Shown piece after piece: positions 1 to 64,000 of a stretch of DNA of 64,000 nt; the first letter of the stretch is position 1; every line of letters begins with the position of its first letter. The stretch spans positions 149,229 to 213,228 of the forward strand of contig JAIRXR010000011.1 of the NCBI GenBank assembly GCA_031268175.1, given 5' to 3'. The notes under the pieces were generated by a model. The model searched no databases. It had not been told where the DNA came from and worked only from the letters and a program-made list of their open reading frames with translations. The stretch is from Puniceicoccales bacterium. GTDB taxonomy: Bacteria > Verrucomicrobiota > Verrucomicrobiia > Opitutales > JAIRKQ01. The position numbers were made by a program, and so were the translations under genes.

Positions 1-1060
1 CCGATGCTTCGCCGGCTTGCAAATTGAACAGCGTCGAGATGAACATGAACGTTGACTTGGAGTGCAAATCGCTGTCATCTATGTAGAACCAGTGTCCGCG
101 GTGGCATGTGGAAACAAACGCGTTATCCGGCTTCGACTTTGAACAGTGCACACGCAGCAGCGTACCGCTGGCATTTTCTGACCAGTTGAAGGTCGATCCG
201 TCGTCGCCAACGGTCGTCTGCACGACACCGCGCTCTATGTCTTCCTGTGGCACTTCAACGGCGTGCGACAGGTAAAACAGAACGCCCATCAGCGATCTGG
301 TGCGAACGACGAGACCATCCGTGGATGACTTCAAAAAATTTCCCTCGAAGCGAAATTCATTTTTATTCAAATTCAGGCCGAGAATTTTCTTAAATTCGAT
401 GACGTCCCTGGCATCGGCGGCATCCGCTCTGATGCGCATGAGGAGCTGATGATCGTTCTCTGGGTCTATGCCGACGGTGACGCAATTGGCATCCTCCAGC
501 TTCTTCAGTAACTCGGTCATAGCATAGAACTTTTCATAGTTCGGCTTCTGCCATGGCGTCGGACCCGAGGCACTTGGAGCATTTTCAACGTCGTTTATTT
601 TTTCAATGCACGCATTGAACACGCGCTGCAACTTCCACCCGGATGACGACATGCCAAGCGCTACACCCAGCGGGATCGGCGTCATCATGTGCTTTATGAA
701 TTCCTTGCCCTTCACAGGACGGTAGGAGATCGTCGGCGATTGTGCCACTCCGAGCATGGCCTTAGGCCCATACCAGGAAGAGCGCACATTACGCATGTCA
801 TTCGTCAAAAGCTCCGATCTGTCTAGGCCAACGTCGAATCCGAGGCGCCAATTTTCCGTAACATTGCTGATCTCCAAGAAGGTCGGATTCTCCCGGTACT
901 TCAATCGCACAATATTCGCAAGCAACTGACGATCGATCGTACTCATCAGCACATCGTTGTAGCTCGGATGCGACTTCTCTATTACCTTCGGCCCAACGGA
1001 TTGGCATCCGGAACACGCAACCGCCGCCACCAAACATGACATTTTAAGTAAATTTTGCAT
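1..1060 (-). CDS. hypothetical secreted/lipoprotein-like protein, partial (its C-terminus lies beyond the window start)
   Basis: Manual minus-strand translation from the ATG at 1058-1060 (MQNLLKMSCLVAAVACSGCQSVGP...) stays open for more than 350 codons to position 1. It is absent from the ORF track because there is no in-window stop. The N-terminus is hydrophobic with Cys residues, consistent with a signal peptide or lipobox. Confidence 0.5.
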   Translation of the reverse strand, partial: MQNLLKMSCLVAAVACSGCQSVGPKVIEKSHPSYNDVLMSTIDRQLLANIVRLKYRENPTFLEISNVTENWRLGFDVGLDRSELLTNDMRNVRSSWYGPKAMLGVAQSPTISYRPVKGKEFIKHMMTPIPLGVALGMSSSGWKLQRVFNACIEKINDVENAPSASGPTPWQKPNYEKFYAMTELLKKLEDANCVTVGIDPENDHQLLMRIRADAADARDVIEFKKILGLNLNKNEFRFEGNFLKSSTDGLVVRTRSLMGVLFYLSHAVEVPQEDIERGVVQTTVGDDGSTFNWSENASGTLLRVHCSKSKPDNAFVSTCHRGHWFYIDDSDLHSKSTFMFISTLFNLQAGEAS

Positions 1061-1202
1061 CTCCACGCGCAAGATGCACGCTCCAATTAAAAGTCAACAA
1101 AAATCAACTCCGGCGAAGATTTTTGATTTCCGCCACTTTGGGCTTTTCTAGCGCGGCCCATTCCCTAGACTAATCCAGTTCGTTGTGGCGTGCGAGGCTT
1201 CT

Positions 1203-1607
1203 ATGCATGAAATTAAAAAATTATCATCGGGCAATGTGGTGGCAATGACGCTCTCCGGAAAATTGACGCACGGCGACTACGGTGAAATAGTTCCCTTTCT
1301 CTCCAAACTTATCAAAAAATACAAAAAAATTCGCATCCTGATCGAGTTGGACAACTTTGAGGGGTGGGCCGGCGTGGCGACCCTCGACGACATAGCGTTC
1401 GTGTTCAGGTACTCCGTCCACATAGAGCGCATGGCGTTTCTCGTGCACGTGCAGCAGGACAAACTGGCAATTTTAGTCGATCGACCGTTCGGCCGGGCAC
1501 TCGGAAGCAACGTTAAGTATTTTCACGAAAAATACCGCAGCGACGCTTGGAAGTGGGTATGCAGCGGGGCAAAGGACGTCGATGCCGGTGATTTTCCAGC
1601 CGATTGA
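1203..1607 (+). CDS. STAS/SpoIIAA-like (DUF3478-type) protein
   Basis: Track ORF 1185..1607, with an internal ATG at 1203 (MHEIKKLSSGNVVAMTLSGKLTHGDY...EGW). The pattern is typical of SpoIIAA-like anti-sigma-antagonist fold proteins. The start is ambiguous (a GTG at 1185 is possible). Confidence 0.5.
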   Translation: MHEIKKLSSGNVVAMTLSGKLTHGDYGEIVPFLSKLIKKYKKIRILIELDNFEGWAGVATLDDIAFVFRYSVHIERMAFLVHVQQDKLAILVDRPFGRALGSNVKYFHEKYRSDAWKWVCSGAKDVDAGDFPAD

Positions 1608-1661
1608 CAAAGTTGCAAATTTTCTTGCAAACCGCCGCAAAACGACTACAATGCTTCCGCT

Positions 1662-2582
1662 ATGGAAAACAATCACAGTAGAATTAGCGAGGGACCGGGC
1701 GGCGGCGTGAATAAAAGCCAAAGCAAAGTTGGTTCGTTTTTCAGCTACATCATAGGGTGTATAACGAAGCCGTTCAAGTTCATATACGAACGACTCTCGG
1801 GGAAAAAACTGAAAGAACGCGGGGCGAAACAGACGAAGCTGGAACAACATGAGCAGCTAGACAACAAAGCAACTATCCAAGGGAAATTGAACGCAGGAAG
1901 TGAATCCGCGAGTAGTGTAGAGCAAGAAGTTGCCAGCCAACAAACCCCAATTGAACAAAATTCTAGCTCAACCGACTCGGTATCGACAGATATCTCACGA
2001 GAAAATGAAACGCCTGGTGCTATAACCGACACGCATCTCCCACTCCAAGGTGTACAGGAACAAATTGCATCGGCAGACGTACATGCGCCACTCAAAAATG
2101 TACAAACGCTGATTTCAGGCGAACCGGTATCGACAGATATCTTACGAGGAACTGAACCGCTCGATACGATGATCGAAATGATACAAAATCAAATCGATAA
2201 TACAAAAAATATGCGTTATACGTGTGGCGATGGCGTCAACGCCGCATCCAATATGCGCAATTCACTGTTGGCAAAGGCAGAAAAAAACCTTCGTACATTG
2301 CATGATACGCTAAAGGAACTGAATAAAGGAACCAGCATCGAAATTTCCAAGGAAAAAATTTTGGAAAACACTGCCAGTATTAAAAAACTTGAAAAAACCG
2401 TGGGAAAAATGAAAATCGCGAAAGGTACGCAAGAAACTCTTTTAGGTTTGATCCATGACGCAGAAAAAATACTGCTAGAATTACTGAACAAGACAAAAGA
2501 AAAGCAGGCAGAGAAAAAGCGACAAGAAATGTTCGACCGCATGCGAAGCCTGAAGACCCAGACAGGTAATAGTTGGAAGTAA
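1662..2582 (+). CDS. hypothetical polar/coiled-coil protein with no recognisable domain
   Basis: 306-aa ORF that is rich in S/T/N/Q/E/K with no TM segments. Its local GC is visibly lower than in neighbouring genes, and it contains a 23-bp direct repeat (about 1978-2000 and 2118-2141). Confidence 0.5.
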   Translation: MENNHSRISEGPGGGVNKSQSKVGSFFSYIIGCITKPFKFIYERLSGKKLKERGAKQTKLEQHEQLDNKATIQGKLNAGSESASSVEQEVASQQTPIEQNSSSTDSVSTDISRENETPGAITDTHLPLQGVQEQIASADVHAPLKNVQTLISGEPVSTDILRGTEPLDTMIEMIQNQIDNTKNMRYTCGDGVNAASNMRNSLLAKAEKNLRTLHDTLKELNKGTSIEISKEKILENTASIKKLEKTVGKMKIAKGTQETLLGLIHDAEKILLELLNKTKEKQAEKKRQEMFDRMRSLKTQTGNSWK

Positions 2583-2673
2583 AAAAATCGATTAATTAAT
2601 CATTCTCCACAGCATCCTTGCATTTGTGGTAATTTTGGCTAGACTCCGCGGGGAGTGTTGCTAGAAGGGTGCA

Positions 2674-3285
2674 ATGGGAAGTTATTTACCGCTACCGTAC
2701 ATATACGAAAAGGATGGCCGCAACGAACGGTCGTGGGACATTTACAGCAGGTTGCTGAAGGATAGAATCGTCTTCATAGGCACGCAGATCGATGATTTCG
2801 TTGCAAATGCCGTGGTCGCGCAGCTGCTGTTCCTGCAGATGGAGGACCCGAAAAAGGACATCCACGTCTACGTGAATTCCCCGGGCGGCAGTGTAACGTC
2901 CGGCATGGCAATCTACGATACCATGCAGTTCATGCGCTGCGACGTCGTCACCTACTGCATTGGGCAAGCGGCAAGCATGGGCACAATTTTACTCGCCGCC
3001 GGCACGAGGGGCAAGCGCTACGCTCTGCCGAATAGCAGAATCATGATACACCAGCCCACCGGAGGGGCCAGTGGACAGGCCTCGGACATATCCATTGCCG
3101 CAAAAGAGATTTTGCGCTGGCGCAAGGTGATAAACGAAATTCTCGCCAAGCATAGCTCGCGCAGCATCGAGCAAATCGAAAGGGATTCCGACCGCGACTT
3201 CTTTATGACGGCCGCCGAGGCAAAGGAGTACGGAATAGTGGATGCCGTGATAGAAAATAAGGCCGACATCCCGGAATCAAAGTAA
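2674..3285 (+). CDS. clpP: ATP-dependent Clp protease proteolytic subunit
   Basis: Conserved ClpP motifs are present: the GQAASMG active-site Ser, MIHQP His and the RDxxM region. Length is 203 aa. Confidence 0.9.
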
Positions 3286-3290
3286 TTTCT

Positions 3291-4028
3291 ATGCCTAACT
3301 ATACCAAAGAAACCATCGGCGTCATCGGCGGATGCGGAGTGGCTGCCGCCAACGAGCTGATGTGCCGCATCGAAAGAAAATTAACGGGATTGGGATGCAC
3401 CGATGACAGCCAGCAGCCGGAGATAATACTGTTTCAGGCAACACTCGCACCGAACAGAATCGCCTTCGCAGCCGGCAAAAGCACCGTCTCCTTCGTCCCA
3501 CGCTTCATCGAAGTCGGAAAAAAATTGAAGGCGTGCGGTGCGACGATCTGCTGCATTCCGTGCAACACCGCCCACTGCTCCATTGGCGAAATTGAGCGAG
3601 GTGTTGGGCTGCCATTCGTAAACATCATAGGCGAAACCATGGCGTTCATCGTAGCGGAGTATCCAGCAGCAAGGAAGATCGGCATACTGGGCAGCTCCGG
3701 GACGAAATTTTCAAAAATTTACCAAACGCACGCCGCAGAGATGAAACTTACCCACGAATTTCTGTTTCCAAGTGAGGAATTGCAGCGAACAGTCGATGGA
3801 GGAATAGCCGCGGTGAAAAGTGGACTACCCTACGCTTCACCTGCGAAGGCACGGGCATTTTTCACGGGAGCTGCCGACGATCTCACCGCGCAGGGTGCAG
3901 ACGTCATCGTGCTTGGGTGCACGGAAATTCCACTGGCCATGAGGGACAAAACCCACACGGGGAAGCCGATAATCGACACTCTATCCGTCCTCGCTGGAGC
4001 ATGCATAGCCAGGTGCAAGCGCGCCTAG
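3291..4028 (+). CDS. aspartate/glutamate racemase family protein (Asp racemase-like)
   Basis: GVIGGxG N-terminal motif, the PCNTAH and GCTE catalytic-Cys motifs and length all fit the Asp/Glu racemase family (PF01177). Confidence 0.65.
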   Translation: MPNYTKETIGVIGGCGVAAANELMCRIERKLTGLGCTDDSQQPEIILFQATLAPNRIAFAAGKSTVSFVPRFIEVGKKLKACGATICCIPCNTAHCSIGEIERGVGLPFVNIIGETMAFIVAEYPAARKIGILGSSGTKFSKIYQTHAAEMKLTHEFLFPSEELQRTVDGGIAAVKSGLPYASPAKARAFFTGAADDLTAQGADVIVLGCTEIPLAMRDKTHTGKPIIDTLSVLAGACIARCKRA

Positions 4029-4046
4029 TAGCCCACTGGCCGGCGG

Positions 4047-4367
4047 TCACAGTGCATTTATGGATGCGATGATGTCCGCCTTTGCCACCATCCCGACGGA
4101 GCGACTAACTTCGACGCCGTTGCGGAAATATATGATCGTCGGAATTGATTGTATGCCGAATTTTTCGGCAAGCTCCGGACATTCGTCGATGTTGACCTTT
4201 GCGACCACTGCGAAACCTCTAACTTCATCGGAAACTTGTTCGATAAGCTGGGCCATAGCCCGGCATGGCCCGCACCACGGCGCCCAAAAATCGACAACGG
4301 CAGCATCGCCACTATTCACGGTTTCAAAGAAATTTGTCGCATCAAGCTCTTTCATGGTTACTGTCAC
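4047..4367 (-). CDS. trxA: thioredoxin
   Basis: WCGPC active site, 106 aa, typical thioredoxin fold sequence. Confidence 0.85.
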   Translation of the reverse strand: MTVTMKELDATNFFETVNSGDAAVVDFWAPWCGPCRAMAQLIEQVSDEVRGFAVVAKVNIDECPELAEKFGIQSIPTIIYFRNGVEVSRSVGMVAKADIIASINAL

Positions 4368-4515
4368 AGAGCGATAGGATTATTCATGACTGGCGCAACT
4401 ATTTTGTGCGGCGCCTCCAAATGGCCTTCGATACCGTGCGCGTCGCTTGGCCAACTTTCCCAAGCTTCGCGAAAATTTTGGCGATAGTTTTCGGCGGAGA
4501 TTGTGCGCGAATTCG

Positions 4516-5229
4516 CTAGCTATCGAGTTCGGCAGAAAGAATTTCCAACTTTGTACGACGGTGATTAATTATATCGGAAATTTCTATTATTTTTGGAATC
4601 CAGACACCGTCAAAATTTTTGAACGAGCCGATGGAGATTCGCCTGCCTACCTGCCGCCTGTCCACCATTAAATCCACCCGCAAAATGATCATTAATTTTT
4701 CATCGATGAAAATCTTCATACTGGAAAATTTCACGCCTCCGATGCGAAGGTCTATCTGCCTGGAGAATTGCTGCATCGATCGACTGGCTACCTTCATCGG
4801 TCCGACATAGGAATATTGCTCATCGTCGGCAAAGATGAACAACAGGTCGCGGGGCGACAGGATCAAATTTTCGAAAAATGGTTCATCGACTTCGAAGGCA
4901 CTTGGCTCAATATTTTCCAGCTCTCCATCGCTCATGATGCAGCGTGCACCACCAAAATTTATGGAGAAAGTTTTTTGACCTTTGGTTGGGGCGAAAATCA
5001 GTTCGCCAAATTTTTTGCTACTTGCATTCAGCGGATCATACAACTTAACCTTGCACCTCCACTGCGAACTGATCTGGGCGGAATTCTTGCGCACATTTTC
5101 CAAAAATTCCTGCGCGCGCGCGTCGGACATGTAGCTCAGAACATGCAGGTCGCGTCCACACACCGGAGAGCAGATCAGCGCAAAGCACGCAGTGGCTATG
5201 GCAAAACGTGCTGACCTCGGCGCTTTCAT
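4516..5229 (-). CDS. secreted LolA-like / outer-membrane lipoprotein-sorting-like hypothetical protein
   Basis: N-terminal signal peptide (MKAPRSARFAIATACFALICSPVCG). The size and beta-rich composition resemble LolA/DUF4292-type proteins. The assignment is weak. Confidence 0.35.
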   Translation of the reverse strand: MKAPRSARFAIATACFALICSPVCGRDLHVLSYMSDARAQEFLENVRKNSAQISSQWRCKVKLYDPLNASSKKFGELIFAPTKGQKTFSINFGGARCIMSDGELENIEPSAFEVDEPFFENLILSPRDLLFIFADDEQYSYVGPMKVASRSMQQFSRQIDLRIGGVKFSSMKIFIDEKLMIILRVDLMVDRRQVGRRISIGSFKNFDGVWIPKIIEISDIINHRRTKLEILSAELDS

Positions 5230-5534
5230 TTATCAGGAGCTTTCGCGTCTGGAACAATGTTCTCAAGGTTTATGCCCTCGGCATAGCTCTGCCTGTGCGC
5301 ATTTGCACGGATGTGCAGCATGGACAGCACGAATGCTACGATAAAAAACGTGGCGATGCCGCTCACGGTCCACTTCGTCAACACCTTCGCCGTATCGCTG
5401 CCAAAGGCGAATTCAGCAGCCCCGCCTCCCAGGGAAAAACCCATTCCGGCATTGGCCGACGGCTTTTGCATAAGGATGACCAAGACGGTGAAAACACTCG
5501 TGCAAACCAGGAAAAAGGTCAAAAATATCACCAT
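5226..5534 (-). CDS. secG: preprotein translocase subunit SecG
   Basis: MVIFLTFFLVCTSVFTVLVILMQKPSANAGMGFSLGGGAAEFAFGSDTAKVLTKWT matches the SecG pattern (LLQxGKGxGxG...FGxxGxxxFLTR). The track ORF extends to 5600, and 5534 is the internal ATG consistent with SecG length. Confidence 0.6.
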   Translation of the reverse strand: MVIFLTFFLVCTSVFTVLVILMQKPSANAGMGFSLGGGAAEFAFGSDTAKVLTKWTVSGIATFFIVAFVLSMLHIRANAHRQSYAEGINLENIVPDAKAPDK

Positions 5535-5938
5535 GGCGAACGCATTTTCGAGCCAAAATGGCCATAAACGCCCGCTTGGCAAGAAAAAATTTCCCGGCAA
5601 TTGGAAATCCGCCCCGCGGATCCTTTCTGGAAAATCATCGGGCTAGGCTTTCTGCTTGTCCTTTGCGCTCATAACCTCGCCCTTGGCAAAGGTCTTATTC
5701 CCTTTTCCCTGTCCAATTTCCCTATCCAAGAACCTTACACGCTTGCTCTGCTCGCCTGCTCCACTTGGCCCATCCAACGACTTCTTCTCTTTAACTTCCA
5801 TAGCTTGGGCAATTCTACAAAAAAAATGGCACAAGCAAAGAACAAAAGTACCGGCGGCGTTTTTTCACGGGCGAAAGTAGGCAAATGGCGCACGCCGAGA
5901 CCTAAAAAGCACCGGAGCACAGAATTTGCGGGCTAAAA

Positions 5939-6526
5939 TCACCAAATTTGGTAGCGCACAAACTGCTTTACCTTGATGTTTTCGCCGATTTTTGCGATCA
6001 TTTGTGCTATGTGTGCCCCAACTGAGTGCTGCTGATCCTTCACGAATGGCTGGTCGAGCAAGCAAACCTCGCTATGCCATTTGACCAATTTTCCTGCGAC
6101 GATCTTCTCGACGACATCTTCTGGCTTGCCGACACACTGGGCAGCCGCTATGGCACGCTCACTACCCACAACCTCCGGTGGAATCTCGTCGGCGGAAACG
6201 TATGCCGGAGACATTGCGGCTATGTGCATGCAAATGTCTTTTGCAAGCCGTTGAAATTCTTCGTTTCTCGCTACGAAATCCGTTTCGCAATTGAGCTCCA
6301 AAAGGACTCCGATGCGGCCACCACCGTGGATGTAGGATTGTATCGTACCCTTCGAAACGTCGCGGCCGGCCTTCTTCGCAGCGCTGGCAACGCCCTTTTT
6401 CCTCAAAATCACAATGGCCTCTTCCATGTCGCCGCCAGCCTCAACCAAGGCCTTTTTGCACTCCATCATGCCGGCACCGGAGCGTTGCCGCAGGTCGTTG
6501 ACAATCTTTGCGCTAATCTCTACCAT
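5939..6526 (-). CDS. tsf: elongation factor Ts (short form)
   Basis: MVEISAKIVNDLRQRSGAGMMECKKAL N-terminal UBA-like motif plus the dimerisation domain. The track ORF runs to 6541. Confidence 0.85.
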   Translation of the reverse strand: MVEISAKIVNDLRQRSGAGMMECKKALVEAGGDMEEAIVILRKKGVASAAKKAGRDVSKGTIQSYIHGGGRIGVLLELNCETDFVARNEEFQRLAKDICMHIAAMSPAYVSADEIPPEVVGSERAIAAAQCVGKPEDVVEKIVAGKLVKWHSEVCLLDQPFVKDQQHSVGAHIAQMIAKIGENIKVKQFVRYQIW

Positions 6527-6537
6527 GACAACCTCCA

Positions 6538-7374
6538 TCAATTTGCGCCGTCCGCCGCGCTGGCAGCAGCCACGCCCACGTCAGCAATTACAGACATTTC
6601 ATCCACGATCTCGCGCGACATTGAGACATCTGGGACGACCGTTATCAAATCATCGGCTGACAGTAGTTTTTTGCGCGATGACTTGCGCTCACCCCTGATG
6701 GCTATGCCCTCCTGGACGCCTTCCAAAAACAACCCAACTATCATCCTTATGGCCTTGGCGGAGTCGTCGTTGCACATAATCGGATGATTCACCTGCGTCG
6801 GATCGGAATTGGTATCAACGATGCCCACAACCGGAATTCCAATCTTTTTCGCCTCGGCGACTGCTATGCCCTCGTGCATCACGTCGACAACGAACAGCGC
6901 ATCGGGCAATCCTTCGATCTGCATCAATCCTTCAAATCCGTTGCGCATGCGGTTCATTTCGCGGCGAACGGATGCGCCCTCCTTCTTGTGCATCTTGGCG
7001 ATCTCACCATCCTCATCCATTTTTAAAAATTTTCTGTACTTGTTCAGGCTGCGCTCGATCGTTTGAAAATTCGTCAGTGTGCCGCCCAACCAGCGGTTTA
7101 CGCAAAATGGCATTTCCACCGAAATCGCCCCCTCTTTCACAACGTCCTTCGCCTGTTTTTTCGTTCCAACGAACCAAACATTGCCACCGCCGGCAACTGC
7201 ATTTTTTGCCATTTCGCACGCCCCTTCGACCTGTTCGCACGTCTTCGCAAGGTCGATGATTGTTATGCCATTGCGATGATCAAAAATATAGGGCCGCGTT
7301 TTTGGGTTCCAACGCTTCTTCTGGTGTCCGATATGGACACCCGCCTCGAACAATTCCTGCGGCGAGGTTCTCAT
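6538..7374 (-). CDS. rpsB: 30S ribosomal protein S2
   Basis: LFEAGVHIGHQKKRWNPK and VDTNSDP motifs. Sits immediately upstream of tsf, the canonical rpsB-tsf operon arrangement. Confidence 0.9.
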   Translation of the reverse strand: MRTSPQELFEAGVHIGHQKKRWNPKTRPYIFDHRNGITIIDLAKTCEQVEGACEMAKNAVAGGGNVWFVGTKKQAKDVVKEGAISVEMPFCVNRWLGGTLTNFQTIERSLNKYRKFLKMDEDGEIAKMHKKEGASVRREMNRMRNGFEGLMQIEGLPDALFVVDVMHEGIAVAEAKKIGIPVVGIVDTNSDPTQVNHPIMCNDDSAKAIRMIVGLFLEGVQEGIAIRGERKSSRKKLLSADDLITVVPDVSMSREIVDEMSVIADVGVAAASAADGAN

Positions 7375-7517
7375 AGTGCCTTTCTCCGTTCAGCGGGGCC
7401 GCGAACCATTCGCCGCACGAGCATCCTTGGATTTTCTAGTAAAACTAATAATTAGTTTGGACGCTGCATATAAAATCGACATTGACAAGATTTTTTTGAA
7501 AATTTTTCACAGAGTAC

Positions 7518-8513
7518 ATGATAGTCGGCATAGAAAGCTCCTGCGATGAATCCGCCGTCGCTCTGTTCGATGGAGCGCTCGGCATCATCCACGAGGAAAT
7601 CGCCTCCCAAATTGATTTGCACGGTGCATACGGCGGCGTCGTACCGGAATTAGCTGCCAGGGAGCATGTGAAAAATTTCATACCCCTATTCGAAAATTTG
7701 AAAAATTTCGACGTCGGTGGTGTTAGGCTGGTTGCCGTCACCGGAAGCCCCGGATTGCCGGGATGCGTAAACATCGGGATCGCAGCGGCAAAGGCGCTGG
7801 CGCTCATTTTTGGCACACCGGTCGTCGGAATCAATCACCTGCATGGCCACCTGTTCTCGCCGTTCATAGGCATCCACGAGGACGATCCGGGACACTTTTT
7901 TGCAAATTTAACTTCCCACCTGCCGCACATCGGACTGCTCGCTTCCGGTGGCAATACGATTCTGTTCAAAATATCCGAAGGCATGGAAATTACGACCGTC
8001 GCAGAAACGCAGGACGACGCTGCGGGGGAAGCTTTCGACAAGGGTGCAAAATTGCTTGGATTGCCATACCCCGGTGGCGCGCTGGTGGAAAAATTCGCCG
8101 AGCTTGGAAATGGAGAAAAATACCCGTTTCCCAGGGCGTTCGCCGACCCAGATACCATGAAATTCAGCTTCTCCGGCCTGAAAACCAGCCTGCGCTACTT
8201 TTTGGAAAAATTTGACGGAGACGTGCGGGAACACATGGGCGATATTTGCGCGTCCTACCAGGCTGCAATCGTCGGCGCGCTCGCGACGAAGGTCGGACAC
8301 GCCATCGTCAAATTTCCGGATTGCAAAAGCCTAGGCATCAGCGGTGGCGTCTCTAACAACGGCTTTCTGCGCAATGCAATTCGTGCGCTAGCGGAAAAAT
8401 TCGGCAAAAAATTTCTATCACCGCTTCGCCGGCACAGCGGTGACAACGCTGCGATGATAGCCTTCGCCGCCCACATCGCAAATGCCTTCCCTGGCATGGC
8501 CCAGCCGCTTTGA
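7518..8513 (+). CDS. tsaD: tRNA N6-adenosine threonylcarbamoyltransferase
   Basis: GIESSCDES N-terminus (Kae1/TsaD signature) and His-rich metal site HGHL. Length is 331 aa. Confidence 0.9.
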   Translation: MIVGIESSCDESAVALFDGALGIIHEEIASQIDLHGAYGGVVPELAAREHVKNFIPLFENLKNFDVGGVRLVAVTGSPGLPGCVNIGIAAAKALALIFGTPVVGINHLHGHLFSPFIGIHEDDPGHFFANLTSHLPHIGLLASGGNTILFKISEGMEITTVAETQDDAAGEAFDKGAKLLGLPYPGGALVEKFAELGNGEKYPFPRAFADPDTMKFSFSGLKTSLRYFLEKFDGDVREHMGDICASYQAAIVGALATKVGHAIVKFPDCKSLGISGGVSNNGFLRNAIRALAEKFGKKFLSPLRRHSGDNAAMIAFAAHIANAFPGMAQPL

Positions 8514-8515
8514 TG

Positions 8516-9685
8516 TCACTTCATCTGTGAAAAGCTCGGCACGCCACCCTCGTAGTAACATCTAACTTCGCCGATGATTAGCGGAGAGGCGTATTTGAAA
8601 AATGGAACGTCAAGTGACATGGTCTCGGCGGAATACCACGCATCCGGAAATTCCTTCCTATTGTTCGAAACATTGGCAAGGTCCACGCAGCTCACTTCCG
8701 AGGTGTACTTGCTGCTATCGGTGCGCAGCAGCGTAACCATTTTGCCGCTCGCACCAACGGAAACGGCAAGCTCCAGTGCCTTCTGCGAGCACAATTCCGC
8801 CTCGGCTACGTCGGTCCCGGACAGAGTCATGCAGGACGTCACTTCCCAGTCGCACAGCGCTATTTTGTCTATCTGCACGTCAAAATTTGCCCTGGCAATG
8901 AATTCAACGTGCTCCGCAGCGCTCCGCTGGGAAGCCAAATTTTCCCCCTTCACATTTACCAGCCTATCCCCAACGACAATCACGCAATTTCCCACATCCT
9001 TTACCGTTTGGTGCGTATTTTTTACGAACATCCCTTCGTCGAATTTCGATAGAATCGTCAAATGTGGAGCCTCGGAACTGTCCCTGCGAAGCCGTGCCAG
9101 CGTCGGACCGCTGATCAGCCACTCGTTGGTGCATCCCCTGAGTTCGAGGATCGTTATCGCTCCATTCGGCTGGATCGACTGAAGGTCCGCCACAACACTC
9201 TTCGCCATCACCGCCAGATGCTTCGCCATGGAGCCGTACCCAAGGCAGTGGTCCGTAAGCTGCATCGCGTTTGTGGCGGACGTTGGTATAAGCATTACGC
9301 GCACCTCATAGCCGATCCTTTTTGCAGCCTCGTCCAAATTTTTACACTGACCAACGACGGAACTGTCGCCTATGGCAAACAGGTAGCGGATGTCGTATTT
9401 TCGTAAAATTTCCGAAACCTTGGCCATCTCGACGGCATCGTGCGGCAGGACTTTCAGCGCCGCTCCAGGGGTTCCGATCAAATTTGCTATGCTTTTCTGC
9501 GGTTGCCCAGCCAAATCAATTAGTTGCCCACTCAGCAGGTTCTGAAGACCTCCGACGCAACCATAAACCTCCCCGATGCAATCGTAATTCAAGGCTCTTC
9601 TGATCAGCGCCGCTAAAATTACATTCGTAACCGCCGCCGGCCTCCCCATTTGTAAGATTAAAACATTCCCGCTCAACTCTTTCAT
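8516..9685 (-). CDS. phosphofructokinase-family protein (divergent and probably non-catalytic)
   Basis: PFK-fold landmarks are recognisable but changed: the GGxAPGxN region reads MGRPAAVTNV, GGDGS reads IGDSS, and PKTIDND reads PTSATNAM. A TDHxxG(Y/F) segment is conserved as in PPi-PFKs. Confidence 0.5.
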   Translation of the reverse strand: MKELSGNVLILQMGRPAAVTNVILAALIRRALNYDCIGEVYGCVGGLQNLLSGQLIDLAGQPQKSIANLIGTPGAALKVLPHDAVEMAKVSEILRKYDIRYLFAIGDSSVVGQCKNLDEAAKRIGYEVRVMLIPTSATNAMQLTDHCLGYGSMAKHLAVMAKSVVADLQSIQPNGAITILELRGCTNEWLISGPTLARLRRDSSEAPHLTILSKFDEGMFVKNTHQTVKDVGNCVIVVGDRLVNVKGENLASQRSAAEHVEFIARANFDVQIDKIALCDWEVTSCMTLSGTDVAEAELCSQKALELAVSVGASGKMVTLLRTDSSKYTSEVSCVDLANVSNNRKEFPDAWYSAETMSLDVPFFKYASPLIIGEVRCYYEGGVPSFSQMK

Positions 9686-9907
9686 AGAACCTAACTTTAT
9701 CGGAAACCTGTTTTTAAAACCAAAATAAGCAACAATTTTTTAAATTTTTCAAATGCTAAAGACCGCTGGCGGCGCCTTAAATTCTTTACGGCACTTTCAC
9801 TGCGAAAGCCGTCCGCCGTGCGGCTTTGCGCGTGCAAATTTCGTGAGTGCAATTTGCACAAAGAAATCTACTTGACAATCACCATGGCATTTACATGTGT
9901 TCCCACT

Positions 9908-10393
9908 ATGAGGCGGTTCGTCAGATGTTTTGCGGTTCTCGCGGTTTCGACTGTGATTCTTTTCGGTGCTACAACGCAATCCGACGCCAGGGCGAGGTCT
10001 AGATCTGCAAGAAGACAGGAGCCAGTCGAGGAACCGGAGCGCATCTCCGCTGGAACTGTGCAGCGCTTCATCAGGAAGGGCATGTACTCCTACGAGGTTG
10101 TGGAAGCGCTCGGGTCGCCAAATATGGTGACGAAGAATGCCGAAGGAAACGAGACCTGGGTCTACGATAAGATTCGATCGGAGTATGTTGTTAAGCAGTC
10201 CGACGGAGGTATTTCCCTTGGAATCGGCGGCGTCGGGCTAATCGGAACGGGACTCCTCGGTGGTGGTGTGGGCGTCGGCGGGCATTCGTCGAAGGGATCC
10301 GGCTCATCGAGCGAGCGCACCCTGACCATAGTCATACACTTCGACTCCGAGGCCAAAGTTGTTGACTTTTCATACAGAACTACATCTTTCTGA
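9908..10393 (+). CDS. secreted SmpA/OmlA (BamE-like) domain protein with a glycine-zipper segment
   Basis: Signal-peptide-like MRRFVRCFAVLAVSTVILFG, then IRKGMYSYEVVEALGSPN...WVY resembling the BamE domain, then a Gly-rich GIGGVGLIGTGLLGGGVGVGG stretch. The track ORF begins at 9818. Confidence 0.4.
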   Translation: MRRFVRCFAVLAVSTVILFGATTQSDARARSRSARRQEPVEEPERISAGTVQRFIRKGMYSYEVVEALGSPNMVTKNAEGNETWVYDKIRSEYVVKQSDGGISLGIGGVGLIGTGLLGGGVGVGGHSSKGSGSSSERTLTIVIHFDSEAKVVDFSYRTTSF

Positions 10394-10404
10394 CCTGGAG
10401 GCGT

Positions 10405-10944
10405 ATGCTCAAAATTAGGCTTGAAAAGTTTTTTGCGTTGTCGATGCTGTCGGCGCTGTGTTGCCTCGGCGGATGCTATTCCGATGGAGATGACAGCGCG
10501 AACCGTCAACAGCGTACCAGCGTGGACATACAGGCGCTGCAAACGCGCCAGTTCGAATGCTCGTACAAAGTGGCGTTTGCCGCCGTTGTCGATGTATTCC
10601 AGGATTTGGGATTTGTCATACAATCCTCTGATTTTACAACCGGGTTAGTCATAGCGAAAAGCAACGTGCAAAGTCGCGAGTCGCTCGGATTTTCGACATT
10701 CAAACCGGAAACTAAGGCAACGTGGGACGTCGGGACGGCGCATGTCGAAGAAGTCGGACATAATATCGTGTCGGTGCGCGTTAGCTTCGTCAGGCACAAA
10801 AAAGCTTCCTACGAGTATGGGTCTTCGAGCGAAAGTAGCTTTGCCATAACTGACGGGAGGTTTTATACGAATTTCTTCGAAAAGGTGGACAAGTCGATCT
10901 TCATTAGGCACAACCTGAAAGCGACTGCTAACGACCCGTTTTGA
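10405..10944 (+). CDS. hypothetical lipoprotein
   Basis: MLKIRLEKFFALSMLSALCCLGGC has a lipobox (LGGC) at the end of a signal peptide. No recognisable domain. Confidence 0.45.
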   Translation: MLKIRLEKFFALSMLSALCCLGGCYSDGDDSANRQQRTSVDIQALQTRQFECSYKVAFAAVVDVFQDLGFVIQSSDFTTGLVIAKSNVQSRESLGFSTFKPETKATWDVGTAHVEEVGHNIVSVRVSFVRHKKASYEYGSSSESSFAITDGRFYTNFFEKVDKSIFIRHNLKATANDPF

Positions 10945-11168
10945 TCTAAAGGGATTGTTTCGCTGTAAATTACGTCTCTCTGTGACGAATGTCATGCACC
11001 ATGGTGTGCGTTTTAGCGTGCGCCGATCAGTCCCAGCGGAAAAATGCAGCGGCGGTTTCGCCAGGCGATACGCTCCGCGCGCCAGAACTTTTAGCTTTCA
11101 TTCGAGTTGTATCACCGCACGCATGCGGACGGCAGGGCATTGCCAGGGACGAATTTTTGCTTTTTCCC

Positions 11169-13106
11169 CTACTCAACGACGAGCATGTCGTTGTTCCGAA
11201 TGCTCTTGCTGTACCGCTGCAGAAATACCTTCATAAATTCCTCGAGCTGTTCCATGCATACCCTGCGAGATTCGCTATTGGCCAAGTTGTTTTTCAAAAG
11301 GAAATCCGATCTCTCGTAAAATCCAACGACTTTCATCCCGTCAAACCTTAGTACAAAATCCTTCACTATCAACTGGTAGATGCCATCGACGTAACTCACT
11401 GCAAACCGAGGGGCGTCCACATCGAACAAACTTGAGCCGAACGAAAAGTAGTCGTGCGAAATTCCTATGAGATCCAAAATTGATGGCATAAGGTCTATTT
11501 GCTGTGCGACTTCATCGGATTTTCCGACCAGCTTCCCGCTCGGATCGAAGAACATCAGAGGAATCGAATAGCCTCCCAGTGTGTTTTTGTAGTACCCTTG
11601 CTGCGGACAGGATATGTGGTCTGCGACCAACACGAATATGGTATTTTTATACCAGTCCATTTTTTCGGCGGTTTCGAAAAATCTCCGCAGCGAATAGTCA
11701 GTGTACGCGATCAGCTCCTGCATCGGTTCCTTCCCACTACCTTTCGGAAATTTGCCGTGCAATCTTTTGGGATATAGAAATGGATGGTGCGACGACAGCG
11801 TGAACAAGACCGAGAAAAATGGTTTTTTGGCCTCATTAACTTTCTTCGCCACGAATTGGAAAAATTCTTCGTCGTAAACGCCCCAGCCGCTAATGTCCAA
11901 AGGAGAGCCATCGTAGTCGCATTCGCAATAGTATTCCTCGATTTGGGCCTTGGTGCGCAGGCTATCAAAGTTGCACGAATTTCTTTTTCCTCCGTAAAAA
12001 AACATGGTCTTGTACCCATCTCTTTGCAGGAGCAAAGGCAAAGATACGATTGCATTCTCGCCGTAAGCGCTGGTTATGTAGGACGAATTGAACAGTCTCG
12101 GAACGCCCAACATGACGGAAGTTAACCCATCTATGGACGTTGCCCCATTGGCAAAGCCGTCAAAAACGTAACTCCTTTCGATCAGCGAATCTAAAAATGG
12201 AGTAAAATGCCCATCTGGGAGCTCCTTAAACTGCCTATCGAGGGCGCCCACGTGCTCCGCCGAAAAACTTTCCAAGATTATTATGAATACGTTTTTTCCC
12301 TTGAAATGCTCACTCAAGGCGCATGGTTTCGCACTTGCGTGTCTCGGAGAAAATTTCACCAATCGGATATCATCCGCTGCAAAGTATCCGCGACGTGGCA
12401 TGTTTGCCTTTTTTCTCGTGTGGAAAACGTCAAACGCCGTGTTTTTCACAAGGCACACAGTGCCGCTGGTCGGCGCATAGATGTTTACATCAACGGGCTT
12501 TAGCGGTTTGCCCTGCAACCCACCGCGAATGCCAATTACCAAAGCAACCATAGACACTAAAAAGTACGCAAAATCACGCCTTCCAATGTTTGCAAATTTT
12601 CCCGTTTGCCTAAATTTAAGCATGCACATGGCGAGCGCACAGATCAAAAATACGCCCACCAACGCAACGTACCAGTAGCGCGTAAGCATGTTAATGTACA
12701 CCGACGAATCTTCAATCAGCATGGCCGCTTGGGCAAATATTTCGCCGCCCATGCGCTTGAACGTGAACGAAAACAACTTGGCGTCAACGACGTTTACCAG
12801 GATGATTAAGAAATTGACAGCAAAAAACCACGTCTGCGCCAGTGCATTAAAAAATTTCCACGACCGTAATTTGGAAGGCAAAGACCAAAATACCCAGATC
12901 GGCGCGTTGAAAATCGCAATCGTTGACGCATCAAACCTCAGGCCGACGAGAAATGCCAGCGCGACGCTGGCAGAGGTTTCGCCTGACAAAAATTCACGAT
13001 TGCACAGGAAAAACAGCAAACGTGCGGCCGAAAAAATAGCCATTAGCGCGGCGAATTTGCACAGCAAAATCACCCAATAATTTTTCTCTTGTCTTTGTTC
13101 CAACAT
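11169..13106 (-). CDS. LTA synthase / phosphoglycerol transferase family membrane sulfatase (alkaline phosphatase superfamily)
   Basis: Five N-terminal TM helices followed by a sulfatase-type domain (VFIIILESFSAEHVG). Length is 645 aa. Confidence 0.75.
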   Translation of the reverse strand: MLEQRQEKNYWVILLCKFAALMAIFSAARLLFFLCNREFLSGETSASVALAFLVGLRFDASTIAIFNAPIWVFWSLPSKLRSWKFFNALAQTWFFAVNFLIILVNVVDAKLFSFTFKRMGGEIFAQAAMLIEDSSVYINMLTRYWYVALVGVFLICALAMCMLKFRQTGKFANIGRRDFAYFLVSMVALVIGIRGGLQGKPLKPVDVNIYAPTSGTVCLVKNTAFDVFHTRKKANMPRRGYFAADDIRLVKFSPRHASAKPCALSEHFKGKNVFIIILESFSAEHVGALDRQFKELPDGHFTPFLDSLIERSYVFDGFANGATSIDGLTSVMLGVPRLFNSSYITSAYGENAIVSLPLLLQRDGYKTMFFYGGKRNSCNFDSLRTKAQIEEYYCECDYDGSPLDISGWGVYDEEFFQFVAKKVNEAKKPFFSVLFTLSSHHPFLYPKRLHGKFPKGSGKEPMQELIAYTDYSLRRFFETAEKMDWYKNTIFVLVADHISCPQQGYYKNTLGGYSIPLMFFDPSGKLVGKSDEVAQQIDLMPSILDLIGISHDYFSFGSSLFDVDAPRFAVSYVDGIYQLIVKDFVLRFDGMKVVGFYERSDFLLKNNLANSESRRVCMEQLEEFMKVFLQRYSKSIRNNDMLVVE

Positions 13107-13141
13107 GTGTGATCTTCGCAGATGGGTTACGCGAAGAGCTA

Positions 13142-13549
13142 ATGAAAATTTTATACGCGCAAAGGAAAATCTGCAGGAAATTGCTCAAAATGTCCATAAT
13201 TCTGGCGCTGAGGTACGTAATCAACCCGCTGAGCTATTCGATCAGCGGCATACGTTTCATGCGCCACGAACGGCCATTTCGCGTGGAATTGGTTTGCGGC
13301 ATAGTGGTTCTTCCCGTGTGCTTTTGGTTCTTTGGGTGGAGTTGGAAGCTTTGGTTGCTCGTACTCAATTTTTTCGTGTTGCTAATCGCGGAATGCCTGA
13401 ACACTGCCATCGAGTCCGTAGTGAATCTCTCCGCTCAAAACAAAAAACTTCCGCTCGCAAAAAAGGCGAAGGACACGGCCAGCGCTGCGGTCTACATCGC
13501 ACTGTGGAACATAGCGATTTTCGGAATTTTCATGCTCACTCTGCGCTAA
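13142..13549 (+). CDS. dgkA: diacylglycerol kinase / undecaprenol kinase family
   Basis: The AECLNTAIESVVNL motif (DgkA catalytic E...N region) and three TM segments. The start is ambiguous (track ORF from 13109). Confidence 0.7.
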   Translation: MKILYAQRKICRKLLKMSIILALRYVINPLSYSISGIRFMRHERPFRVELVCGIVVLPVCFWFFGWSWKLWLLVLNFFVLLIAECLNTAIESVVNLSAQNKKLPLAKKAKDTASAAVYIALWNIAIFGIFMLTLR

Positions 13550-13556
13550 ATTCTCG

Positions 13557-14249
13557 CTATTTTTTTAGCAAAAACTCGTCGATTTTTGACGAAATTATTG
13601 CAATAACCGAGTCCAGTCCGTTGGCCACCGTATCTATTTTGCAAACGCCTTCGCCGCAAATGGTTCTCTTGCCGTCCATTTTGTCGCGTTTGCCGATTGA
13701 ATCGTCCTCATTGTCCTTCTCTCGGCGTAGGAAACGCTTGCCGGCATCAGCTTCTAGGAAAATCTTTAGGTCGGCACCTGGAAGTACGACGCTTGCTATG
13801 TCCCGCCCCTCCATCACTACGCCGTTGAATCCGCGAGTGCGGGCGATTTCCACCTGCAATCTCTGATACGGCAGCAGAAATTTCCTCACCTCATCTACAG
13901 ATGAATACGCCGAGACTGAGTCGTTGACTTCGCGAGCCCGCAGCTCTTTGTCGCCAAAGGTCTCGCCGCTAATCGTAACGCAGGCAACGTTTTTTGAAAT
14001 TTCGGAACCGACGGTGGTTTTGGCCAAAAAATTTCGGATGCCATCCATGTCGCCGCTTCCAATGCCTGCGCGCATTAGTCCTAGCGTGATGGCTCGGTAG
14101 TGAGCTCCCGTAGACACGGCGAGCAGGTTATATTTTTCCGCCAGGCGCAGTGACGTCGACGTCTTGCCGGACGCCGCCGTACCGTCGATCGCTATGACCA
14201 CAAAATTTTCTCCCACGCGGTCCGTGGTAAATTTCACCATTTCGCCCAT
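13557..14249 (-). CDS. cmk: cytidylate kinase
   Basis: IAIDGTAASGKTSTS P-loop and an STGAHYRA lid region. Internal ATG at 14249; the track ORF extends to 14435. Confidence 0.8.
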   Translation of the reverse strand: MGEMVKFTTDRVGENFVVIAIDGTAASGKTSTSLRLAEKYNLLAVSTGAHYRAITLGLMRAGIGSGDMDGIRNFLAKTTVGSEISKNVACVTISGETFGDKELRAREVNDSVSAYSSVDEVRKFLLPYQRLQVEIARTRGFNGVVMEGRDIASVVLPGADLKIFLEADAGKRFLRREKDNEDDSIGKRDKMDGKRTICGEGVCKIDTVANGLDSVIAIISSKIDEFLLKK

Positions 14250-14424
14250 TGCTGTGTCCTGAGAATTAAAAGTTTCGGAAAGATCAAATAAAGAGTTAGA
14301 AAATTTGCCAATATTTTTAATTGCACCTGCACGCGCTAACCTCGCATGCGCACACGACAAACGCCATCGACGTTGGCGAAAATTTTCTCGCAAAAAACTA
14401 TTTCCCGATAAGTATGGGCCGGTC

Positions 14425-16269
14425 ATGTGCAGCATAGTAGGGTATGTCGGGGACAGGGATGTGGCTCAAATTCTGCTCGATGGGTTGGAACGTATGGAAT
14501 ACAGAGGCTACGATTCCGCCGGCATCGCCGGCATCCAGGGCGACGATTTCACAATCGTCAAGCGCCTGGGAAGGGTCAAAAATTTGTCCGATGCCATCGA
14601 TCCATCTATTCACTTTGAAGGCATCGGCATCGGGCATACGCGGTGGTCGACGCACGGCAAGGTTTCAGTAAAAAACGCCCATCCACACGTGAGCTTCGGC
14701 GGTCTTTTCACCATCGTGCACAACGGTGTCATAGAAAACTACGAATCCATAAAAAATTTTCTCAGCGATAGCGGCTACAAATTTTACTCGGAGACGGACA
14801 CGGAAGTCTTGGTAAACCTCATAGAATACCACTTCAACAAAGAGAAAGACTCTGGCAACAAATTTTTGAGGAGCGTGCAAAAGGCATTGCTGCACGTGAG
14901 AGGAACCTACGGCATCGCCGTTCTCTGCAAGCGCAATCCGAAGGAGATGGTGGTGGCTAGAAAAAGCTCTCCGCTGCTGCTCGGCATAGGGGACAATGAA
15001 ATGTTCGTGGCAAGCGACGCCTGCGCCATAGTCGCATACACAAAAAATGTCGTCTACCTGAATGACGGGGAACTGGCCCACATCGCACATTCCGACTTCT
15101 CCATAATCACGATGAGAAACGAGAAAATTGACGCCGTGAAATGCCAACTCGACTGGGAAATCGAAGATGTGTCGCGGGGCGCATACGAGCACTTCATGCT
15201 GAAGGAAATTTGCGAACAGCCGATGGCCTTGCAAAACGCCATGCGCGGGAGATTTTCCGATGACCTCAGCACGGCAAAATTTGGCGGACTGCGCCTGTCG
15301 CCCATGGAACTGCGCCAAGTCGATAGAATTCTGTTTTGCGCCTGTGGCACGGCCTGGCACGCATGCCTAGTCGCCGAATATCTGATGAAAAAGTATGCGA
15401 GAATACCGACGGAAGTGGAATACGCCTCCGAATTTCGCTACGGCAACATCCCCCTCGAAAAAAACACCCTCGTCTTCGTCATCAGCCAATCCGGAGAAAC
15501 GCTCGATTCCTTTGCGGCCATGCAGGAAGCCAAGCGCAAAGGCTACCGAACCCTGGCGATAACCAACGCCGTTGGATCGACCATAGCAAGGGAATCCGAT
15601 GGTGGAATCTACCAGCATTCTGGGCCGGAAATCGGCGTCGCATCGACGAAAGCATTTACGGCACAGGTTTGCGTGGCGGCAATGCTAGCCCTGCTCTTCG
15701 GCCGGCTACGGGACATGGGATTCGACGAGGGGTTCGCATTTGTGCAGGCGCTGCACGAATTGCCGGCAAAAGTCGCCCAAATCGTTGAAAGCAGGGAGGA
15801 AATTCGGCTAATCGCTGAAAAATACGCCCACTGCGAGGACATGCTGTTTCTCGGGCGCCAATCCATGTTTCCCGTCGCCCTCGAAGGCGCGCTAAAACTA
15901 AAGGAAATTTCCTACATTCACGCCGAAGGGTACCCGGCCGCGGAGATGAAGCACGGGCCAATCGCGCTGGTCTCCGAAAAATGCCCGTGCGTGTTTTTGG
16001 CAACGCAGAATGACATTCTGCAGAAAACGATGTCCAACATCCAAGAGGTAAAGGCGCGGAACGCCAGAGTCGTCGCCGTAGTGTCCGAAGGCAGCGACCT
16101 TTCCAGTGGATTCGTCGATGACCTAATACAAATTCCACGCACGCACGATGCCCTGAAACCGATCCTCGCGACGGTGCCGTTGCAACTGTTCGCCTACTAC
16201 ATCGCCAGGGCACGTGGCTGCGACATAGACAAGCCGAGGAACCTTGCCAAATCGGTGACCGTGGAATAA
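14425..16269 (+). CDS. glmS: glutamine--fructose-6-phosphate aminotransferase
   Basis: MCSIVGY N-terminal nucleophile Cys, two SIS domains and a C-terminal ...KSVTVE. Track ORF is 14305..16269 and the true start is the MCSIVGY ATG at 14425. Confidence 0.9.
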   Translation: MCSIVGYVGDRDVAQILLDGLERMEYRGYDSAGIAGIQGDDFTIVKRLGRVKNLSDAIDPSIHFEGIGIGHTRWSTHGKVSVKNAHPHVSFGGLFTIVHNGVIENYESIKNFLSDSGYKFYSETDTEVLVNLIEYHFNKEKDSGNKFLRSVQKALLHVRGTYGIAVLCKRNPKEMVVARKSSPLLLGIGDNEMFVASDACAIVAYTKNVVYLNDGELAHIAHSDFSIITMRNEKIDAVKCQLDWEIEDVSRGAYEHFMLKEICEQPMALQNAMRGRFSDDLSTAKFGGLRLSPMELRQVDRILFCACGTAWHACLVAEYLMKKYARIPTEVEYASEFRYGNIPLEKNTLVFVISQSGETLDSFAAMQEAKRKGYRTLAITNAVGSTIARESDGGIYQHSGPEIGVASTKAFTAQVCVAAMLALLFGRLRDMGFDEGFAFVQALHELPAKVAQIVESREEIRLIAEKYAHCEDMLFLGRQSMFPVALEGALKLKEISYIHAEGYPAAEMKHGPIALVSEKCPCVFLATQNDILQKTMSNIQEVKARNARVVAVVSEGSDLSSGFVDDLIQIPRTHDALKPILATVPLQLFAYYIARARGCDIDKPRNLAKSVTVE

Positions 16270-16273
16270 GTAA

Positions 16274-18859
16274 ATGAAGGATTTTCACAGGCAAATTCTA
16301 CTGCTTGCACTAATTTTTGGTGGCGCGCAGTGTTTCGCCGGTCCCGATGAGGCGCAAAATTTCGCCATCGATGGTGATCTTGTTGCCGTCGAAAATTTGG
16401 CAAGCGGAAAATTTGCGTCCCTGTTAAACAGCGGCAATGGGGCGTATAAAGTTGGATTCTTTTCCCTGGCGAAAAAATTTTTCACCGATGCACTGGCCAT
16501 AAAACCGCTGTCCAATGAGCAAAGGTGCATGGCCTTTTCCGGGCTAATCGAATCATGCCTTGCAACCGGAGATTTTTCCGAGATGGCGAACAAATTTGAC
16601 GCAATTTCGAAGTTGGCAAATGCCGAGGTGCACCCGAAGGCACACGGCCGATTTTTGGTGGACGCAGCCATTGCCGCGTGCCTAAAGAACGATTTCTCGA
16701 TGGCGAACAGGATTTTGTTAAAATCGGACATAAAAAGCTTCGGCGATTTCGAGCTCGCCTGGTACTATGCCGCCAGGAGCGCCATTTTCGCCGCGGCCAT
16801 GAACTTTGAAGAAATGGGGCACAATTTGGAAGAGGCTGAAAAGCACTCCACCTCAACTGATCAAATCGCTCAAATTCAAGCATTTGCCGTCCAATTCATG
16901 CTGCAAACACCGGCGAAATCCAGTGAATTCAGCGGCGTACTGAGCGCGCTCAATGCCCTGTGTAAAAAATACGGATGGCAAAAAAATGGATACCCATTTG
17001 TGCGAGCCTACGCGCTTCTGCTAATCCGTTCCGGAAACGGCAAGGGGGCAAAGGCCGTGCTTGCAGAACACGCGGCGCACGTGGGCGATTCCGATGTGCA
17101 GAATTTGCAATCATTCCGCCTGTGTGAGGCAATTGCCGGTGGTATCCACTCTCCCGATGGCTACGCCATAGTAGGCAATCTACTGCTGTCAGAGGCCAGC
17201 GACGAACTGAAGCAGCAGGCTCTGAAATTATTGACTATGGCGGCGGAAAACAAAAATCAGCGGCTGGAAGCCATAGGCATGCTGTCAGACCAAAGATTTC
17301 AAAAATTGCCGCAGCGCATTAGCCGGCAGATAATGCTGACCAAGATGAGCCTCGCCGTCGACGCTGGCGACATGGCTACGGCGCAGAAGGCATGCGAAGA
17401 GTTCACATCCCAGTTTCCCGGGGATACTTTGGTGAAAAATGCATGGGAAGCCATCGCATACCTGGCGTGGCAGCGAGACCCGAAGGACTACCGCATGGCG
17501 GCGCATTACTTCGGCAAAGTGCGTGACCTTGCGCAGAGCGAGGAGGAAAAAATCCCGACCACCATACAAATGGGCAACGCTTTTTACCTCAGCGAGGCCT
17601 ATGATATCGCTGCCCAGGCCTATGAAGAGGTCCTCAAAACACATTTGAAACTGGACGGCGTGCAACTTGACAGATTGCTGTGCCTACTTATCCAAGCTGA
17701 CATCAAATCGGAAAATTTGGCCGCCGCGGAACGGCATCTGCAAGCTTTCAAAAAAAATCACAACCTACTCACGGAATACCGATGGCACGCCGAATTATCC
17801 TACATAAATGCGCTAATTCACGCAGGTGAAGCCGACAAAGCCACTGACTATCTGTCGCTGCTGTTGGATTCGTACTCGCCCAGCATTCAGCCATTCTATC
17901 TTGTAAAATTCTATTTGCTACAGGCGCATTCGATGTTTTCAAATGGAAAATACCAGCAAGCGCACATCATGGCCTCGCGCATTTGCGAACACTTCCCCCA
18001 CAGGAGCAATTCAGCCGAAATCGCCGAAATCGTCGCCAGGGCGCTGTTCATCAAGGGGACCTGCGAATTGAAGCTTAGGAATGAACGCGATGGCCTGCAA
18101 ACCTTCGCGCTGCTCAGAAAAACCTATGCAAAATTGGATCCGGCGATGCTGTCACACTTCGAAGAGGCGGAATATTTTTATCGCGGCGGTGATGTTTCGG
18201 GAGCATGCCAAACTCTACTTGAATGCGCGAAGGCCGAATGCAAATATTCGCCATTCGCCTACTACAAGTGCGCCGAGTATTACAAATCCCTCGGACTGCA
18301 GAGCTACGGCGATGCGATGGCGTGCCTGTCGGACTTGATCGCGAAATATGGCGACCACGAAATTGCCTATGCAGCGCGGTTGGACATCGCGGATTTACTG
18401 CGCATGAGCGGCAGATTCGGTGACGCGGAGCTGGTATACGAGGAGCTGCTGAAGGATTTTCCGTTCGACCAGAGATACCACTTCACGGAATTTTGCCTCG
18501 CAAAAACGATCTTCGCCCAGAAGGCACGCGGAGAAATTTTCGCCGAACGGGCCCAGGTAGCGCTCGAGCGGCTGTATGCAACGGCCACATTCGACAGATC
18601 GCTGCACATGGAAATTGCCGCGACCTACTGCTTTGTCCTGGATGAAAATTCCAAAGTCGAAGAAATGAAAAGGATCGCCTGGGAAACCTTGCTGGCGACG
18701 GTTTCCAGCGAAAGGGAACTGAGCCACAACGACATCTACTGGCTGTTGCAAATTGCAAATTTGCTCGCCCAATACGAAGCCTGGGCAACCGGCGACGAGA
18801 CCGTTGCTCTGCGCAAAATCGTGGAAAAGCTATGCGCAATCTCCGGAAAGGCGAATTAG
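16274..18859 (+). CDS. large secreted TPR-like repeat protein (hypothetical)
   Basis: 861 aa with an N-terminal signal peptide (ILLLALIFGGAQCFA) and a helical repeat-rich composition. No catalytic motif seen. Confidence 0.6.
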   Translation: MKDFHRQILLLALIFGGAQCFAGPDEAQNFAIDGDLVAVENLASGKFASLLNSGNGAYKVGFFSLAKKFFTDALAIKPLSNEQRCMAFSGLIESCLATGDFSEMANKFDAISKLANAEVHPKAHGRFLVDAAIAACLKNDFSMANRILLKSDIKSFGDFELAWYYAARSAIFAAAMNFEEMGHNLEEAEKHSTSTDQIAQIQAFAVQFMLQTPAKSSEFSGVLSALNALCKKYGWQKNGYPFVRAYALLLIRSGNGKGAKAVLAEHAAHVGDSDVQNLQSFRLCEAIAGGIHSPDGYAIVGNLLLSEASDELKQQALKLLTMAAENKNQRLEAIGMLSDQRFQKLPQRISRQIMLTKMSLAVDAGDMATAQKACEEFTSQFPGDTLVKNAWEAIAYLAWQRDPKDYRMAAHYFGKVRDLAQSEEEKIPTTIQMGNAFYLSEAYDIAAQAYEEVLKTHLKLDGVQLDRLLCLLIQADIKSENLAAAERHLQAFKKNHNLLTEYRWHAELSYINALIHAGEADKATDYLSLLLDSYSPSIQPFYLVKFYLLQAHSMFSNGKYQQAHIMASRICEHFPHRSNSAEIAEIVARALFIKGTCELKLRNERDGLQTFALLRKTYAKLDPAMLSHFEEAEYFYRGGDVSGACQTLLECAKAECKYSPFAYYKCAEYYKSLGLQSYGDAMACLSDLIAKYGDHEIAYAARLDIADLLRMSGRFGDAELVYEELLKDFPFDQRYHFTEFCLAKTIFAQKARGEIFAERAQVALERLYATATFDRSLHMEIAATYCFVLDENSKVEEMKRIAWETLLATVSSERELSHNDIYWLLQIANLLAQYEAWATGDETVALRKIVEKLCAISGKAN

Positions 18860-18875
18860 CGTGAAAATATTTTCC

Positions 18876-19787
18876 ATGGCCATTTGCATCCTTTCAATTT
18901 CCTGCGCGAACGCCAGTGGCGGCGACATTTTTACGGCCGGCGAGGCCGTCGCGCTGGGTATCACCCAGGGAGCGACGGAATTTCTGCCAATTTCGTCCAC
19001 GGGACATTTGATACTGGTGGATAAGTTTTTACTTAACCATCGGCTGGAAGAATTCGGCGATGGAGAAGATGTGGCGGCGTCCGCACTGAGGGCGCGGGGC
19101 AAAAGTTCCTATTTCTGCATAATTCAGTGCGGGTCAATTTTGGCAGTATTGCTTCTGTACAGGAACCGCTTCCTCCAAATGGCCCTCAGCGTGCTCGGTA
19201 AAGATTGCCGCGGGCGCAAGCTAGCAATCAATTTGATCGTTTCGTTTTTGCCAGCCGCACTGGTTGGCCTCGCCGCCGACGGATGGATCCAGAAAAAGCT
19301 GTACGGCGAAATTGCCATTTCAATGGCACTGCTGATCGGTAGCGCGATCATGCTCCTCGCAGAGATGGCACACAATAAAAAATCCGAAGCGAACTTTGTT
19401 TCCATCGAGGATCTGACCGCACGGAAGAGCTTCGCCATAGGCTGCTGGCAATGCCTGGCCCTCATCCCTGGGATGAGCAGATCCATGGCGACAATCGTCG
19501 GTGGCTACGGATGCGGACTGCGCAGATCCGACGCCGTGGAATACAGTTTCCTACTGGGCGCATTGACGCTGGCTGCAACGGTTATGTACAAGTGCGCCAG
19601 AGACTTCGACGCAATATTCCTCTGCCTGGGCGCTGGAACATTTTTCATGGGAATTGCAATAGCCTTCGCCGTATCGGCCGCCACAATCAAAATTTTCACC
19701 GCATTCGTCGCGCGCCACGGCACCTACGTTTTTGCCGCATATAGAATAGTTTTAGCGATCGCAATTCTGTGCAATGCGCTGGCATAA
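18876..19787 (+). CDS. uppP: undecaprenyl-diphosphatase
   Basis: LGITQGATEFLPISSTGHL matches the BacA/UppP signature. It is a multi-TM protein. The ATG at 18876 follows the upstream gene stop at 18859. Confidence 0.85.
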   Translation: MAICILSISCANASGGDIFTAGEAVALGITQGATEFLPISSTGHLILVDKFLLNHRLEEFGDGEDVAASALRARGKSSYFCIIQCGSILAVLLLYRNRFLQMALSVLGKDCRGRKLAINLIVSFLPAALVGLAADGWIQKKLYGEIAISMALLIGSAIMLLAEMAHNKKSEANFVSIEDLTARKSFAIGCWQCLALIPGMSRSMATIVGGYGCGLRRSDAVEYSFLLGALTLAATVMYKCARDFDAIFLCLGAGTFFMGIAIAFAVSAATIKIFTAFVARHGTYVFAAYRIVLAIAILCNALA

Positions 19788-19902
19788 ATTTATCCAAAGC
19801 TGCGAATCCAAGCGCATGGAATTCGCAGTGGAGCAGTATGTGTAAAATTTCTTGGGAAAATTCTTGATTTTTACCGCTCACATCCTATCTCCTGAAATGG
19901 TC

Positions 19903-20139
19903 ATGGCCAGAATTTGCATAGTGACCGGAAAGGTCCGATCGGTGGGTTGCCGCATAATAAGGAAGGGGCAATCCAAGAAAAGTGGCGGCATAGGAACGCA
20001 CGTCGTAAAGCGGACGAAGCGCCTATTTAAGCCAAATTTACAGCGCATACGCGTGATGCTTCCCAGCGGGCAGGTCAAGCGCGTTTGGGTTTCCGTGAAG
20101 GCAATCAAGGCGGGACTGGTCCAAAAAGTTGTGTCCTAG
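19903..20139 (+). CDS. rpmB: 50S ribosomal protein L28
   Basis: MARICIVTGKVRSVGCRI...RLFKPNLQ matches the L28 family. The track ORF starts at 19852. Confidence 0.8.
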   Translation: MARICIVTGKVRSVGCRIIRKGQSKKSGGIGTHVVKRTKRLFKPNLQRIRVMLPSGQVKRVWVSVKAIKAGLVQKVVS

Positions 20140-20195
20140 GATAGCCTAGCGGGTGGATAGCTGTTCGTTGCCTGTTCAACACTCGAGAGGAATGC

Positions 20196-21473
20196 ATGCT
20201 ATCACTTGAAGATCTGCGCAGTAACACCGATGCCATAAAGAACGGCGTCCAAAGGAAAAAGTTTCGGTGTGACATCGACGGCTTCCTAGCAGTCGACTCA
20301 AGGCGCAGAGGTTGTATCGCGGAGTTTGAGGAATTGCGTGCGAAGCAAAACGCTGCCAGCGGCGGCGTGGCATCCTTTCCAAAGGGTTCTCCGGAGTTTT
20401 TGCGCGCCACTTCCGAGTTAGGGGAGCTGTCCGCAAAGGTGAAGGATGCGGAAGCAAAAGTCAGGGCAATCGGAGACGAATGGCAGGCGCTCTACTTGAC
20501 AATTCCCAATGTCCCACACGAATCCGTACCTGACGGTAGAACGGAAAAGGACAACGTTACCGTTTCGGAATGGAATCCGAGCGGAGAAATTTCCAAATTC
20601 GCGGTGGCACACTATGACATCCCGTGGTTTTCCAATGCCATAGATTTTCAACGCGGCACAAAGGTATCCGGCGCCGGGTTTCCTTTCTACGTCGGAAACA
20701 TGGCACGCTTCGTGCGTGCACTACTGAATTTTTTTCTCGACGAGGCGAAAAGCAACGGCTACGTCGAATGCCTGTGCCCGATTCTCGTGAATCCGGCGAG
20801 CGCCACGGCCACTGGTCAGCTGCCGGACAAGGAAGGCATGATGTACCGCGCCGCGCTCGACGATTTGTACTGCATCCCAACCGCCGAAGTTCCGCTGACG
20901 AACTTCTTTCGCGGTGAAATTTTCGATGAAAAAGATTTGCCTATTTTCCGCTGCGGCTACACGCCGTGTTTCCGCCGCGAAGCAGGAAGTTGGGGAAGGG
21001 ATGTTCGCGGATTAAATCGCCTGCACCAGTTCGACAAGGTCGAGCTGGTGAAGTTTGTCCATCCGGACGAAAGCTTAGGAGAACTGGAAAAATTGAGGGC
21101 GGACGCGGAAAGGATTCTTCAAAAGCTCGAAATTCCATACCGCGTGCTATCCATTTGCGCTGGTGACATCGGATTCGCACACTCGAAGCAATACGACATA
21201 GAGGCCTGGGCCGGCGGGCAAAAACGCTGGCTCGAAGTTTCCAGCTGCAGCAATTTTACCGATTTTCAGGCACGCCGCGGTGGAATAAAATTTCGATCAA
21301 AGGCTGGTGGTAAAGTCCGCCACGTGCACACGCTGAATGGATCCGGGTTAGCCATTCCCCGCGTATTGGCGGCGATTTTGGAAAATAACCTACAAAGCGA
21401 TCTTTCAGTCGCCGTGCCCTCCGCCCTCCGCCCCTACGTCGGCAAAGAATTTTTAAAATTCGCGGCACTATGA
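20196..21473 (+). CDS. serS: serine--tRNA ligase
   Basis: N-terminal coiled-coil arm plus class II aaRS core motifs (FRREAGS, GSGLAIPR). Length is 425 aa. Confidence 0.9.
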   Translation: MLSLEDLRSNTDAIKNGVQRKKFRCDIDGFLAVDSRRRGCIAEFEELRAKQNAASGGVASFPKGSPEFLRATSELGELSAKVKDAEAKVRAIGDEWQALYLTIPNVPHESVPDGRTEKDNVTVSEWNPSGEISKFAVAHYDIPWFSNAIDFQRGTKVSGAGFPFYVGNMARFVRALLNFFLDEAKSNGYVECLCPILVNPASATATGQLPDKEGMMYRAALDDLYCIPTAEVPLTNFFRGEIFDEKDLPIFRCGYTPCFRREAGSWGRDVRGLNRLHQFDKVELVKFVHPDESLGELEKLRADAERILQKLEIPYRVLSICAGDIGFAHSKQYDIEAWAGGQKRWLEVSSCSNFTDFQARRGGIKFRSKAGGKVRHVHTLNGSGLAIPRVLAAILENNLQSDLSVAVPSALRPYVGKEFLKFAAL

Positions 21474-21676
21474 CCACCGCAGCACCAGGTAAAAATTCAC
21501 AGCCTCGCAATATTTTTTCGACTATTTTCCAGTGCATCTTCATAGGAATATTCATTGCAGTCTTCGTGGCCTTGTTTGTTGGCGGATACAAAGAAGATCG
21601 CCGAAAAAAGGGCGACGCGGATGCCATTGAAATGTTTTTTCAACAATCGGAGAACACTCTCCGGCCTATTTCGTGA
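21470..21676 (+). CDS. small hypothetical membrane protein
   Basis: 68-aa ORF whose ATG overlaps the serS TGA (ATGA), with one TM helix (IFQCIFIGIFIAVFVALFVGG). No homology recognised. Confidence 0.3.
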   Translation: MTTAAPGKNSQPRNIFSTIFQCIFIGIFIAVFVALFVGGYKEDRRKKGDADAIEMFFQQSENTLRPIS

Positions 21677-21970
21677 AAAACCATGATTTGCAGGAAAAAT
21701 TGGAATACGCGAAATTCGCCGCTGATTTGATCATCAGGGGTTCCGCACACAGTGGCTTGAACCGGCACAGAATAAAGTATGAAGTTCCGCTACGCATCGT
21801 CCCAACGCGTACTTTGAAAATTGACCGATAAGGACCTAAAATCTCCGACGGAAGATATTTAGAGCTCCGGCGGACAGAGGACATCGTTCTCGCCCACATC
21901 GCATCCGACGGGAACGCGAATTGTTCAGCGGACAACGGGCAAGGATTAATTCGCAGATGAAGATGAGAGC

Positions 21971-21997
21971 CCCAAAAACAAAAAGGCAGGCAGCCTT
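21971..21997 (-). terminator. rho-independent terminator downstream of feoB
   Basis: Minus-strand hairpin AAGGC-ugccu-GCCUU (21983-21997) followed by UUUUGUUUUUGG (21971-21982), about 26 nt after the feoB stop. Confidence 0.5.
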
Positions 21998-22022
21998 GTT
22001 ACACTTCTTTCGAAAGTCGCCA

Positions 22023-23759
22023 TCAGCCGATGTAGGGCCAGCACACCTCCAAAATTCTCGTCAGTGCAGCTCCAACCGCTATGGAGAGAATGAATGTCCC
22101 GCACCACAGCGAAAGCGCTACCTTCCATCCCATTTCCTTTAGGATGACAATTATGGCGTTGATGCAGGGAACGAATAGGCTCACAACGACAGTCGCAGTT
22201 ACGATTTGAACATTTGTTAAAACTTCCTTCGCCATGTTCAGAACCCCAACGGATGCGAAATCCCTCCTTATGATGCCCATCACGAAAACATCGGCGAATT
22301 CCTTCGGTAAGTGCAAAAGATTTTCCACAATCGGAGCGAGTGCCGATTGCAATCGTCCGAGCATCCCGATCCTATGCAAAACGGCGATGACAATGGAACT
22401 TACAGCAAATATGGGCAGTGACTCCAGCAGAAAATGCTTCGCCTTATGGAACGTCTTTCTGCAGCAATTTTTTAGCGAAGGGATGCGAAGCGGGGGCAAA
22501 CTTTCAACGAACTTCGAGGGACTGCCCTTGAAAAAATAGCCCAATATTTTTCCACTGGCCACCATCAAAGTCAGCATCGTCCCGAGGTAGATGAACCACA
22601 CAGCGACGTTTCCCACGGATGCCAACATGGCAACGATAATTCCCTGCTGCGCCGCGCATGGAACGCATATTCCTATCATCGCCGTCACGATGATTCTCTC
22701 CTTTCGCGAGCCCAAAATCCTCGTCGCCATGGTCCCCATGGCCCCGCATCCAAATCCGAGCAGCGTTGGAATTATCGCCGAGCCATTTAGTCCAAGAAAA
22801 TTGTAGCCCTTGTTGGCCAAAGTGGCCAATCGCGGGATATATCCGGAGTCCTCCAGCGCGGACATGAATACGTAAAATCCCACGATCAGAGGGAACAATA
22901 TGCCGAACACCATCTGCACGACCATAGTCAGCACGCCGAACTCACCAACGAGTATTTCTGAAATCATACCATCGCCGAAACCGGCCATTACAATCTTTGA
23001 AACAAACGGCACGTACCACCTGTCGATGGACGCAAGCAGGTGGTCGACGACAACACCGGAAATGAATACGCCCAATATCTTGAACAGCGCGAACAGGATC
23101 ATGATCGCGATGGGCCATCCCACAATCGGGTTTATCAGAAGCCTGTCTATTTTTTGATACGGAGGCGGCACGACTACATTCGACGACATGCATCTGGCGG
23201 TGATGTCCTCCACCCTAGCGGCGCTGCAGCAATTCGCAAGCAGTGGGCAATGGCAGTGCCTGTGCACGGCGGAAATAATCGCGCGCATGATTTCATACCT
23301 GCCGATATTTTTGACCGCCACTGCCTCCACAACGTCGAGATTGAGCGACCTGGTAAGCTCTTCGAGGTCGATGGAAATTCCGCGTTTTTTTGCCTCATCA
23401 ACCTGGTTAACGACGAAGACCATTTTCTTGCGCGTGTTCAATAGTTGCAGCGTAAGAGTCAAGTCCCTGTCCAACGTCAAGGCATTGACGACGTTCACTA
23501 TCACATCCGCCTCTTCTATGCATTCTTTTGTTATTTTAGCGGCCGGAGAATCTTCGGAGATGTCGTAGATTCCAGGGCTATCTATGAGTTCCCCGAAATG
23601 CAGCTTGGTGCTCGCGAAGGCAACGCTCGTCCCAGGATAATTGCTGATTTCCGCGTATTTCCTGGAAAACATGTTAAAAATTGAAGTTTTTCCAACATTT
23701 GGGTTGCCGACGAGCACTATTTTGTACCTTTTTTTCAGCGCACAGCTGCCGCATGCCAT
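22023..23759 (-). CDS. feoB: ferrous iron transport protein B
   Basis: N-terminal G-domain (VGNPNVGKTS, DSPG) followed by a polytopic membrane domain. No feoA is seen adjacent. The track ORF runs to 23777. Confidence 0.85.
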   Translation of the reverse strand: MACGSCALKKRYKIVLVGNPNVGKTSIFNMFSRKYAEISNYPGTSVAFASTKLHFGELIDSPGIYDISEDSPAAKITKECIEEADVIVNVVNALTLDRDLTLTLQLLNTRKKMVFVVNQVDEAKKRGISIDLEELTRSLNLDVVEAVAVKNIGRYEIMRAIISAVHRHCHCPLLANCCSAARVEDITARCMSSNVVVPPPYQKIDRLLINPIVGWPIAIMILFALFKILGVFISGVVVDHLLASIDRWYVPFVSKIVMAGFGDGMISEILVGEFGVLTMVVQMVFGILFPLIVGFYVFMSALEDSGYIPRLATLANKGYNFLGLNGSAIIPTLLGFGCGAMGTMATRILGSRKERIIVTAMIGICVPCAAQQGIIVAMLASVGNVAVWFIYLGTMLTLMVASGKILGYFFKGSPSKFVESLPPLRIPSLKNCCRKTFHKAKHFLLESLPIFAVSSIVIAVLHRIGMLGRLQSALAPIVENLLHLPKEFADVFVMGIIRRDFASVGVLNMAKEVLTNVQIVTATVVVSLFVPCINAIIVILKEMGWKVALSLWCGTFILSIAVGAALTRILEVCWPYIG

Positions 23760-23918
23760 GTGTGTCTTCGGGTCCAAAGTGATGATTAAAAGGAATGAGT
23801 GTGGAGGGCTAAGGCAATGATAAATTCGAAAATTTTCGCTCCGAAATTTTCGAGATTTTTAAAATTTTATTTTTCCATTGAAATTTCGCGCCGTTCCCTC
23901 ATAAATACCGCCGTTTCA

Positions 23919-25439
23919 ATGGCCACGAGTCAACAGGCATCGGCAAATGCGTCAAAAAAAAACGCCATCTCTCCGGCCCGCGCGGAGAATTTTCCCGAGT
24001 GGTATCAGCAAGTAATCAAAGCCGCTGACCTGGCAGACAATAGCCCGGTGCGCGGATGCATGGTCATTCGCCCCTGGGGGTACGCCATCTGGGAGCTGGT
24101 GCAAAAGCGCCTCGACGCAATGTTCAAGGCAATGGGGCACCAAAACGCCTATTTTCCACTGTTCATACCGCTTGGGTACTTCGAAAGGGAAGCAAGGCAC
24201 GTGGAAGGATTTGCCAAGGAATGCGCCATCGTTACCCATACGCGCTTGCAGCCAGACGGCAAAGGTGGCTTGAAGCCAGCCGCAGCGCTGGAAGAACCGC
24301 TGATCGTTCGCCCGACTTCCGAAACCATAATCGGAGAAATGTTTTCAAAGTGGGTGCACTCGTACCGCGATCTGCCGCTGAAAATTAACCAATGGGCGAA
24401 CGTCGTGCGCTGGGAAATGCGCCCGCGAATGTTTTTGCGCACCACAGAATTTCTATGGCAGGAGGGGCATACTGTGCATGCAATCGGCGAAGAAGCCCAA
24501 AAGGAGGCGCTGGACATGCTCGAATGCTATAGAACTTTCGCGGAGAATTACATGGCGATGCCAGTGATCTGCGGGCAAAAATCGGAATCGGAAAAGTTTC
24601 CCGGAGCTGTCTCAACGTTCACGATCGAAGCAATGATGCAGGATGGCAAAGCTTTGCAGGCTGGCACTTCCCACTTTTTGGGGCAAAATTTTGCCAAATC
24701 TTCTGGCATAAAATTTGTCAGCGAAAGTGGACGCGAGGAATTCGGATGGACGACGTCCTGGGGCGTTACAACGCGCCTGATCGGTGGTCTGATTATGACG
24801 CACTCCGATGACGACGGCCTAGTACTTCCGCCGCAGCTGGCGCCGCTGCAGATTGTGATCTTGCCCATTTACAGGGAAGACTCCAAAGCGGAGGTCCTGG
24901 ATTACTGCAAAAATCTATTCTCTGAGCTATCGGAAATCGCATTCGGCGGCGAAAAACTACGTGTGAAAATCGACGATCGCGACATCCGCGGCGGTGAAAA
25001 ATCATGGGAATTCATAAAAAAGGGCGTTCCCATGCGCATCGAAATCGGCCCACGCGACATTCAAAGCGGGACGCTCTGCGTGTGTAGGCGCGATAGATCT
25101 CCGAGCGAAAAGGAATTCGTCGGCAGGAAGGAGTTTGCAAATTCCATCGGCGAAGTGTTGGGCGCCATGCAAAGTACGCTGTTCCAGCGCGCAAAAAAAT
25201 ACCGCGATGAAAATTCGCAGCGCGTGAACTCCGCGGATGAATTATTTGAATTTTTCAATGGCTGTAATCCGGGCTTTGCCTACGCGCACTTGCACTGCGA
25301 CGGCGCCACCGAGGAACGCGTGAAGAAGGATTTTGGAGCGACCATTCGCTGCCTACCGTTCGAAGAAACGGAATCCGGCACTTGCATTTTCACCGGAAAG
25401 TCGAGTGAGCAAAGGGTCATCCTGGCAAGGAGCTACTAG
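23919..25439 (+). CDS. proS: proline--tRNA ligase, archaeal/eukaryote-like type
   Basis: Class II core with a C-terminal Cys-rich extension (HCDGATEE...C) and no bacterial INS editing domain. The ATG at 23919 lies within track ORF 23799..25439. Confidence 0.85.
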   Translation: MATSQQASANASKKNAISPARAENFPEWYQQVIKAADLADNSPVRGCMVIRPWGYAIWELVQKRLDAMFKAMGHQNAYFPLFIPLGYFEREARHVEGFAKECAIVTHTRLQPDGKGGLKPAAALEEPLIVRPTSETIIGEMFSKWVHSYRDLPLKINQWANVVRWEMRPRMFLRTTEFLWQEGHTVHAIGEEAQKEALDMLECYRTFAENYMAMPVICGQKSESEKFPGAVSTFTIEAMMQDGKALQAGTSHFLGQNFAKSSGIKFVSESGREEFGWTTSWGVTTRLIGGLIMTHSDDDGLVLPPQLAPLQIVILPIYREDSKAEVLDYCKNLFSELSEIAFGGEKLRVKIDDRDIRGGEKSWEFIKKGVPMRIEIGPRDIQSGTLCVCRRDRSPSEKEFVGRKEFANSIGEVLGAMQSTLFQRAKKYRDENSQRVNSADELFEFFNGCNPGFAYAHLHCDGATEERVKKDFGATIRCLPFEETESGTCIFTGKSSEQRVILARSY

Positions 25440-25530
25440 ATTTCGGCCACCGCTCTTCGCCACACACGTCTAAAATCGGCTTGCAATGTGTGAAATTTTC
25501 AATCCGATCTACCCCGTGGCGATGGCCATT

Positions 25531-25607
25531 CGGGGCGTAGCTTAGCCTGGCAGAGCGTTACGTTAGGGACGTAAAGGTCGCTGGTTCAAATCCAGTCGCC
25601 CCGACCA
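25531..25607 (+). tRNA. tRNA-Pro, anticodon apparently AGG
   Basis: 77-nt cloverleaf folded by hand. The acceptor is CGGGGCG/CGCCCCG with a C1:G72 pair and A73 (bacterial tRNA-Pro identity elements). The D loop has GG, the T loop is TTCAAAT, and the anticodon stem TTACG/CGTAA encloses the loop TTAGGGA. CCA is encoded. Confidence 0.7.
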
Positions 25608-25673
25608 TCGGGTTTTGGAGCGTTCTCGCCGGCGTCGGATCACTTTGGCGTTGAAAATTTTGCCCTTTGGTCC

Positions 25674-26987
25674 ATGAGTTTACCCATGTCCACATTTCAG
25701 ACACTGCCGGGATTTAGAGAGTTCTATCCAGGAGACTGTGCCGTCAGAAATTTCATCTTCGACCACTTTCGGCGAACGGCGAAATCGTTTGCCTTCGAGG
25801 AATACGATGCCCCCATCATCGAGCCCATGGAACTGTTCACCGCAAAATCCGGCGATGAAATCGTCTCCCAGCTGTTCAATTTCGAGGACAGGGGCGGGCG
25901 ACAAATTTCAATGCGGCCGGAGCTGACGCCGTCGCTTGTCAAAATGATCGGCAATAGGGCGAATGCTATGAAAAAGCCGATAAAATGGTTCAACATCGGA
26001 GAACAATTCCGCTACGAGCGGCCGCAGAAGGGAAGGCTCCGCTCATTTTACCAATTTAATGCCGATATCATAGGAGACGATTCGCCGGGCGCGGACGCTG
26101 AAATCGTCGCCCTTGCCATTCAAACGCTGCGAAATTTTGCGCTGACGCGGAGCGATTTTCGCGTACGCCTTAGCGATCGCAAGCTATGGGCGGCATTTTT
26201 CGAGTCTCACGGCTTAGATGGCACCGATACCCAGGCCGCGCTGGTCGCAATTGACAAAAGCGAACGCGAAGGCGAGGCAAAGACGCTGGAAGCCGTGGAA
26301 AAAATTTGCCCATCCAACGCCGGGAAAATTTTCGAAGGAATTCAAAGGCTCAAAAATGTGCATTCGCCGCGGGACCTGGAAAAATTCTGCGCAACTTGTG
26401 AAAATTTAGCCGACGCTGCCAGCGGATGCGCCGAGTTTTTTGCACTGCTGAAGCGCATGGATGAGTTTGGCCTGTCGGACTTTGTGACCATTGATTTCGG
26501 CGTAGTCCGCGGCCTGGCGTATTACACGGGGTTCGTCTTCGAAATATTCGAAAATTCCGGCCAATCGCGCGCGCTGGCCGGAGGTGGAAGATACGACAAT
26601 CTGTTTGGGAAGCTCGGCTATTCCGGCCTGCCTGCCGTTGGATTTGCAATCGGTGATGTCACCCTGGGCAACCTCCTAGGCGAAAAAAATCTCATCCCGC
26701 CACTGCCAAGGGAAGTACGCTGCTTCATAGTCTACACCGAGCAGACGGAAAAAATTGCCATGGCGAAAGTGATTGCTCTCCGCGAACGCAACGTTGACGT
26801 TGACTATTGCCTAAGCCCCACAAGCTTTGGCAAACAGCTGAAAGCCGCTTCCCAAGTCGGTGCGAAATTTGCCATAATTTTCGGAGACGAAGAGGTGAAG
26901 GCCAACGGCGTAAAGATCAAAAACATGCTAAGCGGCGAAGAGAAGCCCGTTGAAATCAGCAAACTCGCGGAAGTGATTTCCCAATGA
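25674..26987 (+). CDS. hisS: histidine--tRNA ligase
   Basis: Class II motifs (FRYERPQKGR, GGGRYD), a HisRS-specific arrangement and a C-terminal anticodon-binding domain. Confidence 0.9.
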   Translation: MSLPMSTFQTLPGFREFYPGDCAVRNFIFDHFRRTAKSFAFEEYDAPIIEPMELFTAKSGDEIVSQLFNFEDRGGRQISMRPELTPSLVKMIGNRANAMKKPIKWFNIGEQFRYERPQKGRLRSFYQFNADIIGDDSPGADAEIVALAIQTLRNFALTRSDFRVRLSDRKLWAAFFESHGLDGTDTQAALVAIDKSEREGEAKTLEAVEKICPSNAGKIFEGIQRLKNVHSPRDLEKFCATCENLADAASGCAEFFALLKRMDEFGLSDFVTIDFGVVRGLAYYTGFVFEIFENSGQSRALAGGGRYDNLFGKLGYSGLPAVGFAIGDVTLGNLLGEKNLIPPLPREVRCFIVYTEQTEKIAMAKVIALRERNVDVDYCLSPTSFGKQLKAASQVGAKFAIIFGDEEVKANGVKIKNMLSGEEKPVEISKLAEVISQ

Positions 26988-27322
26988 CAGACTCCGAAGG
27001 CAGCATCGCGTGCGCCACTGAATATTTTTGGGATATTCTAAAGGGTGTCTACGATCCGGAAATCGGCGTAAACATAGTAGACTTGGGGATGGTTTACGCC
27101 GTGGATTTGAAGAGTGCTGACGGCGAAAAATTCGACGTGACCATCGAAATGACGCTGACTTCACCATGGTGCCCACTTGCAGACACCATAGCGGACGAGG
27201 TAAAAGCCGCGATTGGGAACACGGGAAAATGTTCAAATGTGGCCGTAAGCTTTGTCTTCGACCCTCCCTGGCACATCGACATGATAACAACCGAAGGAAA
27301 AATGCAGTTGGGCATATTTTAA
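26984..27322 (+). CDS. DUF59/MIP18-family Fe-S cluster assembly protein (SufT-like)
   Basis: VYDPEIGVNIVDLGMVY and TLTSPWCP motifs typical of the DUF59 family. Length is 112 aa. Confidence 0.65.
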   Translation: MTDSEGSIACATEYFWDILKGVYDPEIGVNIVDLGMVYAVDLKSADGEKFDVTIEMTLTSPWCPLADTIADEVKAAIGNTGKCSNVAVSFVFDPPWHIDMITTEGKMQLGIF

Positions 27323-27405
27323 TCCTTGCATAGGCATAAGTTTTTTGCTATTTTTTACAGAAATTTATAGATTAGTTGGAGCAGTTTAATAATTTAAGGA
27401 CGTAA

Positions 27406-27891
27406 ATGAGCAGCAGTAAAACAAAAGTTGAAGATGCGTTGAGCAATCTGGCGTTGCGGTTGAAGCTGGAGTCGTTGAAACTCAACGATCGCGACGAAAC
27501 CTATTTGCTATTTGATCAAAAATTTCACGTGACGTGTGTGTTTGACGAAGAAAAGGACGAATTCATTCTCACATCCATCGTCGGAGATTTGGCAAAAAAC
27601 TCGATTGAGGCCTACAAAAAGCTACTCAATGACAATTTTTTCTGGGCTGGCACGGCGGGGTCGCGCCTGTTCCTCGATCCCGGGAGCGGCGACGAACCGG
27701 ACACAATCACAATAAAGGAAACCATTCCCGTCGCAATGTTCGACGAGGAGCGGCTCTACGAGCGCATGGAAGATTTTGTGAACGCGGTCGAATATTGGAG
27801 CACTGAATATCCAAAATTGAGCCAGGGCGGTGGTGTGGCGGTGGCAGCTCCGCAGGTGAGCATCTCTGACTTCGGCATGATGAGCGCATAG
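27406..27891 (+). CDS. type III secretion class I chaperone-like protein (CesT/SycE family)
   Basis: 161 aa, acidic. The core ETYLLFDQKFHVTCVFDEEKDEFILTSIVGDL followed by LNDNFFWAGTAGSRLFLDP parallels the CesT pattern ([26 protein letters not shown] ... LNANLWFAENGG). Recognised from memory of the family, not by a search. Confidence 0.55.
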   Translation: MSSSKTKVEDALSNLALRLKLESLKLNDRDETYLLFDQKFHVTCVFDEEKDEFILTSIVGDLAKNSIEAYKKLLNDNFFWAGTAGSRLFLDPGSGDEPDTITIKETIPVAMFDEERLYERMEDFVNAVEYWSTEYPKLSQGGGVAVAAPQVSISDFGMMSA

Positions 27892-27905
27892 GCGTCCAAA
27901 TTTTC

Positions 27906-28505
27906 ATGTGTGCGTTGGTTGATTCGTGGTTGGTCGGCTTGAAGAGGGCTCCTATCTTGCATTCCGCGCGGCTGTTGCTACGCCCGGTGTGCGTCGGCGA
28001 CGTTGTGCACATTCAGAGCAGCATAGACGACAAGCGCGTGTGCGACAATCTGTCCTATGTGCCACACCCATACACAGTGGAAATGGCGGAAACCTGGACG
28101 CGCAACGTAAACTTCGGGATGGCCAATGGGTCCTGCTGCTACTGGACGATATGCGACCAAAAAACCGAAGAATTCATTGGATCGATGGGTCTGAGCATAC
28201 ACAATGAACAGGACGGTTGCGAAATGCACTACTGGGTGAACGCCGACCAGTGGAACAAGGGCTATTGCACTGAGGCCGCCAAGCGCACAATCGTGCACGC
28301 CTTTGAAGATATCGGAATGCACAGGGTATTCATTACGCACCGCGAAAACGGCCTGGCGTCGAAGACGGTGATTAAAAAATGTGGATTTGTCCTAGAGGGT
28401 ATCCTGCGGGACTCGCTGAAGCGCTTCGGCAAATTTGAAAACGTTGCAACATATAGCATGCTGCACGACGAATATCTTGCCATGAAAAAAAATGGTCTAT
28501 ACTAG
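27906..28505 (+). CDS. GNAT family N-acetyltransferase (RimJ/RimL-like)
   Basis: Acetyltransf_3-like layout with LLLRP near the N-terminus and an acetyl-CoA binding region (RVFITHRENGLASKTVIKKCGF). Confidence 0.7.
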   Translation: MCALVDSWLVGLKRAPILHSARLLLRPVCVGDVVHIQSSIDDKRVCDNLSYVPHPYTVEMAETWTRNVNFGMANGSCCYWTICDQKTEEFIGSMGLSIHNEQDGCEMHYWVNADQWNKGYCTEAAKRTIVHAFEDIGMHRVFITHRENGLASKTVIKKCGFVLEGILRDSLKRFGKFENVATYSMLHDEYLAMKKNGLY

Positions 28506-28511
28506 CGGCCG

Positions 28512-29597
28512 ATGAGACTGCTGCACCGATACGTGCTGCGACAGTGGCTGGCTACGTTTCTGTGTACGCACGCCGTGTTGACATGCCTCCTGCTGCTGGA
28601 GGATGTGTACAAAAATCTCGAATACTTTCTGAAAGCCAAGGTAACACTGGCGGCACTGGCGACGTACCATGCGTTTCTGGCGGCGTCGTTTTTTCCACTG
28701 ATTACTCCAGTGGCAATCTTCGTGTCAGTTCTGTTGTCCCTCGGCCAGCTGTATGGAAGGAATGAAATTACGGCGATGAAATCCGTCGGCATACACATTC
28801 TAGAAGTGTGCAAACCGCTTGCCGTGAGCACCGCGGTGCTCGCGGCGATCAATTTAATTTTCGAAGCCGCTGTGATGCCAGCAGCCACCGACTACGTAGC
28901 GGCATTTAGAACACGCACCGACGCAAAAATCGGCTACGCAACGGTTGCCAAGAAAATTGGGTTCTACAATCACCGGGACAACCGAATATGGTGTATGAAA
29001 AGCTTGGACAAACTGTCCTACGAAGCAAAGGATGTCCTCATCAGCTGCTACAACGAAAGCGGCCAAGAGGAGTTGCGCATACATGCGCAGGCGGCAAAGT
29101 TTCTTCCCGTGGAAAACTTTTGGCACTTTCAAAATTGCAGCCTAACGGCGTTCGACACTGGAACAGGATCGCCAAAAAGCGTTGACCTATTTACGGAAAA
29201 GGATTTCGAAAATTTCCGCGAACACCCAAAAATGATCATATCATCGCTGAAAAAAACGAGGGACCTGTCCTTTCACGATGTGAAAACTCTGCTGGAATAC
29301 GCCGGAACGGATTCCGTGGCGAACGCCTTCCGCGTGAGATTCCACGGCACATTCGCCAATGCTGCAAACTGCATAATCGTTATGTTTTTGGCAATTCCAT
29401 TCGCCGTAACCGGTGCAAAAATCAAACCACTCATCCGTACGGCAAAGGCGTGCGTGTTTTTGCTGCTGTTCCTCGTGCTGGACACGCTATTCGCGCTGCT
29501 TGGCAACGGAGGCGTATTGTCCCCAGCGGTTGCCGCCTGGGCGGCGAACGCCGTGATCCTACTTCCCATCGCGGGATTACTCCGCACAGCCATGTAA
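28512..29597 (+). CDS. LPS export ABC transporter permease, LptF/LptG (YjgP/YjgQ) family
   Basis: MRLLHRYVLRQ N-terminus, a layout of six TM helices with a central periplasmic domain, 361 aa. Confidence 0.7.
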   Translation: MRLLHRYVLRQWLATFLCTHAVLTCLLLLEDVYKNLEYFLKAKVTLAALATYHAFLAASFFPLITPVAIFVSVLLSLGQLYGRNEITAMKSVGIHILEVCKPLAVSTAVLAAINLIFEAAVMPAATDYVAAFRTRTDAKIGYATVAKKIGFYNHRDNRIWCMKSLDKLSYEAKDVLISCYNESGQEELRIHAQAAKFLPVENFWHFQNCSLTAFDTGTGSPKSVDLFTEKDFENFREHPKMIISSLKKTRDLSFHDVKTLLEYAGTDSVANAFRVRFHGTFANAANCIIVMFLAIPFAVTGAKIKPLIRTAKACVFLLLFLVLDTLFALLGNGGVLSPAVAAWAANAVILLPIAGLLRTAM

Positions 29598-29610
29598 AAC
29601 CGCCGCAAAA

Positions 29611-30144
29611 ATGCACAGCATCAGCGTCATAGATTTCGAGGGAAACAAGGGGCTGGGAATTTTCGAATTTGGCGTGGTGACGCTGCTGGATTTTGAAATA
29701 ATTTCCACGCGTACGGAATTTTGCCAGGGCACTTTTCACGAGCATTTGGAATATTTTCTTTCACTGCGTAGAACCGGCCTGCTGGGCGCACACTCCGCCC
29801 AGACGGAGGATGGTTTGCTGCGCCATTACTGGGCATCTCCCGGGCTGGTTCCAACTTTTGCCGGCGGCCAAATGGTGCCGTCATGGGGGCCGTGGGCGGA
29901 CACGAAATTGATCCATAGAAAGCTATTTCCGCAGCTACAATCCTACGAATTGGAGGATTTGGTAGCCTCATTTGCGCTGTTCCCGGAATTGGAAAAATTG
30001 GCAAAAAAATACTGCTGCCCAGGCGGCACGAAATTTCACAGTGCCCTATTCGATGCCCTCGCAACTTCATTGCTGCTTCAAAACTTACAAAAGAATTTCG
30101 CCAATGTTTCCCTGGAAACGCTGCTGGCAATTTGCGAAAAATAA
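29611..30144 (+). CDS. DEDDh-family 3'-5' exonuclease (DnaQ-like)
   Basis: An Exo I-like VIDFEGN (DxE) motif and an Exo III-like HSALFDA (HxAxxD) motif. The 3' end of this gene is duplicated at 31375-31479. Confidence 0.55.
   Translation: MHSISVIDFEGNKGLGIFEFGVVTLLDFEIISTRTEFCQGTFHEHLEYFLSLRRTGLLGAHSAQTEDGLLRHYWASPGLVPTFAGGQMVPSWGPWADTKLIHRKLFPQLQSYELEDLVASFALFPELEKLAKKYCCPGGTKFHSALFDALATSLLLQNLQKNFANVSLETLLAICEK
30021..30126 (+). repeat. direct repeat copy A (3' end of the exonuclease gene)
   Basis: About 80% identical to 31375-31479 by manual alignment (cgaaatt(t/c)cacagtgc...aatgttt(c/t)c(c/t)ctggaaa(c/t)gctgct). Looser similarity with an indel continues to about 30165/31515. Confidence 0.7.
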
Positions 30145-30462
30145 TGGCAAAAACTAGTTTTCATTGCCAAGAACCGACCATCGCACTGCATGCGTCGCAT
30201 GGTCGCCAGTGTAACAACAAATTTATCTAACAATTGGAAACGCAAATAGCGCTGTGAGCACATGTCGTGGCGAACCGGTACGTGTTTCCAATTTTACATG
30301 CTAAACGGCGTTGCATATTGCAAAAATCTTAGCTTCGCAGTTGTTCCAAGCAAAAGAAATACCGTTGAGCTTTTATCGTATATAAAAAACAAAACTTATT
30401 TTTTATTGACAATTTAATTTTGACGATGTTTGTCGTTTTACACAGCCAAAGAAAGATTAGTT

Positions 30463-31179
30463 ATGTCAAATGATATTAGAACACTAAGTAACGATATGTC
30501 AAACGCCGTTAACAAAATGATTAACAGCATCCAAGGTAGATTGCACAAAATCGATAGTTTAGGAAAGGAATTTTCTGCTGAAAAAAAGGGAAATGGTCTT
30601 TCTCCGTCTGTATCTAAAACACGTGAAACACCCGCAACAGCGCGAACGTCCGTTTCCAATTCCAATGTACCTTTAAACAAGGGCATTCCACCGAGGCCAA
30701 ACAACAATCCCTCTACGGTTCAAGTCGTAAGACAAGAACCCACAAATTTACCAGCGGCGCGGCGATTGTTGATCGATGAGGAAATAGATAAAAGACTCAT
30801 TGAGTGTAAAAAAGCTTTCGATGAGAATAATGGAAACGGAAATACTGTAATCGAGACTGACACAAAGATCGCCAGTATTGCCTATAATGCGTACTTTGAT
30901 TTACTTACAGAATATACGAAAGATGGAGATGTAATTTATGTCGCAGATGTCGGTATTTTTTATGAAAAAGCTAGAATACTTGGACTTGTGTTCAGCTGCT
31001 ACGCAAACCACTCTATGAAAAACTGTATGAATGCCGTTCTTAGCACTGTAACAACTGGTAAAAAAATTTCACGCGAAATATCGAAATTCTTTAATGTCCC
31101 ACAGAAAGAAGCTGAAAAACAATTAGAAGAGATTTGGCTCGACGAACTGGATGCCTTACTAGACCGCTTAGAAGACTAA
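30463..31179 (+). CDS. hypothetical protein carried on the low-GC insertion, with an S/N/T-rich disordered N-terminal region
   Basis: ATG at 30463 (MSNDIRTLSNDMSNAV...). The track ORF begins at a TTG at 30430. The gene is strongly AT-rich relative to the flanks, has no signal peptide or TM, and shows no recognisable domain. Confidence 0.5.
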   Translation: MSNDIRTLSNDMSNAVNKMINSIQGRLHKIDSLGKEFSAEKKGNGLSPSVSKTRETPATARTSVSNSNVPLNKGIPPRPNNNPSTVQVVRQEPTNLPAARRLLIDEEIDKRLIECKKAFDENNGNGNTVIETDTKIASIAYNAYFDLLTEYTKDGDVIYVADVGIFYEKARILGLVFSCYANHSMKNCMNAVLSTVTTGKKISREISKFFNVPQKEAEKQLEEIWLDELDALLDRLED

Positions 31180-31192
31180 TGAGTTATCATGG

Positions 31193-31393
31193 CTAGTTTT
31201 TACCGTGCCAATGGTAAATGTTTTCCATGAGATTTATCACTAGCAAAAATATCACAATAACGGCAGCGGCGACGATGGCAAAGGACAAAGTTATAGCTGG
31301 TTCGACCATCGTCGTCAAAAATACTAGGCGATACCTAATTTTTTCATCGCAGATTTCGCCTATTTTCGCAATCCGCGGGGCGCGAAATTCCAC
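31193..31393 (-). CDS. small hydrophobic hypothetical protein on the insertion
   Basis: 66-aa ORF with one TM helix (LSFAIVAAAVIVIFLLVINL). Its start lies inside repeat copy B. It could be spurious. Confidence 0.25.
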   Translation of the reverse strand: MEFRAPRIAKIGEICDEKIRYRLVFLTTMVEPAITLSFAIVAAAVIVIFLLVINLMENIYHWHGKN

Positions 31394-31479
31394 AGTGCGC
31401 TGTTCGATTCCCTTGCAACTTCACTGCTGCCCCAAAATTTACGGAAATATTTCACTAATGTTTCTCTGGAAATGCTGCT
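31375..31479 (+). repeat. direct repeat copy B (diverged duplicate of the exonuclease 3' end)
   Basis: In the exonuclease frame it encodes ...KFHSALFDSLATSLLPQNLRKYFTNVSLEMLLFI*, an intact-looking C-terminal remnant ending at the TAG at 31486-31488. Confidence 0.7.
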
Positions 31480-31544
31480 ATTCATTTAGGGCAAACAGAA
31501 TTCAAAATTAGTCTTTTGTTGACAAAAACGATTTTCTTCGCAGC

Positions 31545-32456
31545 ATGCGCCGCATGATCGTAGAGGTAATTTGTGTTATAGTTACTACGTTCTTTGCAGT
31601 TGCGCTGTTCGGTTTTTTCATAGTGAAGCAGCAAACGTGCGCGATCGTCGAAAGATTGGGCAAATTTTTCCGCGTGGCGCAGCCTGGGCTATCTTGGAGG
31701 ATCCCGTTCATAGACTCCATAGCTAGCAGGTTATCGTTTCGCATCCACCAACTGTACGTCGAAGTTGAGACGAAAACGCAGGACAATGTGTTCGTAAACG
31801 TCGCCGTCGCCGTGCAATACCGCGTGCTGAGTGATAAAGTCTTTCAGGCATACTACACTTTGCAGGATCACCAGGCGCAAATCAAATCCTTCGTCTTTGA
31901 CCTGGTGCGCGCCCAGGTGCCGCTGCTGATTCTCGACGACGTTTTTTCGAAAAAGGACGACATTGCCAATGCTGTGAAATCCAATCTGCTTGGGACCATG
32001 GAAACCTTTGGCTACGAAATCGTGGAGGCGCTGATAACCGACATCAACCCCGATGCCAACGTCAAAGCCGCCATGAATGAAATCAACACGGCCCAGCGCC
32101 TGCGCGTAGCCGCCACCGAGCGCGGAGAAAGTGAAAAAATCATCCGCGTGAAGCAAGCGGAAGCCGAGGCGGAATCCAACATTTTGCACGGCCGTGGAAT
32201 TGCCGGCCAGCGCGCAGCCATCATCGAAGGTCTTGGCCACTCCGTCGAAGAATTTGTCAAACAAATCCCCGACGCCCAGGCGTCGACCGTCATGGAAATG
32301 GTGATGCTTATCCAGTACATCGACACGCTGAAGGAGATCGGCGGCAATGCGCGGGCGAGCGTCGTTTTCGTTCCGCATTCTCCGGGCAATTTGAAAGACG
32401 TCAGCGAGCAAATTCGCGAAACAGTATTCGCCGATAAATTTACTGGTGGAAAGTAA
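31545..32456 (+). CDS. SPFH/Band 7 (stomatin/prohibitin-like) domain protein
   Basis: An N-terminal TM helix, then an SPFH core (IVERLGKF...) and a coiled-coil Ala/Glu-rich tail. Confidence 0.8.
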   Translation: MRRMIVEVICVIVTTFFAVALFGFFIVKQQTCAIVERLGKFFRVAQPGLSWRIPFIDSIASRLSFRIHQLYVEVETKTQDNVFVNVAVAVQYRVLSDKVFQAYYTLQDHQAQIKSFVFDLVRAQVPLLILDDVFSKKDDIANAVKSNLLGTMETFGYEIVEALITDINPDANVKAAMNEINTAQRLRVAATERGESEKIIRVKQAEAEAESNILHGRGIAGQRAAIIEGLGHSVEEFVKQIPDAQASTVMEMVMLIQYIDTLKEIGGNARASVVFVPHSPGNLKDVSEQIRETVFADKFTGGK

Positions 32457-32484
32457 CGCACCGCAGCATAGCCCTGGCAGCGAG

Positions 32485-34062
32485 CTATGCAATTAGCGAA
32501 GCGCCAGTCATTTCTTCCGGCTGTGGAAGCTTCATCATCCGCAGTAGCGTTGGCGCGATGTCGCACAGTGCACCGGATCGCCGCAGCTGCGCATTTTTAA
32601 ACCTTTTGCCATAGACAACCACCTCAACGGGGTTGGTAGTGTGCTGCGTAAATGGCAACCCAGTTTCCAAATCGACCATTTTTTCCAAATTACCATGGTC
32701 TGCGGTGATGATGGCGCTACCTCCGACCGCGTCAACGGCGGACAGCAATCCTCCAATGCACGTGTCCACTGTCTCCGCGGCCTTCACCGCCGCAGCCATG
32801 TTTCCCGTGTGGCCTACCATGTCCGGATTTGCAAAATTCACGGCGATCAGGGTATACTCTCCACTCAAAATTGCGCACTTTACCTCATTTTCAACGGCAA
32901 ATGCGCTCATTTCCGGCTTCTGGTCGTAGGTTTCTACATCCACCGGACTCGCTATCAGCTTGCGATCTTCACCGGCAAATGGTTCCTCGCGATAGTCGTT
33001 GAAAAAAAACGTAACGTGGGCATACTTTTCCGTTTCGGCACACCTAAACTGCTTCAGGCCGAGATCACTGATGTGGGCACCGAGAATATTTTTCATCTTC
33101 TTCGGGCGCCTAAAAATTACATTTTCGCAGAGGCCTTCCTCGTATTCCGTCAGTGTCACATAGTGCAATTTCAGCAATTTTTCCCTCTTGAAATGCGGAA
33201 ACTCGGCGTGCGTAAACGCCCTGGTTATTTCCCTGGGACGGTCACCGCGAAAATTGAAAAACAGGACGCTGTCGCCATCGCCAATGCGGCCGGCAAAATT
33301 TCCACCACCGTCCACAATCTGTGCTGGAACAATGAACTCATCCCCAATTTGCGTTTCGGATGCTGGATTGTCGTAGTAGTGCGCAATCGCCTCCCTCGCC
33401 GACCGAAATTTTCGAAAATCATTTCCTCCGACCATGCAGTCGTACGCCTCTCTGATTCGATTCCATCGACTGTCCCGATCCATTGCCCAAAATCTGCCAA
33501 TCACCGTCGCAATTTTGCCAACTCCAATTTTTTCGCAGTGACTTTCTATTTCTTCGCAGTACTTCGCGCCGCTATTCCTGGGCGTGTCCCGCCCATCGGA
33601 AATAAAGTGAATGAAAACGCTTTCCAGTGCGGCTTTTTTGGCAAAGCGCAAAATTGAAACCAGATGCCTTATGGCTGAGTGCACGCCGCCGTCGGAGCAC
33701 AGCCCGACCAGGTGCAGCTTCGAGCCGTTGAATTTCGCACTTTGCACGGCACCCTGGAATGCGATATTTCGCTCGAATTCGCCGTTCACCATCGCTTTGT
33801 CTATGCGTACGATTTCCTGGTCAACCACACGCCCGGCACCGATGTTTTGGTGCCCCACCTCGCTATTTCCAATCACGCCATCGGGCAATCCAACGGCCAA
33901 CCCAGAGGCCTCAATCTCCGTGCGCGGCCAATTTTCCGATAGCGAGCTGGAAAATGGAGTCCTTGCCTGCAGGACGGCATTGCAAAAATCTTCCTCGCCC
34001 CTATGGTTGCATCCCCATCCATCGCGGATGATTAGAACAGTCGGAACTACGCCAGAAACCAC
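32485..34062 (-). CDS. gpmI: 2,3-bisphosphoglycerate-independent phosphoglycerate mutase
   Basis: VLIIRDGWG N-terminus, metal-binding motifs (SDGGVHS, ITADHGN), 525 aa. Confidence 0.9.
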   Translation of the reverse strand: MVSGVVPTVLIIRDGWGCNHRGEEDFCNAVLQARTPFSSSLSENWPRTEIEASGLAVGLPDGVIGNSEVGHQNIGAGRVVDQEIVRIDKAMVNGEFERNIAFQGAVQSAKFNGSKLHLVGLCSDGGVHSAIRHLVSILRFAKKAALESVFIHFISDGRDTPRNSGAKYCEEIESHCEKIGVGKIATVIGRFWAMDRDSRWNRIREAYDCMVGGNDFRKFRSAREAIAHYYDNPASETQIGDEFIVPAQIVDGGGNFAGRIGDGDSVLFFNFRGDRPREITRAFTHAEFPHFKREKLLKLHYVTLTEYEEGLCENVIFRRPKKMKNILGAHISDLGLKQFRCAETEKYAHVTFFFNDYREEPFAGEDRKLIASPVDVETYDQKPEMSAFAVENEVKCAILSGEYTLIAVNFANPDMVGHTGNMAAAVKAAETVDTCIGGLLSAVDAVGGSAIITADHGNLEKMVDLETGLPFTQHTTNPVEVVVYGKRFKNAQLRRSGALCDIAPTLLRMMKLPQPEEMTGASLIA

Positions 34063-34070
34063 GCCGTATA

Positions 34071-35426
34071 CTATGGTGATTTGCGCAACTCATTCAACTC
34101 CTTTCGCAACTCTTCCAGCAGAGTCATCCGCTCGGCGATCTGCTTTTCCGCACCCGAGTCATTCGGAACCCAGAATTTTTCCGGGTGTTCCATGTAGTAC
34201 TGCCCCGATACGTTGCTGTCAAAATTATGGCTGTAGAGATAATCCTTCTGATTGCCAGCGCGCTCATTTGCCTTGCCGTGGCTATCGCGCAGCCACAGAG
34301 GGACGTTCTGTGATCCATTTTTTACCACCGAAGCGCGGCACCGGGAAAGCGCCATGTAGGTTGAGTTGCTCTTGGGAGTCGCCGCCAAAAATACGGTAAC
34401 GTGGGCCAAATTTATCGCGCACTCCGGCATTCCAATTTTTTCGCAGGCCTCGAAGCAGGCAATTGCCAGAGGGAGAGCCATTGGATCGGCAAGCGCAACG
34501 TCTTCGGATGCGAAAATTACCATTCGCCGAGCGATAAACCGCGGATCTTCTCCGCCGTCCAACATTTTGTTGAGCCAGAAAATCGCAGCGTCCGGGTCGC
34601 ACCCGCGCATGCTCTTTATGTACGCTGAAATGGTGTCGTAGTGCTCGTCTTCATCCGCATCGTATCTGAGAGCTCGCTCGATGGAAAAGTTTTCCACGGC
34701 ATCGGCAGTGATCTCAGATCCCATGGGAAGGCTCGCCACAATCGTCTCGAGGGCATTCAGCGCCCAGCGCAGGTCCCCGTTGGCCATGGTTGCGATGCTC
34801 GCAATCACCTCCCTTTTGCAGTGGCATTTCGCGGAACCGAGCCCGCGTTCGCAGTCACCAAGCGCCAGCCCCAAAATGGCGGCGATCGCATCGACACTAA
34901 TTGGATTCAACCTGAAGAGGTGGCTCCTGCTCAGCAGCGGCGAAATAACGTAGAACCCGGGGTTGTGCGTCGTCGCGCCTATCAGGCGAATGCTAGCATT
35001 TTCCACATCCGGCAGCAGCAGGTCCTGCTGCGCCTTGTTAAATCGATGAATTTCGTCGATGAACAGCAGAACATTGCGCTCGATGTGCTTCCTGGCGAAT
35101 GCTAAAATTTCACGCAACTCGGCAACGTTCGACAGCACGGCGTTGATTTTTACAAATTTCGACTTCGTCTCACCGGCAATAACTTCCGCGAGTGTAGTTT
35201 TACCGCACCCGGGAACGCCGTAGAAGATTATGCTGGAAAATGTTCCAGATTTTACCAACTTTGGAAGCAGGCATTTGGGGCCGAGGATGTGCCCCTGCCC
35301 CACGATTTCGTCCAGCGTTTTTGGACGCATCTTTATCGCCAGAGGGACGTAGCGCGGCGTGGCGCTCGAATCACTGTCACTCGCCACCCAATCGAACGTA
35401 AATTCGTCCTGTTCGTGCGAGTCCAT
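34071..35426 (-). CDS. rarA: replication-associated recombination protein A (AAA+ ATPase)
   Basis: Walker A GVPGCGKTTLA, sensor and arginine finger, and a MgsA-type C-terminal domain. Length is 451 aa. Confidence 0.85.
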   Translation of the reverse strand: MDSHEQDEFTFDWVASDSDSSATPRYVPLAIKMRPKTLDEIVGQGHILGPKCLLPKLVKSGTFSSIIFYGVPGCGKTTLAEVIAGETKSKFVKINAVLSNVAELREILAFARKHIERNVLLFIDEIHRFNKAQQDLLLPDVENASIRLIGATTHNPGFYVISPLLSRSHLFRLNPISVDAIAAILGLALGDCERGLGSAKCHCKREVIASIATMANGDLRWALNALETIVASLPMGSEITADAVENFSIERALRYDADEDEHYDTISAYIKSMRGCDPDAAIFWLNKMLDGGEDPRFIARRMVIFASEDVALADPMALPLAIACFEACEKIGMPECAINLAHVTVFLAATPKSNSTYMALSRCRASVVKNGSQNVPLWLRDSHGKANERAGNQKDYLYSHNFDSNVSGQYYMEHPEKFWVPNDSGAEKQIAERMTLLEELRKELNELRKSP

Positions 35427-36242
35427 TTAGCATTCCGTTCTGCGCTGCCTAATCCTTCGGCGCTTTGGGGCGAACCCACGCTTCGTTTCGATCAAAAAGA
35501 AATTTAGAAAATTTTTCGTTTCCTCCGTCGATGCGAAGCCTTCACCCATCATGCGCTTCGCACGGTCAGCAAAATTACCAACTCTAGCATAGAACTCGCG
35601 AAAGCAATTTTTCAGGGCCACAATACTCTCGCTGGAAATTTTCGCGCGGCGGAGGCCGACGAGGTTGAGACCGATCACCGTCGAAACTTCGAATGCCATG
35701 GCATAGGGTGGTATATTGAGAGCTGTGGCGCTTGCTCCGCCGAGTATGACGCAATCTCCGATCGTGACCCACTGGTGCACGGCGGATCCGCCGCCGATGA
35801 AGCATTTTTTCCCAACCACCGCATGGCCACCCAACATGGAGCCACTAGCTAAAATTGACCCATCGCCAACGGTGCAATCGTGGGCAACGTGTGAACCGGA
35901 TTGCAGCATGCAGCCGCTTCCGATCTTCGTTGATGAGGACTCCTCCGAGGCCCTGTGTACCGTGACATGTTCGCGGATGCACGCATTGTCACCGATCGTA
36001 ACGCCGCTTCTAATTTTTTCATCGAAACTTTCATCCTGCGGAAGGCCCCCGATCGCCGCAAAACTATCGACTAGGCAGTTGCTCCCAATGGTCGTTCCAG
36101 TTTTTACCTCGGCGTGACTTCCAATTGTCGTGCCATCGCCGATTGTAACGCCATCGCCAATTACAGCATAGGGACCGATTGTAACGCCACTGCCGAAGGA
36201 AACACCCCCGCCCACTATCGCACTGCCATGGATGCGCGCCAT
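35427..36242 (-). CDS. lpxA: acyl-ACP--UDP-N-acetylglucosamine O-acyltransferase
   Basis: Hexapeptide left-handed beta-helix repeats throughout, plus an LpxA-type C-terminal helical domain. About 271 aa. Confidence 0.8.
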   Translation of the reverse strand: MARIHGSAIVGGGVSFGSGVTIGPYAVIGDGVTIGDGTTIGSHAEVKTGTTIGSNCLVDSFAAIGGLPQDESFDEKIRSGVTIGDNACIREHVTVHRASEESSSTKIGSGCMLQSGSHVAHDCTVGDGSILASGSMLGGHAVVGKKCFIGGGSAVHQWVTIGDCVILGGASATALNIPPYAMAFEVSTVIGLNLVGLRRAKISSESIVALKNCFREFYARVGNFADRAKRMMGEGFASTEETKNFLNFFLIETKRGFAPKRRRIRQRRTEC

Positions 36243-36281
36243 GGCGCGACATGCTCTTCAAAATGCCACCCAAGTCAAGGA

Positions 36282-38153
36282 TTACAGGCTAAGATATCGC
36301 GAAATCCTTTCCGCAATGCTCCTAAATACTACCAGCGAAATTGCAGAGCCCGGCGTCATCGCATCCTCCACTTCTGCGCCATCTATCACCACTGTGATGG
36401 CAATTTTCGGTGCGTTGACCGGGAAAAATCCACTGTGGGATGAAATGTATGCGCCATCGGAACCAATTTTTTTGCTTAGACCAGCCTTGCCAGCAAATTC
36501 GATTCCATTTTTTAGTTGGTCAGCGTCCGGATTGTGGAGAACACTTCGCATGCGCGCCGCTGTCTGCCGCGATATCACGCGCCGCCTTATTACTGGCCCA
36601 ACGGTCAAAATCTCGGCATCTTCATCGCTAACGCATTTGAACAGGTTTGGTTTTAGCAAAAGTCCGTCGTTGGCAATCGTCGCCATGGCACAGTGTACCT
36701 GCAGGGGGACGACGCCGATGGCACGCCCCGTTGCCACGTGTATCACCGCAAGCAAATCCCAGTCGGCCACTGGATGCACTATGCCCTTGGACTCACCGTC
36801 GAACCCATAGCCGGCTTTCTCGCCGAAGCCATAGGCGCACACGCAGTCGTAGAAATTTTGTTCCCCAATTTTGAGCGCCACTTGCGCCACCGCTCTGCTA
36901 TTGGATTTTCTAACTGCCTCGGTGAATGTCAGCTTGCCGTGGTATCCCTGATCCTTCGGCATGGGAATGACTTTGCCGCGGTTCGTGTTCGTTGCCTGCG
37001 TGCAATCGAATACCGTTTCCTCGTCCACCAGACCCCTTTCCAACCCAAATGACATGGCAACTATCCCAAAAATCGATGCTGGCTCGTAGATACTGCAAAC
37101 GGCCAAATTTTTCATCGACTCCTGAGGGAAGCGCCAGAATTCGTTTGGATCGTAGTCCGGGTAGTTTGCCAGCGCCAAAATTTCACCGGTTGTAACTTCG
37201 CTGACGATGATCGAAACTGACTTCGGGGAAAAATTTTCCACCAACGCATCAATTTCATCGCTGACGATCTTCTGGATATTTTTATCTATGGTCAGCACGA
37301 CACTGCAACCATCCCTACTTTGAAATTCTTTCTTCCTGTAGTGAACTAGCTCGCGGGCACTGCCGTCTCTTTCCGATTCGATGTATCCGTCCTGTCCCCC
37401 CAGGTAAAAGTTCATATACCTTTCGACGCCGCAGGAAGCCACGCCGGCCCTGTTCACAAAGCCAGTTACATGGGCCATCATGCGGCCGAATGGGTATAGG
37501 CGGCGGCGCGCTTGTACGCCGTACACACCGCGAATTTTCATGGCCTTTATCGCCGCATGCAGCGACTCGCTCTCCATTTCGCAAATTGGGACCCAGTGGA
37601 TTTTTTTAACCTTTCCTCTCACTATTTTTTTCCTCTTGGTAAATTTTTCCAGTACGTCCCTTGCATCAATGCCAAGAATTTCTCCGAGCGTGCAAATTTT
37701 TGCCAAATCCTTTTCCGCGTCCGCGGCGTACGGGTCAACGCCTAGGACGACTATCGCTTCGTTGGATGCCAGCACTTCGAAATTTCTGTCGAATATGGTA
37801 CCCCGCCTCGCTGCCGTCGTCGTGATTGACCGTCTGGTGCGTTCCATTGACTGGTAATATTTATCGCGGCTGATGTGGGACAGATCCACCAGTCTCCACA
37901 CTATTACACCAAATAGTGAAAAAACAATGGCGACCACAGCCCAGTGGCGCGCATACTTTTCTTTGGCATTCAAATTGAAAAACGTTGTGGCGAAAAAGCC
38001 ACCCCCCTCAAGGATAATGTTTTCCCAGAAATTCACCAAAATTGCCATGTTTTTGCGCACGATTTCCGGCAAATTGTAAAATTCACACAACTGTGCCATT
38101 GGCCGGCAAAGATATTTGCGGCGAATTTCGCGCGAATCGATGGCGGGCGACAC
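36282..38153 (-). CDS. penicillin-binding protein, FtsI/PBP2-like transpeptidase homolog with non-canonical active-site motifs
   Basis: An N-terminal TM anchor and a dimerisation domain. The transpeptidase domain aligns with FtsI (YEPASIFGIVAMSFGLERGLV aligns with FEPGSTVKPMVVMTALQRGVV). The SxxK lysine is replaced (SIFG), the SxN region reads KSNS, and KTG reads KAG. Confidence 0.75.
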   Translation of the reverse strand: MSPAIDSREIRRKYLCRPMAQLCEFYNLPEIVRKNMAILVNFWENIILEGGGFFATTFFNLNAKEKYARHWAVVAIVFSLFGVIVWRLVDLSHISRDKYYQSMERTRRSITTTAARRGTIFDRNFEVLASNEAIVVLGVDPYAADAEKDLAKICTLGEILGIDARDVLEKFTKRKKIVRGKVKKIHWVPICEMESESLHAAIKAMKIRGVYGVQARRRLYPFGRMMAHVTGFVNRAGVASCGVERYMNFYLGGQDGYIESERDGSARELVHYRKKEFQSRDGCSVVLTIDKNIQKIVSDEIDALVENFSPKSVSIIVSEVTTGEILALANYPDYDPNEFWRFPQESMKNLAVCSIYEPASIFGIVAMSFGLERGLVDEETVFDCTQATNTNRGKVIPMPKDQGYHGKLTFTEAVRKSNSRAVAQVALKIGEQNFYDCVCAYGFGEKAGYGFDGESKGIVHPVADWDLLAVIHVATGRAIGVVPLQVHCAMATIANDGLLLKPNLFKCVSDEDAEILTVGPVIRRRVISRQTAARMRSVLHNPDADQLKNGIEFAGKAGLSKKIGSDGAYISSHSGFFPVNAPKIAITVVIDGAEVEDAMTPGSAISLVVFRSIAERISRYLSL

Positions 38154-38223
38154 CCCGGAGAAATAATTTTCACACCAGTTTTATATTGCAAAATTACCAT
38201 CGGCGACATACCTCTATTGGCAA

Positions 38224-38835
38224 ATGAGTTGGGCTTATTGCACAGTCGTTCTTCTAGCGTCCTATGTTGTTGGATCCCTACCGTCCGGTGTCATTGTGGC
38301 GCGAATGCACGGGGTGAACATCCTTTCGTGCGGCAGTGGATCTTCCGGAGCCACGAACGTAAAGCGGTCGGTCGGAAGCCGCGCCGGATACGCTGTTTTT
38401 TTATTGGACTTTTTCAAGGGATTGGTTCCGAGCTTGCTTGGACTGAAAATGGCGTTCCACGGAAATATTCCCGGCATGCGAATGGCAATGCTCGCGCTGG
38501 TTGGCGTGCTGCTCGGACACAATTTTTCACTCTTTTGCAAATTCCACGGTGGTAAAGGGATCGCATCGACCATGGGCGGAATTTTCATAATCATGCCGAA
38601 GACTTTGGTAATAGGCGTGCTTGTCTGGTTGGTTCTTTTTCATGCTACGCGCATTGTGTCAGTGGCATCGCTGTGCTTCGCGGCCAGCATTCCACTCACC
38701 GCCTACCTGTTCGCCTATCCCCGCGAATGCATTATTTTCGCACTTGTTTTGAATCTAATCATTTTTTGGAGTCACGGAGAAAACATCGCGCGACTCGCCA
38801 GCGGAACGGAACATAGATTTTCTATAAAAAACTGA
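38224..38835 (+). CDS. plsY: glycerol-3-phosphate acyltransferase
   Basis: GSLPSGVIVAR...GSGSSGATNV matches the PlsY signature (GSGNxGATN). A multi-TM protein of 203 aa. Confidence 0.85.
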   Translation: MSWAYCTVVLLASYVVGSLPSGVIVARMHGVNILSCGSGSSGATNVKRSVGSRAGYAVFLLDFFKGLVPSLLGLKMAFHGNIPGMRMAMLALVGVLLGHNFSLFCKFHGGKGIASTMGGIFIIMPKTLVIGVLVWLVLFHATRIVSVASLCFAASIPLTAYLFAYPRECIIFALVLNLIIFWSHGENIARLASGTEHRFSIKN

Positions 38836-38905
38836 GGGCCATCCAAAAATACGCTAGGGCAACCGCGAACGCGACCGGCGCTAGCAAGCAGGTAAAAGGA
38901 AAGAA

Positions 38906-39448
38906 TCAAAGGCATGGGCTGCTCTCCAGCGCCTTCCTGATTTTTTCACAGCGAAATTCGTATTCTTCGCCGCTAATTTTTTCGCAGGAATACTGCCAAA
39001 CAGTTTCCGGCCAGCAGCCATCATCTTCGGTCCTGCAAATCACGTGAACGTGTAACTGCGGTGTCCTATTCCCTATGGCAGCAACGTTGAGCCGATCACA
39101 TGGGAAAAGCGCCTCCATCGCGTCGCTCACGGCGGTCATTTCACGCATCAACTGCAATTGGTCGACATCGGCAAGCTGATTAATTTGGACGACGTCCGGA
39201 CGCATTGGAATCAGGAACACCCAGGGCAACTTCGTGTTGTTCAAAAGCACGCAACTCAGCTTGAAATCGCAGATGCGTAACCTATTTTCAAACGTTTTAA
39301 GAAGGGCAAATTCCGCCATAGTCGGCGCAGTTATGGCGGGCAGAATTTGGTAGTCAAGCAGCATATTTCGCCACCATTCGCAAAATTTCAAAACCTTTGA
39401 AGATTCGCTGGCAATGGAAGCCAGCTGCTGCGACTTTTCCGGCAACAA
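38906..39448 (-). CDS. HIT family hydrolase
   Basis: HVHVICR histidine triad (HxHxHxx) near the C-terminal part. The N-terminal extent is uncertain; the start may be internal. Confidence 0.6.
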   Translation of the reverse strand: MLPEKSQQLASIASESSKVLKFCEWWRNMLLDYQILPAITAPTMAEFALLKTFENRLRICDFKLSCVLLNNTKLPWVFLIPMRPDVVQINQLADVDQLQLMREMTAVSDAMEALFPCDRLNVAAIGNRTPQLHVHVICRTEDDGCWPETVWQYSCEKISGEEYEFRCEKIRKALESSPCL

Positions 39449-39482
39449 ACCCAGGCCAATTCATGCAATCTCCGACGCAAAA

Positions 39483-39558
39483 TGGAGCCGAGGATGAGAT
39501 TCGAACTCACGACCCACGCATTACGAATGCGTTGCTCTACCAGCTGAGCTACCTCGGC
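39483..39558 (-). tRNA. tRNA-Thr (anticodon CGT)
   Basis: Reverse complement GCCGAGGTAGCTCAGCTGGTAGAGCAACGCATTCGTAATGCGTGGGTCGTGAGTTCGAATCTCATCCTCGGCTCCA folds into a canonical cloverleaf with anticodon loop TTCGTAA and encoded CCA. Confidence 0.8.
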
Positions 39559-39592
39559 GCGCCAGATGGAAACGACCTATTCCGCAGTGAAG

Positions 39593-39668
39593 TGGAGCCG
39601 ACTATCAGATTCGAACTGATGACCGTCCGCTTACAAGGCGGGTGCTCTACCAGCTGAGCTAAGTCGGC
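39593..39668 (-). tRNA. tRNA-Thr (anticodon TGT)
   Basis: Reverse complement GCCGACTTAGCTCAGCTGGTAGAGCACCCGCCTTGTAAGCGGACGGTCATCAGTTCGAATCTGATAGTCGGCTCCA, with anticodon loop CTTGTAA and encoded CCA. Confidence 0.8.
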
Positions 39669-39690
39669 GAAAATATTTTTGCAAGCAAGT

Positions 39691-39936
39691 TCACCGACAG
39701 CGTGTAAACTTTTGCTTGAATCGCTCAACTCTCCCAGCCGTATCAACCAAGTGTTTTCCGCCGGTGTATGCCGGGTGCGAATCGGACGTCACGTCGCAGT
39801 GGACGATGTTACACTCCACACCATCCACGATATCTTTCTTTTTCGAATGAAGCGAAGACACCGTAACAAACTTCCTACCGGTAGAAATGTCAATGAAACA
39901 AACCGGCTCTCTCTCGGGATGTATGCCTTTTTTCAT
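39691..39936 (-). CDS. rpmE: 50S ribosomal protein L31, non-zinc type B-like
   Basis: MKKGIHPE N-terminus at 81 aa, lacking the paired CxxC zinc motifs. An AGGAGG RBS lies 8 nt upstream. Confidence 0.85.
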   Translation of the reverse strand: MKKGIHPEREPVCFIDISTGRKFVTVSSLHSKKKDIVDGVECNIVHCDVTSDSHPAYTGGKHLVDTAGRVERFKQKFTRCR

Positions 39937-39948
39937 CTTTCGAGCCTC

Positions 39949-40074
39949 CTAACCCTGCCTCGCCTTGTATCTCGGGTTTGTTTTACAAATTACGTAAACG
40001 CGTCCCTTGCGACGCACAACCTGGCAATCCGGGTGCCGCAACTTTATCGACCTCAGCGACGTTGTTTTTTTCAT
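39949..40074 (-). CDS. rpmJ: 50S ribosomal protein L36
   Basis: 41-codon ORF absent from the ORF track: [41 protein letters not shown]. It ends with the L36 signature ...RRxGRVxVIC..NP+xKxRQG. Its stop lies 12 nt before the rpmE start. Confidence 0.7.
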
Positions 40075-40246
40075 GAAACCCTTACTACGTTCAGCAAAAC
40101 ACAACATTTTCCCGTGTCAAACAATATTTACACAAATCTGCCGTTGGCTAGCGTGGTATGCGCGGATGGATAGCGCGCCAGTCAACTCCTTTTTCGCAGA
40201 ATTATAATTGAAAAATTCTTCGCCGTAGAAATAATCCCTACGAACA

Positions 40247-41236
40247 ATGATCGATGATGCCGCAGCAATGAACGCCGCCATGCGCCAGTCGGCGGAATGG
40301 GTGCACGCCCTCAGGGACGAAATTGGCAGGGTGATCGTCGGGCAAAAATACATGGTCGATCGCATGATAATCGGGTTGCTCACCGGCGGACATATCTTGC
40401 TGGAAGGGGCTCCCGGACTCGGAAAAACACTGGCGGTCAAAGTGATGGCGCAGGCAATTTGCGCGACGTTCCAGCGCATCCAGTTCACACCTGACATGCT
40501 TCCAGCGGACATTATCGGAACGCAAATTTACAATCCCAAAACTGGAGATTTTTACAGAAAAAATGGTCCGATTTTCGCAAATGTGATCCTCGCCGACGAA
40601 ATCAACCGCGCTCCAGCCAAGGTGCAGAGCGCGCTACTGGAATGCATGCAGGAATTGCAGGTGACGATTGGCGGCGAAAGCAATAAACTGCCGCAGCCGT
40701 TCGTAGTATTCGCCACCGAAAATCCGGTTGAACACGAAGGGACATACCCATTGCCTGAGTCGCAGATTGACAGATTCTTGCTGAAGCTGAAAATCGAATA
40801 TCCAACTAGAATCGAAGAACTGAAAATTTTAGACGAGGCGGCGAAGGTGGATAGAAAAATCTCCGCCAGCGCCGTCGTTTCCATCGACCAAATTTTAGAC
40901 TCCCGCCTGTTGGTCGACGAAATTTTCATCGGCGAAAGCGTGCGGGAATACGCCGTCGACATAATTTCTGCGACCAGGAAGCCGAGTGACTACGGAATCG
41001 ACATGGACCACTTCGTCCGGTTCGGCGCCTCACCGCGCGCTACGATCGCGCTAGTCTTGGCGGCGAAATCCTGGGCATTTCTGCATGGGCGCAGCTACGT
41101 CACACCGCAGGACGTGAAAGCGATTGGCATGGACGTGCTGCGCCACCGCATAGCAATCACCTATCTGGCGGATGCCGAAGGTGTCACCGGCGAAGTCATT
41201 GCCGCCAGAATTTTGAACACCGTGCGCGTGCCGTAG
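40247..41236 (+). CDS. MoxR-family AAA+ ATPase
   Basis: Walker A GAPGLGKT, Walker B ILADEINRA and a MoxR-type C-terminal lid. Length is 329 aa. Confidence 0.85.
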   Translation: MIDDAAAMNAAMRQSAEWVHALRDEIGRVIVGQKYMVDRMIIGLLTGGHILLEGAPGLGKTLAVKVMAQAICATFQRIQFTPDMLPADIIGTQIYNPKTGDFYRKNGPIFANVILADEINRAPAKVQSALLECMQELQVTIGGESNKLPQPFVVFATENPVEHEGTYPLPESQIDRFLLKLKIEYPTRIEELKILDEAAKVDRKISASAVVSIDQILDSRLLVDEIFIGESVREYAVDIISATRKPSDYGIDMDHFVRFGASPRATIALVLAAKSWAFLHGRSYVTPQDVKAIGMDVLRHRIAITYLADAEGVTGEVIAARILNTVRVP

Positions 41237-41253
41237 TTCCGGCTATCGCCAAC

Positions 41254-41730
41254 CTACAGTTGCGTGACGCCTACTCCCCACTCGCCAAGCAATTCCACGG
41301 CCAGCGGATCGTTGTTGTAGTCGAAGTGATATTTTATGGCGGCGACGCCGGATGAGGCCAATAATTTCGCGCAGTGTATGCACGGAAAGTGCGACACGTA
41401 GGCGATTGTGCCGTAGACGCTGATGCCGCGGCGGGCTGCGTCCGTGATGGCGTTTTGCTCCGCGTGGACAGTTGCCTGCTCGTGCCCATCCCGCACCTTT
41501 GAATTGTGAGGGGCACCAGCGATGAAGCCATTATACCCGGCGGCGACTATGCGATTTTTGTGCTTTCCCTGTGAGACCAAAACGCAGCCGACGTGCAGGC
41601 GTCCGCAGTTTGACCTGGCAGCAATTAGCAATGCGGTAGCCATAAAATAATCGTCCCAGCCTGGGCGAATCGATTGGCAGGATTCCAAAATTGCAGCAAC
41701 TTGTCTTGTCAAGAACTGATCATCGGGCAT
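41254..41730 (-). CDS. dCMP/CMP deaminase family zinc-binding protein
   Basis: The zinc-coordinating motifs HAEQNAI and PCIHCAKLL of the cytidine/deoxycytidylate deaminase fold. Confidence 0.8.
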   Translation of the reverse strand: MPDDQFLTRQVAAILESCQSIRPGWDDYFMATALLIAARSNCGRLHVGCVLVSQGKHKNRIVAAGYNGFIAGAPHNSKVRDGHEQATVHAEQNAITDAARRGISVYGTIAYVSHFPCIHCAKLLASSGVAAIKYHFDYNNDPLAVELLGEWGVGVTQL

Positions 41731-41893
41731 GGCGCAGCAACCTAGGAATGGGGAAACAGTTTACAACTTCATTCCACGGAACCTCTCCCGTCGGATCCAC
41801 TGGAAGACAGATTTAACACGTGTTTTCACTGGATCTCACACGGGCGACTTGCCTTTTAAAAAAAATTTACGTGGAAGGAAAATGGCAGCAGCG

Positions 41894-42799
41894 CTAGGCG
41901 TCAAAATCTTCGATTCTATCAAAATTTCTTACGGAAACGGAATCGTCTATTTTCCTAAGCATGCCACTTAGCGTGCGCCCAGGTCCGCATTCGAAAAACT
42001 TTCCAACGCCGCTTTCCATCGCCGTGCGGCAACACTTTTCAAACAAAACCGGCGACACTATTTGCCTGCAGAGCATTGCCCTAATTTCGTCGGGCAATGA
42101 AACGGCCATTCCCGTAACATTTGTCAAAACTTCGATGCGGGGAACCTGGAAATCAACATTTCGCAGAAATTTTTCAAAACCCACACTGGCGCTTTCCATC
42201 AATTTGCTGTGGTAGGCTCCGGAGACATTTAGGCGCAGCGCACGCCTAAACGGCATCTTTTCCGCAATGGACATGGCTTTTTCAATGTTTTTCGTCTCAC
42301 CGGAAACAACGATTTGCCCTGGACAGTTCACGTTAGCCGGTTCAACGGAGGCGCTGCAGCACACTTCGCCAACGGCATCCGGAGTTCCGCCTATCAAGCA
42401 CAGCATGGCTCCATCCGTTTTCAGGCACGCCTTTTCCATGAGTCTGCCACGTTCGGCGACGACTTTAAGCCCGGTCTCGAAGTCGAAAACGCCAGCCGCC
42501 CACAGGGCCGTCAACTCCCCCAGGCTTAGGCCGTAGGCGACGGCATATTTTTCCTCTGGGAACTTTTCCAGCAGAGCGGAGACAGCCGCACAACCGTGCA
42601 CGAACAGTGCTGGCTGGCAGATGCTTGTTTCCGCCAGAACACCATCTGGACCGGAAAAGCAGGTTTGCAAAAACCCATCGCCCAGTATCCTTCCAGCCGC
42701 CAAGAAAATCTCCCTCGCTGCCCGGCTCCCTTCGCAGAGGGACCGCCCCATCCCCACATACTGGGCACCCTGTCCCGGAAACACTACGGCCGTCTTCAT
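41894..42799 (-). CDS. fabD: ACP S-malonyltransferase
   Basis: VFPGQGAQYVGMG N-terminus and a GLSLGE active-site Ser motif (GHSLG variant). Length is 301 aa. Confidence 0.9.
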   Translation of the reverse strand: MKTAVVFPGQGAQYVGMGRSLCEGSRAAREIFLAAGRILGDGFLQTCFSGPDGVLAETSICQPALFVHGCAAVSALLEKFPEEKYAVAYGLSLGELTALWAAGVFDFETGLKVVAERGRLMEKACLKTDGAMLCLIGGTPDAVGEVCCSASVEPANVNCPGQIVVSGETKNIEKAMSIAEKMPFRRALRLNVSGAYHSKLMESASVGFEKFLRNVDFQVPRIEVLTNVTGMAVSLPDEIRAMLCRQIVSPVLFEKCCRTAMESGVGKFFECGPGRTLSGMLRKIDDSVSVRNFDRIEDFDA

Positions 42800-42862
42800 G
42801 GCTTGCGGGATGAAAAAATGCGCCGACTTGCATACCGCGGCACTGTGCTTTTAGCGAGCGAC

Positions 42863-43033
42863 CTATCCCTTTATTTCCCGGTGCAGCGTGTGGCGCCTGA
42901 GAAATTTATTAAACTTCATCTTCTCAACGCGCTCCGTCTGAACCTTCTTATTGCGCGTTGACATGTAACGGGAAACCGGCTTTCCCTCTTTTTTGGCCTC
43001 CGTGCACTCTAAAATTATGTACTCTCTTGGCAT
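42863..43033 (-). CDS. rpmG: 50S ribosomal protein L33
   Basis: [18 protein letters not shown]...[10 protein letters not shown] matches L33. The track ORF extends to 43051. Confidence 0.8.
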
Positions 43034-43285
43034 GGCATCAGTTATTAACAACTAGGTAAATTTTACCAATTAAAAACTCAACAAAAATTTTGAAATAAAT
43101 TAGAAATATACCTGCCTGTCGTCGAAATTTGCGCATCCGCCGGGTTTTTAGATCCGGCCTAATTTTTTGAACGGCGGCAATGGCGAAATATTTGCACAAA
43201 TCACAAATTTGAAATTAAATTTTACAAAAAAAAGATTGCAATATTTTCATAAATTGGCAAGCTTGTCAACTGAACGGAGATTGGC

Positions 43286-44509
43286 ATGAACATTAAAGCT
43301 ATTCATATGGCATCCCTTTCGGGAAAAAATCCATCTCGAAAAATTGATGGCAGAGCGATTATAAGTAGCGCTGGCACACCGGGCCAGGTAAAAGCACCAA
43401 AGGCGGCTGAGGCCAGGAGCATCGTTCCTGCGAAGCCGCAGCAAATTTTCACCGCGCCTGAACAGTTGCTGCAAGAAACGAAACCATTGGCGTGCAGATT
43501 AGCGACTGCGCCGATCACACCTAAATCGACCGCTGCAAAGTCGGACAAATCAAATATTTTACCGCTCAATCCAATTGCAAAGCTCCCGGGAAAGGCACCA
43601 CTTTCGAACCCACCGCAAACGCCAGCCACGCCGAACGACAAACGAAAACCATCGGACGCCGAAATCACCAATAGACTACTTTCGATTAAAAATCCGAAAT
43701 TGTCAATTAGCGCACCGGAACATGGCAAGGATTTTTACTTCGAACAGCAGAGAAATGGCAGCATTTGCGGTCTGTGCGCCGCACGCAACTACGTCGGCGC
43801 ACCGTGTGTCTCGCTGAAAACTTTAAACAATATAAAGAGAAATCACTTCGCCGGGAAAGCCGTACTGGCCACGGCGTGCGACCACATCAACAACGCGCTT
43901 GCGATACTCATGCCGCAGATGAAAAAAATAGTGACCGAAGGCAAACTTTCAAAAGCTCCAAAAAATTCAATGGAATTGCTGGCGGAATTGTCCCGCCTGG
44001 CAACCGCAACTGTCCAGGATGGGGAAAAAGTTATCGACGCCATCAACGCCGTTCTTCCGGCGCTCAACGCGGCTGGACTCGGGCAATCAAAGGCCTACGC
44101 GTCCATGCAAAAGCAAATTTACAGGATACGCAGCGACTGCCTCGACGTATCAGTTGGCGGAAGCGACCCTGCCTTCGTATTGGAAGCACTGCGACAAGTT
44201 GATCCAAATGTCGTCTCCGAACCCTACTACAAGCTGCCCAACGGCGGCAATATTTTCGAGACCCTCGATGCCAAGCACGCGAACCGCGGCATTGTTAGCA
44301 TCCGCGGCCATTTCGTCACCGTGCGAAAGGATGGACGCGGCCAATGGTATATCCTAGATTCTCTGCGGTCAAGCCCAACGCCGATAGCGAAAGGCTCCAA
44401 CGCCTTGCGGGGGTACTCCGGTGTAATTTACTCAACCGAAGACTCAATCGATCCAGTTCTCGTAGACAAACTGATAGCTGCCATGAACGAAGCATCCTCA
44501 GCATTCTAG
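43286..44509 (+). CDS. hypothetical protein with a disordered P/S/K/A-rich N-terminal third and a C-terminal Cys...His...Asp domain resembling a papain-like protease
   Basis: 407 aa with no signal peptide. Residues 1 to about 140 are low-complexity. The region QQRNGSICGLCAARNY resembles a papain/OTU-like Cys box, and IRGHFVTVRKDGRGQWYILDSL supplies His/Asp candidates. A GGAG RBS lies 7 nt before the ATG, which is preceded by a 250-bp AT-rich region. Confidence 0.45.
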   Translation: MNIKAIHMASLSGKNPSRKIDGRAIISSAGTPGQVKAPKAAEARSIVPAKPQQIFTAPEQLLQETKPLACRLATAPITPKSTAAKSDKSNILPLNPIAKLPGKAPLSNPPQTPATPNDKRKPSDAEITNRLLSIKNPKLSISAPEHGKDFYFEQQRNGSICGLCAARNYVGAPCVSLKTLNNIKRNHFAGKAVLATACDHINNALAILMPQMKKIVTEGKLSKAPKNSMELLAELSRLATATVQDGEKVIDAINAVLPALNAAGLGQSKAYASMQKQIYRIRSDCLDVSVGGSDPAFVLEALRQVDPNVVSEPYYKLPNGGNIFETLDAKHANRGIVSIRGHFVTVRKDGRGQWYILDSLRSSPTPIAKGSNALRGYSGVIYSTEDSIDPVLVDKLIAAMNEASSAF

Positions 44510-44560
44510 AGACACAGCAATTTTTATTGATTGCGCGCCGGCATTTGCTAGTGCTACGCT

Positions 44561-46030
44561 ATGGAATATGAAGCTGTCATAGGTCTCGAGGTTCACGTCC
44601 AGATAAAAACGCGATCCAAGCTGCTTTCCAGCTGCCCCTACGAATTCGGGGCGGAACCAAACACGCTGACCGACGCCGTTACCATGGGATTACCTGGGAC
44701 GCTACCAGTAATTAACGGAGAAGCCGTGGAAAAGACCGTAAAGGCCGGCTTAATTTTTGGCTGCGACATCGCAGCTGTCGCAAAGTGGGATAGAAAAAAT
44801 TACTTTTACCCGGATTGTCCAAAAAATTATCAAATTTCGCAAAACAGTAATCCGATCTGCCGCGGTGGATGCGTGGAAATCGAGCTGCCTGGACCGTCAC
44901 GCAGCGCCATGGGCTGGCACAAAAAAATCGCACTTGATCGCATCCACCTAGAGGAGGACGTTGGCAAGCTGACGCACTTCGCAGATGATTCCGGCGTGGA
45001 TTTCAATCGCGCCGGAGTGCCTCTGATGGAAATCGTGTCAAAGCCTGACATGCGCTCCGCCGACGAAGCCTTCGCCTACCTGAATTCCCTGCGCATGCAC
45101 ATGATTTGCGCCGGCATTTCCAGCTGCGACATGGAAAAGGGGGAGATGCGATGCGATGCAAACGTCAGCATCCGCCCGGTCGGTGAGAAGGAACTCGGAA
45201 CGAAAGTGGAAATTAAAAATCTAAACTCCATTTCTGGAGTAAAAAATAGCCTGGAATTTGAAATCCGAAGGCAAATCGAGGCTGTGGAAGCCGGGGGAGA
45301 AATTTCCCAGGAGACGCGCCGCTGGGACGCGAATTTATGCACGACGACTGCCCTGCGATCGAAGGAAACAGCCTTCGACTACAGGTATTTTGCGGATCCG
45401 GACCTGATGCCGGTAAAAATTTCCTCCGAGGTTAGGGAAAGAATTGGGAATGAAATACCTGAATTGCCGTTCCGGAAGCAGGAACGCTTCGCAGCGCAGT
45501 ACGATTTGCCCTATACCATAACATCCGTTATTTGCCCGAGGGCGGACTTGAGCAATTTCTTCGAAGCGTCGGTCGCCATTCACAACAATCCGCGCGCCAT
45601 TGCGAACATGGTTGCCAATGACATGCTCAGGGAAATATCAAGTGCAAACTCCCGGCACACGCAGGGCGAGGATCAATCGCAAAAAAATTTTAAAATTTCT
45701 CCAAAAAATCTGGCGGAGCTGGTGAAGCTGGCGGATGATGGCGTAATTTCCAAGCAAATTGCACAGGTCGCATTCGTCGAAATGTTCCAAACGGGGAAAA
45801 CTGCCCTGGAAATAGTTGAAGAGAAGGGGCTCAGGCAAAATGCTGATTCGGACGTCCTCCTGGAAATTTGCAAGGGGGCCATCGCCGAAAACGCAAGGGC
45901 CGCCGACGAATTTCGCAGAGGCAAGGACGCAGCGATTAACGCGATCAAAGGGATCGTAATGCGAGCAACAAAGGGTAAAGCCAGCACGGCCATCGTAGAC
46001 AAAACGCTACGCGAATTACTAAATTCCTAG
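44561..46030 (+). CDS. gatB: Asp-tRNA(Asn)/Glu-tRNA(Gln) amidotransferase subunit B
   Basis: YEAVIGLEVHVQ N-terminus, a GatB/GatE catalytic domain and a C-terminal GatB/YqeY domain. Length is 489 aa. Confidence 0.9.
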   Translation: MEYEAVIGLEVHVQIKTRSKLLSSCPYEFGAEPNTLTDAVTMGLPGTLPVINGEAVEKTVKAGLIFGCDIAAVAKWDRKNYFYPDCPKNYQISQNSNPICRGGCVEIELPGPSRSAMGWHKKIALDRIHLEEDVGKLTHFADDSGVDFNRAGVPLMEIVSKPDMRSADEAFAYLNSLRMHMICAGISSCDMEKGEMRCDANVSIRPVGEKELGTKVEIKNLNSISGVKNSLEFEIRRQIEAVEAGGEISQETRRWDANLCTTTALRSKETAFDYRYFADPDLMPVKISSEVRERIGNEIPELPFRKQERFAAQYDLPYTITSVICPRADLSNFFEASVAIHNNPRAIANMVANDMLREISSANSRHTQGEDQSQKNFKISPKNLAELVKLADDGVISKQIAQVAFVEMFQTGKTALEIVEEKGLRQNADSDVLLEICKGAIAENARAADEFRRGKDAAINAIKGIVMRATKGKASTAIVDKTLRELLNS

Positions 46031-46102
46031 CGGCGGCGAGCCGCGAATCGGAGTTCATATTATTTGACAAAACCTATCCCCTTTTTTCACTTCCCACGGT
46101 AG

Positions 46103-47272
46103 GTGAAAAAGTTGAATGTTGACCACAAGTCACACGCGGGAAAGCGAGTGGATTTAGTCATCGTAGCGGGCGAACACTCCGGAGATCAGCATGCCGCAGT
46201 CATGCTGAAGGAACTAAAAAAAATTAGGCCGGACATTGGCGTTGTTGCATTTGGTGGGCGTGCCCTCAGGGAGGCGGGAGCCGATCTCATCGTAGACATG
46301 ACGAAATTTGCCGTGGTTGGCGTGTGCGAAGTTATTGCTAATGCGTTCTTTTTTTCAAATCTTCTAGAGCAGGTATTTCTGTGGATAGAATCGCACAGCC
46401 CGCGCGCCGTATGTCTCGTAGATTTCCCCGGATTCAACCTGAAGCTAGCCAAAATGCTGTGGGCAAAAAAACTTTCGCAGAAGGGCGGTGGCACGATAAA
46501 AGTCTTCTACTACATCTCGCCTCAAATTTGGGCATGGAAAGCGAATAGACGCCACCAAATGGCGAAATTCGTCGACGCGATGGCGACGATTTTGCCGTTC
46601 GAAAAGAAATGCTTCGCCGACACGCCACTGACTGTCCATTTCGTCGGACATCCGTTCGCTTCGCCGAACCACAACTTGAATATTTTCTACAATGCGGATG
46701 GCCCCATACTGCTGCTTCCCGGCAGCAGGAAATCCGCCGTTGCAAAAATTTTCCCCATGCTGTTGAAGAGCTTTCGCGAAATTTTGAAAGAGGACTTGGA
46801 GCGCATGGCGATCGTCGTTTACCCGGACGAACAAATTTTGGCAATTCTTAGGAAAATTCTAAACAAAAAATTTCCAAAATTGCTGGATAAAGTAACATTC
46901 ATAGCGGACGGTGAAAGCGTCGAAGCGAGTGCCGCCATAATGAGCTCCGGAACGATGTCCCTTCGCTGCTGCCTGGCTGGAATTCCGGGAGCGATCGTAT
47001 ACAAAACGCATCCGCTAACGTTCATAGCCGGGAAAATTCTCGTAAAGATAAAATTCCTGGGCATGGCGAACATTTTGCTAAATAGGTGCGTTTGGCATGA
47101 ATTTTTGCAGGCGCAATTGCGCCCGAAATCCGTGGCGAAATACATTTTACAGTGCATTGGCAGCGAAAAAATCAAGCGCTCCTTCGAGGCCGCTTCGGCG
47201 GAGCTGAGAAAAATACTATCCGCCGGAATTGACGTCTCGGCGGCCCAGTGGCTACTGTTGTCACTGCAATAA
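46103..47272 (+). CDS. lpxB: lipid-A-disaccharide synthase
   Basis: VAGEHSGDQHA and YISPQIWAWK motifs of the LpxB GT-B family. Length is 389 aa. Confidence 0.85.
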   Translation: MKKLNVDHKSHAGKRVDLVIVAGEHSGDQHAAVMLKELKKIRPDIGVVAFGGRALREAGADLIVDMTKFAVVGVCEVIANAFFFSNLLEQVFLWIESHSPRAVCLVDFPGFNLKLAKMLWAKKLSQKGGGTIKVFYYISPQIWAWKANRRHQMAKFVDAMATILPFEKKCFADTPLTVHFVGHPFASPNHNLNIFYNADGPILLLPGSRKSAVAKIFPMLLKSFREILKEDLERMAIVVYPDEQILAILRKILNKKFPKLLDKVTFIADGESVEASAAIMSSGTMSLRCCLAGIPGAIVYKTHPLTFIAGKILVKIKFLGMANILLNRCVWHEFLQAQLRPKSVAKYILQCIGSEKIKRSFEAASAELRKILSAGIDVSAAQWLLLSLQ

Positions 47273-48105
47273 TTTGCGCCATGCATGAAAAAAACATACT
47301 GCCGCAGCTGTACCGGAGAACGTTTCGCCCGAATGGCGTCGTGCTCGGAGACGCAAGGGAGTACGTTCCAGGAGACGACACGAGATTCATAAATTGGTAC
47401 GCCACGGCCAAAGCAGGCGTTCCTTTCGTCGACGGCATTCGCAGCGACAGTGGCGCAGACATAGTATTCGCCGTGGACGTCAGCGCATCGATGAAATTTG
47501 GTACGCGAAAGCGATCGAAAATGGCACTGGCCATCGACATCGTCGAAGCGCTATCCCAGCTCGCAAAGGCAAACAGCGACAGAGTTGGCCTAGTTTTGTT
47601 TTCGGACAGCGTGGAAAAGTATTTGCCACCCAGGCGCAGCGGACAGGCATTTAGAAATGCCGTAGAGGAAATCGCCAATTCCGATCGGCGGCTGCGAACG
47701 AATCTACCGGTCACACTGAAATTTTTGGACAAGATAGTAAAAAAGCGATCGGCGATAATTTTGATTTGCGACACCTTCTGCCTGGCCTCCCATAGAAAAT
47801 TGGGGCTCGGGTATTTGCATCTTCTGCAAACGAAGCACGCAGTTACACTGCTGGCCATCGGCGATGGCAATGACATGCCGTGCCCGCAAATCGGAAAAAT
47901 CACCATCGAAGACGCCGAGAGCGGAGACGCGTTCGAAATCGACACGGACGATGTCGATCTAATCGCAAAGGTGCGGGAAAAATACGCCACCTACGAGAAA
48001 ATGATTTTGGAAGACGCAAGGGCCATCGGCGTGGGAGTTTTTCAAGCCAACACCGGGGATTCAATTGCAAAATTTCTTCTTGCATTTTTTAAACGCCGCG
48101 CCTAA
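47248..48105 (+). CDS. DUF58 domain protein (usually a MoxR partner)
   Basis: The DAREYVPGDDTRFINW signature (DxRxYxxGDDxRxIDW) and a vWA-like fold. It overlaps the 3' end of lpxB by 25 nt in another frame. Confidence 0.7.
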   Translation: MATVVTAIICAMHEKNILPQLYRRTFRPNGVVLGDAREYVPGDDTRFINWYATAKAGVPFVDGIRSDSGADIVFAVDVSASMKFGTRKRSKMALAIDIVEALSQLAKANSDRVGLVLFSDSVEKYLPPRRSGQAFRNAVEEIANSDRRLRTNLPVTLKFLDKIVKKRSAIILICDTFCLASHRKLGLGYLHLLQTKHAVTLLAIGDGNDMPCPQIGKITIEDAESGDAFEIDTDDVDLIAKVREKYATYEKMILEDARAIGVGVFQANTGDSIAKFLLAFFKRRA

Positions 48106-48152
48106 AAATTTTCTATTGTCTTGCTTGGTCAAAATATGCACATTGTGTCACA

Positions 48153-49433
48153 ATGAAACTGGTTTTCGAGAAAAAAGGCGGAAAATTGGCATGGTTTGCG
48201 TGGATAGCCGCGGTTGTTTTTTACCTTTACGAATATTTGGTTCGCGTCGCACCGAGCGTAATGGAGAGTGAATTGGCCAAGCAATTTTCCGCGTCCGCTG
48301 CGACGATGGGAATGGGCGTCGCAACCTACTACTTCATCTACGCACCGCTGCAGCTTTTCGCCGGAATAATGTTCGATAAGTTTGGCGGCAGGACGATTCT
48401 CGTTCCAGCTTCCATCATCGTCGTGGTCGGATGCCTAGTTCCAATAATACCGTCGAATTCGCTTATCTGTGTGGCCGCCGGAAGGACTTTGGCAGGCATT
48501 GGGTCCAGCTTCGCGTTCATCGGCGTCATGTACCTGGCCTCCGTCTGGTTCTACGACCACAGGTTGGCGTTCCTGTCCGGACTCGCCACGTCATTCGGCA
48601 TCTTTGGCGCGCTCCTTGGGCAGAGGCCGCTTTCCTTTTTCGTCGATCACATCGGATGGAAAATGTCCTTCGTTCTCATGGCCATCGTCGGAGTGATCGT
48701 AACGATGCTGCTCTCGTCGCACATTCCTGACACTCCGCATTGGGAGCTGGAAAAAAGGGCCGCCATCTCCGACGCTCCATCCATTAAAAATTTTCTCTCC
48801 GGATTAATTTCCGTGTGCAAAAACAGGCAAACGTGGATAATTGGCGCAGTTGGCGCGTGTCTGTATGCCCCGCTCGTGATATTCGGTGATCTCTGGGGCG
48901 TGCGATACGTGGAAACATCCTTCGCGGCGTCCAAGGCCAAGGCGGCTGAAGCAGTCGCCATGCTTTACATCGGATGGCTCGTTGGTGGGCCGCTGGTTGG
49001 CCTGCTGTCGGACATTGTAAAATGCCGAAGAAAACTTCTCATAGGCGGGTGCTTCCTGAGCACAATTTTATTCGCTGCCGCGCTGCTGCTACCGATAAAG
49101 ACCATATTCACATTCGGAGTGTTTCTATTCTTGGCCGGAGTGTGCTCCAGTCCGGAGGTTATTTGCTTTGTGGCAAGCCTGGAATCGAATGCTGCCGAGG
49201 CAAAGGGTAGCGCCGTCGCCGTTGTAAACATGATCGTCATGCTTGTCGGCGGACTGTTTCAGCCGATAGTTGGGTGGCTTATGGAGCTGAATTTTTCGCA
49301 CACCGCGCATGGCGTATCCCACGAAGCATTTCGCAATGCCCTACTCACGATGCCAATATTGACGTTCGTCGGCATGATGCTCGCCCTATCCATAAAAAGG
49401 GAAGCCGGCGAAGGTAAGTTCATAGGCGTGTGA
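48153..49433 (+). CDS. MFS transporter
   Basis: Twelve predicted TM helices, an MFS-type GRxxAG loop (AAGRTLAGIG), 426 aa. Confidence 0.8.
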   Translation: MKLVFEKKGGKLAWFAWIAAVVFYLYEYLVRVAPSVMESELAKQFSASAATMGMGVATYYFIYAPLQLFAGIMFDKFGGRTILVPASIIVVVGCLVPIIPSNSLICVAAGRTLAGIGSSFAFIGVMYLASVWFYDHRLAFLSGLATSFGIFGALLGQRPLSFFVDHIGWKMSFVLMAIVGVIVTMLLSSHIPDTPHWELEKRAAISDAPSIKNFLSGLISVCKNRQTWIIGAVGACLYAPLVIFGDLWGVRYVETSFAASKAKAAEAVAMLYIGWLVGGPLVGLLSDIVKCRRKLLIGGCFLSTILFAAALLLPIKTIFTFGVFLFLAGVCSSPEVICFVASLESNAAEAKGSAVAVVNMIVMLVGGLFQPIVGWLMELNFSHTAHGVSHEAFRNALLTMPILTFVGMMLALSIKREAGEGKFIGV

Positions 49434-49472
49434 TCTTGTCTTGCGAAACGCGCTTCAAATAGCATTAATTCC

Positions 49473-50882
49473 GTGGCATTGGATGCGCGCTTAACAATTC
49501 AAAAATTCAAAGGGCTTGCGGAGCGCCGCGTGTTCGATGTTGTTCTGTGGATCTGCAATGAGCTCATCGGCGCCGGAGCTAGGCCATACCTCGTCGGCGG
49601 ATGTGTGCGTGACGCGATTCTTGGAGCGGCGTTGACCGATTTCGACGTGGAGGTTTTTTCCATGCCATTCGGCGAAGTTGAAAAAATTTTGTCGAAAAAA
49701 TTTACCATCGAAAAGACCGGCAAGGCATTCTGCGTGCTTAAGTTACGCGAATTCCCCATCGACGTCTCCGTGCCGCGCTTGGAGGTAAAGTCCGGAAGCG
49801 GGCACAGGGATTTTTCCGTCGACCAACTCGGCGAATGCAACGTAAAAATCGCCGCCGAACGGCGCGATTTTACAATAAACGCCACGTACTTCGACGTCAA
49901 AGGCGAAAAAATCATCGATGCATTTGATGGCATCGGGGACATGGCATCGCGCACGCTGCGACACGTTGGCGAAAAATTCTCCGAAGATCCGCTGCGCGTG
50001 CTGCGCGGCATGCAACTTGCCGGAAGGTTTAATCTGGTGGCGGACAGGGAAACCATCGCACTATGCCGAGGGCTTTCCATTCGTTCCATCTCAAGTGAAC
50101 GCATCTTCTTCGAATGGAAAAAACTAATACTCCAGGCGGAAACGCCATCGCTCGGTTTAAAGTTTTTGGAGGACTCCGGCTGGCTGAAATTTTTCCCAGA
50201 GATTGGAGCACTCGCGCAGTGCATGCAGGATAGTGATGCTCACCCCGAAGGGTCCGTCTTCGTGCATACCTGCATGGCGCTTGACGCGTTCGCTAAGGCG
50301 AGGATTGGGGATGAACTGGAGGATCTTATTCTCGGATTCGCCACGCTGTGCCACGACTTCGGCAAGCCCTATGTGACGACGCACGACAGCCGCGGCATTC
50401 ACCACTATGACCACGACAAAGCCGGCGTGGAACCGGCGACGCAATTCCTACAATCGATCAACGCTCCAAAGTACCTTATTGAAGCCGTTTCTCCGCTGAT
50501 TTTGTGGCACATGGTGCCCAGATTCCTCTACGGGAAAAGTCGCTCCGATGGTGATGTGCTGCGTCTGGCGAACCGCGTTGGTCGCATAGACCGCCTGCTG
50601 CGCCTGTGCTTCGCCGACTTCGCGGGCCGTGCGAATTGGCGGGAAAGGTATGATCCAGGCATGGAGGAGTGGCTTGGGAGTACGGCCCGTAGACTCGGCG
50701 TATTTTCAAGCAAACCGGCCCCACTAATCCAGGGTCGCCACCTGGTCGAATTTGGGGTGGCACCGTCGGAAAAATTTTCCAGAATACTGGACGAGTGTTT
50801 CGAGGCCCAGTTGAATTGCGAATTTGTTGATCTTTCGAGTGGGCTGGCATACTTGCAAAAAGCCATGCGGTGCTACGATTGA
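49473..50882 (+). CDS. cca: CCA tRNA nucleotidyltransferase (class II, with HD domain)
   Basis: LVGGCVRD and RRDFTINA nucleotidyltransferase motifs, and an HD motif (LCHDFGK) in the C-terminal half. Confidence 0.8.
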   Translation: MALDARLTIQKFKGLAERRVFDVVLWICNELIGAGARPYLVGGCVRDAILGAALTDFDVEVFSMPFGEVEKILSKKFTIEKTGKAFCVLKLREFPIDVSVPRLEVKSGSGHRDFSVDQLGECNVKIAAERRDFTINATYFDVKGEKIIDAFDGIGDMASRTLRHVGEKFSEDPLRVLRGMQLAGRFNLVADRETIALCRGLSIRSISSERIFFEWKKLILQAETPSLGLKFLEDSGWLKFFPEIGALAQCMQDSDAHPEGSVFVHTCMALDAFAKARIGDELEDLILGFATLCHDFGKPYVTTHDSRGIHHYDHDKAGVEPATQFLQSINAPKYLIEAVSPLILWHMVPRFLYGKSRSDGDVLRLANRVGRIDRLLRLCFADFAGRANWRERYDPGMEEWLGSTARRLGVFSSKPAPLIQGRHLVEFGVAPSEKFSRILDECFEAQLNCEFVDLSSGLAYLQKAMRCYD

Positions 50883-50884
50883 CG

Positions 50885-51739
50885 ATGAAAGCAAGGAAAA
50901 GATTTGCGGAAAATTGCATCCCGGTAAAATTCGGAAAGCGCAGCACAATCGCTACATTCGTCCCACTGCTTGCCGTTGGACTGCTGCTTCTCTCCATGCC
51001 GACCTCTTCAAAAAATTGCATCGCCGAAGCGTTTAAGCATGCCCAAGCCCCCGTCTACGCAGCGACAATACAGTGGGAAAGGCTGGTGAACACGCTCAGG
51101 ACCAGTGCCATTCCAAGGGCAAAACTGGTGGCGTTTTGCGAAGATCTTCTCAGGGAAAACGAACTGCTCAGATTGCAATTGGCAGCTGCCGATGAAAAAC
51201 GCAGTGCAAATGCCGCCGCGGAGGCGCGCAAAATCGGCAATTTTACCGTGATACCGGCGAAGGTAATCCGCCGTGACATCGCCACTTGGGCCAGTGAATT
51301 GCTGATCAACAGCGGATCGGCCGATGGAATTCGCGCTGGCATGGGCGTAATTTCGCAAAATCGCGTGGTAGGCCGCGTAAAATCAGTGAACTCCAAAACG
51401 GCCACCGTCGAATTGCTCACATCTCCACAGTTCAGAATGGTCGTCCACGCAGCCGTGGATTCGGAAATGTCGCCCATAATCTTCACAGGCGGCAGTGGGA
51501 ATATCTTTGGAAAATCGAATGGCACGGTGACCAACGTCCCGCCAAATTTTTCGCGAAACGGCGAAAAAATAGCGCTCGTCACATCGGAACTTTCAGGAAT
51601 TTTTCCAAAAAACATCGCCGTTGGTGTGATAGACTACCCGGGACATAGCGAAGGAAATTGTTCCATTGGCGTGATCTTGAACGGCGAAGCGCTATCGAAG
51701 ATACGCGAAGTTGCGGTTCTAGCAAACGACGGAGACTAA
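50885..51739 (+). CDS. mreC: rod shape-determining protein MreC
   Basis: An N-terminal TM, a coiled coil (ENELLRLQLAAAD), then beta-rich repeats (VIPAKVI..., GEKIALVTSELSGIFPKNIAVGVI). The ATG at 50885 follows the cca stop (track ORF from 50870). Confidence 0.7.
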   Translation: MKARKRFAENCIPVKFGKRSTIATFVPLLAVGLLLLSMPTSSKNCIAEAFKHAQAPVYAATIQWERLVNTLRTSAIPRAKLVAFCEDLLRENELLRLQLAAADEKRSANAAAEARKIGNFTVIPAKVIRRDIATWASELLINSGSADGIRAGMGVISQNRVVGRVKSVNSKTATVELLTSPQFRMVVHAAVDSEMSPIIFTGGSGNIFGKSNGTVTNVPPNFSRNGEKIALVTSELSGIFPKNIAVGVIDYPGHSEGNCSIGVILNGEALSKIREVAVLANDGD

Positions 51740-51741
51740 CC

Positions 51742-52260
51742 ATGTCAGCTTTTTTCTTCGCCACTCTGCACTACTCCACGCTAATTTTCTGCCAATTTTT
51801 CAACAACGCGACCCAATACCCGAGCGCATTGATCGTTCCGGTTGGGCTACTCATCCACGACCACGGAGATTATTTGGGACCAATCGGCGGGACAATTCTG
51901 TGCCTAGCGATTGGGTTGCTGCTCGATGCAACATTCTGGTTTTTGCCATTTGGATTCAGCGTAATTTTTTGCCTCTTCTTTCACTGTGCGCGAAAGCTAC
52001 TGGCAAACGCCGCAGCCGACAAAGCGATCCGCCATCGCATTGCCTGCGAGCAGCTCGCAAATATTTTGTACGTATTTTTTCTATTTGCCCTCGGAAGTGG
52101 ACCTTTTCCCGTGAGCAAATTTTTGGCAACGGCGGCACTGTCACAGGCAGCTGTGTTTTTTAGTTCGGGCCCAATGGCGCGGGCGCACGTAAAAATTGCG
52201 TCATTCTGCGACGGCTACGCAAAGTATGGCCGTCGGACAATCAAAAATTCGTTCCGTTGA
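51742..52260 (+). CDS. mreD: rod shape-determining protein MreD
   Basis: A 172-aa polytopic membrane protein starting 3 nt after the mreC stop, which is the canonical mreC-mreD order. The assignment rests on position and size. Confidence 0.5.
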   Translation: MSAFFFATLHYSTLIFCQFFNNATQYPSALIVPVGLLIHDHGDYLGPIGGTILCLAIGLLLDATFWFLPFGFSVIFCLFFHCARKLLANAAADKAIRHRIACEQLANILYVFFLFALGSGPFPVSKFLATAALSQAAVFFSSGPMARAHVKIASFCDGYAKYGRRTIKNSFR

Positions 52261-53053
52261 AGCTGATTCTTCCGAAGCTCTTCCTGGAATTTGCAAAGAG
52301 GAAATCCTTCGCTTTCGCCCGGTCCTTCGACGCCACGGCGTCGAATTTTTGAGCATCTCTCCCCTGGAAAGCGCGTAGTGTGACATCCAGAAATATCAAT
52401 TCTCCTGGTACTGTTAGTGATTTTCCAGATTTTTGATATGCCAACGCGCCGCCGAAGAAAATCATCCGTTCGTTCGAGGCGGTCATGAAAATTTTTCCAT
52501 TACGCTTCTTCACGGCGGCGCGAATTTTGAAATCGGAGAGTACAGTGTCGAATTTGCGAACCTGTTTGCAGGATTGGTCAGCGCCGTCGAAAAACTTTTT
52601 AAATGACGATCCATTGGCCAGCGCACCCTGCAGCGACAGCGTGGTGGTCGCATCGAGCAAAATCCTCGAAACTTCAACTTTTCCAGCTCCCAATTGGAGA
52701 ACGTCGTAGCACAGAGCCCTCGTCACGCTGGGCTCGCCGTTGTCGGCGACCGTCGCGAAGCAGAATATGGCGATGCCTTTGCCGTCGTCTCTTGCGCAAA
52801 TTTCAAAAATTGGCTGATTCTTGTCCAGCATGACAACCGACTCGAAATCGGTCCTCATGCCCTTTAACAGCGCGTGCAATGCGCAGTCGACGCCCCTAGC
52901 CTCTTCCATCGATTTCGCATTTTCAGCGGAAACATTGACGAGCTTTCCCCCTAGAAACACCACAACTACCACGATGCTCAGCGCTAGAATCACCTCGAAT
53001 AGCGAAAAAGCTCTACCTTTTCCAACTCCCAAACTACAAAATCCCTTTGACAT
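52241..53053 (-). CDS. prepilin-type N-terminal cleavage/methylation domain protein (pseudopilin-like)
   Basis: The N-terminal GKGRAFSLFEVILALSIVVVVVFL matches the class III signal (F-S-L-x-E with Glu+5) plus a hydrophobic helix. The remainder is a beta-rich periplasmic domain. Confidence 0.55.
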   Translation of the reverse strand: MSKGFCSLGVGKGRAFSLFEVILALSIVVVVVFLGGKLVNVSAENAKSMEEARGVDCALHALLKGMRTDFESVVMLDKNQPIFEICARDDGKGIAIFCFATVADNGEPSVTRALCYDVLQLGAGKVEVSRILLDATTTLSLQGALANGSSFKKFFDGADQSCKQVRKFDTVLSDFKIRAAVKKRNGKIFMTASNERMIFFGGALAYQKSGKSLTVPGELIFLDVTLRAFQGRDAQKFDAVASKDRAKAKDFLFANSRKSFGRISFNGTNF

Positions 53054-53188
53054 ATCTTAACCCTCTACCACTCGAGCTATAATAGCAAAACTTAAATTAG
53101 TCAAACAAATATTTTCATAAAAATTTACAACAAAATGTTTTTTATTGTAACATTGCGAAAATTATGCTGTTTCAATTGAAGCGGGCGC

Positions 53189-55003
53189 ATGGTAGACATT
53201 GAAAATTTAACCCACAGAATTGGAAGCAGAATATTGTTTGAAAATGCTACGCTCCATCTTCCGCAATGCGGCAAGATTGGGCTCGTCGGCCCAAACGGAT
53301 GCGGGAAAACGACACTATTTCGCATTATCCTCGGGCAGGAGGAGATCGATGGCGGAGAAATCTACATAAAAAATACCGCCAAACTCGTGTGCGTGAAACA
53401 GGAAATCGAAGACGTCGAAATTTCCCCGCTCGACCTGGTCATGGAAGCCGACGTGGAACTTATCGGGCTGCGGAAAATTATGAATAGCGAATCGCATGCA
53501 ACGGCGGAAGAGCTGGCCAATGCATGGGACAGATATGGCGCTATTGGAGGATATTCTGCGGAAGCGCGCGCCGCCGGCATACTGGCGGGGCTCGGATTTA
53601 AACAAAGTGACATGCGGAAGAAAATTGGAGAGCTTTCCGGCGGCTGGCAGGTGAGGGCCTCCCTTGCCGCAACGCTATTTGCACCATCGGACTGCCTGCT
53701 GCTCGACGAACCCACCAATCACCTGGACTTCGAAACGGCAATGTGGCTGGAAAATTACTTGGAAAAAACGGACAAGATGATCCTGATGATTTCCCATGAA
53801 AGGCAATTTCTCAACAAAATTTGCAACCACATAGTTGCCATACACGGCAGGCAGCTGCAGCTGTTCAAGGGAAACTACGATACCTACGTCGACACGCGGG
53901 ACAAGCGGGAGATTGCACTCACGAGAAACATCGAAAATTTGCAAAAGAAGCGGGACCACATGCAGAGTTTCATCGATCGCTTCGGTGCGAAGGCGACAAA
54001 AGCCAGGCAGGCACAGAGCATGGCAAAAATGATAAAAAAAATGGAAATTCCCGAAATGCCGGAATCCGCCTATTCGGTAAAGCTGTCGTTTCCACAGCCA
54101 AAGCCGCAAGTCGACCGCAAGCTGATAACTCTTGAGGATGTTTCCGCCGGCTACGGCCGCAAAGTCGTGTTGAGCGCTGTTGATCTCTGCGTAAGCTACG
54201 GCGACAGAATCGCGCTGCTTGGGGCCAACGGCAATGGCAAGTCCACGCTAGCAAAGGTACTGGCTGGAAGACTGCTCCCAATATCCGGGGATGTGATTCG
54301 CGGACGCAGCGTCAAAATTTCATACTTTTCCCAGCAGCAAGCGGACGAATTGGACGTGGCAAAAACTCCCGTGGCAACCCTGCGCGGCACCGTCCGAGAA
54401 TTTTCCGAGACGCAGGCTCGGGCCCATTTGGCGAGATTCGGCATAACGCAAGCGCGCGCCGAGACCCCAATAGGAAATTTATCAGGCGGGGAAAAATCGC
54501 GCGTGCTACTGTCGATAAATTCGCTGTCTAGCCCCCATGCCATGATCCTCGATGAGCCGACGAATCACCTGGACATCGAGGCCCGCGGAGCTCTAGTGGA
54601 CGCCATCGGCCAATACGAAGGGGCGGTAATTTTGATCACACACGATTTCTACGCGCTGGCCAAAATTTGCAGCAAATTTTTCATAGTTGCCGAAGAAAAA
54701 TGTACGCCATTCAATGGCTCCATTGATTACTACCGAAAATCTTTGCTTACTGAAGACGGTGAGCGAATCGCCGAGTCGGCAAATGGCAGAAAAAATATCG
54801 AAAGCGGCGCACAAAGTGACACCCAAAGGCGGCGCAGGGAACTTGCGGCGCTGGAAAGGAAAATCTCCGCAGCGGAATCGAAAAAGCGAAAATTGGAAAG
54901 TCTTCTCTGCCGGTCCAATGAAGCGGAAGCGCACGACTCGTACGCCGCCTGTTGCAAAGAACTGTCCGAGCTGGAGGACAAATGGCTGAAGCTAAGCGCA
55001 TGA
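53189..55003 (+). CDS. ABC-F family ATPase (Uup/EttA/YheS-like)
   Basis: Two tandem ABC domains, each with Walker A (GPNGCGKTT, GANGNGKST) and LSGG signature motifs, a linker and a C-terminal coiled coil. No TM domain. Confidence 0.85.
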   Translation: MVDIENLTHRIGSRILFENATLHLPQCGKIGLVGPNGCGKTTLFRIILGQEEIDGGEIYIKNTAKLVCVKQEIEDVEISPLDLVMEADVELIGLRKIMNSESHATAEELANAWDRYGAIGGYSAEARAAGILAGLGFKQSDMRKKIGELSGGWQVRASLAATLFAPSDCLLLDEPTNHLDFETAMWLENYLEKTDKMILMISHERQFLNKICNHIVAIHGRQLQLFKGNYDTYVDTRDKREIALTRNIENLQKKRDHMQSFIDRFGAKATKARQAQSMAKMIKKMEIPEMPESAYSVKLSFPQPKPQVDRKLITLEDVSAGYGRKVVLSAVDLCVSYGDRIALLGANGNGKSTLAKVLAGRLLPISGDVIRGRSVKISYFSQQQADELDVAKTPVATLRGTVREFSETQARAHLARFGITQARAETPIGNLSGGEKSRVLLSINSLSSPHAMILDEPTNHLDIEARGALVDAIGQYEGAVILITHDFYALAKICSKFFIVAEEKCTPFNGSIDYYRKSLLTEDGERIAESANGRKNIESGAQSDTQRRRRELAALERKISAAESKKRKLESLLCRSNEAEAHDSYAACCKELSELEDKWLKLSA

Positions 55004-55061
55004 CCGCTAGCCACCTTTCAGCTAAAAATTTTCCCGGCGAAATCGGGTAGCACCTAGCAGA

Positions 55062-56609
55062 TTAGTCAATCGTTTTTTTTCGCGCCGAGAAAGCGCGACG
55101 GATGAGTCTGCGGCACAGGAATAAATACGCCGGTGGTGCCAGAGCCCCCGCCAGGGCAACGGAGACCACGTCGCCAACTTTTTTACCGCATGGCAAGTAT
55201 GATTTCACGAAAAATCTTGCGCCAGCAGCAAGGAGTGCCACGGCGGCGCAGCCGTATAATATGGGAGCGCAGCCCTTGAATTTTTCCGCAAAGGACGCCC
55301 CATTCACCTTCCTTCTGAACAGTACAGCCAGGCAAATCGCCTGCAAGACTGCGGCGCAACCCATCGCCATGGCCAACCCAACGACGCCAAATGGGCCGAC
55401 GAATGTGAGCGCAAGCGTGGCGTTAGTAGCCAGTGCCGCGAAGCCGACAAAGGCCGGCGTTTTCATATCCTTCAACGCGTGAAATCCGCGAATCAGGAGC
55501 GTCGAAGCACCGGCAAATACCATGCTGCAGCAGTAGGCCGCGACGATTGGGACAACGCTTGCGACGTTTCCCGAAGAAAAATTACCGCGTTCAAAGAATA
55601 CTGAGAGGATTTCCCGCCTCAGCATAAATAGCCCGATGGCGGACGGCAGCAAAATCCACAGCAGGGCCACGAGGCATGAATCGAACGCTGCGCCCATCGT
55701 CTCCTTCGATTTTGCGCTGGCGATTTTTGCCATGTCTGGGAAGAAAACCGTTCCAATGGCCAGCGCGAAAATGCCTGTCGGCAATTCCACAAGGCGAACT
55801 GCGACGTAGAGCAACGTCACAGCCGGGGCAAAAAATCGGTAGGCGATGAATCGAGACACCAGCACGTTGAGCTGCTCAATGGACGCACCGAATGTCCCTG
55901 GGAGAAATAATCTCCAAACGTCGGCCAGTCCTTCCTTCAGATTTTCCGTTTCACCAAGCGAAGGGCGCCAGCCGAGTGCGAACATGGCGGCAAGGGGCAT
56001 CGCCAGTTGGACAAATCCACCGACCAGCACACCGACTACCAGGCAGTGCACCAATGGCAATCCCTCAAGTCGAAAGCAAAGGCCCCCAATCAGCAGGGAT
56101 AAAATCATCGAAATGTTCATCCAAACCTGATTGATGGATGATACGAAAAATTTACCGAGAACATTCAGCGCCGCCGAAACAATGGCAGCCAAGCACACGA
56201 AAATCATGTATGGCAACAGCGCGGCTGCAAACGATAGCGCCATTGACCACTTGGCATCTGCAACCGCACCATCGGCAACGGCGACGGCGACGTAGGTTAG
56301 TGCCAAAATGCAGCACAGCATAATGGCCAATCGCCAAATCACGTGGCTGAATAGTTTGAACATCGAATTTTTTCCGTACCTAACGTACTGCGCCGATAGG
56401 ACTGGAATCACGGCCGATGCTAGAGTCCCTTCGCCCAGCAGCCTGCGTAAAAGGTTTGGAAAACTAAACGCCAGCAGGAATGCCGCACCGATCTCGGATA
56501 TGCCGAAAAAGGAAACGAATGTCGCGTCGCGCAAATACCCAAACACACGGGAGACAACTGTCATGCTCGACACAATCGACACGTTTTTCAGTGTGCTACT
56601 TTTTTCCAT
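55062..56609 (-). CDS. murJ: lipid II flippase
   Basis: The N-terminal SRVFGYLRDATFVSFFGIS...DAF...FPNLLRRLLGEG matches the MurJ/MviN consensus. Fourteen TM helices, 515 aa. Confidence 0.85.
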   Translation of the reverse strand: MEKSSTLKNVSIVSSMTVVSRVFGYLRDATFVSFFGISEIGAAFLLAFSFPNLLRRLLGEGTLASAVIPVLSAQYVRYGKNSMFKLFSHVIWRLAIMLCCILALTYVAVAVADGAVADAKWSMALSFAAALLPYMIFVCLAAIVSAALNVLGKFFVSSINQVWMNISMILSLLIGGLCFRLEGLPLVHCLVVGVLVGGFVQLAMPLAAMFALGWRPSLGETENLKEGLADVWRLFLPGTFGASIEQLNVLVSRFIAYRFFAPAVTLLYVAVRLVELPTGIFALAIGTVFFPDMAKIASAKSKETMGAAFDSCLVALLWILLPSAIGLFMLRREILSVFFERGNFSSGNVASVVPIVAAYCCSMVFAGASTLLIRGFHALKDMKTPAFVGFAALATNATLALTFVGPFGVVGLAMAMGCAAVLQAICLAVLFRRKVNGASFAEKFKGCAPILYGCAAVALLAAGARFFVKSYLPCGKKVGDVVSVALAGALAPPAYLFLCRRLIRRAFSARKKTID

Positions 56610-57168
56610 ATATCAACGCGTTCGGCTGCCTGGAGTTACCAGCCCTTCCGAGCCGCTTCAGCGCAACGATTCCATCCACATCGCCCGGATCGTAGGATCC
56701 AGGAACCTCGAAAATAAGCCTCGAATCAGCGGAATCCTTTAAAAATTTTGAAAATACCGCGAGCAACCCACTTCCGCCGCCTTCCACCACGTTATATGGC
56801 GGATCGATGAAAATGATGTCGAATTCGGCGGTGCAACTCTGCGCAAAGACTAGGACATCCTGGCACAGGATCTTCGCCGTAAAGCTTCGCGCGGAGGATT
56901 TTCTGACCTTCCCGAGGTTATTTCCAATGGCATCGGCGGCCAGACGGCTTTTCTCAACGAAGACGCACGCCTCCGCCCCCCGACTGAGGGCCTCAAGGCC
57001 GTAATTCCCAACGCCGGCAAAAAGGTCCAGGGCGAACGCCCGCTGCGTTCTCTGCCACATTGATGAAAAAATCGCCTCCCGCAAAAAATCGGTGGATGGC
57101 CGCAAATACTCCACACCTCTTGGCACGTCCAGCAATATGCCGCGGGCGCTTCCGCCTGTAATTCGCAT
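56596..57168 (-). CDS. rsmD: 16S rRNA (guanine966-N2)-methyltransferase
   Basis: RITGGSARG...RPSTDFLREA...LDLFAGVGNYGLEALSRGA...DPPY matches the RsmD motifs. Confidence 0.8.
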   Translation of the reverse strand: MRITGGSARGILLDVPRGVEYLRPSTDFLREAIFSSMWQRTQRAFALDLFAGVGNYGLEALSRGAEACVFVEKSRLAADAIGNNLGKVRKSSARSFTAKILCQDVLVFAQSCTAEFDIIFIDPPYNVVEGGGSGLLAVFSKFLKDSADSRLIFEVPGSYDPGDVDGIVALKRLGRAGNSRQPNALIYGKK

Positions 57169-57199
57169 TTCAATTGATTGGTGATGATTTTACTAAAAA

Positions 57200-57994
57200 T
57201 TACGACATTTTTTCGGAAAATCTCGAAATTTTTTTCGCCAACCCGGAACTGGTAGCGACGTAAATGATCGCTCCATTCAGCCGGACATCTTCGGTCGCCA
57301 CAGCAAATTTCTGCGGCATCCCAAGCCTGATGCTGTGAAGAACGGGCAAAATTTCGCGCCCGATTACCGACTCGTGGGATCCGCACATCCCGAGATCGGA
57401 AATGTAGGCTGTCCCCTTTGGCAGGACTCGCTCGTCGGCGGTTTGAACATGGGTGTGGGTTCCGACGACTGCGGAAACCTTGCCGTCGAAGTGCCAACCG
57501 AATGCAATCTTTTCCGATGTGGCCTCGGCGTGTATTTCTGCCAGGAAAACGTCGACGTTTCCACCGCTGCTTTTCAAAATTCGCTCCGCGGCTTCGAAGG
57601 GACAGGCAGCGTTTATTTTCATGAACAGCCTACCAAGAACCACGCAAACGCCGATTTTAACACCCTTTCTTTCAAAAACTACGAAGGTGCGCCCCGGGCA
57701 TTCATTCGGCAAATTCGCCGGGCGGCACACGTATTCCAGCGCATCGATGTCCCGTTCGAAACCGTGCCTATCCCAGATGTGGTCGCCGAGTGTTATCACG
57801 TCCACGCCGGCACCGTGGAGCAGTTCGGCGTGTTCGCGAGTTATTCCAGCTCCGGAAGTGGCATTTTCTCCGTTGGCAACGACGACGTCAATGTCATGGG
57901 TCCTCCGCATGCTCGCCAGGCTGCTGGCTATGAACTCCCGCGCCGGTCGGCCGACGACGTCTCCCAAGTATAAAACTTTCAGCGAAGATTGCAC
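57200..57994 (-). CDS. YmdB-like metallophosphoesterase (TIGR00282 family)
   Basis: VLYLGDVVGRPAR...ANGENATSGAGIT...GDHIWD matches YmdB-family metal-binding motifs. Confidence 0.75.
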   Translation of the reverse strand: MQSSLKVLYLGDVVGRPAREFIASSLASMRRTHDIDVVVANGENATSGAGITREHAELLHGAGVDVITLGDHIWDRHGFERDIDALEYVCRPANLPNECPGRTFVVFERKGVKIGVCVVLGRLFMKINAACPFEAAERILKSSGGNVDVFLAEIHAEATSEKIAFGWHFDGKVSAVVGTHTHVQTADERVLPKGTAYISDLGMCGSHESVIGREILPVLHSIRLGMPQKFAVATEDVRLNGAIIYVATSSGLAKKISRFSEKMS

Positions 57995-58055
57995 TTGTCT
58001 TTGCCTGCTGGAAGAAAGAACTATCGCAAAATATTACTAAGTACACCAAAAAAGA

Positions 58056-59126
58056 ATGGAAAAATTTTTACCCATTTTCATAGTGCGGTGGATGTCTTTT
58101 TTGAAGAAATTTTTACGCGGCGTGGCAGTCGCTATCATTTTCTCATTCCCGGAAATCCCAAACGCAAACGCCGGCGGCGAAGAACCGGCTGCTCGCGAAA
58201 TACAGGCACCGATTGGGCAGGGCTCCAGGGATTTTTCAATGCCTGTCTATGCCAATGACATAGCGGCTATTGTTAACAACGAAATAATAACGATGACCAG
58301 ATTGATGAGGGAAATCGCACCGCTCATTCCGCGCATTCGTGCGGAATCGAGGTCTCAGGAAGAATTTCAAAGAAAAATGCGCCAGTACCAGGAGATGGTG
58401 CTCAATGCCTTCATCGAGAGGGTTCTCATCGTCTCGGACTTCAAATCAAAGGGAGGCAAAATTCCGGATACCTACGAAAAAAAGGAGTACGAAGCGTTCA
58501 TCCGCAGCAGGTTCAACGACGATAGGGTGGCGTTCGCGAAGCATCTGCGGGAGAGCGGAGAGTCCGTCAGGGAGTTCAAAAGAGACATCAGTGAGCATGC
58601 CATAGTTAGCTTCGTCCTAATGGGGGAGCTAAGAGCAAAAAATGAAATAAGCCCGGCGAAAATTAGGGAATACTATGACGAACATATCCATGATTTCATC
58701 GTCGATCGGCAAATCTACGTCCGCAAAATCACGCTGCTGAAAAGCAACTACGGAGAAGACGAGCTGCAAGCAAAATTGGCGGAACTTGCCAGTGCGATCA
58801 GATCCGGCGATGACATTCAGTTTCTGGTAAAGAAATTCAACGACTTGCCGATGACGCAGATCGGGTGGATTTCCGCCGACCAAATGATCCCGGAGTTCGC
58901 CAATGCTCTGCGCGGCCTGCAAGTCGGAGAATTTACCGCGCCAATCACCCTGGACAGCAAGGTGTACGTGCTGTACGCAGCGGATGAAAAACCGGCGAAA
59001 AAATTCACCCTCGACGAAGTGCGCGATGACATTGAAAAAATTTTGGCGGCGAAGTACCAGGCCGAGGCGAAGGATAAGTACATGAAAAAATTGAAGGAAA
59101 AGGCGTACATAAAAGTCTTTCTGTAG
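58056..59126 (+). CDS. SurA/PrsA-like periplasmic peptidyl-prolyl isomerase (PpiC-type)
   Basis: A signal peptide, a SurA N-terminal chaperone-like helical region and a parvulin-like segment (GWISADQMIPEFANAL...GEFTAPI). Confidence 0.6.
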   Translation: MEKFLPIFIVRWMSFLKKFLRGVAVAIIFSFPEIPNANAGGEEPAAREIQAPIGQGSRDFSMPVYANDIAAIVNNEIITMTRLMREIAPLIPRIRAESRSQEEFQRKMRQYQEMVLNAFIERVLIVSDFKSKGGKIPDTYEKKEYEAFIRSRFNDDRVAFAKHLRESGESVREFKRDISEHAIVSFVLMGELRAKNEISPAKIREYYDEHIHDFIVDRQIYVRKITLLKSNYGEDELQAKLAELASAIRSGDDIQFLVKKFNDLPMTQIGWISADQMIPEFANALRGLQVGEFTAPITLDSKVYVLYAADEKPAKKFTLDEVRDDIEKILAAKYQAEAKDKYMKKLKEKAYIKVFL

Positions 59127-59214
59127 CGGCTGCCCATTTCGGTACTTTTGTCGGATTTATTTCTTGATTAAGCATGGTCGCGTTTTAGTCTCCCGCTGAA
59201 AAGGGCTTAGGAAG

Positions 59215-59553
59215 ATGATGAATGTGTTTTTTGTGGCTGAAGTTACGGCGGCGCAGCGGCAATCCGCCGGATCTGGATGGCAGATGCTGGCGATCTATGC
59301 GCTGCTGTTCGCCGGCATGTGGTTTTTGCTGGTTGCTCCGCAGAGGAAGAAGCAAAAAAGTCAGCTGAAAATGATCGAAGAGCTGAAATCCGGCGACAGG
59401 GTTGTCACAACATCCGGAATCGTCGGGACGATTGCCAATGTGAAGGGACAGATGTTCATCCTGAAAATCGCCGACGATACGAAAATTGAGATTTTCAGAT
59501 CATACATTCAGGCAAAATTGGACAAGGCGGACAAAGGTGAGAAGGGGGAGTGA
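59215..59553 (+). CDS. yajC: preprotein translocase subunit YajC
   Basis: One TM, then PQRKKQK...LKSGDRVVTTSGIVGTIANV matching the YajC consensus. Directly upstream of secDF. Confidence 0.8.
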   Translation: MMNVFFVAEVTAAQRQSAGSGWQMLAIYALLFAGMWFLLVAPQRKKQKSQLKMIEELKSGDRVVTTSGIVGTIANVKGQMFILKIADDTKIEIFRSYIQAKLDKADKGEKGE

Positions 59554-59559
59554 CGTCCA

Positions 59560-62040
59560 ATGCGCATGAGGGCGTCCTTCCGTAGAATTTTGCTATCGCT
59601 GGTAGTCGTTGTCGCCGCGATTTTTTCCGTCCTACCGGTGCGCGACAGGCCATTTGGGAAATACATGGTCAGCTGCGTCACGCGCGAAAAACAAACCTTC
59701 GACGAGCTCCTGCAGCGTGCCAGCGAACGGCTATCTTCCGGCCAAAGCAAAAGCCTATATCTGGCCATTCGGACAATTGCGGGCGAAGAAAACGTGGATC
59801 TGGCACGGTTCTTTGGCAGGAAGAATGTGGCGGACATAAAAGATCTCCGCGAAAAAAATAAGATCCTGCTTGATTCAATTTTGGCCGATTCGAAGAGCAA
59901 GATCAAGCAAGGGCTGGACCTCAAAGGCGGCGTTTCCTTCACTTTGAGAGTGGACGACCCCAAATTTGACAATTTTTCGGCCATTGAAAAAACCAAGCAG
60001 TTGGATAAGGCCGTTGACATCATTCGCCAGCGCATTGATGGGCTCGGCGTAGCCGAACCACTGGTGCGCATCTTCGGCAACAACTGCATAGAGGTCCAAC
60101 TGCCTGGAATTTCCATTGGAGATAACCCGGAAATTGTTGACGCTATAAAAAAGCCGGCGAAGCTAGAATTTCGACTGCTGCATGGGACGTTGGTGCCGAA
60201 ATCGAAATCCGAGCAGCCACCAATCGGTTACGAAGTTTTCGAACTCGGGCGCGTCTCAGACAATCGGACCTCGGAACGTAGCTACGCATTCGTGAAGAAG
60301 ATACCGGAAATGACCGGCAACAAGGTGAAGCACGCCGGCGTCGCAATCGGACAGTATGGCGAATATGAAGTTTCGCTGACAATGACGGACGAGGGAGCAA
60401 AAATTTTCGAAAAAATCACGGCCGCTAACATAAATCGCCAGCTTGGAATCGTATTGGACGGCAAACTATATTCCGCCCCGGTAATTCGTTCGCCAATACC
60501 GAGTGGCCGTGCGAGCATTTCCGGAAGATTTACCCAGCGGGATGCGCTCGAGCTGGCGAATGTTTTGAACAACCCACTCGAAGTCGCATTGAAATTTGTA
60601 GAGCTGAACGAAATTGGGCCGTCCATGGCCGAGGACGCAATGGCAAGTTCGCTGCGCGCATCGCTAATTGGCGCATCCGTAGTTGCGCTTTTCATGCTAG
60701 CCTACTACCGCGTAGCCGGCGCCGTGTCGCTGGTGGCGATCCTAGCAAATATGGCAATTACACTGGGCGTGATGGCATCCATCGGTGCTACGCTGACGCT
60801 GCCAGGCATTGCGGCACTGGTTCTGACGATCGGCATGGCCGTAGATGCAAACATTTTGATATTTGAAAGAATGCGGGAGGAGTTGCTCTGCGGCAAGCCC
60901 GTTTCCGTCGCACTGGCGGCTGGCCATGGGAAAGCGTTCTCCTCCATCGTCGACGCAAATCTGACGACGCTACTTGCGGCACTGATTCTCATACACTTCG
61001 GCACCGGCCCGATAAAAGGGTTCGGGGTGATTTTAGCCATTGGCATCTTCGCAACCATATTCTGCGCACTGGTGCTTAGCAGGGGCTTGCTAGAGGTCTT
61101 AGTCGAAGGCGACATTTACAAAAAACTTATCCCAAATTTCAGAGTTCGACCGCTCGCCTTTGATTTTTTAAAGCACTGGAAATCGATATTTGCGGCATAC
61201 GCCGTAGCCATTCTCGCGTGCACCGCCGCTGTGGCATCGCGCAACACCAAAATTTATGGCATAGATTTCACCGGCGGAGATGAAGTTACATTAAAATTTG
61301 ACAAAAAAATACCGATTGGCGAAATTAATAGGGCGGCGGCGGAAAGTGGCATCGGGGAAATTGCTTCCGTCTATCAGAAATCCGCAGCTGACAATTCAGA
61401 AATCCTACGCGTGCAAACGGCTGAGGGCAGAGGAGCGGAAACCTTTGCGTGCTTGAAAAACAATTTCGAAGAGGCCAACCTGTCCCTGGTGAAAAAAACC
61501 GAAATCGGCTCGTCCGTGGGGCAGGGAATAAAATTGAATGCACTAATTTCCATTGCGCTGGCTATGCTTGGCATAATGGCATACGTCGCATTCCGCTTTG
61601 AAATGGGCTATGGCGTTGGAGCCGTTGTTTCGACGGTTTTGGATGTAATCTTGACCGTGCTAATATACCTATCGCTCGGACATCAAATTTCAGCGCCAAT
61701 GGTAGCCTCCATCCTCATGGTTGTCGGCTATTCCATCAACGACACGATCATAGTGTTCGATAGAATACGGGAAGAACTGAAATCGAACGAAGCGATGTCT
61801 CTGTGTGACGTGATAAATCTGTCCATCGTAAAAACGATCTCCCGCACCGTGCTAACCAGCGCATCGACATTTCTATCGGCGCTGGCACTCTACCTGTTCG
61901 GATCCGGCGTGATCGTTGATTTCGCGCTAGTCTTTATGATAGGCATCGCCGTTGGGACGTTTTCTTCCATATTCGTCGCAAGCCCCATATTCCACATTTG
62001 GCACGGTGGCGATAGGAGAACCATCCCGGTGGCAATCTAG
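59560..62040 (+). CDS. secDF: protein translocase subunit SecDF (fused SecD-SecF)
   Basis: 826 aa. The SecD periplasmic and TM domains are followed by a second SecF-like periplasmic domain (FTGGDEVTLKF) and TM bundle. Confidence 0.9.
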   Translation: MRMRASFRRILLSLVVVVAAIFSVLPVRDRPFGKYMVSCVTREKQTFDELLQRASERLSSGQSKSLYLAIRTIAGEENVDLARFFGRKNVADIKDLREKNKILLDSILADSKSKIKQGLDLKGGVSFTLRVDDPKFDNFSAIEKTKQLDKAVDIIRQRIDGLGVAEPLVRIFGNNCIEVQLPGISIGDNPEIVDAIKKPAKLEFRLLHGTLVPKSKSEQPPIGYEVFELGRVSDNRTSERSYAFVKKIPEMTGNKVKHAGVAIGQYGEYEVSLTMTDEGAKIFEKITAANINRQLGIVLDGKLYSAPVIRSPIPSGRASISGRFTQRDALELANVLNNPLEVALKFVELNEIGPSMAEDAMASSLRASLIGASVVALFMLAYYRVAGAVSLVAILANMAITLGVMASIGATLTLPGIAALVLTIGMAVDANILIFERMREELLCGKPVSVALAAGHGKAFSSIVDANLTTLLAALILIHFGTGPIKGFGVILAIGIFATIFCALVLSRGLLEVLVEGDIYKKLIPNFRVRPLAFDFLKHWKSIFAAYAVAILACTAAVASRNTKIYGIDFTGGDEVTLKFDKKIPIGEINRAAAESGIGEIASVYQKSAADNSEILRVQTAEGRGAETFACLKNNFEEANLSLVKKTEIGSSVGQGIKLNALISIALAMLGIMAYVAFRFEMGYGVGAVVSTVLDVILTVLIYLSLGHQISAPMVASILMVVGYSINDTIIVFDRIREELKSNEAMSLCDVINLSIVKTISRTVLTSASTFLSALALYLFGSGVIVDFALVFMIGIAVGTFSSIFVASPIFHIWHGGDRRTIPVAI

Positions 62041-62058
62041 CACAACTTTCGGCGCACG

Positions 62059-63798
62059 ATGGCAGAGAAAATTTGGGCACAGTTTCCCTATGAAAAATCG
62101 GTCGCCGAATTTCTCTACAAATCGCTGAACGTCGGATTCCCGGTCTGCGTAATACTTGCCCAGAGGGGAATTGCGGCGAAATCCGACGCCGAAAGATTTC
62201 TGTGGCCAAAGCTGACCTACCTCGATGATCCTTTCAAAATAAGGAACGTCGATCGCGCGGTCGACATGCTCTGCAGGATAATAGAAAATAACCTGCGCAT
62301 AGCCGTCGTCGGCGACTACGACGTTGACGGAATGACAAGCGTAACGCTACTGGCCTCGCTGCTAAAAAACTTTGCCGTAAAACCGGATCTTTTTGTCCCG
62401 AGACGCGCGTACGAAGGCTATGGCCTGTCCTTGGAAATCGTGAAGCGCGTATTATCAGCAAGAAAATACGACGTGGTAGTAGTCTTGGACTGCGGGACAA
62501 ATGCCGCCAGCGAAATAGAGTTTTTGCAAAAAAATGGCATCGAGGTCCTGGTCGTCGACCACCACCAGGCGAAGGCATTGCCAATAGCGCCATGCTGCGT
62601 GGTCAATCCACACGCCAGCGATTGTGAAAACGATGGCAAATACAAGATACTATGTACGGTCGGACTGGTTTTCAAGCTGTGCCACGGGCTGCTGAGGACA
62701 CTGCGGAAAAAAAATGATCAGCGGGCATTGCGATACTCGCTGAAAAACGATCTCGACTTGGTAACTCTCGGTACAATTGCGGACATGGTGCATCTCGTCG
62801 GTGAAAACAGGATACTGTGCAAATTCGGATTGAAAATTTTCAGCGGAAAATTTCGCAGACCTGGCATTGAGGCGCTGTGCAGGTCCGCTGATATCCACGC
62901 CGGAGCAATCGTACGGCAATCTGACATTTCCTACAAGCTGTGCCCGCGGTTGAATGCGTGTGGGCGGCTAACGGATGCCATGCTACCAATAAACATGATG
63001 CTGAGCGACAACTTCGACGAGGCCATGACCTACGCCTACGAGCTCGACGAAACGAACAGGGAGCGGCAATTGATCGAAAAGGACATGACGGAGCAGGCTG
63101 AAAAATTGGTTCGTGCGCGCTATGCAAACGACAGTGGGCTCGTCCTCTACGATAGGAATTGGCACGCCGGCGTGGTTGGCATAATTAGCGGTAAATTTGC
63201 CAGAGACTACGCAAGGCCGTGCGTAGTTTTTGGACACGAACGCAACATCGCAAAGGGGTCCGGCAGGAGCTCGGACGGAACCAACTTAATCGACGTTCTC
63301 AGCGATTGTCCCGATTTGCTCGAGACATGGGGTGGACATCCCTACGCCGTCGGCATATCCATACTGCCGAAGAACATAGATGCATTCAGAAAAAAATTCA
63401 ACGAAGTCCTTGGCAGGCACTTGGCCTCTTCGCCGTCACAGGAAAAATTGGAATTTTCTTCGGAATTGAAATTGGAAGAAATAGACAACGGATTCATGGA
63501 GGAGTTGGAGATGCTGCAGCCGTTTGGGCAGAAAAATCCAGAACCAGTCTTTCTCGTAAAAACCATAAAAATCAACTGCCTGCCGGAAACATTTGGTGCG
63601 CGGAAAAATCACGTAAAATTTTGGCTGACGGATAGACATTCCAAAAAAATGCTGGTGATTGGGTGGAATTGCGCGCACAATATTCCGCCCATCCGCACAT
63701 CGCTTGACCTGCTTGTGACCGTCAACCATGAAACGTGGAATGAAACGCACTCCACATGCCTATACGTGATCGATTGGAGGGTGGCCAGAAAGAACTAG
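62059..63798 (+). CDS. recJ: single-stranded-DNA-specific exonuclease RecJ
   Basis: DHH motifs (VVGDYDVDGMTS, VVVDHHQA), DHHA1 and a C-terminal OB region. Length is 579 aa. Confidence 0.85.
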   Translation: MAEKIWAQFPYEKSVAEFLYKSLNVGFPVCVILAQRGIAAKSDAERFLWPKLTYLDDPFKIRNVDRAVDMLCRIIENNLRIAVVGDYDVDGMTSVTLLASLLKNFAVKPDLFVPRRAYEGYGLSLEIVKRVLSARKYDVVVVLDCGTNAASEIEFLQKNGIEVLVVDHHQAKALPIAPCCVVNPHASDCENDGKYKILCTVGLVFKLCHGLLRTLRKKNDQRALRYSLKNDLDLVTLGTIADMVHLVGENRILCKFGLKIFSGKFRRPGIEALCRSADIHAGAIVRQSDISYKLCPRLNACGRLTDAMLPINMMLSDNFDEAMTYAYELDETNRERQLIEKDMTEQAEKLVRARYANDSGLVLYDRNWHAGVVGIISGKFARDYARPCVVFGHERNIAKGSGRSSDGTNLIDVLSDCPDLLETWGGHPYAVGISILPKNIDAFRKKFNEVLGRHLASSPSQEKLEFSSELKLEEIDNGFMEELEMLQPFGQKNPEPVFLVKTIKINCLPETFGARKNHVKFWLTDRHSKKMLVIGWNCAHNIPPIRTSLDLLVTVNHETWNETHSTCLYVIDWRVARKN

Positions 63799-63874
63799 CG
63801 CAGGCACCAGCTTGCCGGGGAGGTTTTTGGAAAATTGTTGGAAAATTTGCTTGCGAACGAGGAACCTCTATGCC

Positions 63875-64000
63875 ATGAGGGTAGGTGTGTTTGGGCTTAC
63901 TGAAAATCAGGCATTCATGGTGTTGAATGCATTACCGAATATCGGCCCTTGTACTGTAAAAAAATTACTGGTGCATTTCCAAGGGGACGCAAGGCGCATC
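63875..64000 (+). CDS. possible DprA (DNA-processing protein A) N-terminus, partial at the window end
   Basis: MRVGVFGLTENQAFMVLNALPNIGPCTVKKLLVHFQGDARRI resembles the DprA N-terminal LxxLPGIGPxxxxxLLxxFGS motif. Only 42 codons are visible. Confidence 0.3.
   Translation, partial: MRVGVFGLTENQAFMVLNALPNIGPCTVKKLLVHFQGDARRI

Follow-up and report, generated by a model that had tools for sequence, protein, structure and literature searches.

A putative pseudo-transpeptidase at an FtsI-type locus of a Puniceicoccales bacterium: altered active-site motifs combined with a conserved pedestal

[quoted passage not shown] The residues of the SxxK, SxN and KTG motifs have established roles in penicilloyl-serine transferases, and in characterized systems the transmembrane (TM) anchor and the pedestal of such proteins bind the cognate SEDS glycosyltransferase FtsW, activate it allosterically and receive the input from FtsQLB. 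The protein could be a decaying enzyme, an enzyme with changed chemistry, or a protein kept for the sake of its partner.

The ORF is complete and encodes 623 amino acids from a GTG start at 38153, while the NCBI product of the same gene (MDR1433450.1) begins at a later start, the ATG at residue 19 (38099), and comprises 605 amino acids. The product is a full bPBP with TM anchor, pedestal and TP domain, all encoded on the minus strand. A hydrophobic segment aligning with the TM segment of the relatives forms the N-terminal anchor (aa 70-91, 37881..37946, HWAVVAIVFSLFGVIVWRLVDL), and AlphaFold2 predicted a helix at aa 65-94 that spans it. The non-catalytic, conserved pedestal (aa 95-305, 37239..37871) contains the Pfam domain PBP_dimer (PF03717, aa 113-236) with 53.5 bits compared to a cutoff of 24.4, and the TP-fold domain (aa 314-605, 36339..37214), which is accelerated and catalytically degenerate as described below, matched Transpeptidase (PF00905) with 149.8 bits compared to a cutoff of 22.1. 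Within the pedestal, the sequence blocks ARRGTIFDRN, RRRLYPFG, HVTGFV and GVERYMNFYLGGQDG were found, and R117, G118, D122, R218, Y220, P221, G231, G242, E244, G253 and G256 of the motifs RGxIxDR, RxYP, GF and GxE...G are kept. The AlphaFold2 model showed a mean pLDDT of 91.7 and a pTM of 0.83, a high confidence that is driven by the alignment of active homologs, and predicts a complete PBP3-like fold, for which Foldseek returned PBP3 of P. aeruginosa as top structural match (target-normalized TM-score of 0.84, E=4e-43). A scan of 35300-38900 for promoters and terminators gave none above the shuffled expectation.

The first-pass annotation had reported a replaced SxxK lysine, an altered SxN position and KAG in place of KTG, and all three readings were confirmed in register by phmmer alignment to solved structures and by a MAFFT alignment with 120 homologs. 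Motif 1 reads S360-I-F-G363 (37065..37076), with the serine kept and the lysine changed to glycine, and aligns to S-T-F-K of C. difficile SpoVD (7rcz) as well as to the S-T-V-K position of P. aeruginosa FtsI. At motif 2, S417-N-S419 (36897..36905) takes the place of SxN, which is S-S-N in the relatives, and aligns to S-C-N or S-S-N of the structures. Motif 3 reads K556-A-G558 (36480..36488) instead of K(T/S)G and aligns to K-T-G or K-S-G. A Ser-x-x-Lys elsewhere in register had been named in the same annotation as an observation that would speak against this reading. A regex scan of the whole protein located its sole S..K at aa 95, right after the TM helix, and gave zero matches to S.N or K[TS]G. 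With a TP domain lacking SxxK and a protein lacking SxN and K[TS]G, an alternative register was ruled out.

The underlying codon changes are AAA>GGG (K363G) in motif 1, AGC>AAT (S418N) and AAC>AGC (N419S) in motif 2, and ACT>GCT (T557A) and ACC>CTA (T559L) in the region of motif 3. Since changes of more than one nucleotide occur among them, they cannot be attributed to base-calling noise. The nucleophile Ser360 and also Ser417, Lys556 and Gly558 are retained. The degeneration extends beyond the three motifs, since the alignment and the conserved-column analysis revealed a remodeled end of strand beta3 together with the beta3-beta4 loop (aa 559-573, 36435..36479), which comprises T559L, G560S, Q561K, Y564G, Y573H and a net deletion of four residues, and P608V was found in addition. 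In the alignment, the relatives read GKTGTGQKI-IDGKYSHSRHTSSYSGFFP at this stretch and the window protein reads GKAGLSKKIGSDGAY-----ISSHSGFFP. The pLDDT of the model falls locally to 76 at aa 561-570. Neither the wider degeneration nor the retention of Ser360, Ser417 and Lys556 nor the restriction to one lineage had been noticed in the first-pass annotation.

In the 120-homolog alignment, the signatures of all three motifs were kept in each of the 119 other sequences, with SxD instead of SxN in three of them. Of the 150 cluster representatives that formed a second set, 143 are intact; of the exceptions, four are truncated proteins and three deviate in one motif only. Among the roughly 260 homologs of both sets, no other case of an absent SxxK lysine and no other case of more than one altered motif was found. 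Since nearly all homologs in both sets keep the signatures, the concurrent alteration of three motifs is not a matter of chance, and in the sequences compared the motif loss is confined to one lineage. A literature search for natural cases of degenerate FtsI or bPBP proteins, covering limited open-access text, returned only engineered mutants and architecture surveys. In the sequence collections scanned, the allele was carried by one assembly only, and the relatives recovered by the scans of metagenome and genome contigs reached an identity of 60% at most.

Based on the established roles of the altered residues in penicilloyl-serine transferases, the formation of an acyl-enzyme, with D-Ala-D-Ala stem peptides as well as with beta-lactams, is predicted to be abolished. 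With its catalytic residues gone, its ORF kept and its fold kept according to the model, the protein would qualify as a pseudoenzyme.

The nearest relatives of the protein are encoded by Puniceicoccales metagenome-assembled genomes (MAGs) with 47-67% identity and intact catalytic motifs. These relatives (P0002-P0015), which include Kf353_bin47 from Kalotermes flavicollis and Ncb351_bin52 from Neotermes cubanus, keep S[VT]FK, SSN, K[TS]GT, the Q and Y following KTGT and a full-length beta3-beta4 loop. At least two of the closest ones originate from lower-termite gut metagenomes. The gene order plsY <-> PBP-lpxA-rarA-iPGM is common to the window and to four relatives with intact PBPs (L001, L017, L018 and L002). 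In the window, lpxA (35427..36242, minus strand) lies directly downstream of the PBP gene and the divergent plsY (38224..38835, plus strand) lies upstream, both serving as synteny anchors and as controls for the rate comparison. Thus, in the window and in the examined sister MAGs the gene is located between plsY and lpxA and not in the ftsL/murE slot of the dcw cluster. The nearest examined homolog from outside the clade (P0019, Opitutae, 38% identity) is located in a canonical dcw cluster with the order mraZ-rsmH-(ftsL-sized ORF)-PBP-murE-murF-mraY...ftsW-murG-murB. The difference between the two locations suggests that the gene was relocated in the clade of the window.

The positional match to the intact sister genes, together with the dcw location of P0019, identifies the gene, as far as gene order and sequence can tell, as an ortholog of FtsI type (PBP3-like and division-specific), and paralogy is not shown. 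The first-pass annotation had proposed a catalytically impaired scaffold paralog; the term paralog is not supported for this positional ortholog of intact genes, and the scaffold idea fits the constraint on the pedestal described below. Among the PDB sequences, SpoVD and FtsI were the best matches and MrdA was much weaker (phmmer), and the NCBIfam scores for SpoVD (315 vs 688 bits), MrdA (212 vs 455) and FtsI (165 vs 737) were all below the equivalog cutoff. No second FtsI-like copy was seen within the 64-kb window. Among the matches of 33-39% identity, in which a dcw-located paralog was sought, the named members belong to other Opitutae (marine Opitutae and Lacunisphaera).

A comparison of rates separates the two parts of the protein. 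In Tajima tests, the TP domain showed 54 unique changes compared to 22 (p=2.4e-4) and 26 (p=1.7e-3) in the sisters, which corresponds to a 2.1-2.5 fold acceleration, while the pedestal showed 13 vs 19 and 17 vs 22 with the higher values in the sisters, which is not significant. The lineage-unique changes amount to 48 in the TP domain and 10 in the pedestal. Of the conserved columns, 9 out of 47 are broken in the TP domain compared to 0 out of 22 in the pedestal, the latter defined by a conservation of at least 90%. Accordingly, the identity of the TP domain to the closest clade members is 60-66%, whereas these members typically share 66-74% with each other and 86% in the closest pairs; for the pedestal, the identity to the relatives is similar to that among the relatives themselves. 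Since dS was saturated or undefined for all pairs including the window sequence, pairwise dN/dS was unusable and the dN branch lengths and the fourfold-site identity were used alone. The branch dN of the TP domain is about 0.17 compared to about 0.08 in the sister, and that of the pedestal is about 0.10 and equal to the sister; the fourfold-site identity to the relatives is 0.34-0.43, and the NG86 dS lies at or beyond saturation. LpxA, RarA and PlsY are rate-symmetric, and MurJ showed an acceleration in none of 14 tests, by which a generally fast evolution of the genome was ruled out as the cause. TM anchor and pedestal thus appear to be under normal constraint, and it is this combination of an unbroken pedestal evolving at the sister rate with an acceleration of the TP domain alone that the scaffold idea accommodates.

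The strongest competing explanation, which we consider rather unlikely, is an incipient pseudogene: the division transpeptidase would have become dispensable in a host-associated, gene-losing lineage and would be drifting to loss, with the open frame and the pedestal reflecting too little time. The acceleration of the TP domain and the in-frame deletion in the beta3-beta4 loop would be expected in such a case, and a neighboring aspartate kinase gene has been cleanly lost here and is kept in five relatives (L017, L001, L018, L009 and L002). The lower-termite origin of relatives also fits, since verrucomicrobial endosymbionts with a genome size of about 1 Mb are known to live in protists of such guts. 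Moreover, the frequency with which unique changes in the TP domain strike conserved columns does not differ significantly from a random one, with 10 of 52 falling on columns of at least 80% conservation, which make up 27% of all columns. An open frame survived in 6-21% of the neutral simulations, in which indels were ignored, and this share is not negligible.

However, a functionless gene should decay throughout, and the observed acceleration ends at the domain boundary, so that the constraint on the pedestal counts against a pseudogene. The rate symmetry of the neighbors and of MurJ likewise speaks against a decay embedded in genome-wide acceleration. Furthermore, 44% of the unique TP changes require two or three nucleotide steps, and so these changes look old; since many active-site codons differ by two or three nucleotides as well, catalysis was probably lost long ago, and yet neither a stop codon nor a frameshift has accumulated. 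Considering the intact frame of 623 codons, the saturated synonymous sites and a TP dN of only about 0.17, the gene does not seem to be simply rotting. For the TP fold itself, a residual constraint is suggested but not proven; since the pattern on conserved columns is indistinguishable from neutrality, this suggestion derives mainly from the low dN and the open frame.

We therefore slightly favor the explanation that the protein is a natural pseudo-transpeptidase, kept as a partner or activator of FtsW, the cross-links being provided in trans. In this mechanism, the TP active site would have been lost in one Puniceicoccales lineage with the protein still being made and folded; it would still assemble with the septal glycan polymerase FtsW and activate it, and the cross-links would be made by another enzyme, for which the elongasome PBP2, a class A PBP or an L,D-transpeptidase are candidates. 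We infer all three elements, namely the loss of activity, the retained role as scaffold or activator, and the substitute cross-linker. Precedents for such a separation exist: PBP2B(S309A) can sustain the division of B. subtilis as long as the cells have PBP3 (PMC5656894), and SpoVD(S311A) of C. difficile still allows asymmetric division, for which SpoVE is needed, while the catalytically dead SpoVD is dominant-negative for cortex synthesis (PMC12713402). Activation of the FtsW polymerase was described to require bPBPs (bioRxiv 10.1101/358663).

MurJ (55062-56609, minus strand) matched TIGR01695 with 284.7 bits, above its equivalog cutoff, and MreC (50870-51739, plus strand) and UppP/BacA (within 18753-19787, plus strand) are present. 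Since MurJ passes its cutoff and is not accelerated, and UppP and MreC are present, peptidoglycan synthesis is still selected in this organism. A MurJ homolog of 76% identity from a Logan assembly (P0292) implies that a closer relative exists. The intact machinery listed in the first-pass annotation (murJ, mreCD and uppP) thus largely holds, except for mreD, as the assignment of the ORF at 51658-52260 to MreD is only a guess with zero family matches. The ORF at 3291-4028 was rejected as MurI, as models of cysteate and aspartate racemases match it far better than those of glutamate racemase. Within the 64-kb window, no ftsW, mrdA/rodA, class A PBP or YkuD gene was found. Among the 120 matches listed for a search with an Opitutaceae FtsW query, all were of Opitutaceae type and at least 74% identical to the query, and none was from the termite clade.

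A further explanation, which we regard as improbable, is that the protein is still an enzyme or has been neofunctionalized, either by use of a non-canonical base, as a non-covalent domain with stem-peptide-binding or regulatory function, or as a hydrolase. To our knowledge, the lysine of SxxK is the general base in all characterized penicilloyl-serine transferases, and its loss is tolerated by none of the other homologs surveyed. Three independent catalytic elements are altered together, and the present analysis gave no positive sign of a new activity. On the other hand, Ser360, Ser417, Lys556 and Gly558 are kept, Q561K places a new lysine on strand beta3 beside the site, and directional selection, instead of relaxation, could explain why the changes cluster at and near the three motifs. 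That catalytic residues can shift their position is noted in a pseudoenzyme review (PMC10211241).

That the sequence is an artefact of a single metagenome-assembled contig, owing to mis-assembly, to chimeric binning or to errors of sequencing, is scarcely credible, since, although it is found on one contig only, deposited in both NCBI and IMG, and although scans of public metagenomes and genomes recovered neither the sequence nor a relative closer than about 67%, the contig measures 271 kb, GC content is even over the locus, synteny with the relatives is unbroken through both flanks, and dozens of substitutions, many of them multi-nucleotide, together with an in-frame indel are spread over 900 bp with the frame preserved.

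Taking the protein as a pseudo-transpeptidase, its likeness to known systems can be specified. The same concept as the one proposed here is represented by the LytM-domain factors EnvC and NlpD, degenerate homologs of cell-wall enzymes that act as activators: a peptidoglycan-enzyme fold has lost its catalytic residues and activates a partner enzyme. They differ from the present case in fold, in partner (amidases) and in evolutionary depth, being widespread families compared to a loss in a single lineage. With the Gram-negative FtsI/PBP3 (P. aeruginosa PBP3; PDB 3oc2, 7onk and 8bh1, the latter FtsWIQBL), the protein shares TM anchor, pedestal and TP fold as well as a strong sequence match (E of about 1e-47, phmmer), but it differs in the three altered motifs, the shortened beta3-beta4 loop and the plsY/lpxA locus instead of the dcw cluster. 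The sister Puniceicoccales orthologs have an equally conserved pedestal and, where examined, the same neighborhood. The likeness to PBP2B(S309A) and SpoVD(S311A), division bPBPs that still support a septum without catalysis, is a predicted one; their effect was explained by a structural function or by their activating the SEDS partner, and another PBP compensates for the loss (PMC5656894; PMC12713402). These are laboratory point mutants of Firmicutes in which only the nucleophile serine was changed, whereas in the window protein the loss is natural, the serine is spared, its Lys, Asn and Thr partners are gone and the whole TP domain has diverged further.

Tentatively, the degenerate protein might even be the only division-specific bPBP of the organism, so that its divisome would run on a naturally transpeptidase-dead FtsI, with FtsW being activated by a pseudoenzyme and septal cross-links coming entirely from non-cognate enzymes, such as those named above as candidates, or being largely absent. 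If true, this would be the natural counterpart of the experiments with PBP2B(S309A) and SpoVD(S311A), and an FtsI intrinsically blind to beta-lactams. If the gene is decaying instead, the locus would be an ordinary snapshot of reductive evolution. The distinction between the chemistry of bPBPs and their part in the assembly and activation of SEDS proteins has so far been drawn mainly from serine mutants engineered in a small number of model Firmicutes. A lineage that discarded the catalytic centre, kept the pedestal under constraint and retained MurJ, UppP and MreC would be natural evidence that both roles are separable, and it marks out a small set of substitutions, namely K363G, N419S, T557A and T559L together with the beta3-beta4 deletion. 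It would also illustrate the simplification of the cell-wall machinery in a probably host-associated gut bacterium.

The FtsI-type penicillin-binding protein (PBP) gene at 36282-38153 (minus strand) comprises a single ORF of 623 codons from GTG, and its product is a complete class B PBP (bPBP). A hydrophobic helix at aa 70-91 lies N-terminal to the non-catalytic pedestal, and the Pfam domains PBP_dimer (aa 113-236) and Transpeptidase (TP, aa 314-605) were matched well over threshold. The NCBIfam models SpoVD, MrdA, PenA and FtsI also match, none of them reaching its equivalog cutoff. The AlphaFold2 model, built on an 84-sequence alignment, showed a mean pLDDT of 91.7 and a pTM of 0.83, with dips in pLDDT only at aa 561-570 and 591-600, and the top Foldseek matches in the PDB were P. 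aeruginosa PBP3 structures (E=4e-43, target-normalised TM-score 0.84). By architecture and fold, the protein is probably of the FtsI/PBP3 type. The start codon is ambiguous, since GTG at 38153 gives 623 aa (IMG) and ATG at 38099, residue 19, gives the 605 aa of the NCBI product MDR1433450.1, which is located on a 271-kb contig and labeled 'MAG: penicillin-binding protein 2 [Puniceicoccales bacterium]'. With either start, the cytoplasmic N-terminus of about 50-68 aa exceeds that of most relatives in length; its prediction is of low confidence (pLDDT 44-75).

Alignment with solved structures by phmmer placed S360-I-F-G363 at the position of S-T-F-K in SpoVD and S-T-V-K in PaFtsI (motif 1, SxxK), S417-N-S419 at that of S-C-N or S-S-N (motif 2, SxN) and K556-A-G558 at that of K-T-G or K-S-G (motif 3, K(T/S)G). 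The register was identical when 120 database homologs were aligned with MAFFT. Both alignments confirm the alteration of all three motifs proposed in the first-pass annotation, and all three sequence signatures of an active DD-transpeptidase are lacking. An in-register SxxK elsewhere in the protein, the possibility left in that annotation, is absent. A motif scan of the whole protein found just one S..K, which lies outside the TP domain at aa 95; S.N and K[TS]G are absent, which rules out another register. The original list of three sites was correct but incomplete, as further changes in the TP domain comprise T559L (the Thr of KTGT), Q561K, Y564G, Y573H, P608V, V329A and a net deletion of four residues in the beta3-beta4 loop that immediately follows motif 3. 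Ser360, Ser417, Lys556 and Gly558 are still present.

All three motif signatures were kept in the 119 other sequences of the 120-homolog alignment, three of which carry SxD in place of SxN. Of the 150 best matches in an exhaustive HMMER search across 1.84 billion cluster representatives, 143 showed all three motifs; the exceptions were four truncated proteins and three single-motif variants (SSS, SST, KTST). The latter (P0275, P0168 and P0149) are otherwise full-length FtsI-like proteins of other lineages with SSS or SST for SxN, or KTS for KTG. Loss of the SxxK lysine was found in none of the 150. Among the homologs examined, single-motif departures do happen, but loss of the SxxK lysine or of more than one motif never does.

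The closest relatives (P0002-P0015) showed 47-67% identity and, where named, are annotated Puniceicoccales MAGs, among them Kf353_bin47 and Ncb351_bin52, whose sample codes stand for Kalotermes flavicollis and Neotermes cubanus, both lower termites (PMC11707648). Accessions shared within one MDR series suggest that the window's MAG may stem from a comparable study. Four relatives' contigs carry the gene at the same position as in the window, with plsY divergent and lpxA next; rarA also lies downstream in L001, L017 and L018, and iPGM too in L001 and L017. By their motifs, all PBP copies in these syntenic relatives are catalytically intact. Outside the clade, the nearest of the homologs examined (P0019, 38% identity) lies in the neighborhood mraZ-rsmH-(138-aa ORF)-PBP-murE-murF-mraY...ftsW-murG-murB. 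Based on the placement shared with the relatives and that of P0019 in the dcw cluster, the window gene is an FtsI-type ortholog that appears to have moved out of this cluster in its clade. The earlier designation as a paralog was not borne out, as there is no evidence of a spare paralog, although a second copy may exist elsewhere in the genome, and the gene is the syntenic ortholog of intact copies. In the sister Puniceicoccales MAGs examined, the FtsI-type gene likewise lies outside the dcw cluster, between plsY and lpxA. The canonical order mraZ-rsmH-ftsL-ftsI-murE is kept in an Opitutae relative (L004, 10001-11803), whose cluster also contains a LysM protein and a YkuD L,D-transpeptidase.

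The divergence of the protein is unevenly distributed. In the pedestal (aa 70-305), it shares 56-70% identity with the closest clade members, the same as among those members. In the TP domain, identity among the closest relatives is typically 66-74% (86% for the closest pairs), compared to 60-66% for the window protein. Tajima's relative-rate test with L018 as outgroup and L017 and L001 as sisters showed 54 window-unique versus 22 L017-unique changes (p=2.4e-4) and 54 versus 26 L001-unique changes (p=1.7e-3) in the TP domain, while the pedestal showed no significant difference (13 versus 19 and 17 versus 22, respectively) and the neighbors LpxA, RarA and PlsY were symmetric in every case. Accordingly, the acceleration is confined to the catalytic domain and is neither genome-wide nor gene-wide. 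Three-taxon dN branch lengths were 0.17 for the window and 0.08 for the sister in the TP domain, and 0.10 for both in the pedestal. Among family columns conserved to at least 90%, the window protein departs from 9 of 47 in the TP domain and from 0 of 22 in the pedestal, compared to 0-5 and 0-3, respectively, in relatives.

MurJ (55062-56609) scores over its NCBIfam equivalog cutoff, and its rate was not accelerated in any of 14 relative-rate tests against clade members. The MurJ of P0292, a protein on a 5.7-kb Logan contig, is 76% identical, revealing a much closer relative in public reads than any PBP relative (at most 67%); the FtsI of that genome was not found in the collections searched. 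UppP/BacA (within 18753-19787), MreC (50870-51739) and GlmS are also encoded. Of the genes murJ, mreCD and uppP named in the first-pass annotation, those for MurJ, MreC and UppP are present; mreD is only possible, as a 200-aa ORF (51658-52260) without a family match following mreC. An unannotated ORF (52241-53053, minus strand) comes next in place of the usual mrdA-rodA pair. No mrdA or rodA follows mreC in the 64-kb window, and its scanned ORFs include neither a class A PBP nor a YkuD gene. Genes for an elongasome bPBP and SEDS protein, if present, are located elsewhere than the mreC region.

Further observations concern the envelope and the neighborhood. The ORF at 11169-13106 (minus strand) encodes a 645-aa membrane sulfatase-family protein, an envelope-modifying enzyme with weak matches to LtaS/phosphoglycerol-transferase models (99 bits, far under cutoff); the bacterium makes LPS (lpxA, lpxB and lptF/G nearby). 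The Asp/Glu-racemase family ORF at 3291-4028 scored 157.5 bits for cysteate racemase (cutoff 190, not reached), 117.8 bits for the aspartate-racemase subfamily (over the cutoff of 93.1) and about 20 bits for glutamate racemase, a far weaker match; the ORF should not be taken for murI. An aspartate kinase gene (about 400 aa) adjoins plsY in the relatives' contigs L017 (NF005154, E=1.6e-98), L001, L018, L009 and L002 and is cleanly missing in the window, where the spacer between plsY and the HIT gene (38836-38905) is only 70 bp. The pathways to DAP/lysine, threonine and methionine draw on aspartate kinase, whose loss hints that host or community dependence is more advanced in this lineage, possibly with imported DAP or lysine for peptidoglycan. 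An insertion of about 1.4 kb at 30145-31544 has a low GC content (about 0.42 compared to about 0.51) and contains two ORFs (30430-31179, 31218-31511) without a Pfam match, the larger also without an NCBIfam match. Since the flanking genes (177-aa ORF, Band7) are directly adjacent in L001 and L017, it looks like a lineage-specific acquisition.

Penicilloyl-serine transferases depend on the SxxK lysine to activate the nucleophilic serine and on the asparagine of SxN and the threonine of KTG to hold the substrate and the oxyanion/carboxylate in position, and their donor site is lined by beta3 and the loop that follows it. The joint loss of all these elements is therefore expected to abolish acylation. 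A role independent of catalysis is also known for bPBPs: the FtsW polymerase needs its cognate bPBP to be active (bioRxiv 10.1101/358663), B. subtilis PBP2B(S309A) sustains division if PBP3 is present (PMC5656894) and C. difficile SpoVD(S311A) sustains asymmetric division dependent on SpoVE and PBP3 (PMC12713402). The portion consulted of a 2025 survey treating such plasticity (PMC12516126) describes no naturally motif-dead FtsI, nor was a description of such an ortholog found in a limited literature search. We lean towards regarding the window protein as a natural equivalent of these dead bPBPs. The membrane anchor and pedestal, at normal constraint, would bind the septal SEDS polymerase and activate it, the TP domain would be retained as a folded, inert module, and cross-links would come in trans from another enzyme.

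Simple reductive decay, with the gene at an early stage of loss in a lineage that is losing genes and is probably host-associated, is a live alternative, if a rather unlikely one. Synonymous sites between window and relatives are saturated or beyond (fourfold-site identity 0.34-0.43, NG86 dS at least 1.8 or undefined), and since dN is nevertheless only about 0.17, the TP domain has stayed under purifying selection when averaged over the branch. Moreover, 21 of 48 window-unique TP changes, including K363G and T559L, require two or three nucleotide steps, an indication that catalysis was not lost very recently. Neutral simulations, with frameshifts not counted, remained without a stop in only 21% (30 extra amino acid changes) and 6% (54 changes). 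On the side of decay, the frequency of window-unique TP substitutions at conserved columns does not differ significantly from random, and the sole indel sits in an active-site loop. This is suggestive of a partly relaxed TP domain in a protein still under selection as a whole. Residual or new activity that relies on non-canonical residues, for instance the newly arisen Lys561, is improbable. An assembly artefact is highly implausible, and sequencing error is ruled out as the cause because up to three nucleotides per codon separate the window from its three closest sequenced relatives (AAA>GGG, ACC>CTA, AGC>AAT, AAC>AGC, ACT>GCT).

Compared to the engineered dead bPBPs, which it resembles in concept, the window protein is natural, its serine is spared and its TP domain is broadly diverged. 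Although known from one uncultured MAG, it is a natural experiment on whether the two functions of bPBPs can be separated.

Follow-up and report, generated by a model that had tools for sequence, protein, structure and literature searches.

Between the housekeeping genes rpmG and gatB in the genome of a Puniceicoccales bacterium (assembly GCA_031268175.1, contig JAIRXR010000011.1) lies an open reading frame of 407 codons whose product is annotated as hypothetical. Is this a gene at all, to which family does its product belong, and on what would such a protein act? We addressed these questions in a stretch of 64,000 nucleotides (positions 149,229 to 213,228 of the contig), referred to below as the window; all coordinates are those of the window. 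An earlier reading of the sequence (the original prediction) had proposed a papain-like cysteine protease, perhaps an effector, expressed from a virulence-type promoter.

A conserved gene between rpmG and gatB

The ORF is complete and occupies positions 43286..44509 on the forward strand. It begins with an ATG codon, preceded at a spacing of 6 nt by the sequence GGAG (43276-43279), and its product is 100% identical to 'hypothetical protein LBI61_03960' of a Puniceicoccales bacterium MAG in NCBI. Upstream lies the divergent gene rpmG (42863..43033, reverse strand) for the 56-aa protein L33, and downstream, on the same strand as the ORF, gatB (44561..46030) starts after 51 bp. Syntenic orthologues in the arrangement rpmG-X-gatB were found in three other assemblies and showed 41-54% identity. 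It follows that the ORF is a real gene and not a chance reading frame, and on this point the original prediction was right.

The gap between the ORF and gatB measures 51 bp here as compared with 40-43 bp in the other loci, and a scan of this gap found no terminator-like site. The adjacency of the two genes in the same orientation was kept in all four loci that have gatB downstream. Given the short same-strand gap and the constancy of this arrangement, a shared promoter is probable. In other words the ORF and gatB are probably co-transcribed, and the essential gene gatB is probably driven by the same promoter as the ORF. The G+C content of the ORF is 51.5%, which is the genome average. The conserved housekeeping synteny, the average G+C content and the likely common transcript with gatB suggest an old, lineage-fixed gene which is constitutively expressed together with gatB, unlike a specially regulated virulence gene carried on an island.

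Relatives of the protein proved to be few. When 5.8 billion proteins were searched by word index, only two further relatives came up, each of them encoded between rpmG and gatB on its own contig. A genome scan with an alignment of three sequences led to a fourth syntenic locus, fabD-rpmG-X-gatB, in the Puniceicoccales MAG Roe453_bin18; a fifth and more divergent copy adjoins dCMP deaminase-fabD-rpmG. The MAG from which the window was taken also encodes a paralogue (LBI61_00910) with 26% identity. When a profile of the orthologues was compared by HMMER with 1.84 billion cluster representatives, 29 matches were obtained at E<=1e-3. Several weak matches among them were unrelated repeat or USP proteins which have only the hairpin of the His-box in common with the family. 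Two such matches, one with tandem USP domains sharing the His-box and the other a beta-hairpin repeat protein, were rejected as family members. All relatives with a source name came from Puniceicoccales MAGs. The Puniceicoccales subfamily is rare.

The upstream region

The original prediction had described the region upstream of the ORF as non-coding and unusually AT-rich, and had taken this as typical of regulated virulence or accessory promoters. The description holds for the non-coding stretch of 252 bp (43034..43285) that separates the ORF from the divergent rpmG. Its G+C content of 33.3%, against a mean of 51.0% for the window, places it in the lowest 0.4% of 234-bp windows. What does not hold is that this feature is peculiar to the gene, as five other similarly AT-rich stretches exist within the 64 kb. 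With six such stretches in total, AT-richness appears as a general trait of some intergenic regions in this DNA, and its recurrence leaves the interpretation as a virulence promoter unsupported.

Comparison of the intergenic region with Rfam gave no match. A terminator-like hairpin at 43139-43158 was considered and rejected, having a z-score of -1.64 against shuffled sequences and no conservation in two orthologous loci. An alignment of four orthologous upstream regions, on the other hand, revealed a block (43229..43276) that was kept in all four of them. On the forward strand this block contains the -35-like sequence TTGCAA, the counterpart of which is TTGACA in two orthologues, but a scan for sigma-70 promoters found none on the forward strand upstream of the ORF. 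On the reverse strand the same block contains TTGACA-N18-AATATT (43269-43240), which agrees with the sigma-70 consensus at 10 of 12 positions and would point to rpmG. The block is probably the promoter region of the divergent pair formed by rpmG and the ORF, its direction being ambiguous.

Relationship to bacterial Josephin-like proteases

The two sequence motifs on which the original prediction was built are present as described: a Cys box, QQRNGSICGLCAARNY, at aa 154-169 and a His/Asp box, GHFVTV...WYILDSL, at aa 341-360. Such motifs are not diagnostic by themselves, since the His-box motif is common to USP proteases as well. In searches with the single sequence the top Pfam match was Josephin (15.5-16.4 bits, E=0.008-0.016), with only the His/Asp box aligned. 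The best score, 16.4 bits, lies below the gathering threshold of PF02099 (26 bits), and 5 of 15 family members likewise gave sub-threshold matches to this model. The same single sequence matched two structures in the PDB, PcJOS (9FN4, E=0.019) and PaJOS (9G7G, E=0.042). With a profile of three orthologues, PcJOS, BpJOS and PaJOS became the top three PDB matches, and a profile of 15 sequences gave E-values of 1.8e-8 for BpJOS, 1.8e-5 for PaJOS and 2.5e-5 for PcJOS, followed by ataxin-3 and Josephin-2 at E~0.1-0.4. Two blocks were aligned in the correct order, namely the Cys box (FY.E.Q...CGL.A...Y.G) and then a region extending from GG.DP..v...L to GHF.a.RK...g.W...DS.

The protein thus belongs to the papain-fold cysteine isopeptidases of the bacterial Josephin-like family. 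Because its score stays below the Pfam gathering threshold, we file it with this bacterial family and not with the canonical Josephin domain. The bacterial family of deubiquitinases and ubiquitin C-terminal clippases has been described recently and includes BpJOS, SnJOS1/2, BcJOS, PcJOS, PaJOS, HeJOS and others (Hermanns et al., bioRxiv 10.1101/2024.07.24.604956; Boll et al., PMC10643670). With these enzymes, bacteria that live in the cells of eukaryotes remove or destroy the ubiquitin of their host. One of the orthologues found here is already named 'Josephin domain-containing protein' in NCBI, so that the label 'hypothetical' of the window protein was a database gap, which is now corrected. 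Together with roughly 15-20 relatives the protein extends the bacterial Josephin-like family to the Verrucomicrobiota.

According to the original prediction the protein could have been an effector protease of the OTU family or one resembling YopT, which with AvrPphB is placed in family C58. Josephin-like proteins headed every search, and neither an OTU structure nor a Pfam model of OTU or C58 appeared in any result. An OTU or C58 protease is effectively refuted, and we assign it next to no probability. The guess of a deubiquitinase-type effector nevertheless pointed at the right biology; it was the named families that were wrong.

The residues expected of an active enzyme can be assigned one by one. 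Cys161 (codon TGC, 43766..43768, forward strand as for the codons below), the predicted nucleophile, stands at the N-terminus of a helix (aa 161-170) and aligns with PaJOS C66 and with residue 69 of BpJOS, which is alanine in the crystallised C69A variant. His342 (CAT, 44309..44311), the predicted catalytic histidine, starts a beta-strand and aligns with H166 of BpJOS and H187 of PaJOS, and Asp358 (GAT, 44357..44359), in the motif WYILDS, aligns with D182 and D203 respectively. As judged from these alignments the predicted triad is Cys161/His342/Asp358. Gln155 (43748..43750), in the motif FYFEQQRN (consensus FYxExQxN), aligns with Q62 of BpJOS and Q61 of PaJOS and is the probable oxyanion-hole residue. 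In BpJOS and PaJOS, substitution of the triad residues by alanine abolishes activity (Hermanns et al., bioRxiv 10.1101/2024.07.24.604956). The order Cys, His, Asp is that of clan CA, and the cysteine (in GSICGLCA) and histidine (in GHFV) which the original prediction had singled out are the very residues that align with the validated catalytic ones. His342 was invariant in 15 of 15 sequences, Cys161 was kept in all family members covering the region, and position 358 was Asp in all full-length members but one, in which it was Glu.

It might still be argued that the protein is catalytically dead, or a decoy that merely binds ubiquitin. There are precedents, for KrJOS was inactive in vitro, and in one relative with tandem domains the first domain carries Cys where the catalytic His would be expected. 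In the protein studied here, however, Gln155, Cys161, His342 and Asp358 are all kept, and they are kept also across the orthologues despite the limited identity of these. We regard a pseudoenzyme as very unlikely.

Predicted structure and the helical insert

The conserved domain begins at about aa 121-127. A structure of aa 121-407 (43646..44509, forward strand) was predicted by AlphaFold from 15 sequences with a mean pLDDT of 90.1 and a pTM of 0.86. A previous model based on only three orthologues, with a pLDDT of 59.6 and an unresolved Cys region, was discarded in its favour. The 15-sequence model runs from one helix and two strands through the catalytic helix and a helical insert to a beta-sheet core, and ends with a C-terminal helix. 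Cys161 is placed at the beginning of a helix, His342 at that of a strand, and Asp358 comes after the neighbouring strand, as is standard for a papain fold. Foldseek searches with the model identified BpJOS at E=3.1e-7 and returned the families in the same order as the sequence searches. A fold search had been suggested as the test of the protease proposal, and its outcome was positive: the predicted fold is papain-like and of the Josephin-like type. Matches of the 15-sequence profile to influenza HA2 and to designed coiled coils stem from the long helices of the insert and were rejected as homology.

The most conspicuous element of the model is the helical insert (aa ~177-303, about 125 aa; 43814..44194, forward strand), in which five long helices and some short ones form a structure resembling a four-helix bundle. 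Its place, after the catalytic helix and before the first strand of the core, is that of the alpha2-alpha4 region which forms the S1 ubiquitin-binding site in the family. In characterised members the Ile44 patch of the S1 ubiquitin is bound by the segment that follows the catalytic helix, and the orientation which this segment imposes determines whether ubiquitin is cut after Gly76 or after Arg74. It is on this basis that we propose the enlarged helical module as the S1 site. As the insert exceeds its counterparts in all solved members, by 60-84 residues, ubiquitin binding by it is an extrapolation.

The authors who described the family regarded the sequence diversity in the helical segment that follows the catalytic helix as raw material for new specificities. 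The Puniceicoccales proteins might in this sense be a distinct, lineage-restricted subfamily, whose four-helix-bundle S1 module may confer a specificity not seen so far, for example that of a linkage-specific clippase or of an enzyme for a ubiquitin-like modifier of protists. We put this forward tentatively and consider it conceivable rather than likely.

Substrate and mode of cleavage

What would such an enzyme act upon? All 14 characterised members of the family with detectable activity act on ubiquitin, and bacteria are without ubiquitin. We infer that the substrate is ubiquitin and propose, with a good measure of confidence, a host-directed enzyme that cleaves it. The enlarged helical module would grip the Ile44 patch of ubiquitin and thread the C-terminal tail into the active site, where Cys161 would cleave ubiquitin off the marks attached by the host. 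In this way the bacterium, or the compartment in which it resides, might be protected from ubiquitin-dependent clearance.

The alternative that the protein is a cytoplasmic bacterial cysteine protease without any role in a host has to be weighed against this. Its substrate would be something other than ubiquitin, for instance a peptide or protein containing Gly-Gly, as in the case of the C39 peptidases. The double-glycine peptidases of family C39 (ComA, PCAT1) do appear in the structural comparison but with a lower score, and the ORF product shows no Pfam C39 match, no fusion to an ABC transporter and no bacteriocin context. No match to the PADLOC defence models was obtained either, which argues against a context of bacterial Ubl proteins or of defence. 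We consider a purely bacterial substrate unlikely.

Cleavage by the proposed ubiquitin protease could take place after Gly76, as in a conventional deubiquitinase, or after Arg74, as in an irreversible clippase. BpJOS, PcJOS and SnJOS are clippases: they cut after Arg74, so that ubiquitin is truncated and a Gly-Gly stub stays on the substrate. PaJOS, HeJOS and MxJOS, like the eukaryotic Josephins, cut after Gly76. The clippase mode is slightly favoured, at somewhat better than even chances, because clippases make up 11 of the 14 characterised bacterial members that are active, the nearest structure is that of the clippase BpJOS, and the protein has an N-terminal extension like BpJOS. A conventional, reversible deubiquitinase remains a substantial minority possibility. 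Similarity does not predict the mode, as the closely related BpJOS and PaJOS cleave in different ways, and yet the best match in both sequence and structure is a clippase, as are most characterised members.

It might be thought that the aromatic residue following the catalytic His, the so-called gatekeeper, could decide the matter. This residue is Phe343 in the window protein, Phe188 in the deubiquitinase PaJOS, Trp167 in the clippase BpJOS and Phe285 in the clippase PcJOS. It is aromatic in enzymes of both modes and so does not discriminate between them; in particular, Phe at this position in PcJOS deprives Phe343 of any weight in favour of a deubiquitinase. In published work AlphaFold-multimer with ubiquitin predicted the mode correctly for seven of seven confidently modelled candidates.

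The N-terminal region and the question of export

The N-terminal region (aa 1-120; 43286..43645, forward strand) is rich in Ala, Pro, Lys and Ser and poorly conserved. The composition of aa 1-125 was 15% A, 14% P, 11% K and 9% S, and the orthologue alignment had few invariant columns before aa 115, in contrast to the strongly conserved C-terminal ~285 residues. These ~120 residues appear to be disordered and evolve rapidly. The low-complexity start described in the original prediction is thus real, but it does not extend over about 140 aa, as the conserved domain begins earlier. The claim that a signal peptide is lacking was borne out: within the first 60 aa the maximum of the Kyte-Doolittle hydropathy (mean over 15 aa) was 0.33, and no hydrophobic, Sec-type signal peptide was found there. 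The first 30 aa contain one acidic residue and 13 residues of the types S, T, N, P or I, a makeup compatible with a type III secretion signal. The N-terminal region is a candidate for a secretion signal or a linker. In the proposed mechanism it would serve as both, and a type III system would be the likely route by which the protein is exported from the bacterium to the cell of a eukaryotic host.

The original prediction had also drawn attention to a gene resembling a type III secretion chaperone about 15 kb away. This gene (27406..27891, forward strand) indeed belongs to the CesT family (Pfam PF05932, E=3.9e-13, above the gathering score). It is situated 15.4 kb upstream of the ORF and adjoins a GNAT gene, not the ORF; a sequence search of the PDB with its product gave no match. 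Scanning of about 50 ORFs in the 64-kb window revealed no gene for a secretion apparatus, all of them being housekeeping genes or without assignment. A sugar-phosphate antiporter is a hallmark of intracellular symbionts. When the MFS transporter encoded at 48153..49433 was tried as such an antiporter, only sub-threshold matches to subfamilies were obtained.

Taken as a whole, membership in a ubiquitin-acting family, the fast-evolving N-terminus without a Sec signal, the CesT gene, the paralogue in the same MAG and the lineage of the bacterium argue for the protein being a likely effector. The housekeeping neighbourhood of the ORF, its probable operon with gatB and its average G+C content are atypical of classic effector islands and count against it, as does the absence of apparatus genes among the ORFs scanned.

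Host and lineage

If the protein is exported, the likely host would be a flagellate of the termite gut. At least one of the MAGs with a family member comes from the gut of a lower termite, and related lineages are suspected to be endosymbionts of flagellates. The accession of this termite-gut MAG falls within the set of Mies et al. (JAIRJQ-JAITXW), which comprises a large clade of Verrucomicrobiota, proposed as endosymbionts of flagellates, as well as the endonuclear Ca. Nucleococcus. Other family members belong to a single series of JGI samples which mirrors the assemblies of Mies et al. As for the window's own MAG, an origin from a termite gut would be consistent with its locus-tag and accession series, which are the sole basis for this assignment.

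No mention of effector biology was found in the termite-symbiont papers searched. With this protein one may ask, in a testable way, by what means Verrucomicrobiota that putatively live inside the flagellates of termite guts might escape ubiquitin-dependent clearance by the host. If the proposal is true, the subfamily, which includes paralogues and a protein with tandem domains, would provide the first evidence at the molecular level for manipulation of the host ubiquitin system by verrucomicrobial endosymbionts of termite-gut flagellates.

Comparison with known systems

How does the window protein compare with the enzymes already characterised? The closest parallel is BpJOS, the ubiquitin C-terminal clippase of Burkholderia pyrrocinia (PDB 9F5T). 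A helix and two strands preceding the catalytic helix have been described in BpJOS, the activity of which depends on them, and the model of the window protein has one helix and two strands in the same place. The two differ markedly in the spacing between the catalytic Cys and His, which is 181 aa here, as compared with 97 aa in BpJOS and 121 aa in PaJOS. Relative to the characterised bacterial family in general, the protein is distinguished by its long disordered N-terminus and its module resembling a four-helix bundle, its similarity to the family is detectable only with profiles, and its phylum is absent from the characterised set.

From the eukaryotic Josephins (ataxin-3, ATXN3L, JOSD1/2; PF02099, MEROPS C86) the protein is set apart by the sub-threshold Pfam score discussed above. 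The third residue of the triad is Asn in ataxin-3 and Asp in the window protein. The helical arm of the eukaryotic enzymes, which are conventional deubiquitinases, is also far smaller. The first natural ubiquitin clippases were found in the bacterial Josephin-like family, and such enzymes are wanted for the mapping of ubiquitin sites and of branched chains. Among the solved members with which it was compared, it is the family of the window protein that carries the largest helical region.

Relatives of the Josephin-like protease

The Josephin-like family is multi-copy in the genome from which the window derives, since this MAG also carries, outside the window, the gene for another, divergent protein of the subfamily. 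This protein, P0013 (LBI61_00910; 352 aa, 26% identity), shares its Cys box and its His/Asp box with the window protein. Another relative, P0014 (770 aa), is encoded at positions 4001..6313 of locus L010 from sample JGI 3300042606 and comprises two tandem Josephin-like domains. The catalytic His is replaced by Cys in the first domain (GSCFKCVRK) and is retained in the second. Because an rpmG-fabD pair is located approximately 3 kb from the P0014 gene, the ancestral location of the family seems to have been close to rpmG.

P0010, a protein of 3205 aa found in the relative searches, consists of about 10 identical tandem USP-protease units; the sequence probably derives from a eukaryotic gene through an assembly artefact. 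Its match to the Josephin-like profile was confined to the His-box hairpin (GHYFSYIKAGNGQWYKMDD), and it was rejected as a relative. The motif is therefore common to USP and Josephin proteases, which shows that by itself it is not diagnostic.

Other genes in the window

MoxR-type AAA ATPase and DUF58/VWA genes are normally partners. Here they lie approximately 6 kb apart (40247..41236 and 47248..48105, respectively) and flank the block fabD-rpmG-X-gatB-lpxB, where X is the Josephin-like protease gene.

An AT-rich stretch (27201-27575) leads into a CesT-family (T3SS chaperone-type) gene (27406..27891), and a gene for a GNAT acetyltransferase (27906..28505) comes directly after it. The two genes (27406..28505) could represent a chaperone-effector couple, although no secretion-apparatus genes were found among about 50 ORFs scanned in the 64-kb window.

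Five ORFs of the window (164-306 aa; 1662..2582, 29611..30144, 30430..31179, 39679..40173 and 52241..53053) gave no match in Pfam, even with the cutoff relaxed to E<=0.05. Several are adjacent to other AT-rich stretches (2161-2600, 30191-31265, 52911-53325). These ORFs may be specific to the lineage and could be additional host-interaction genes.

An MFS transporter (48153..49433), encoded 4 kb downstream of the protease gene, gave only sub-threshold matches, to the phosphoglycerate-transporter and D-galactonate/hexuronate-type subfamilies, so that its assignment is at most tentative. Mies et al. discuss transporters for sugar phosphates and hexuronates as possible indicators of an endosymbiotic life in flagellates.
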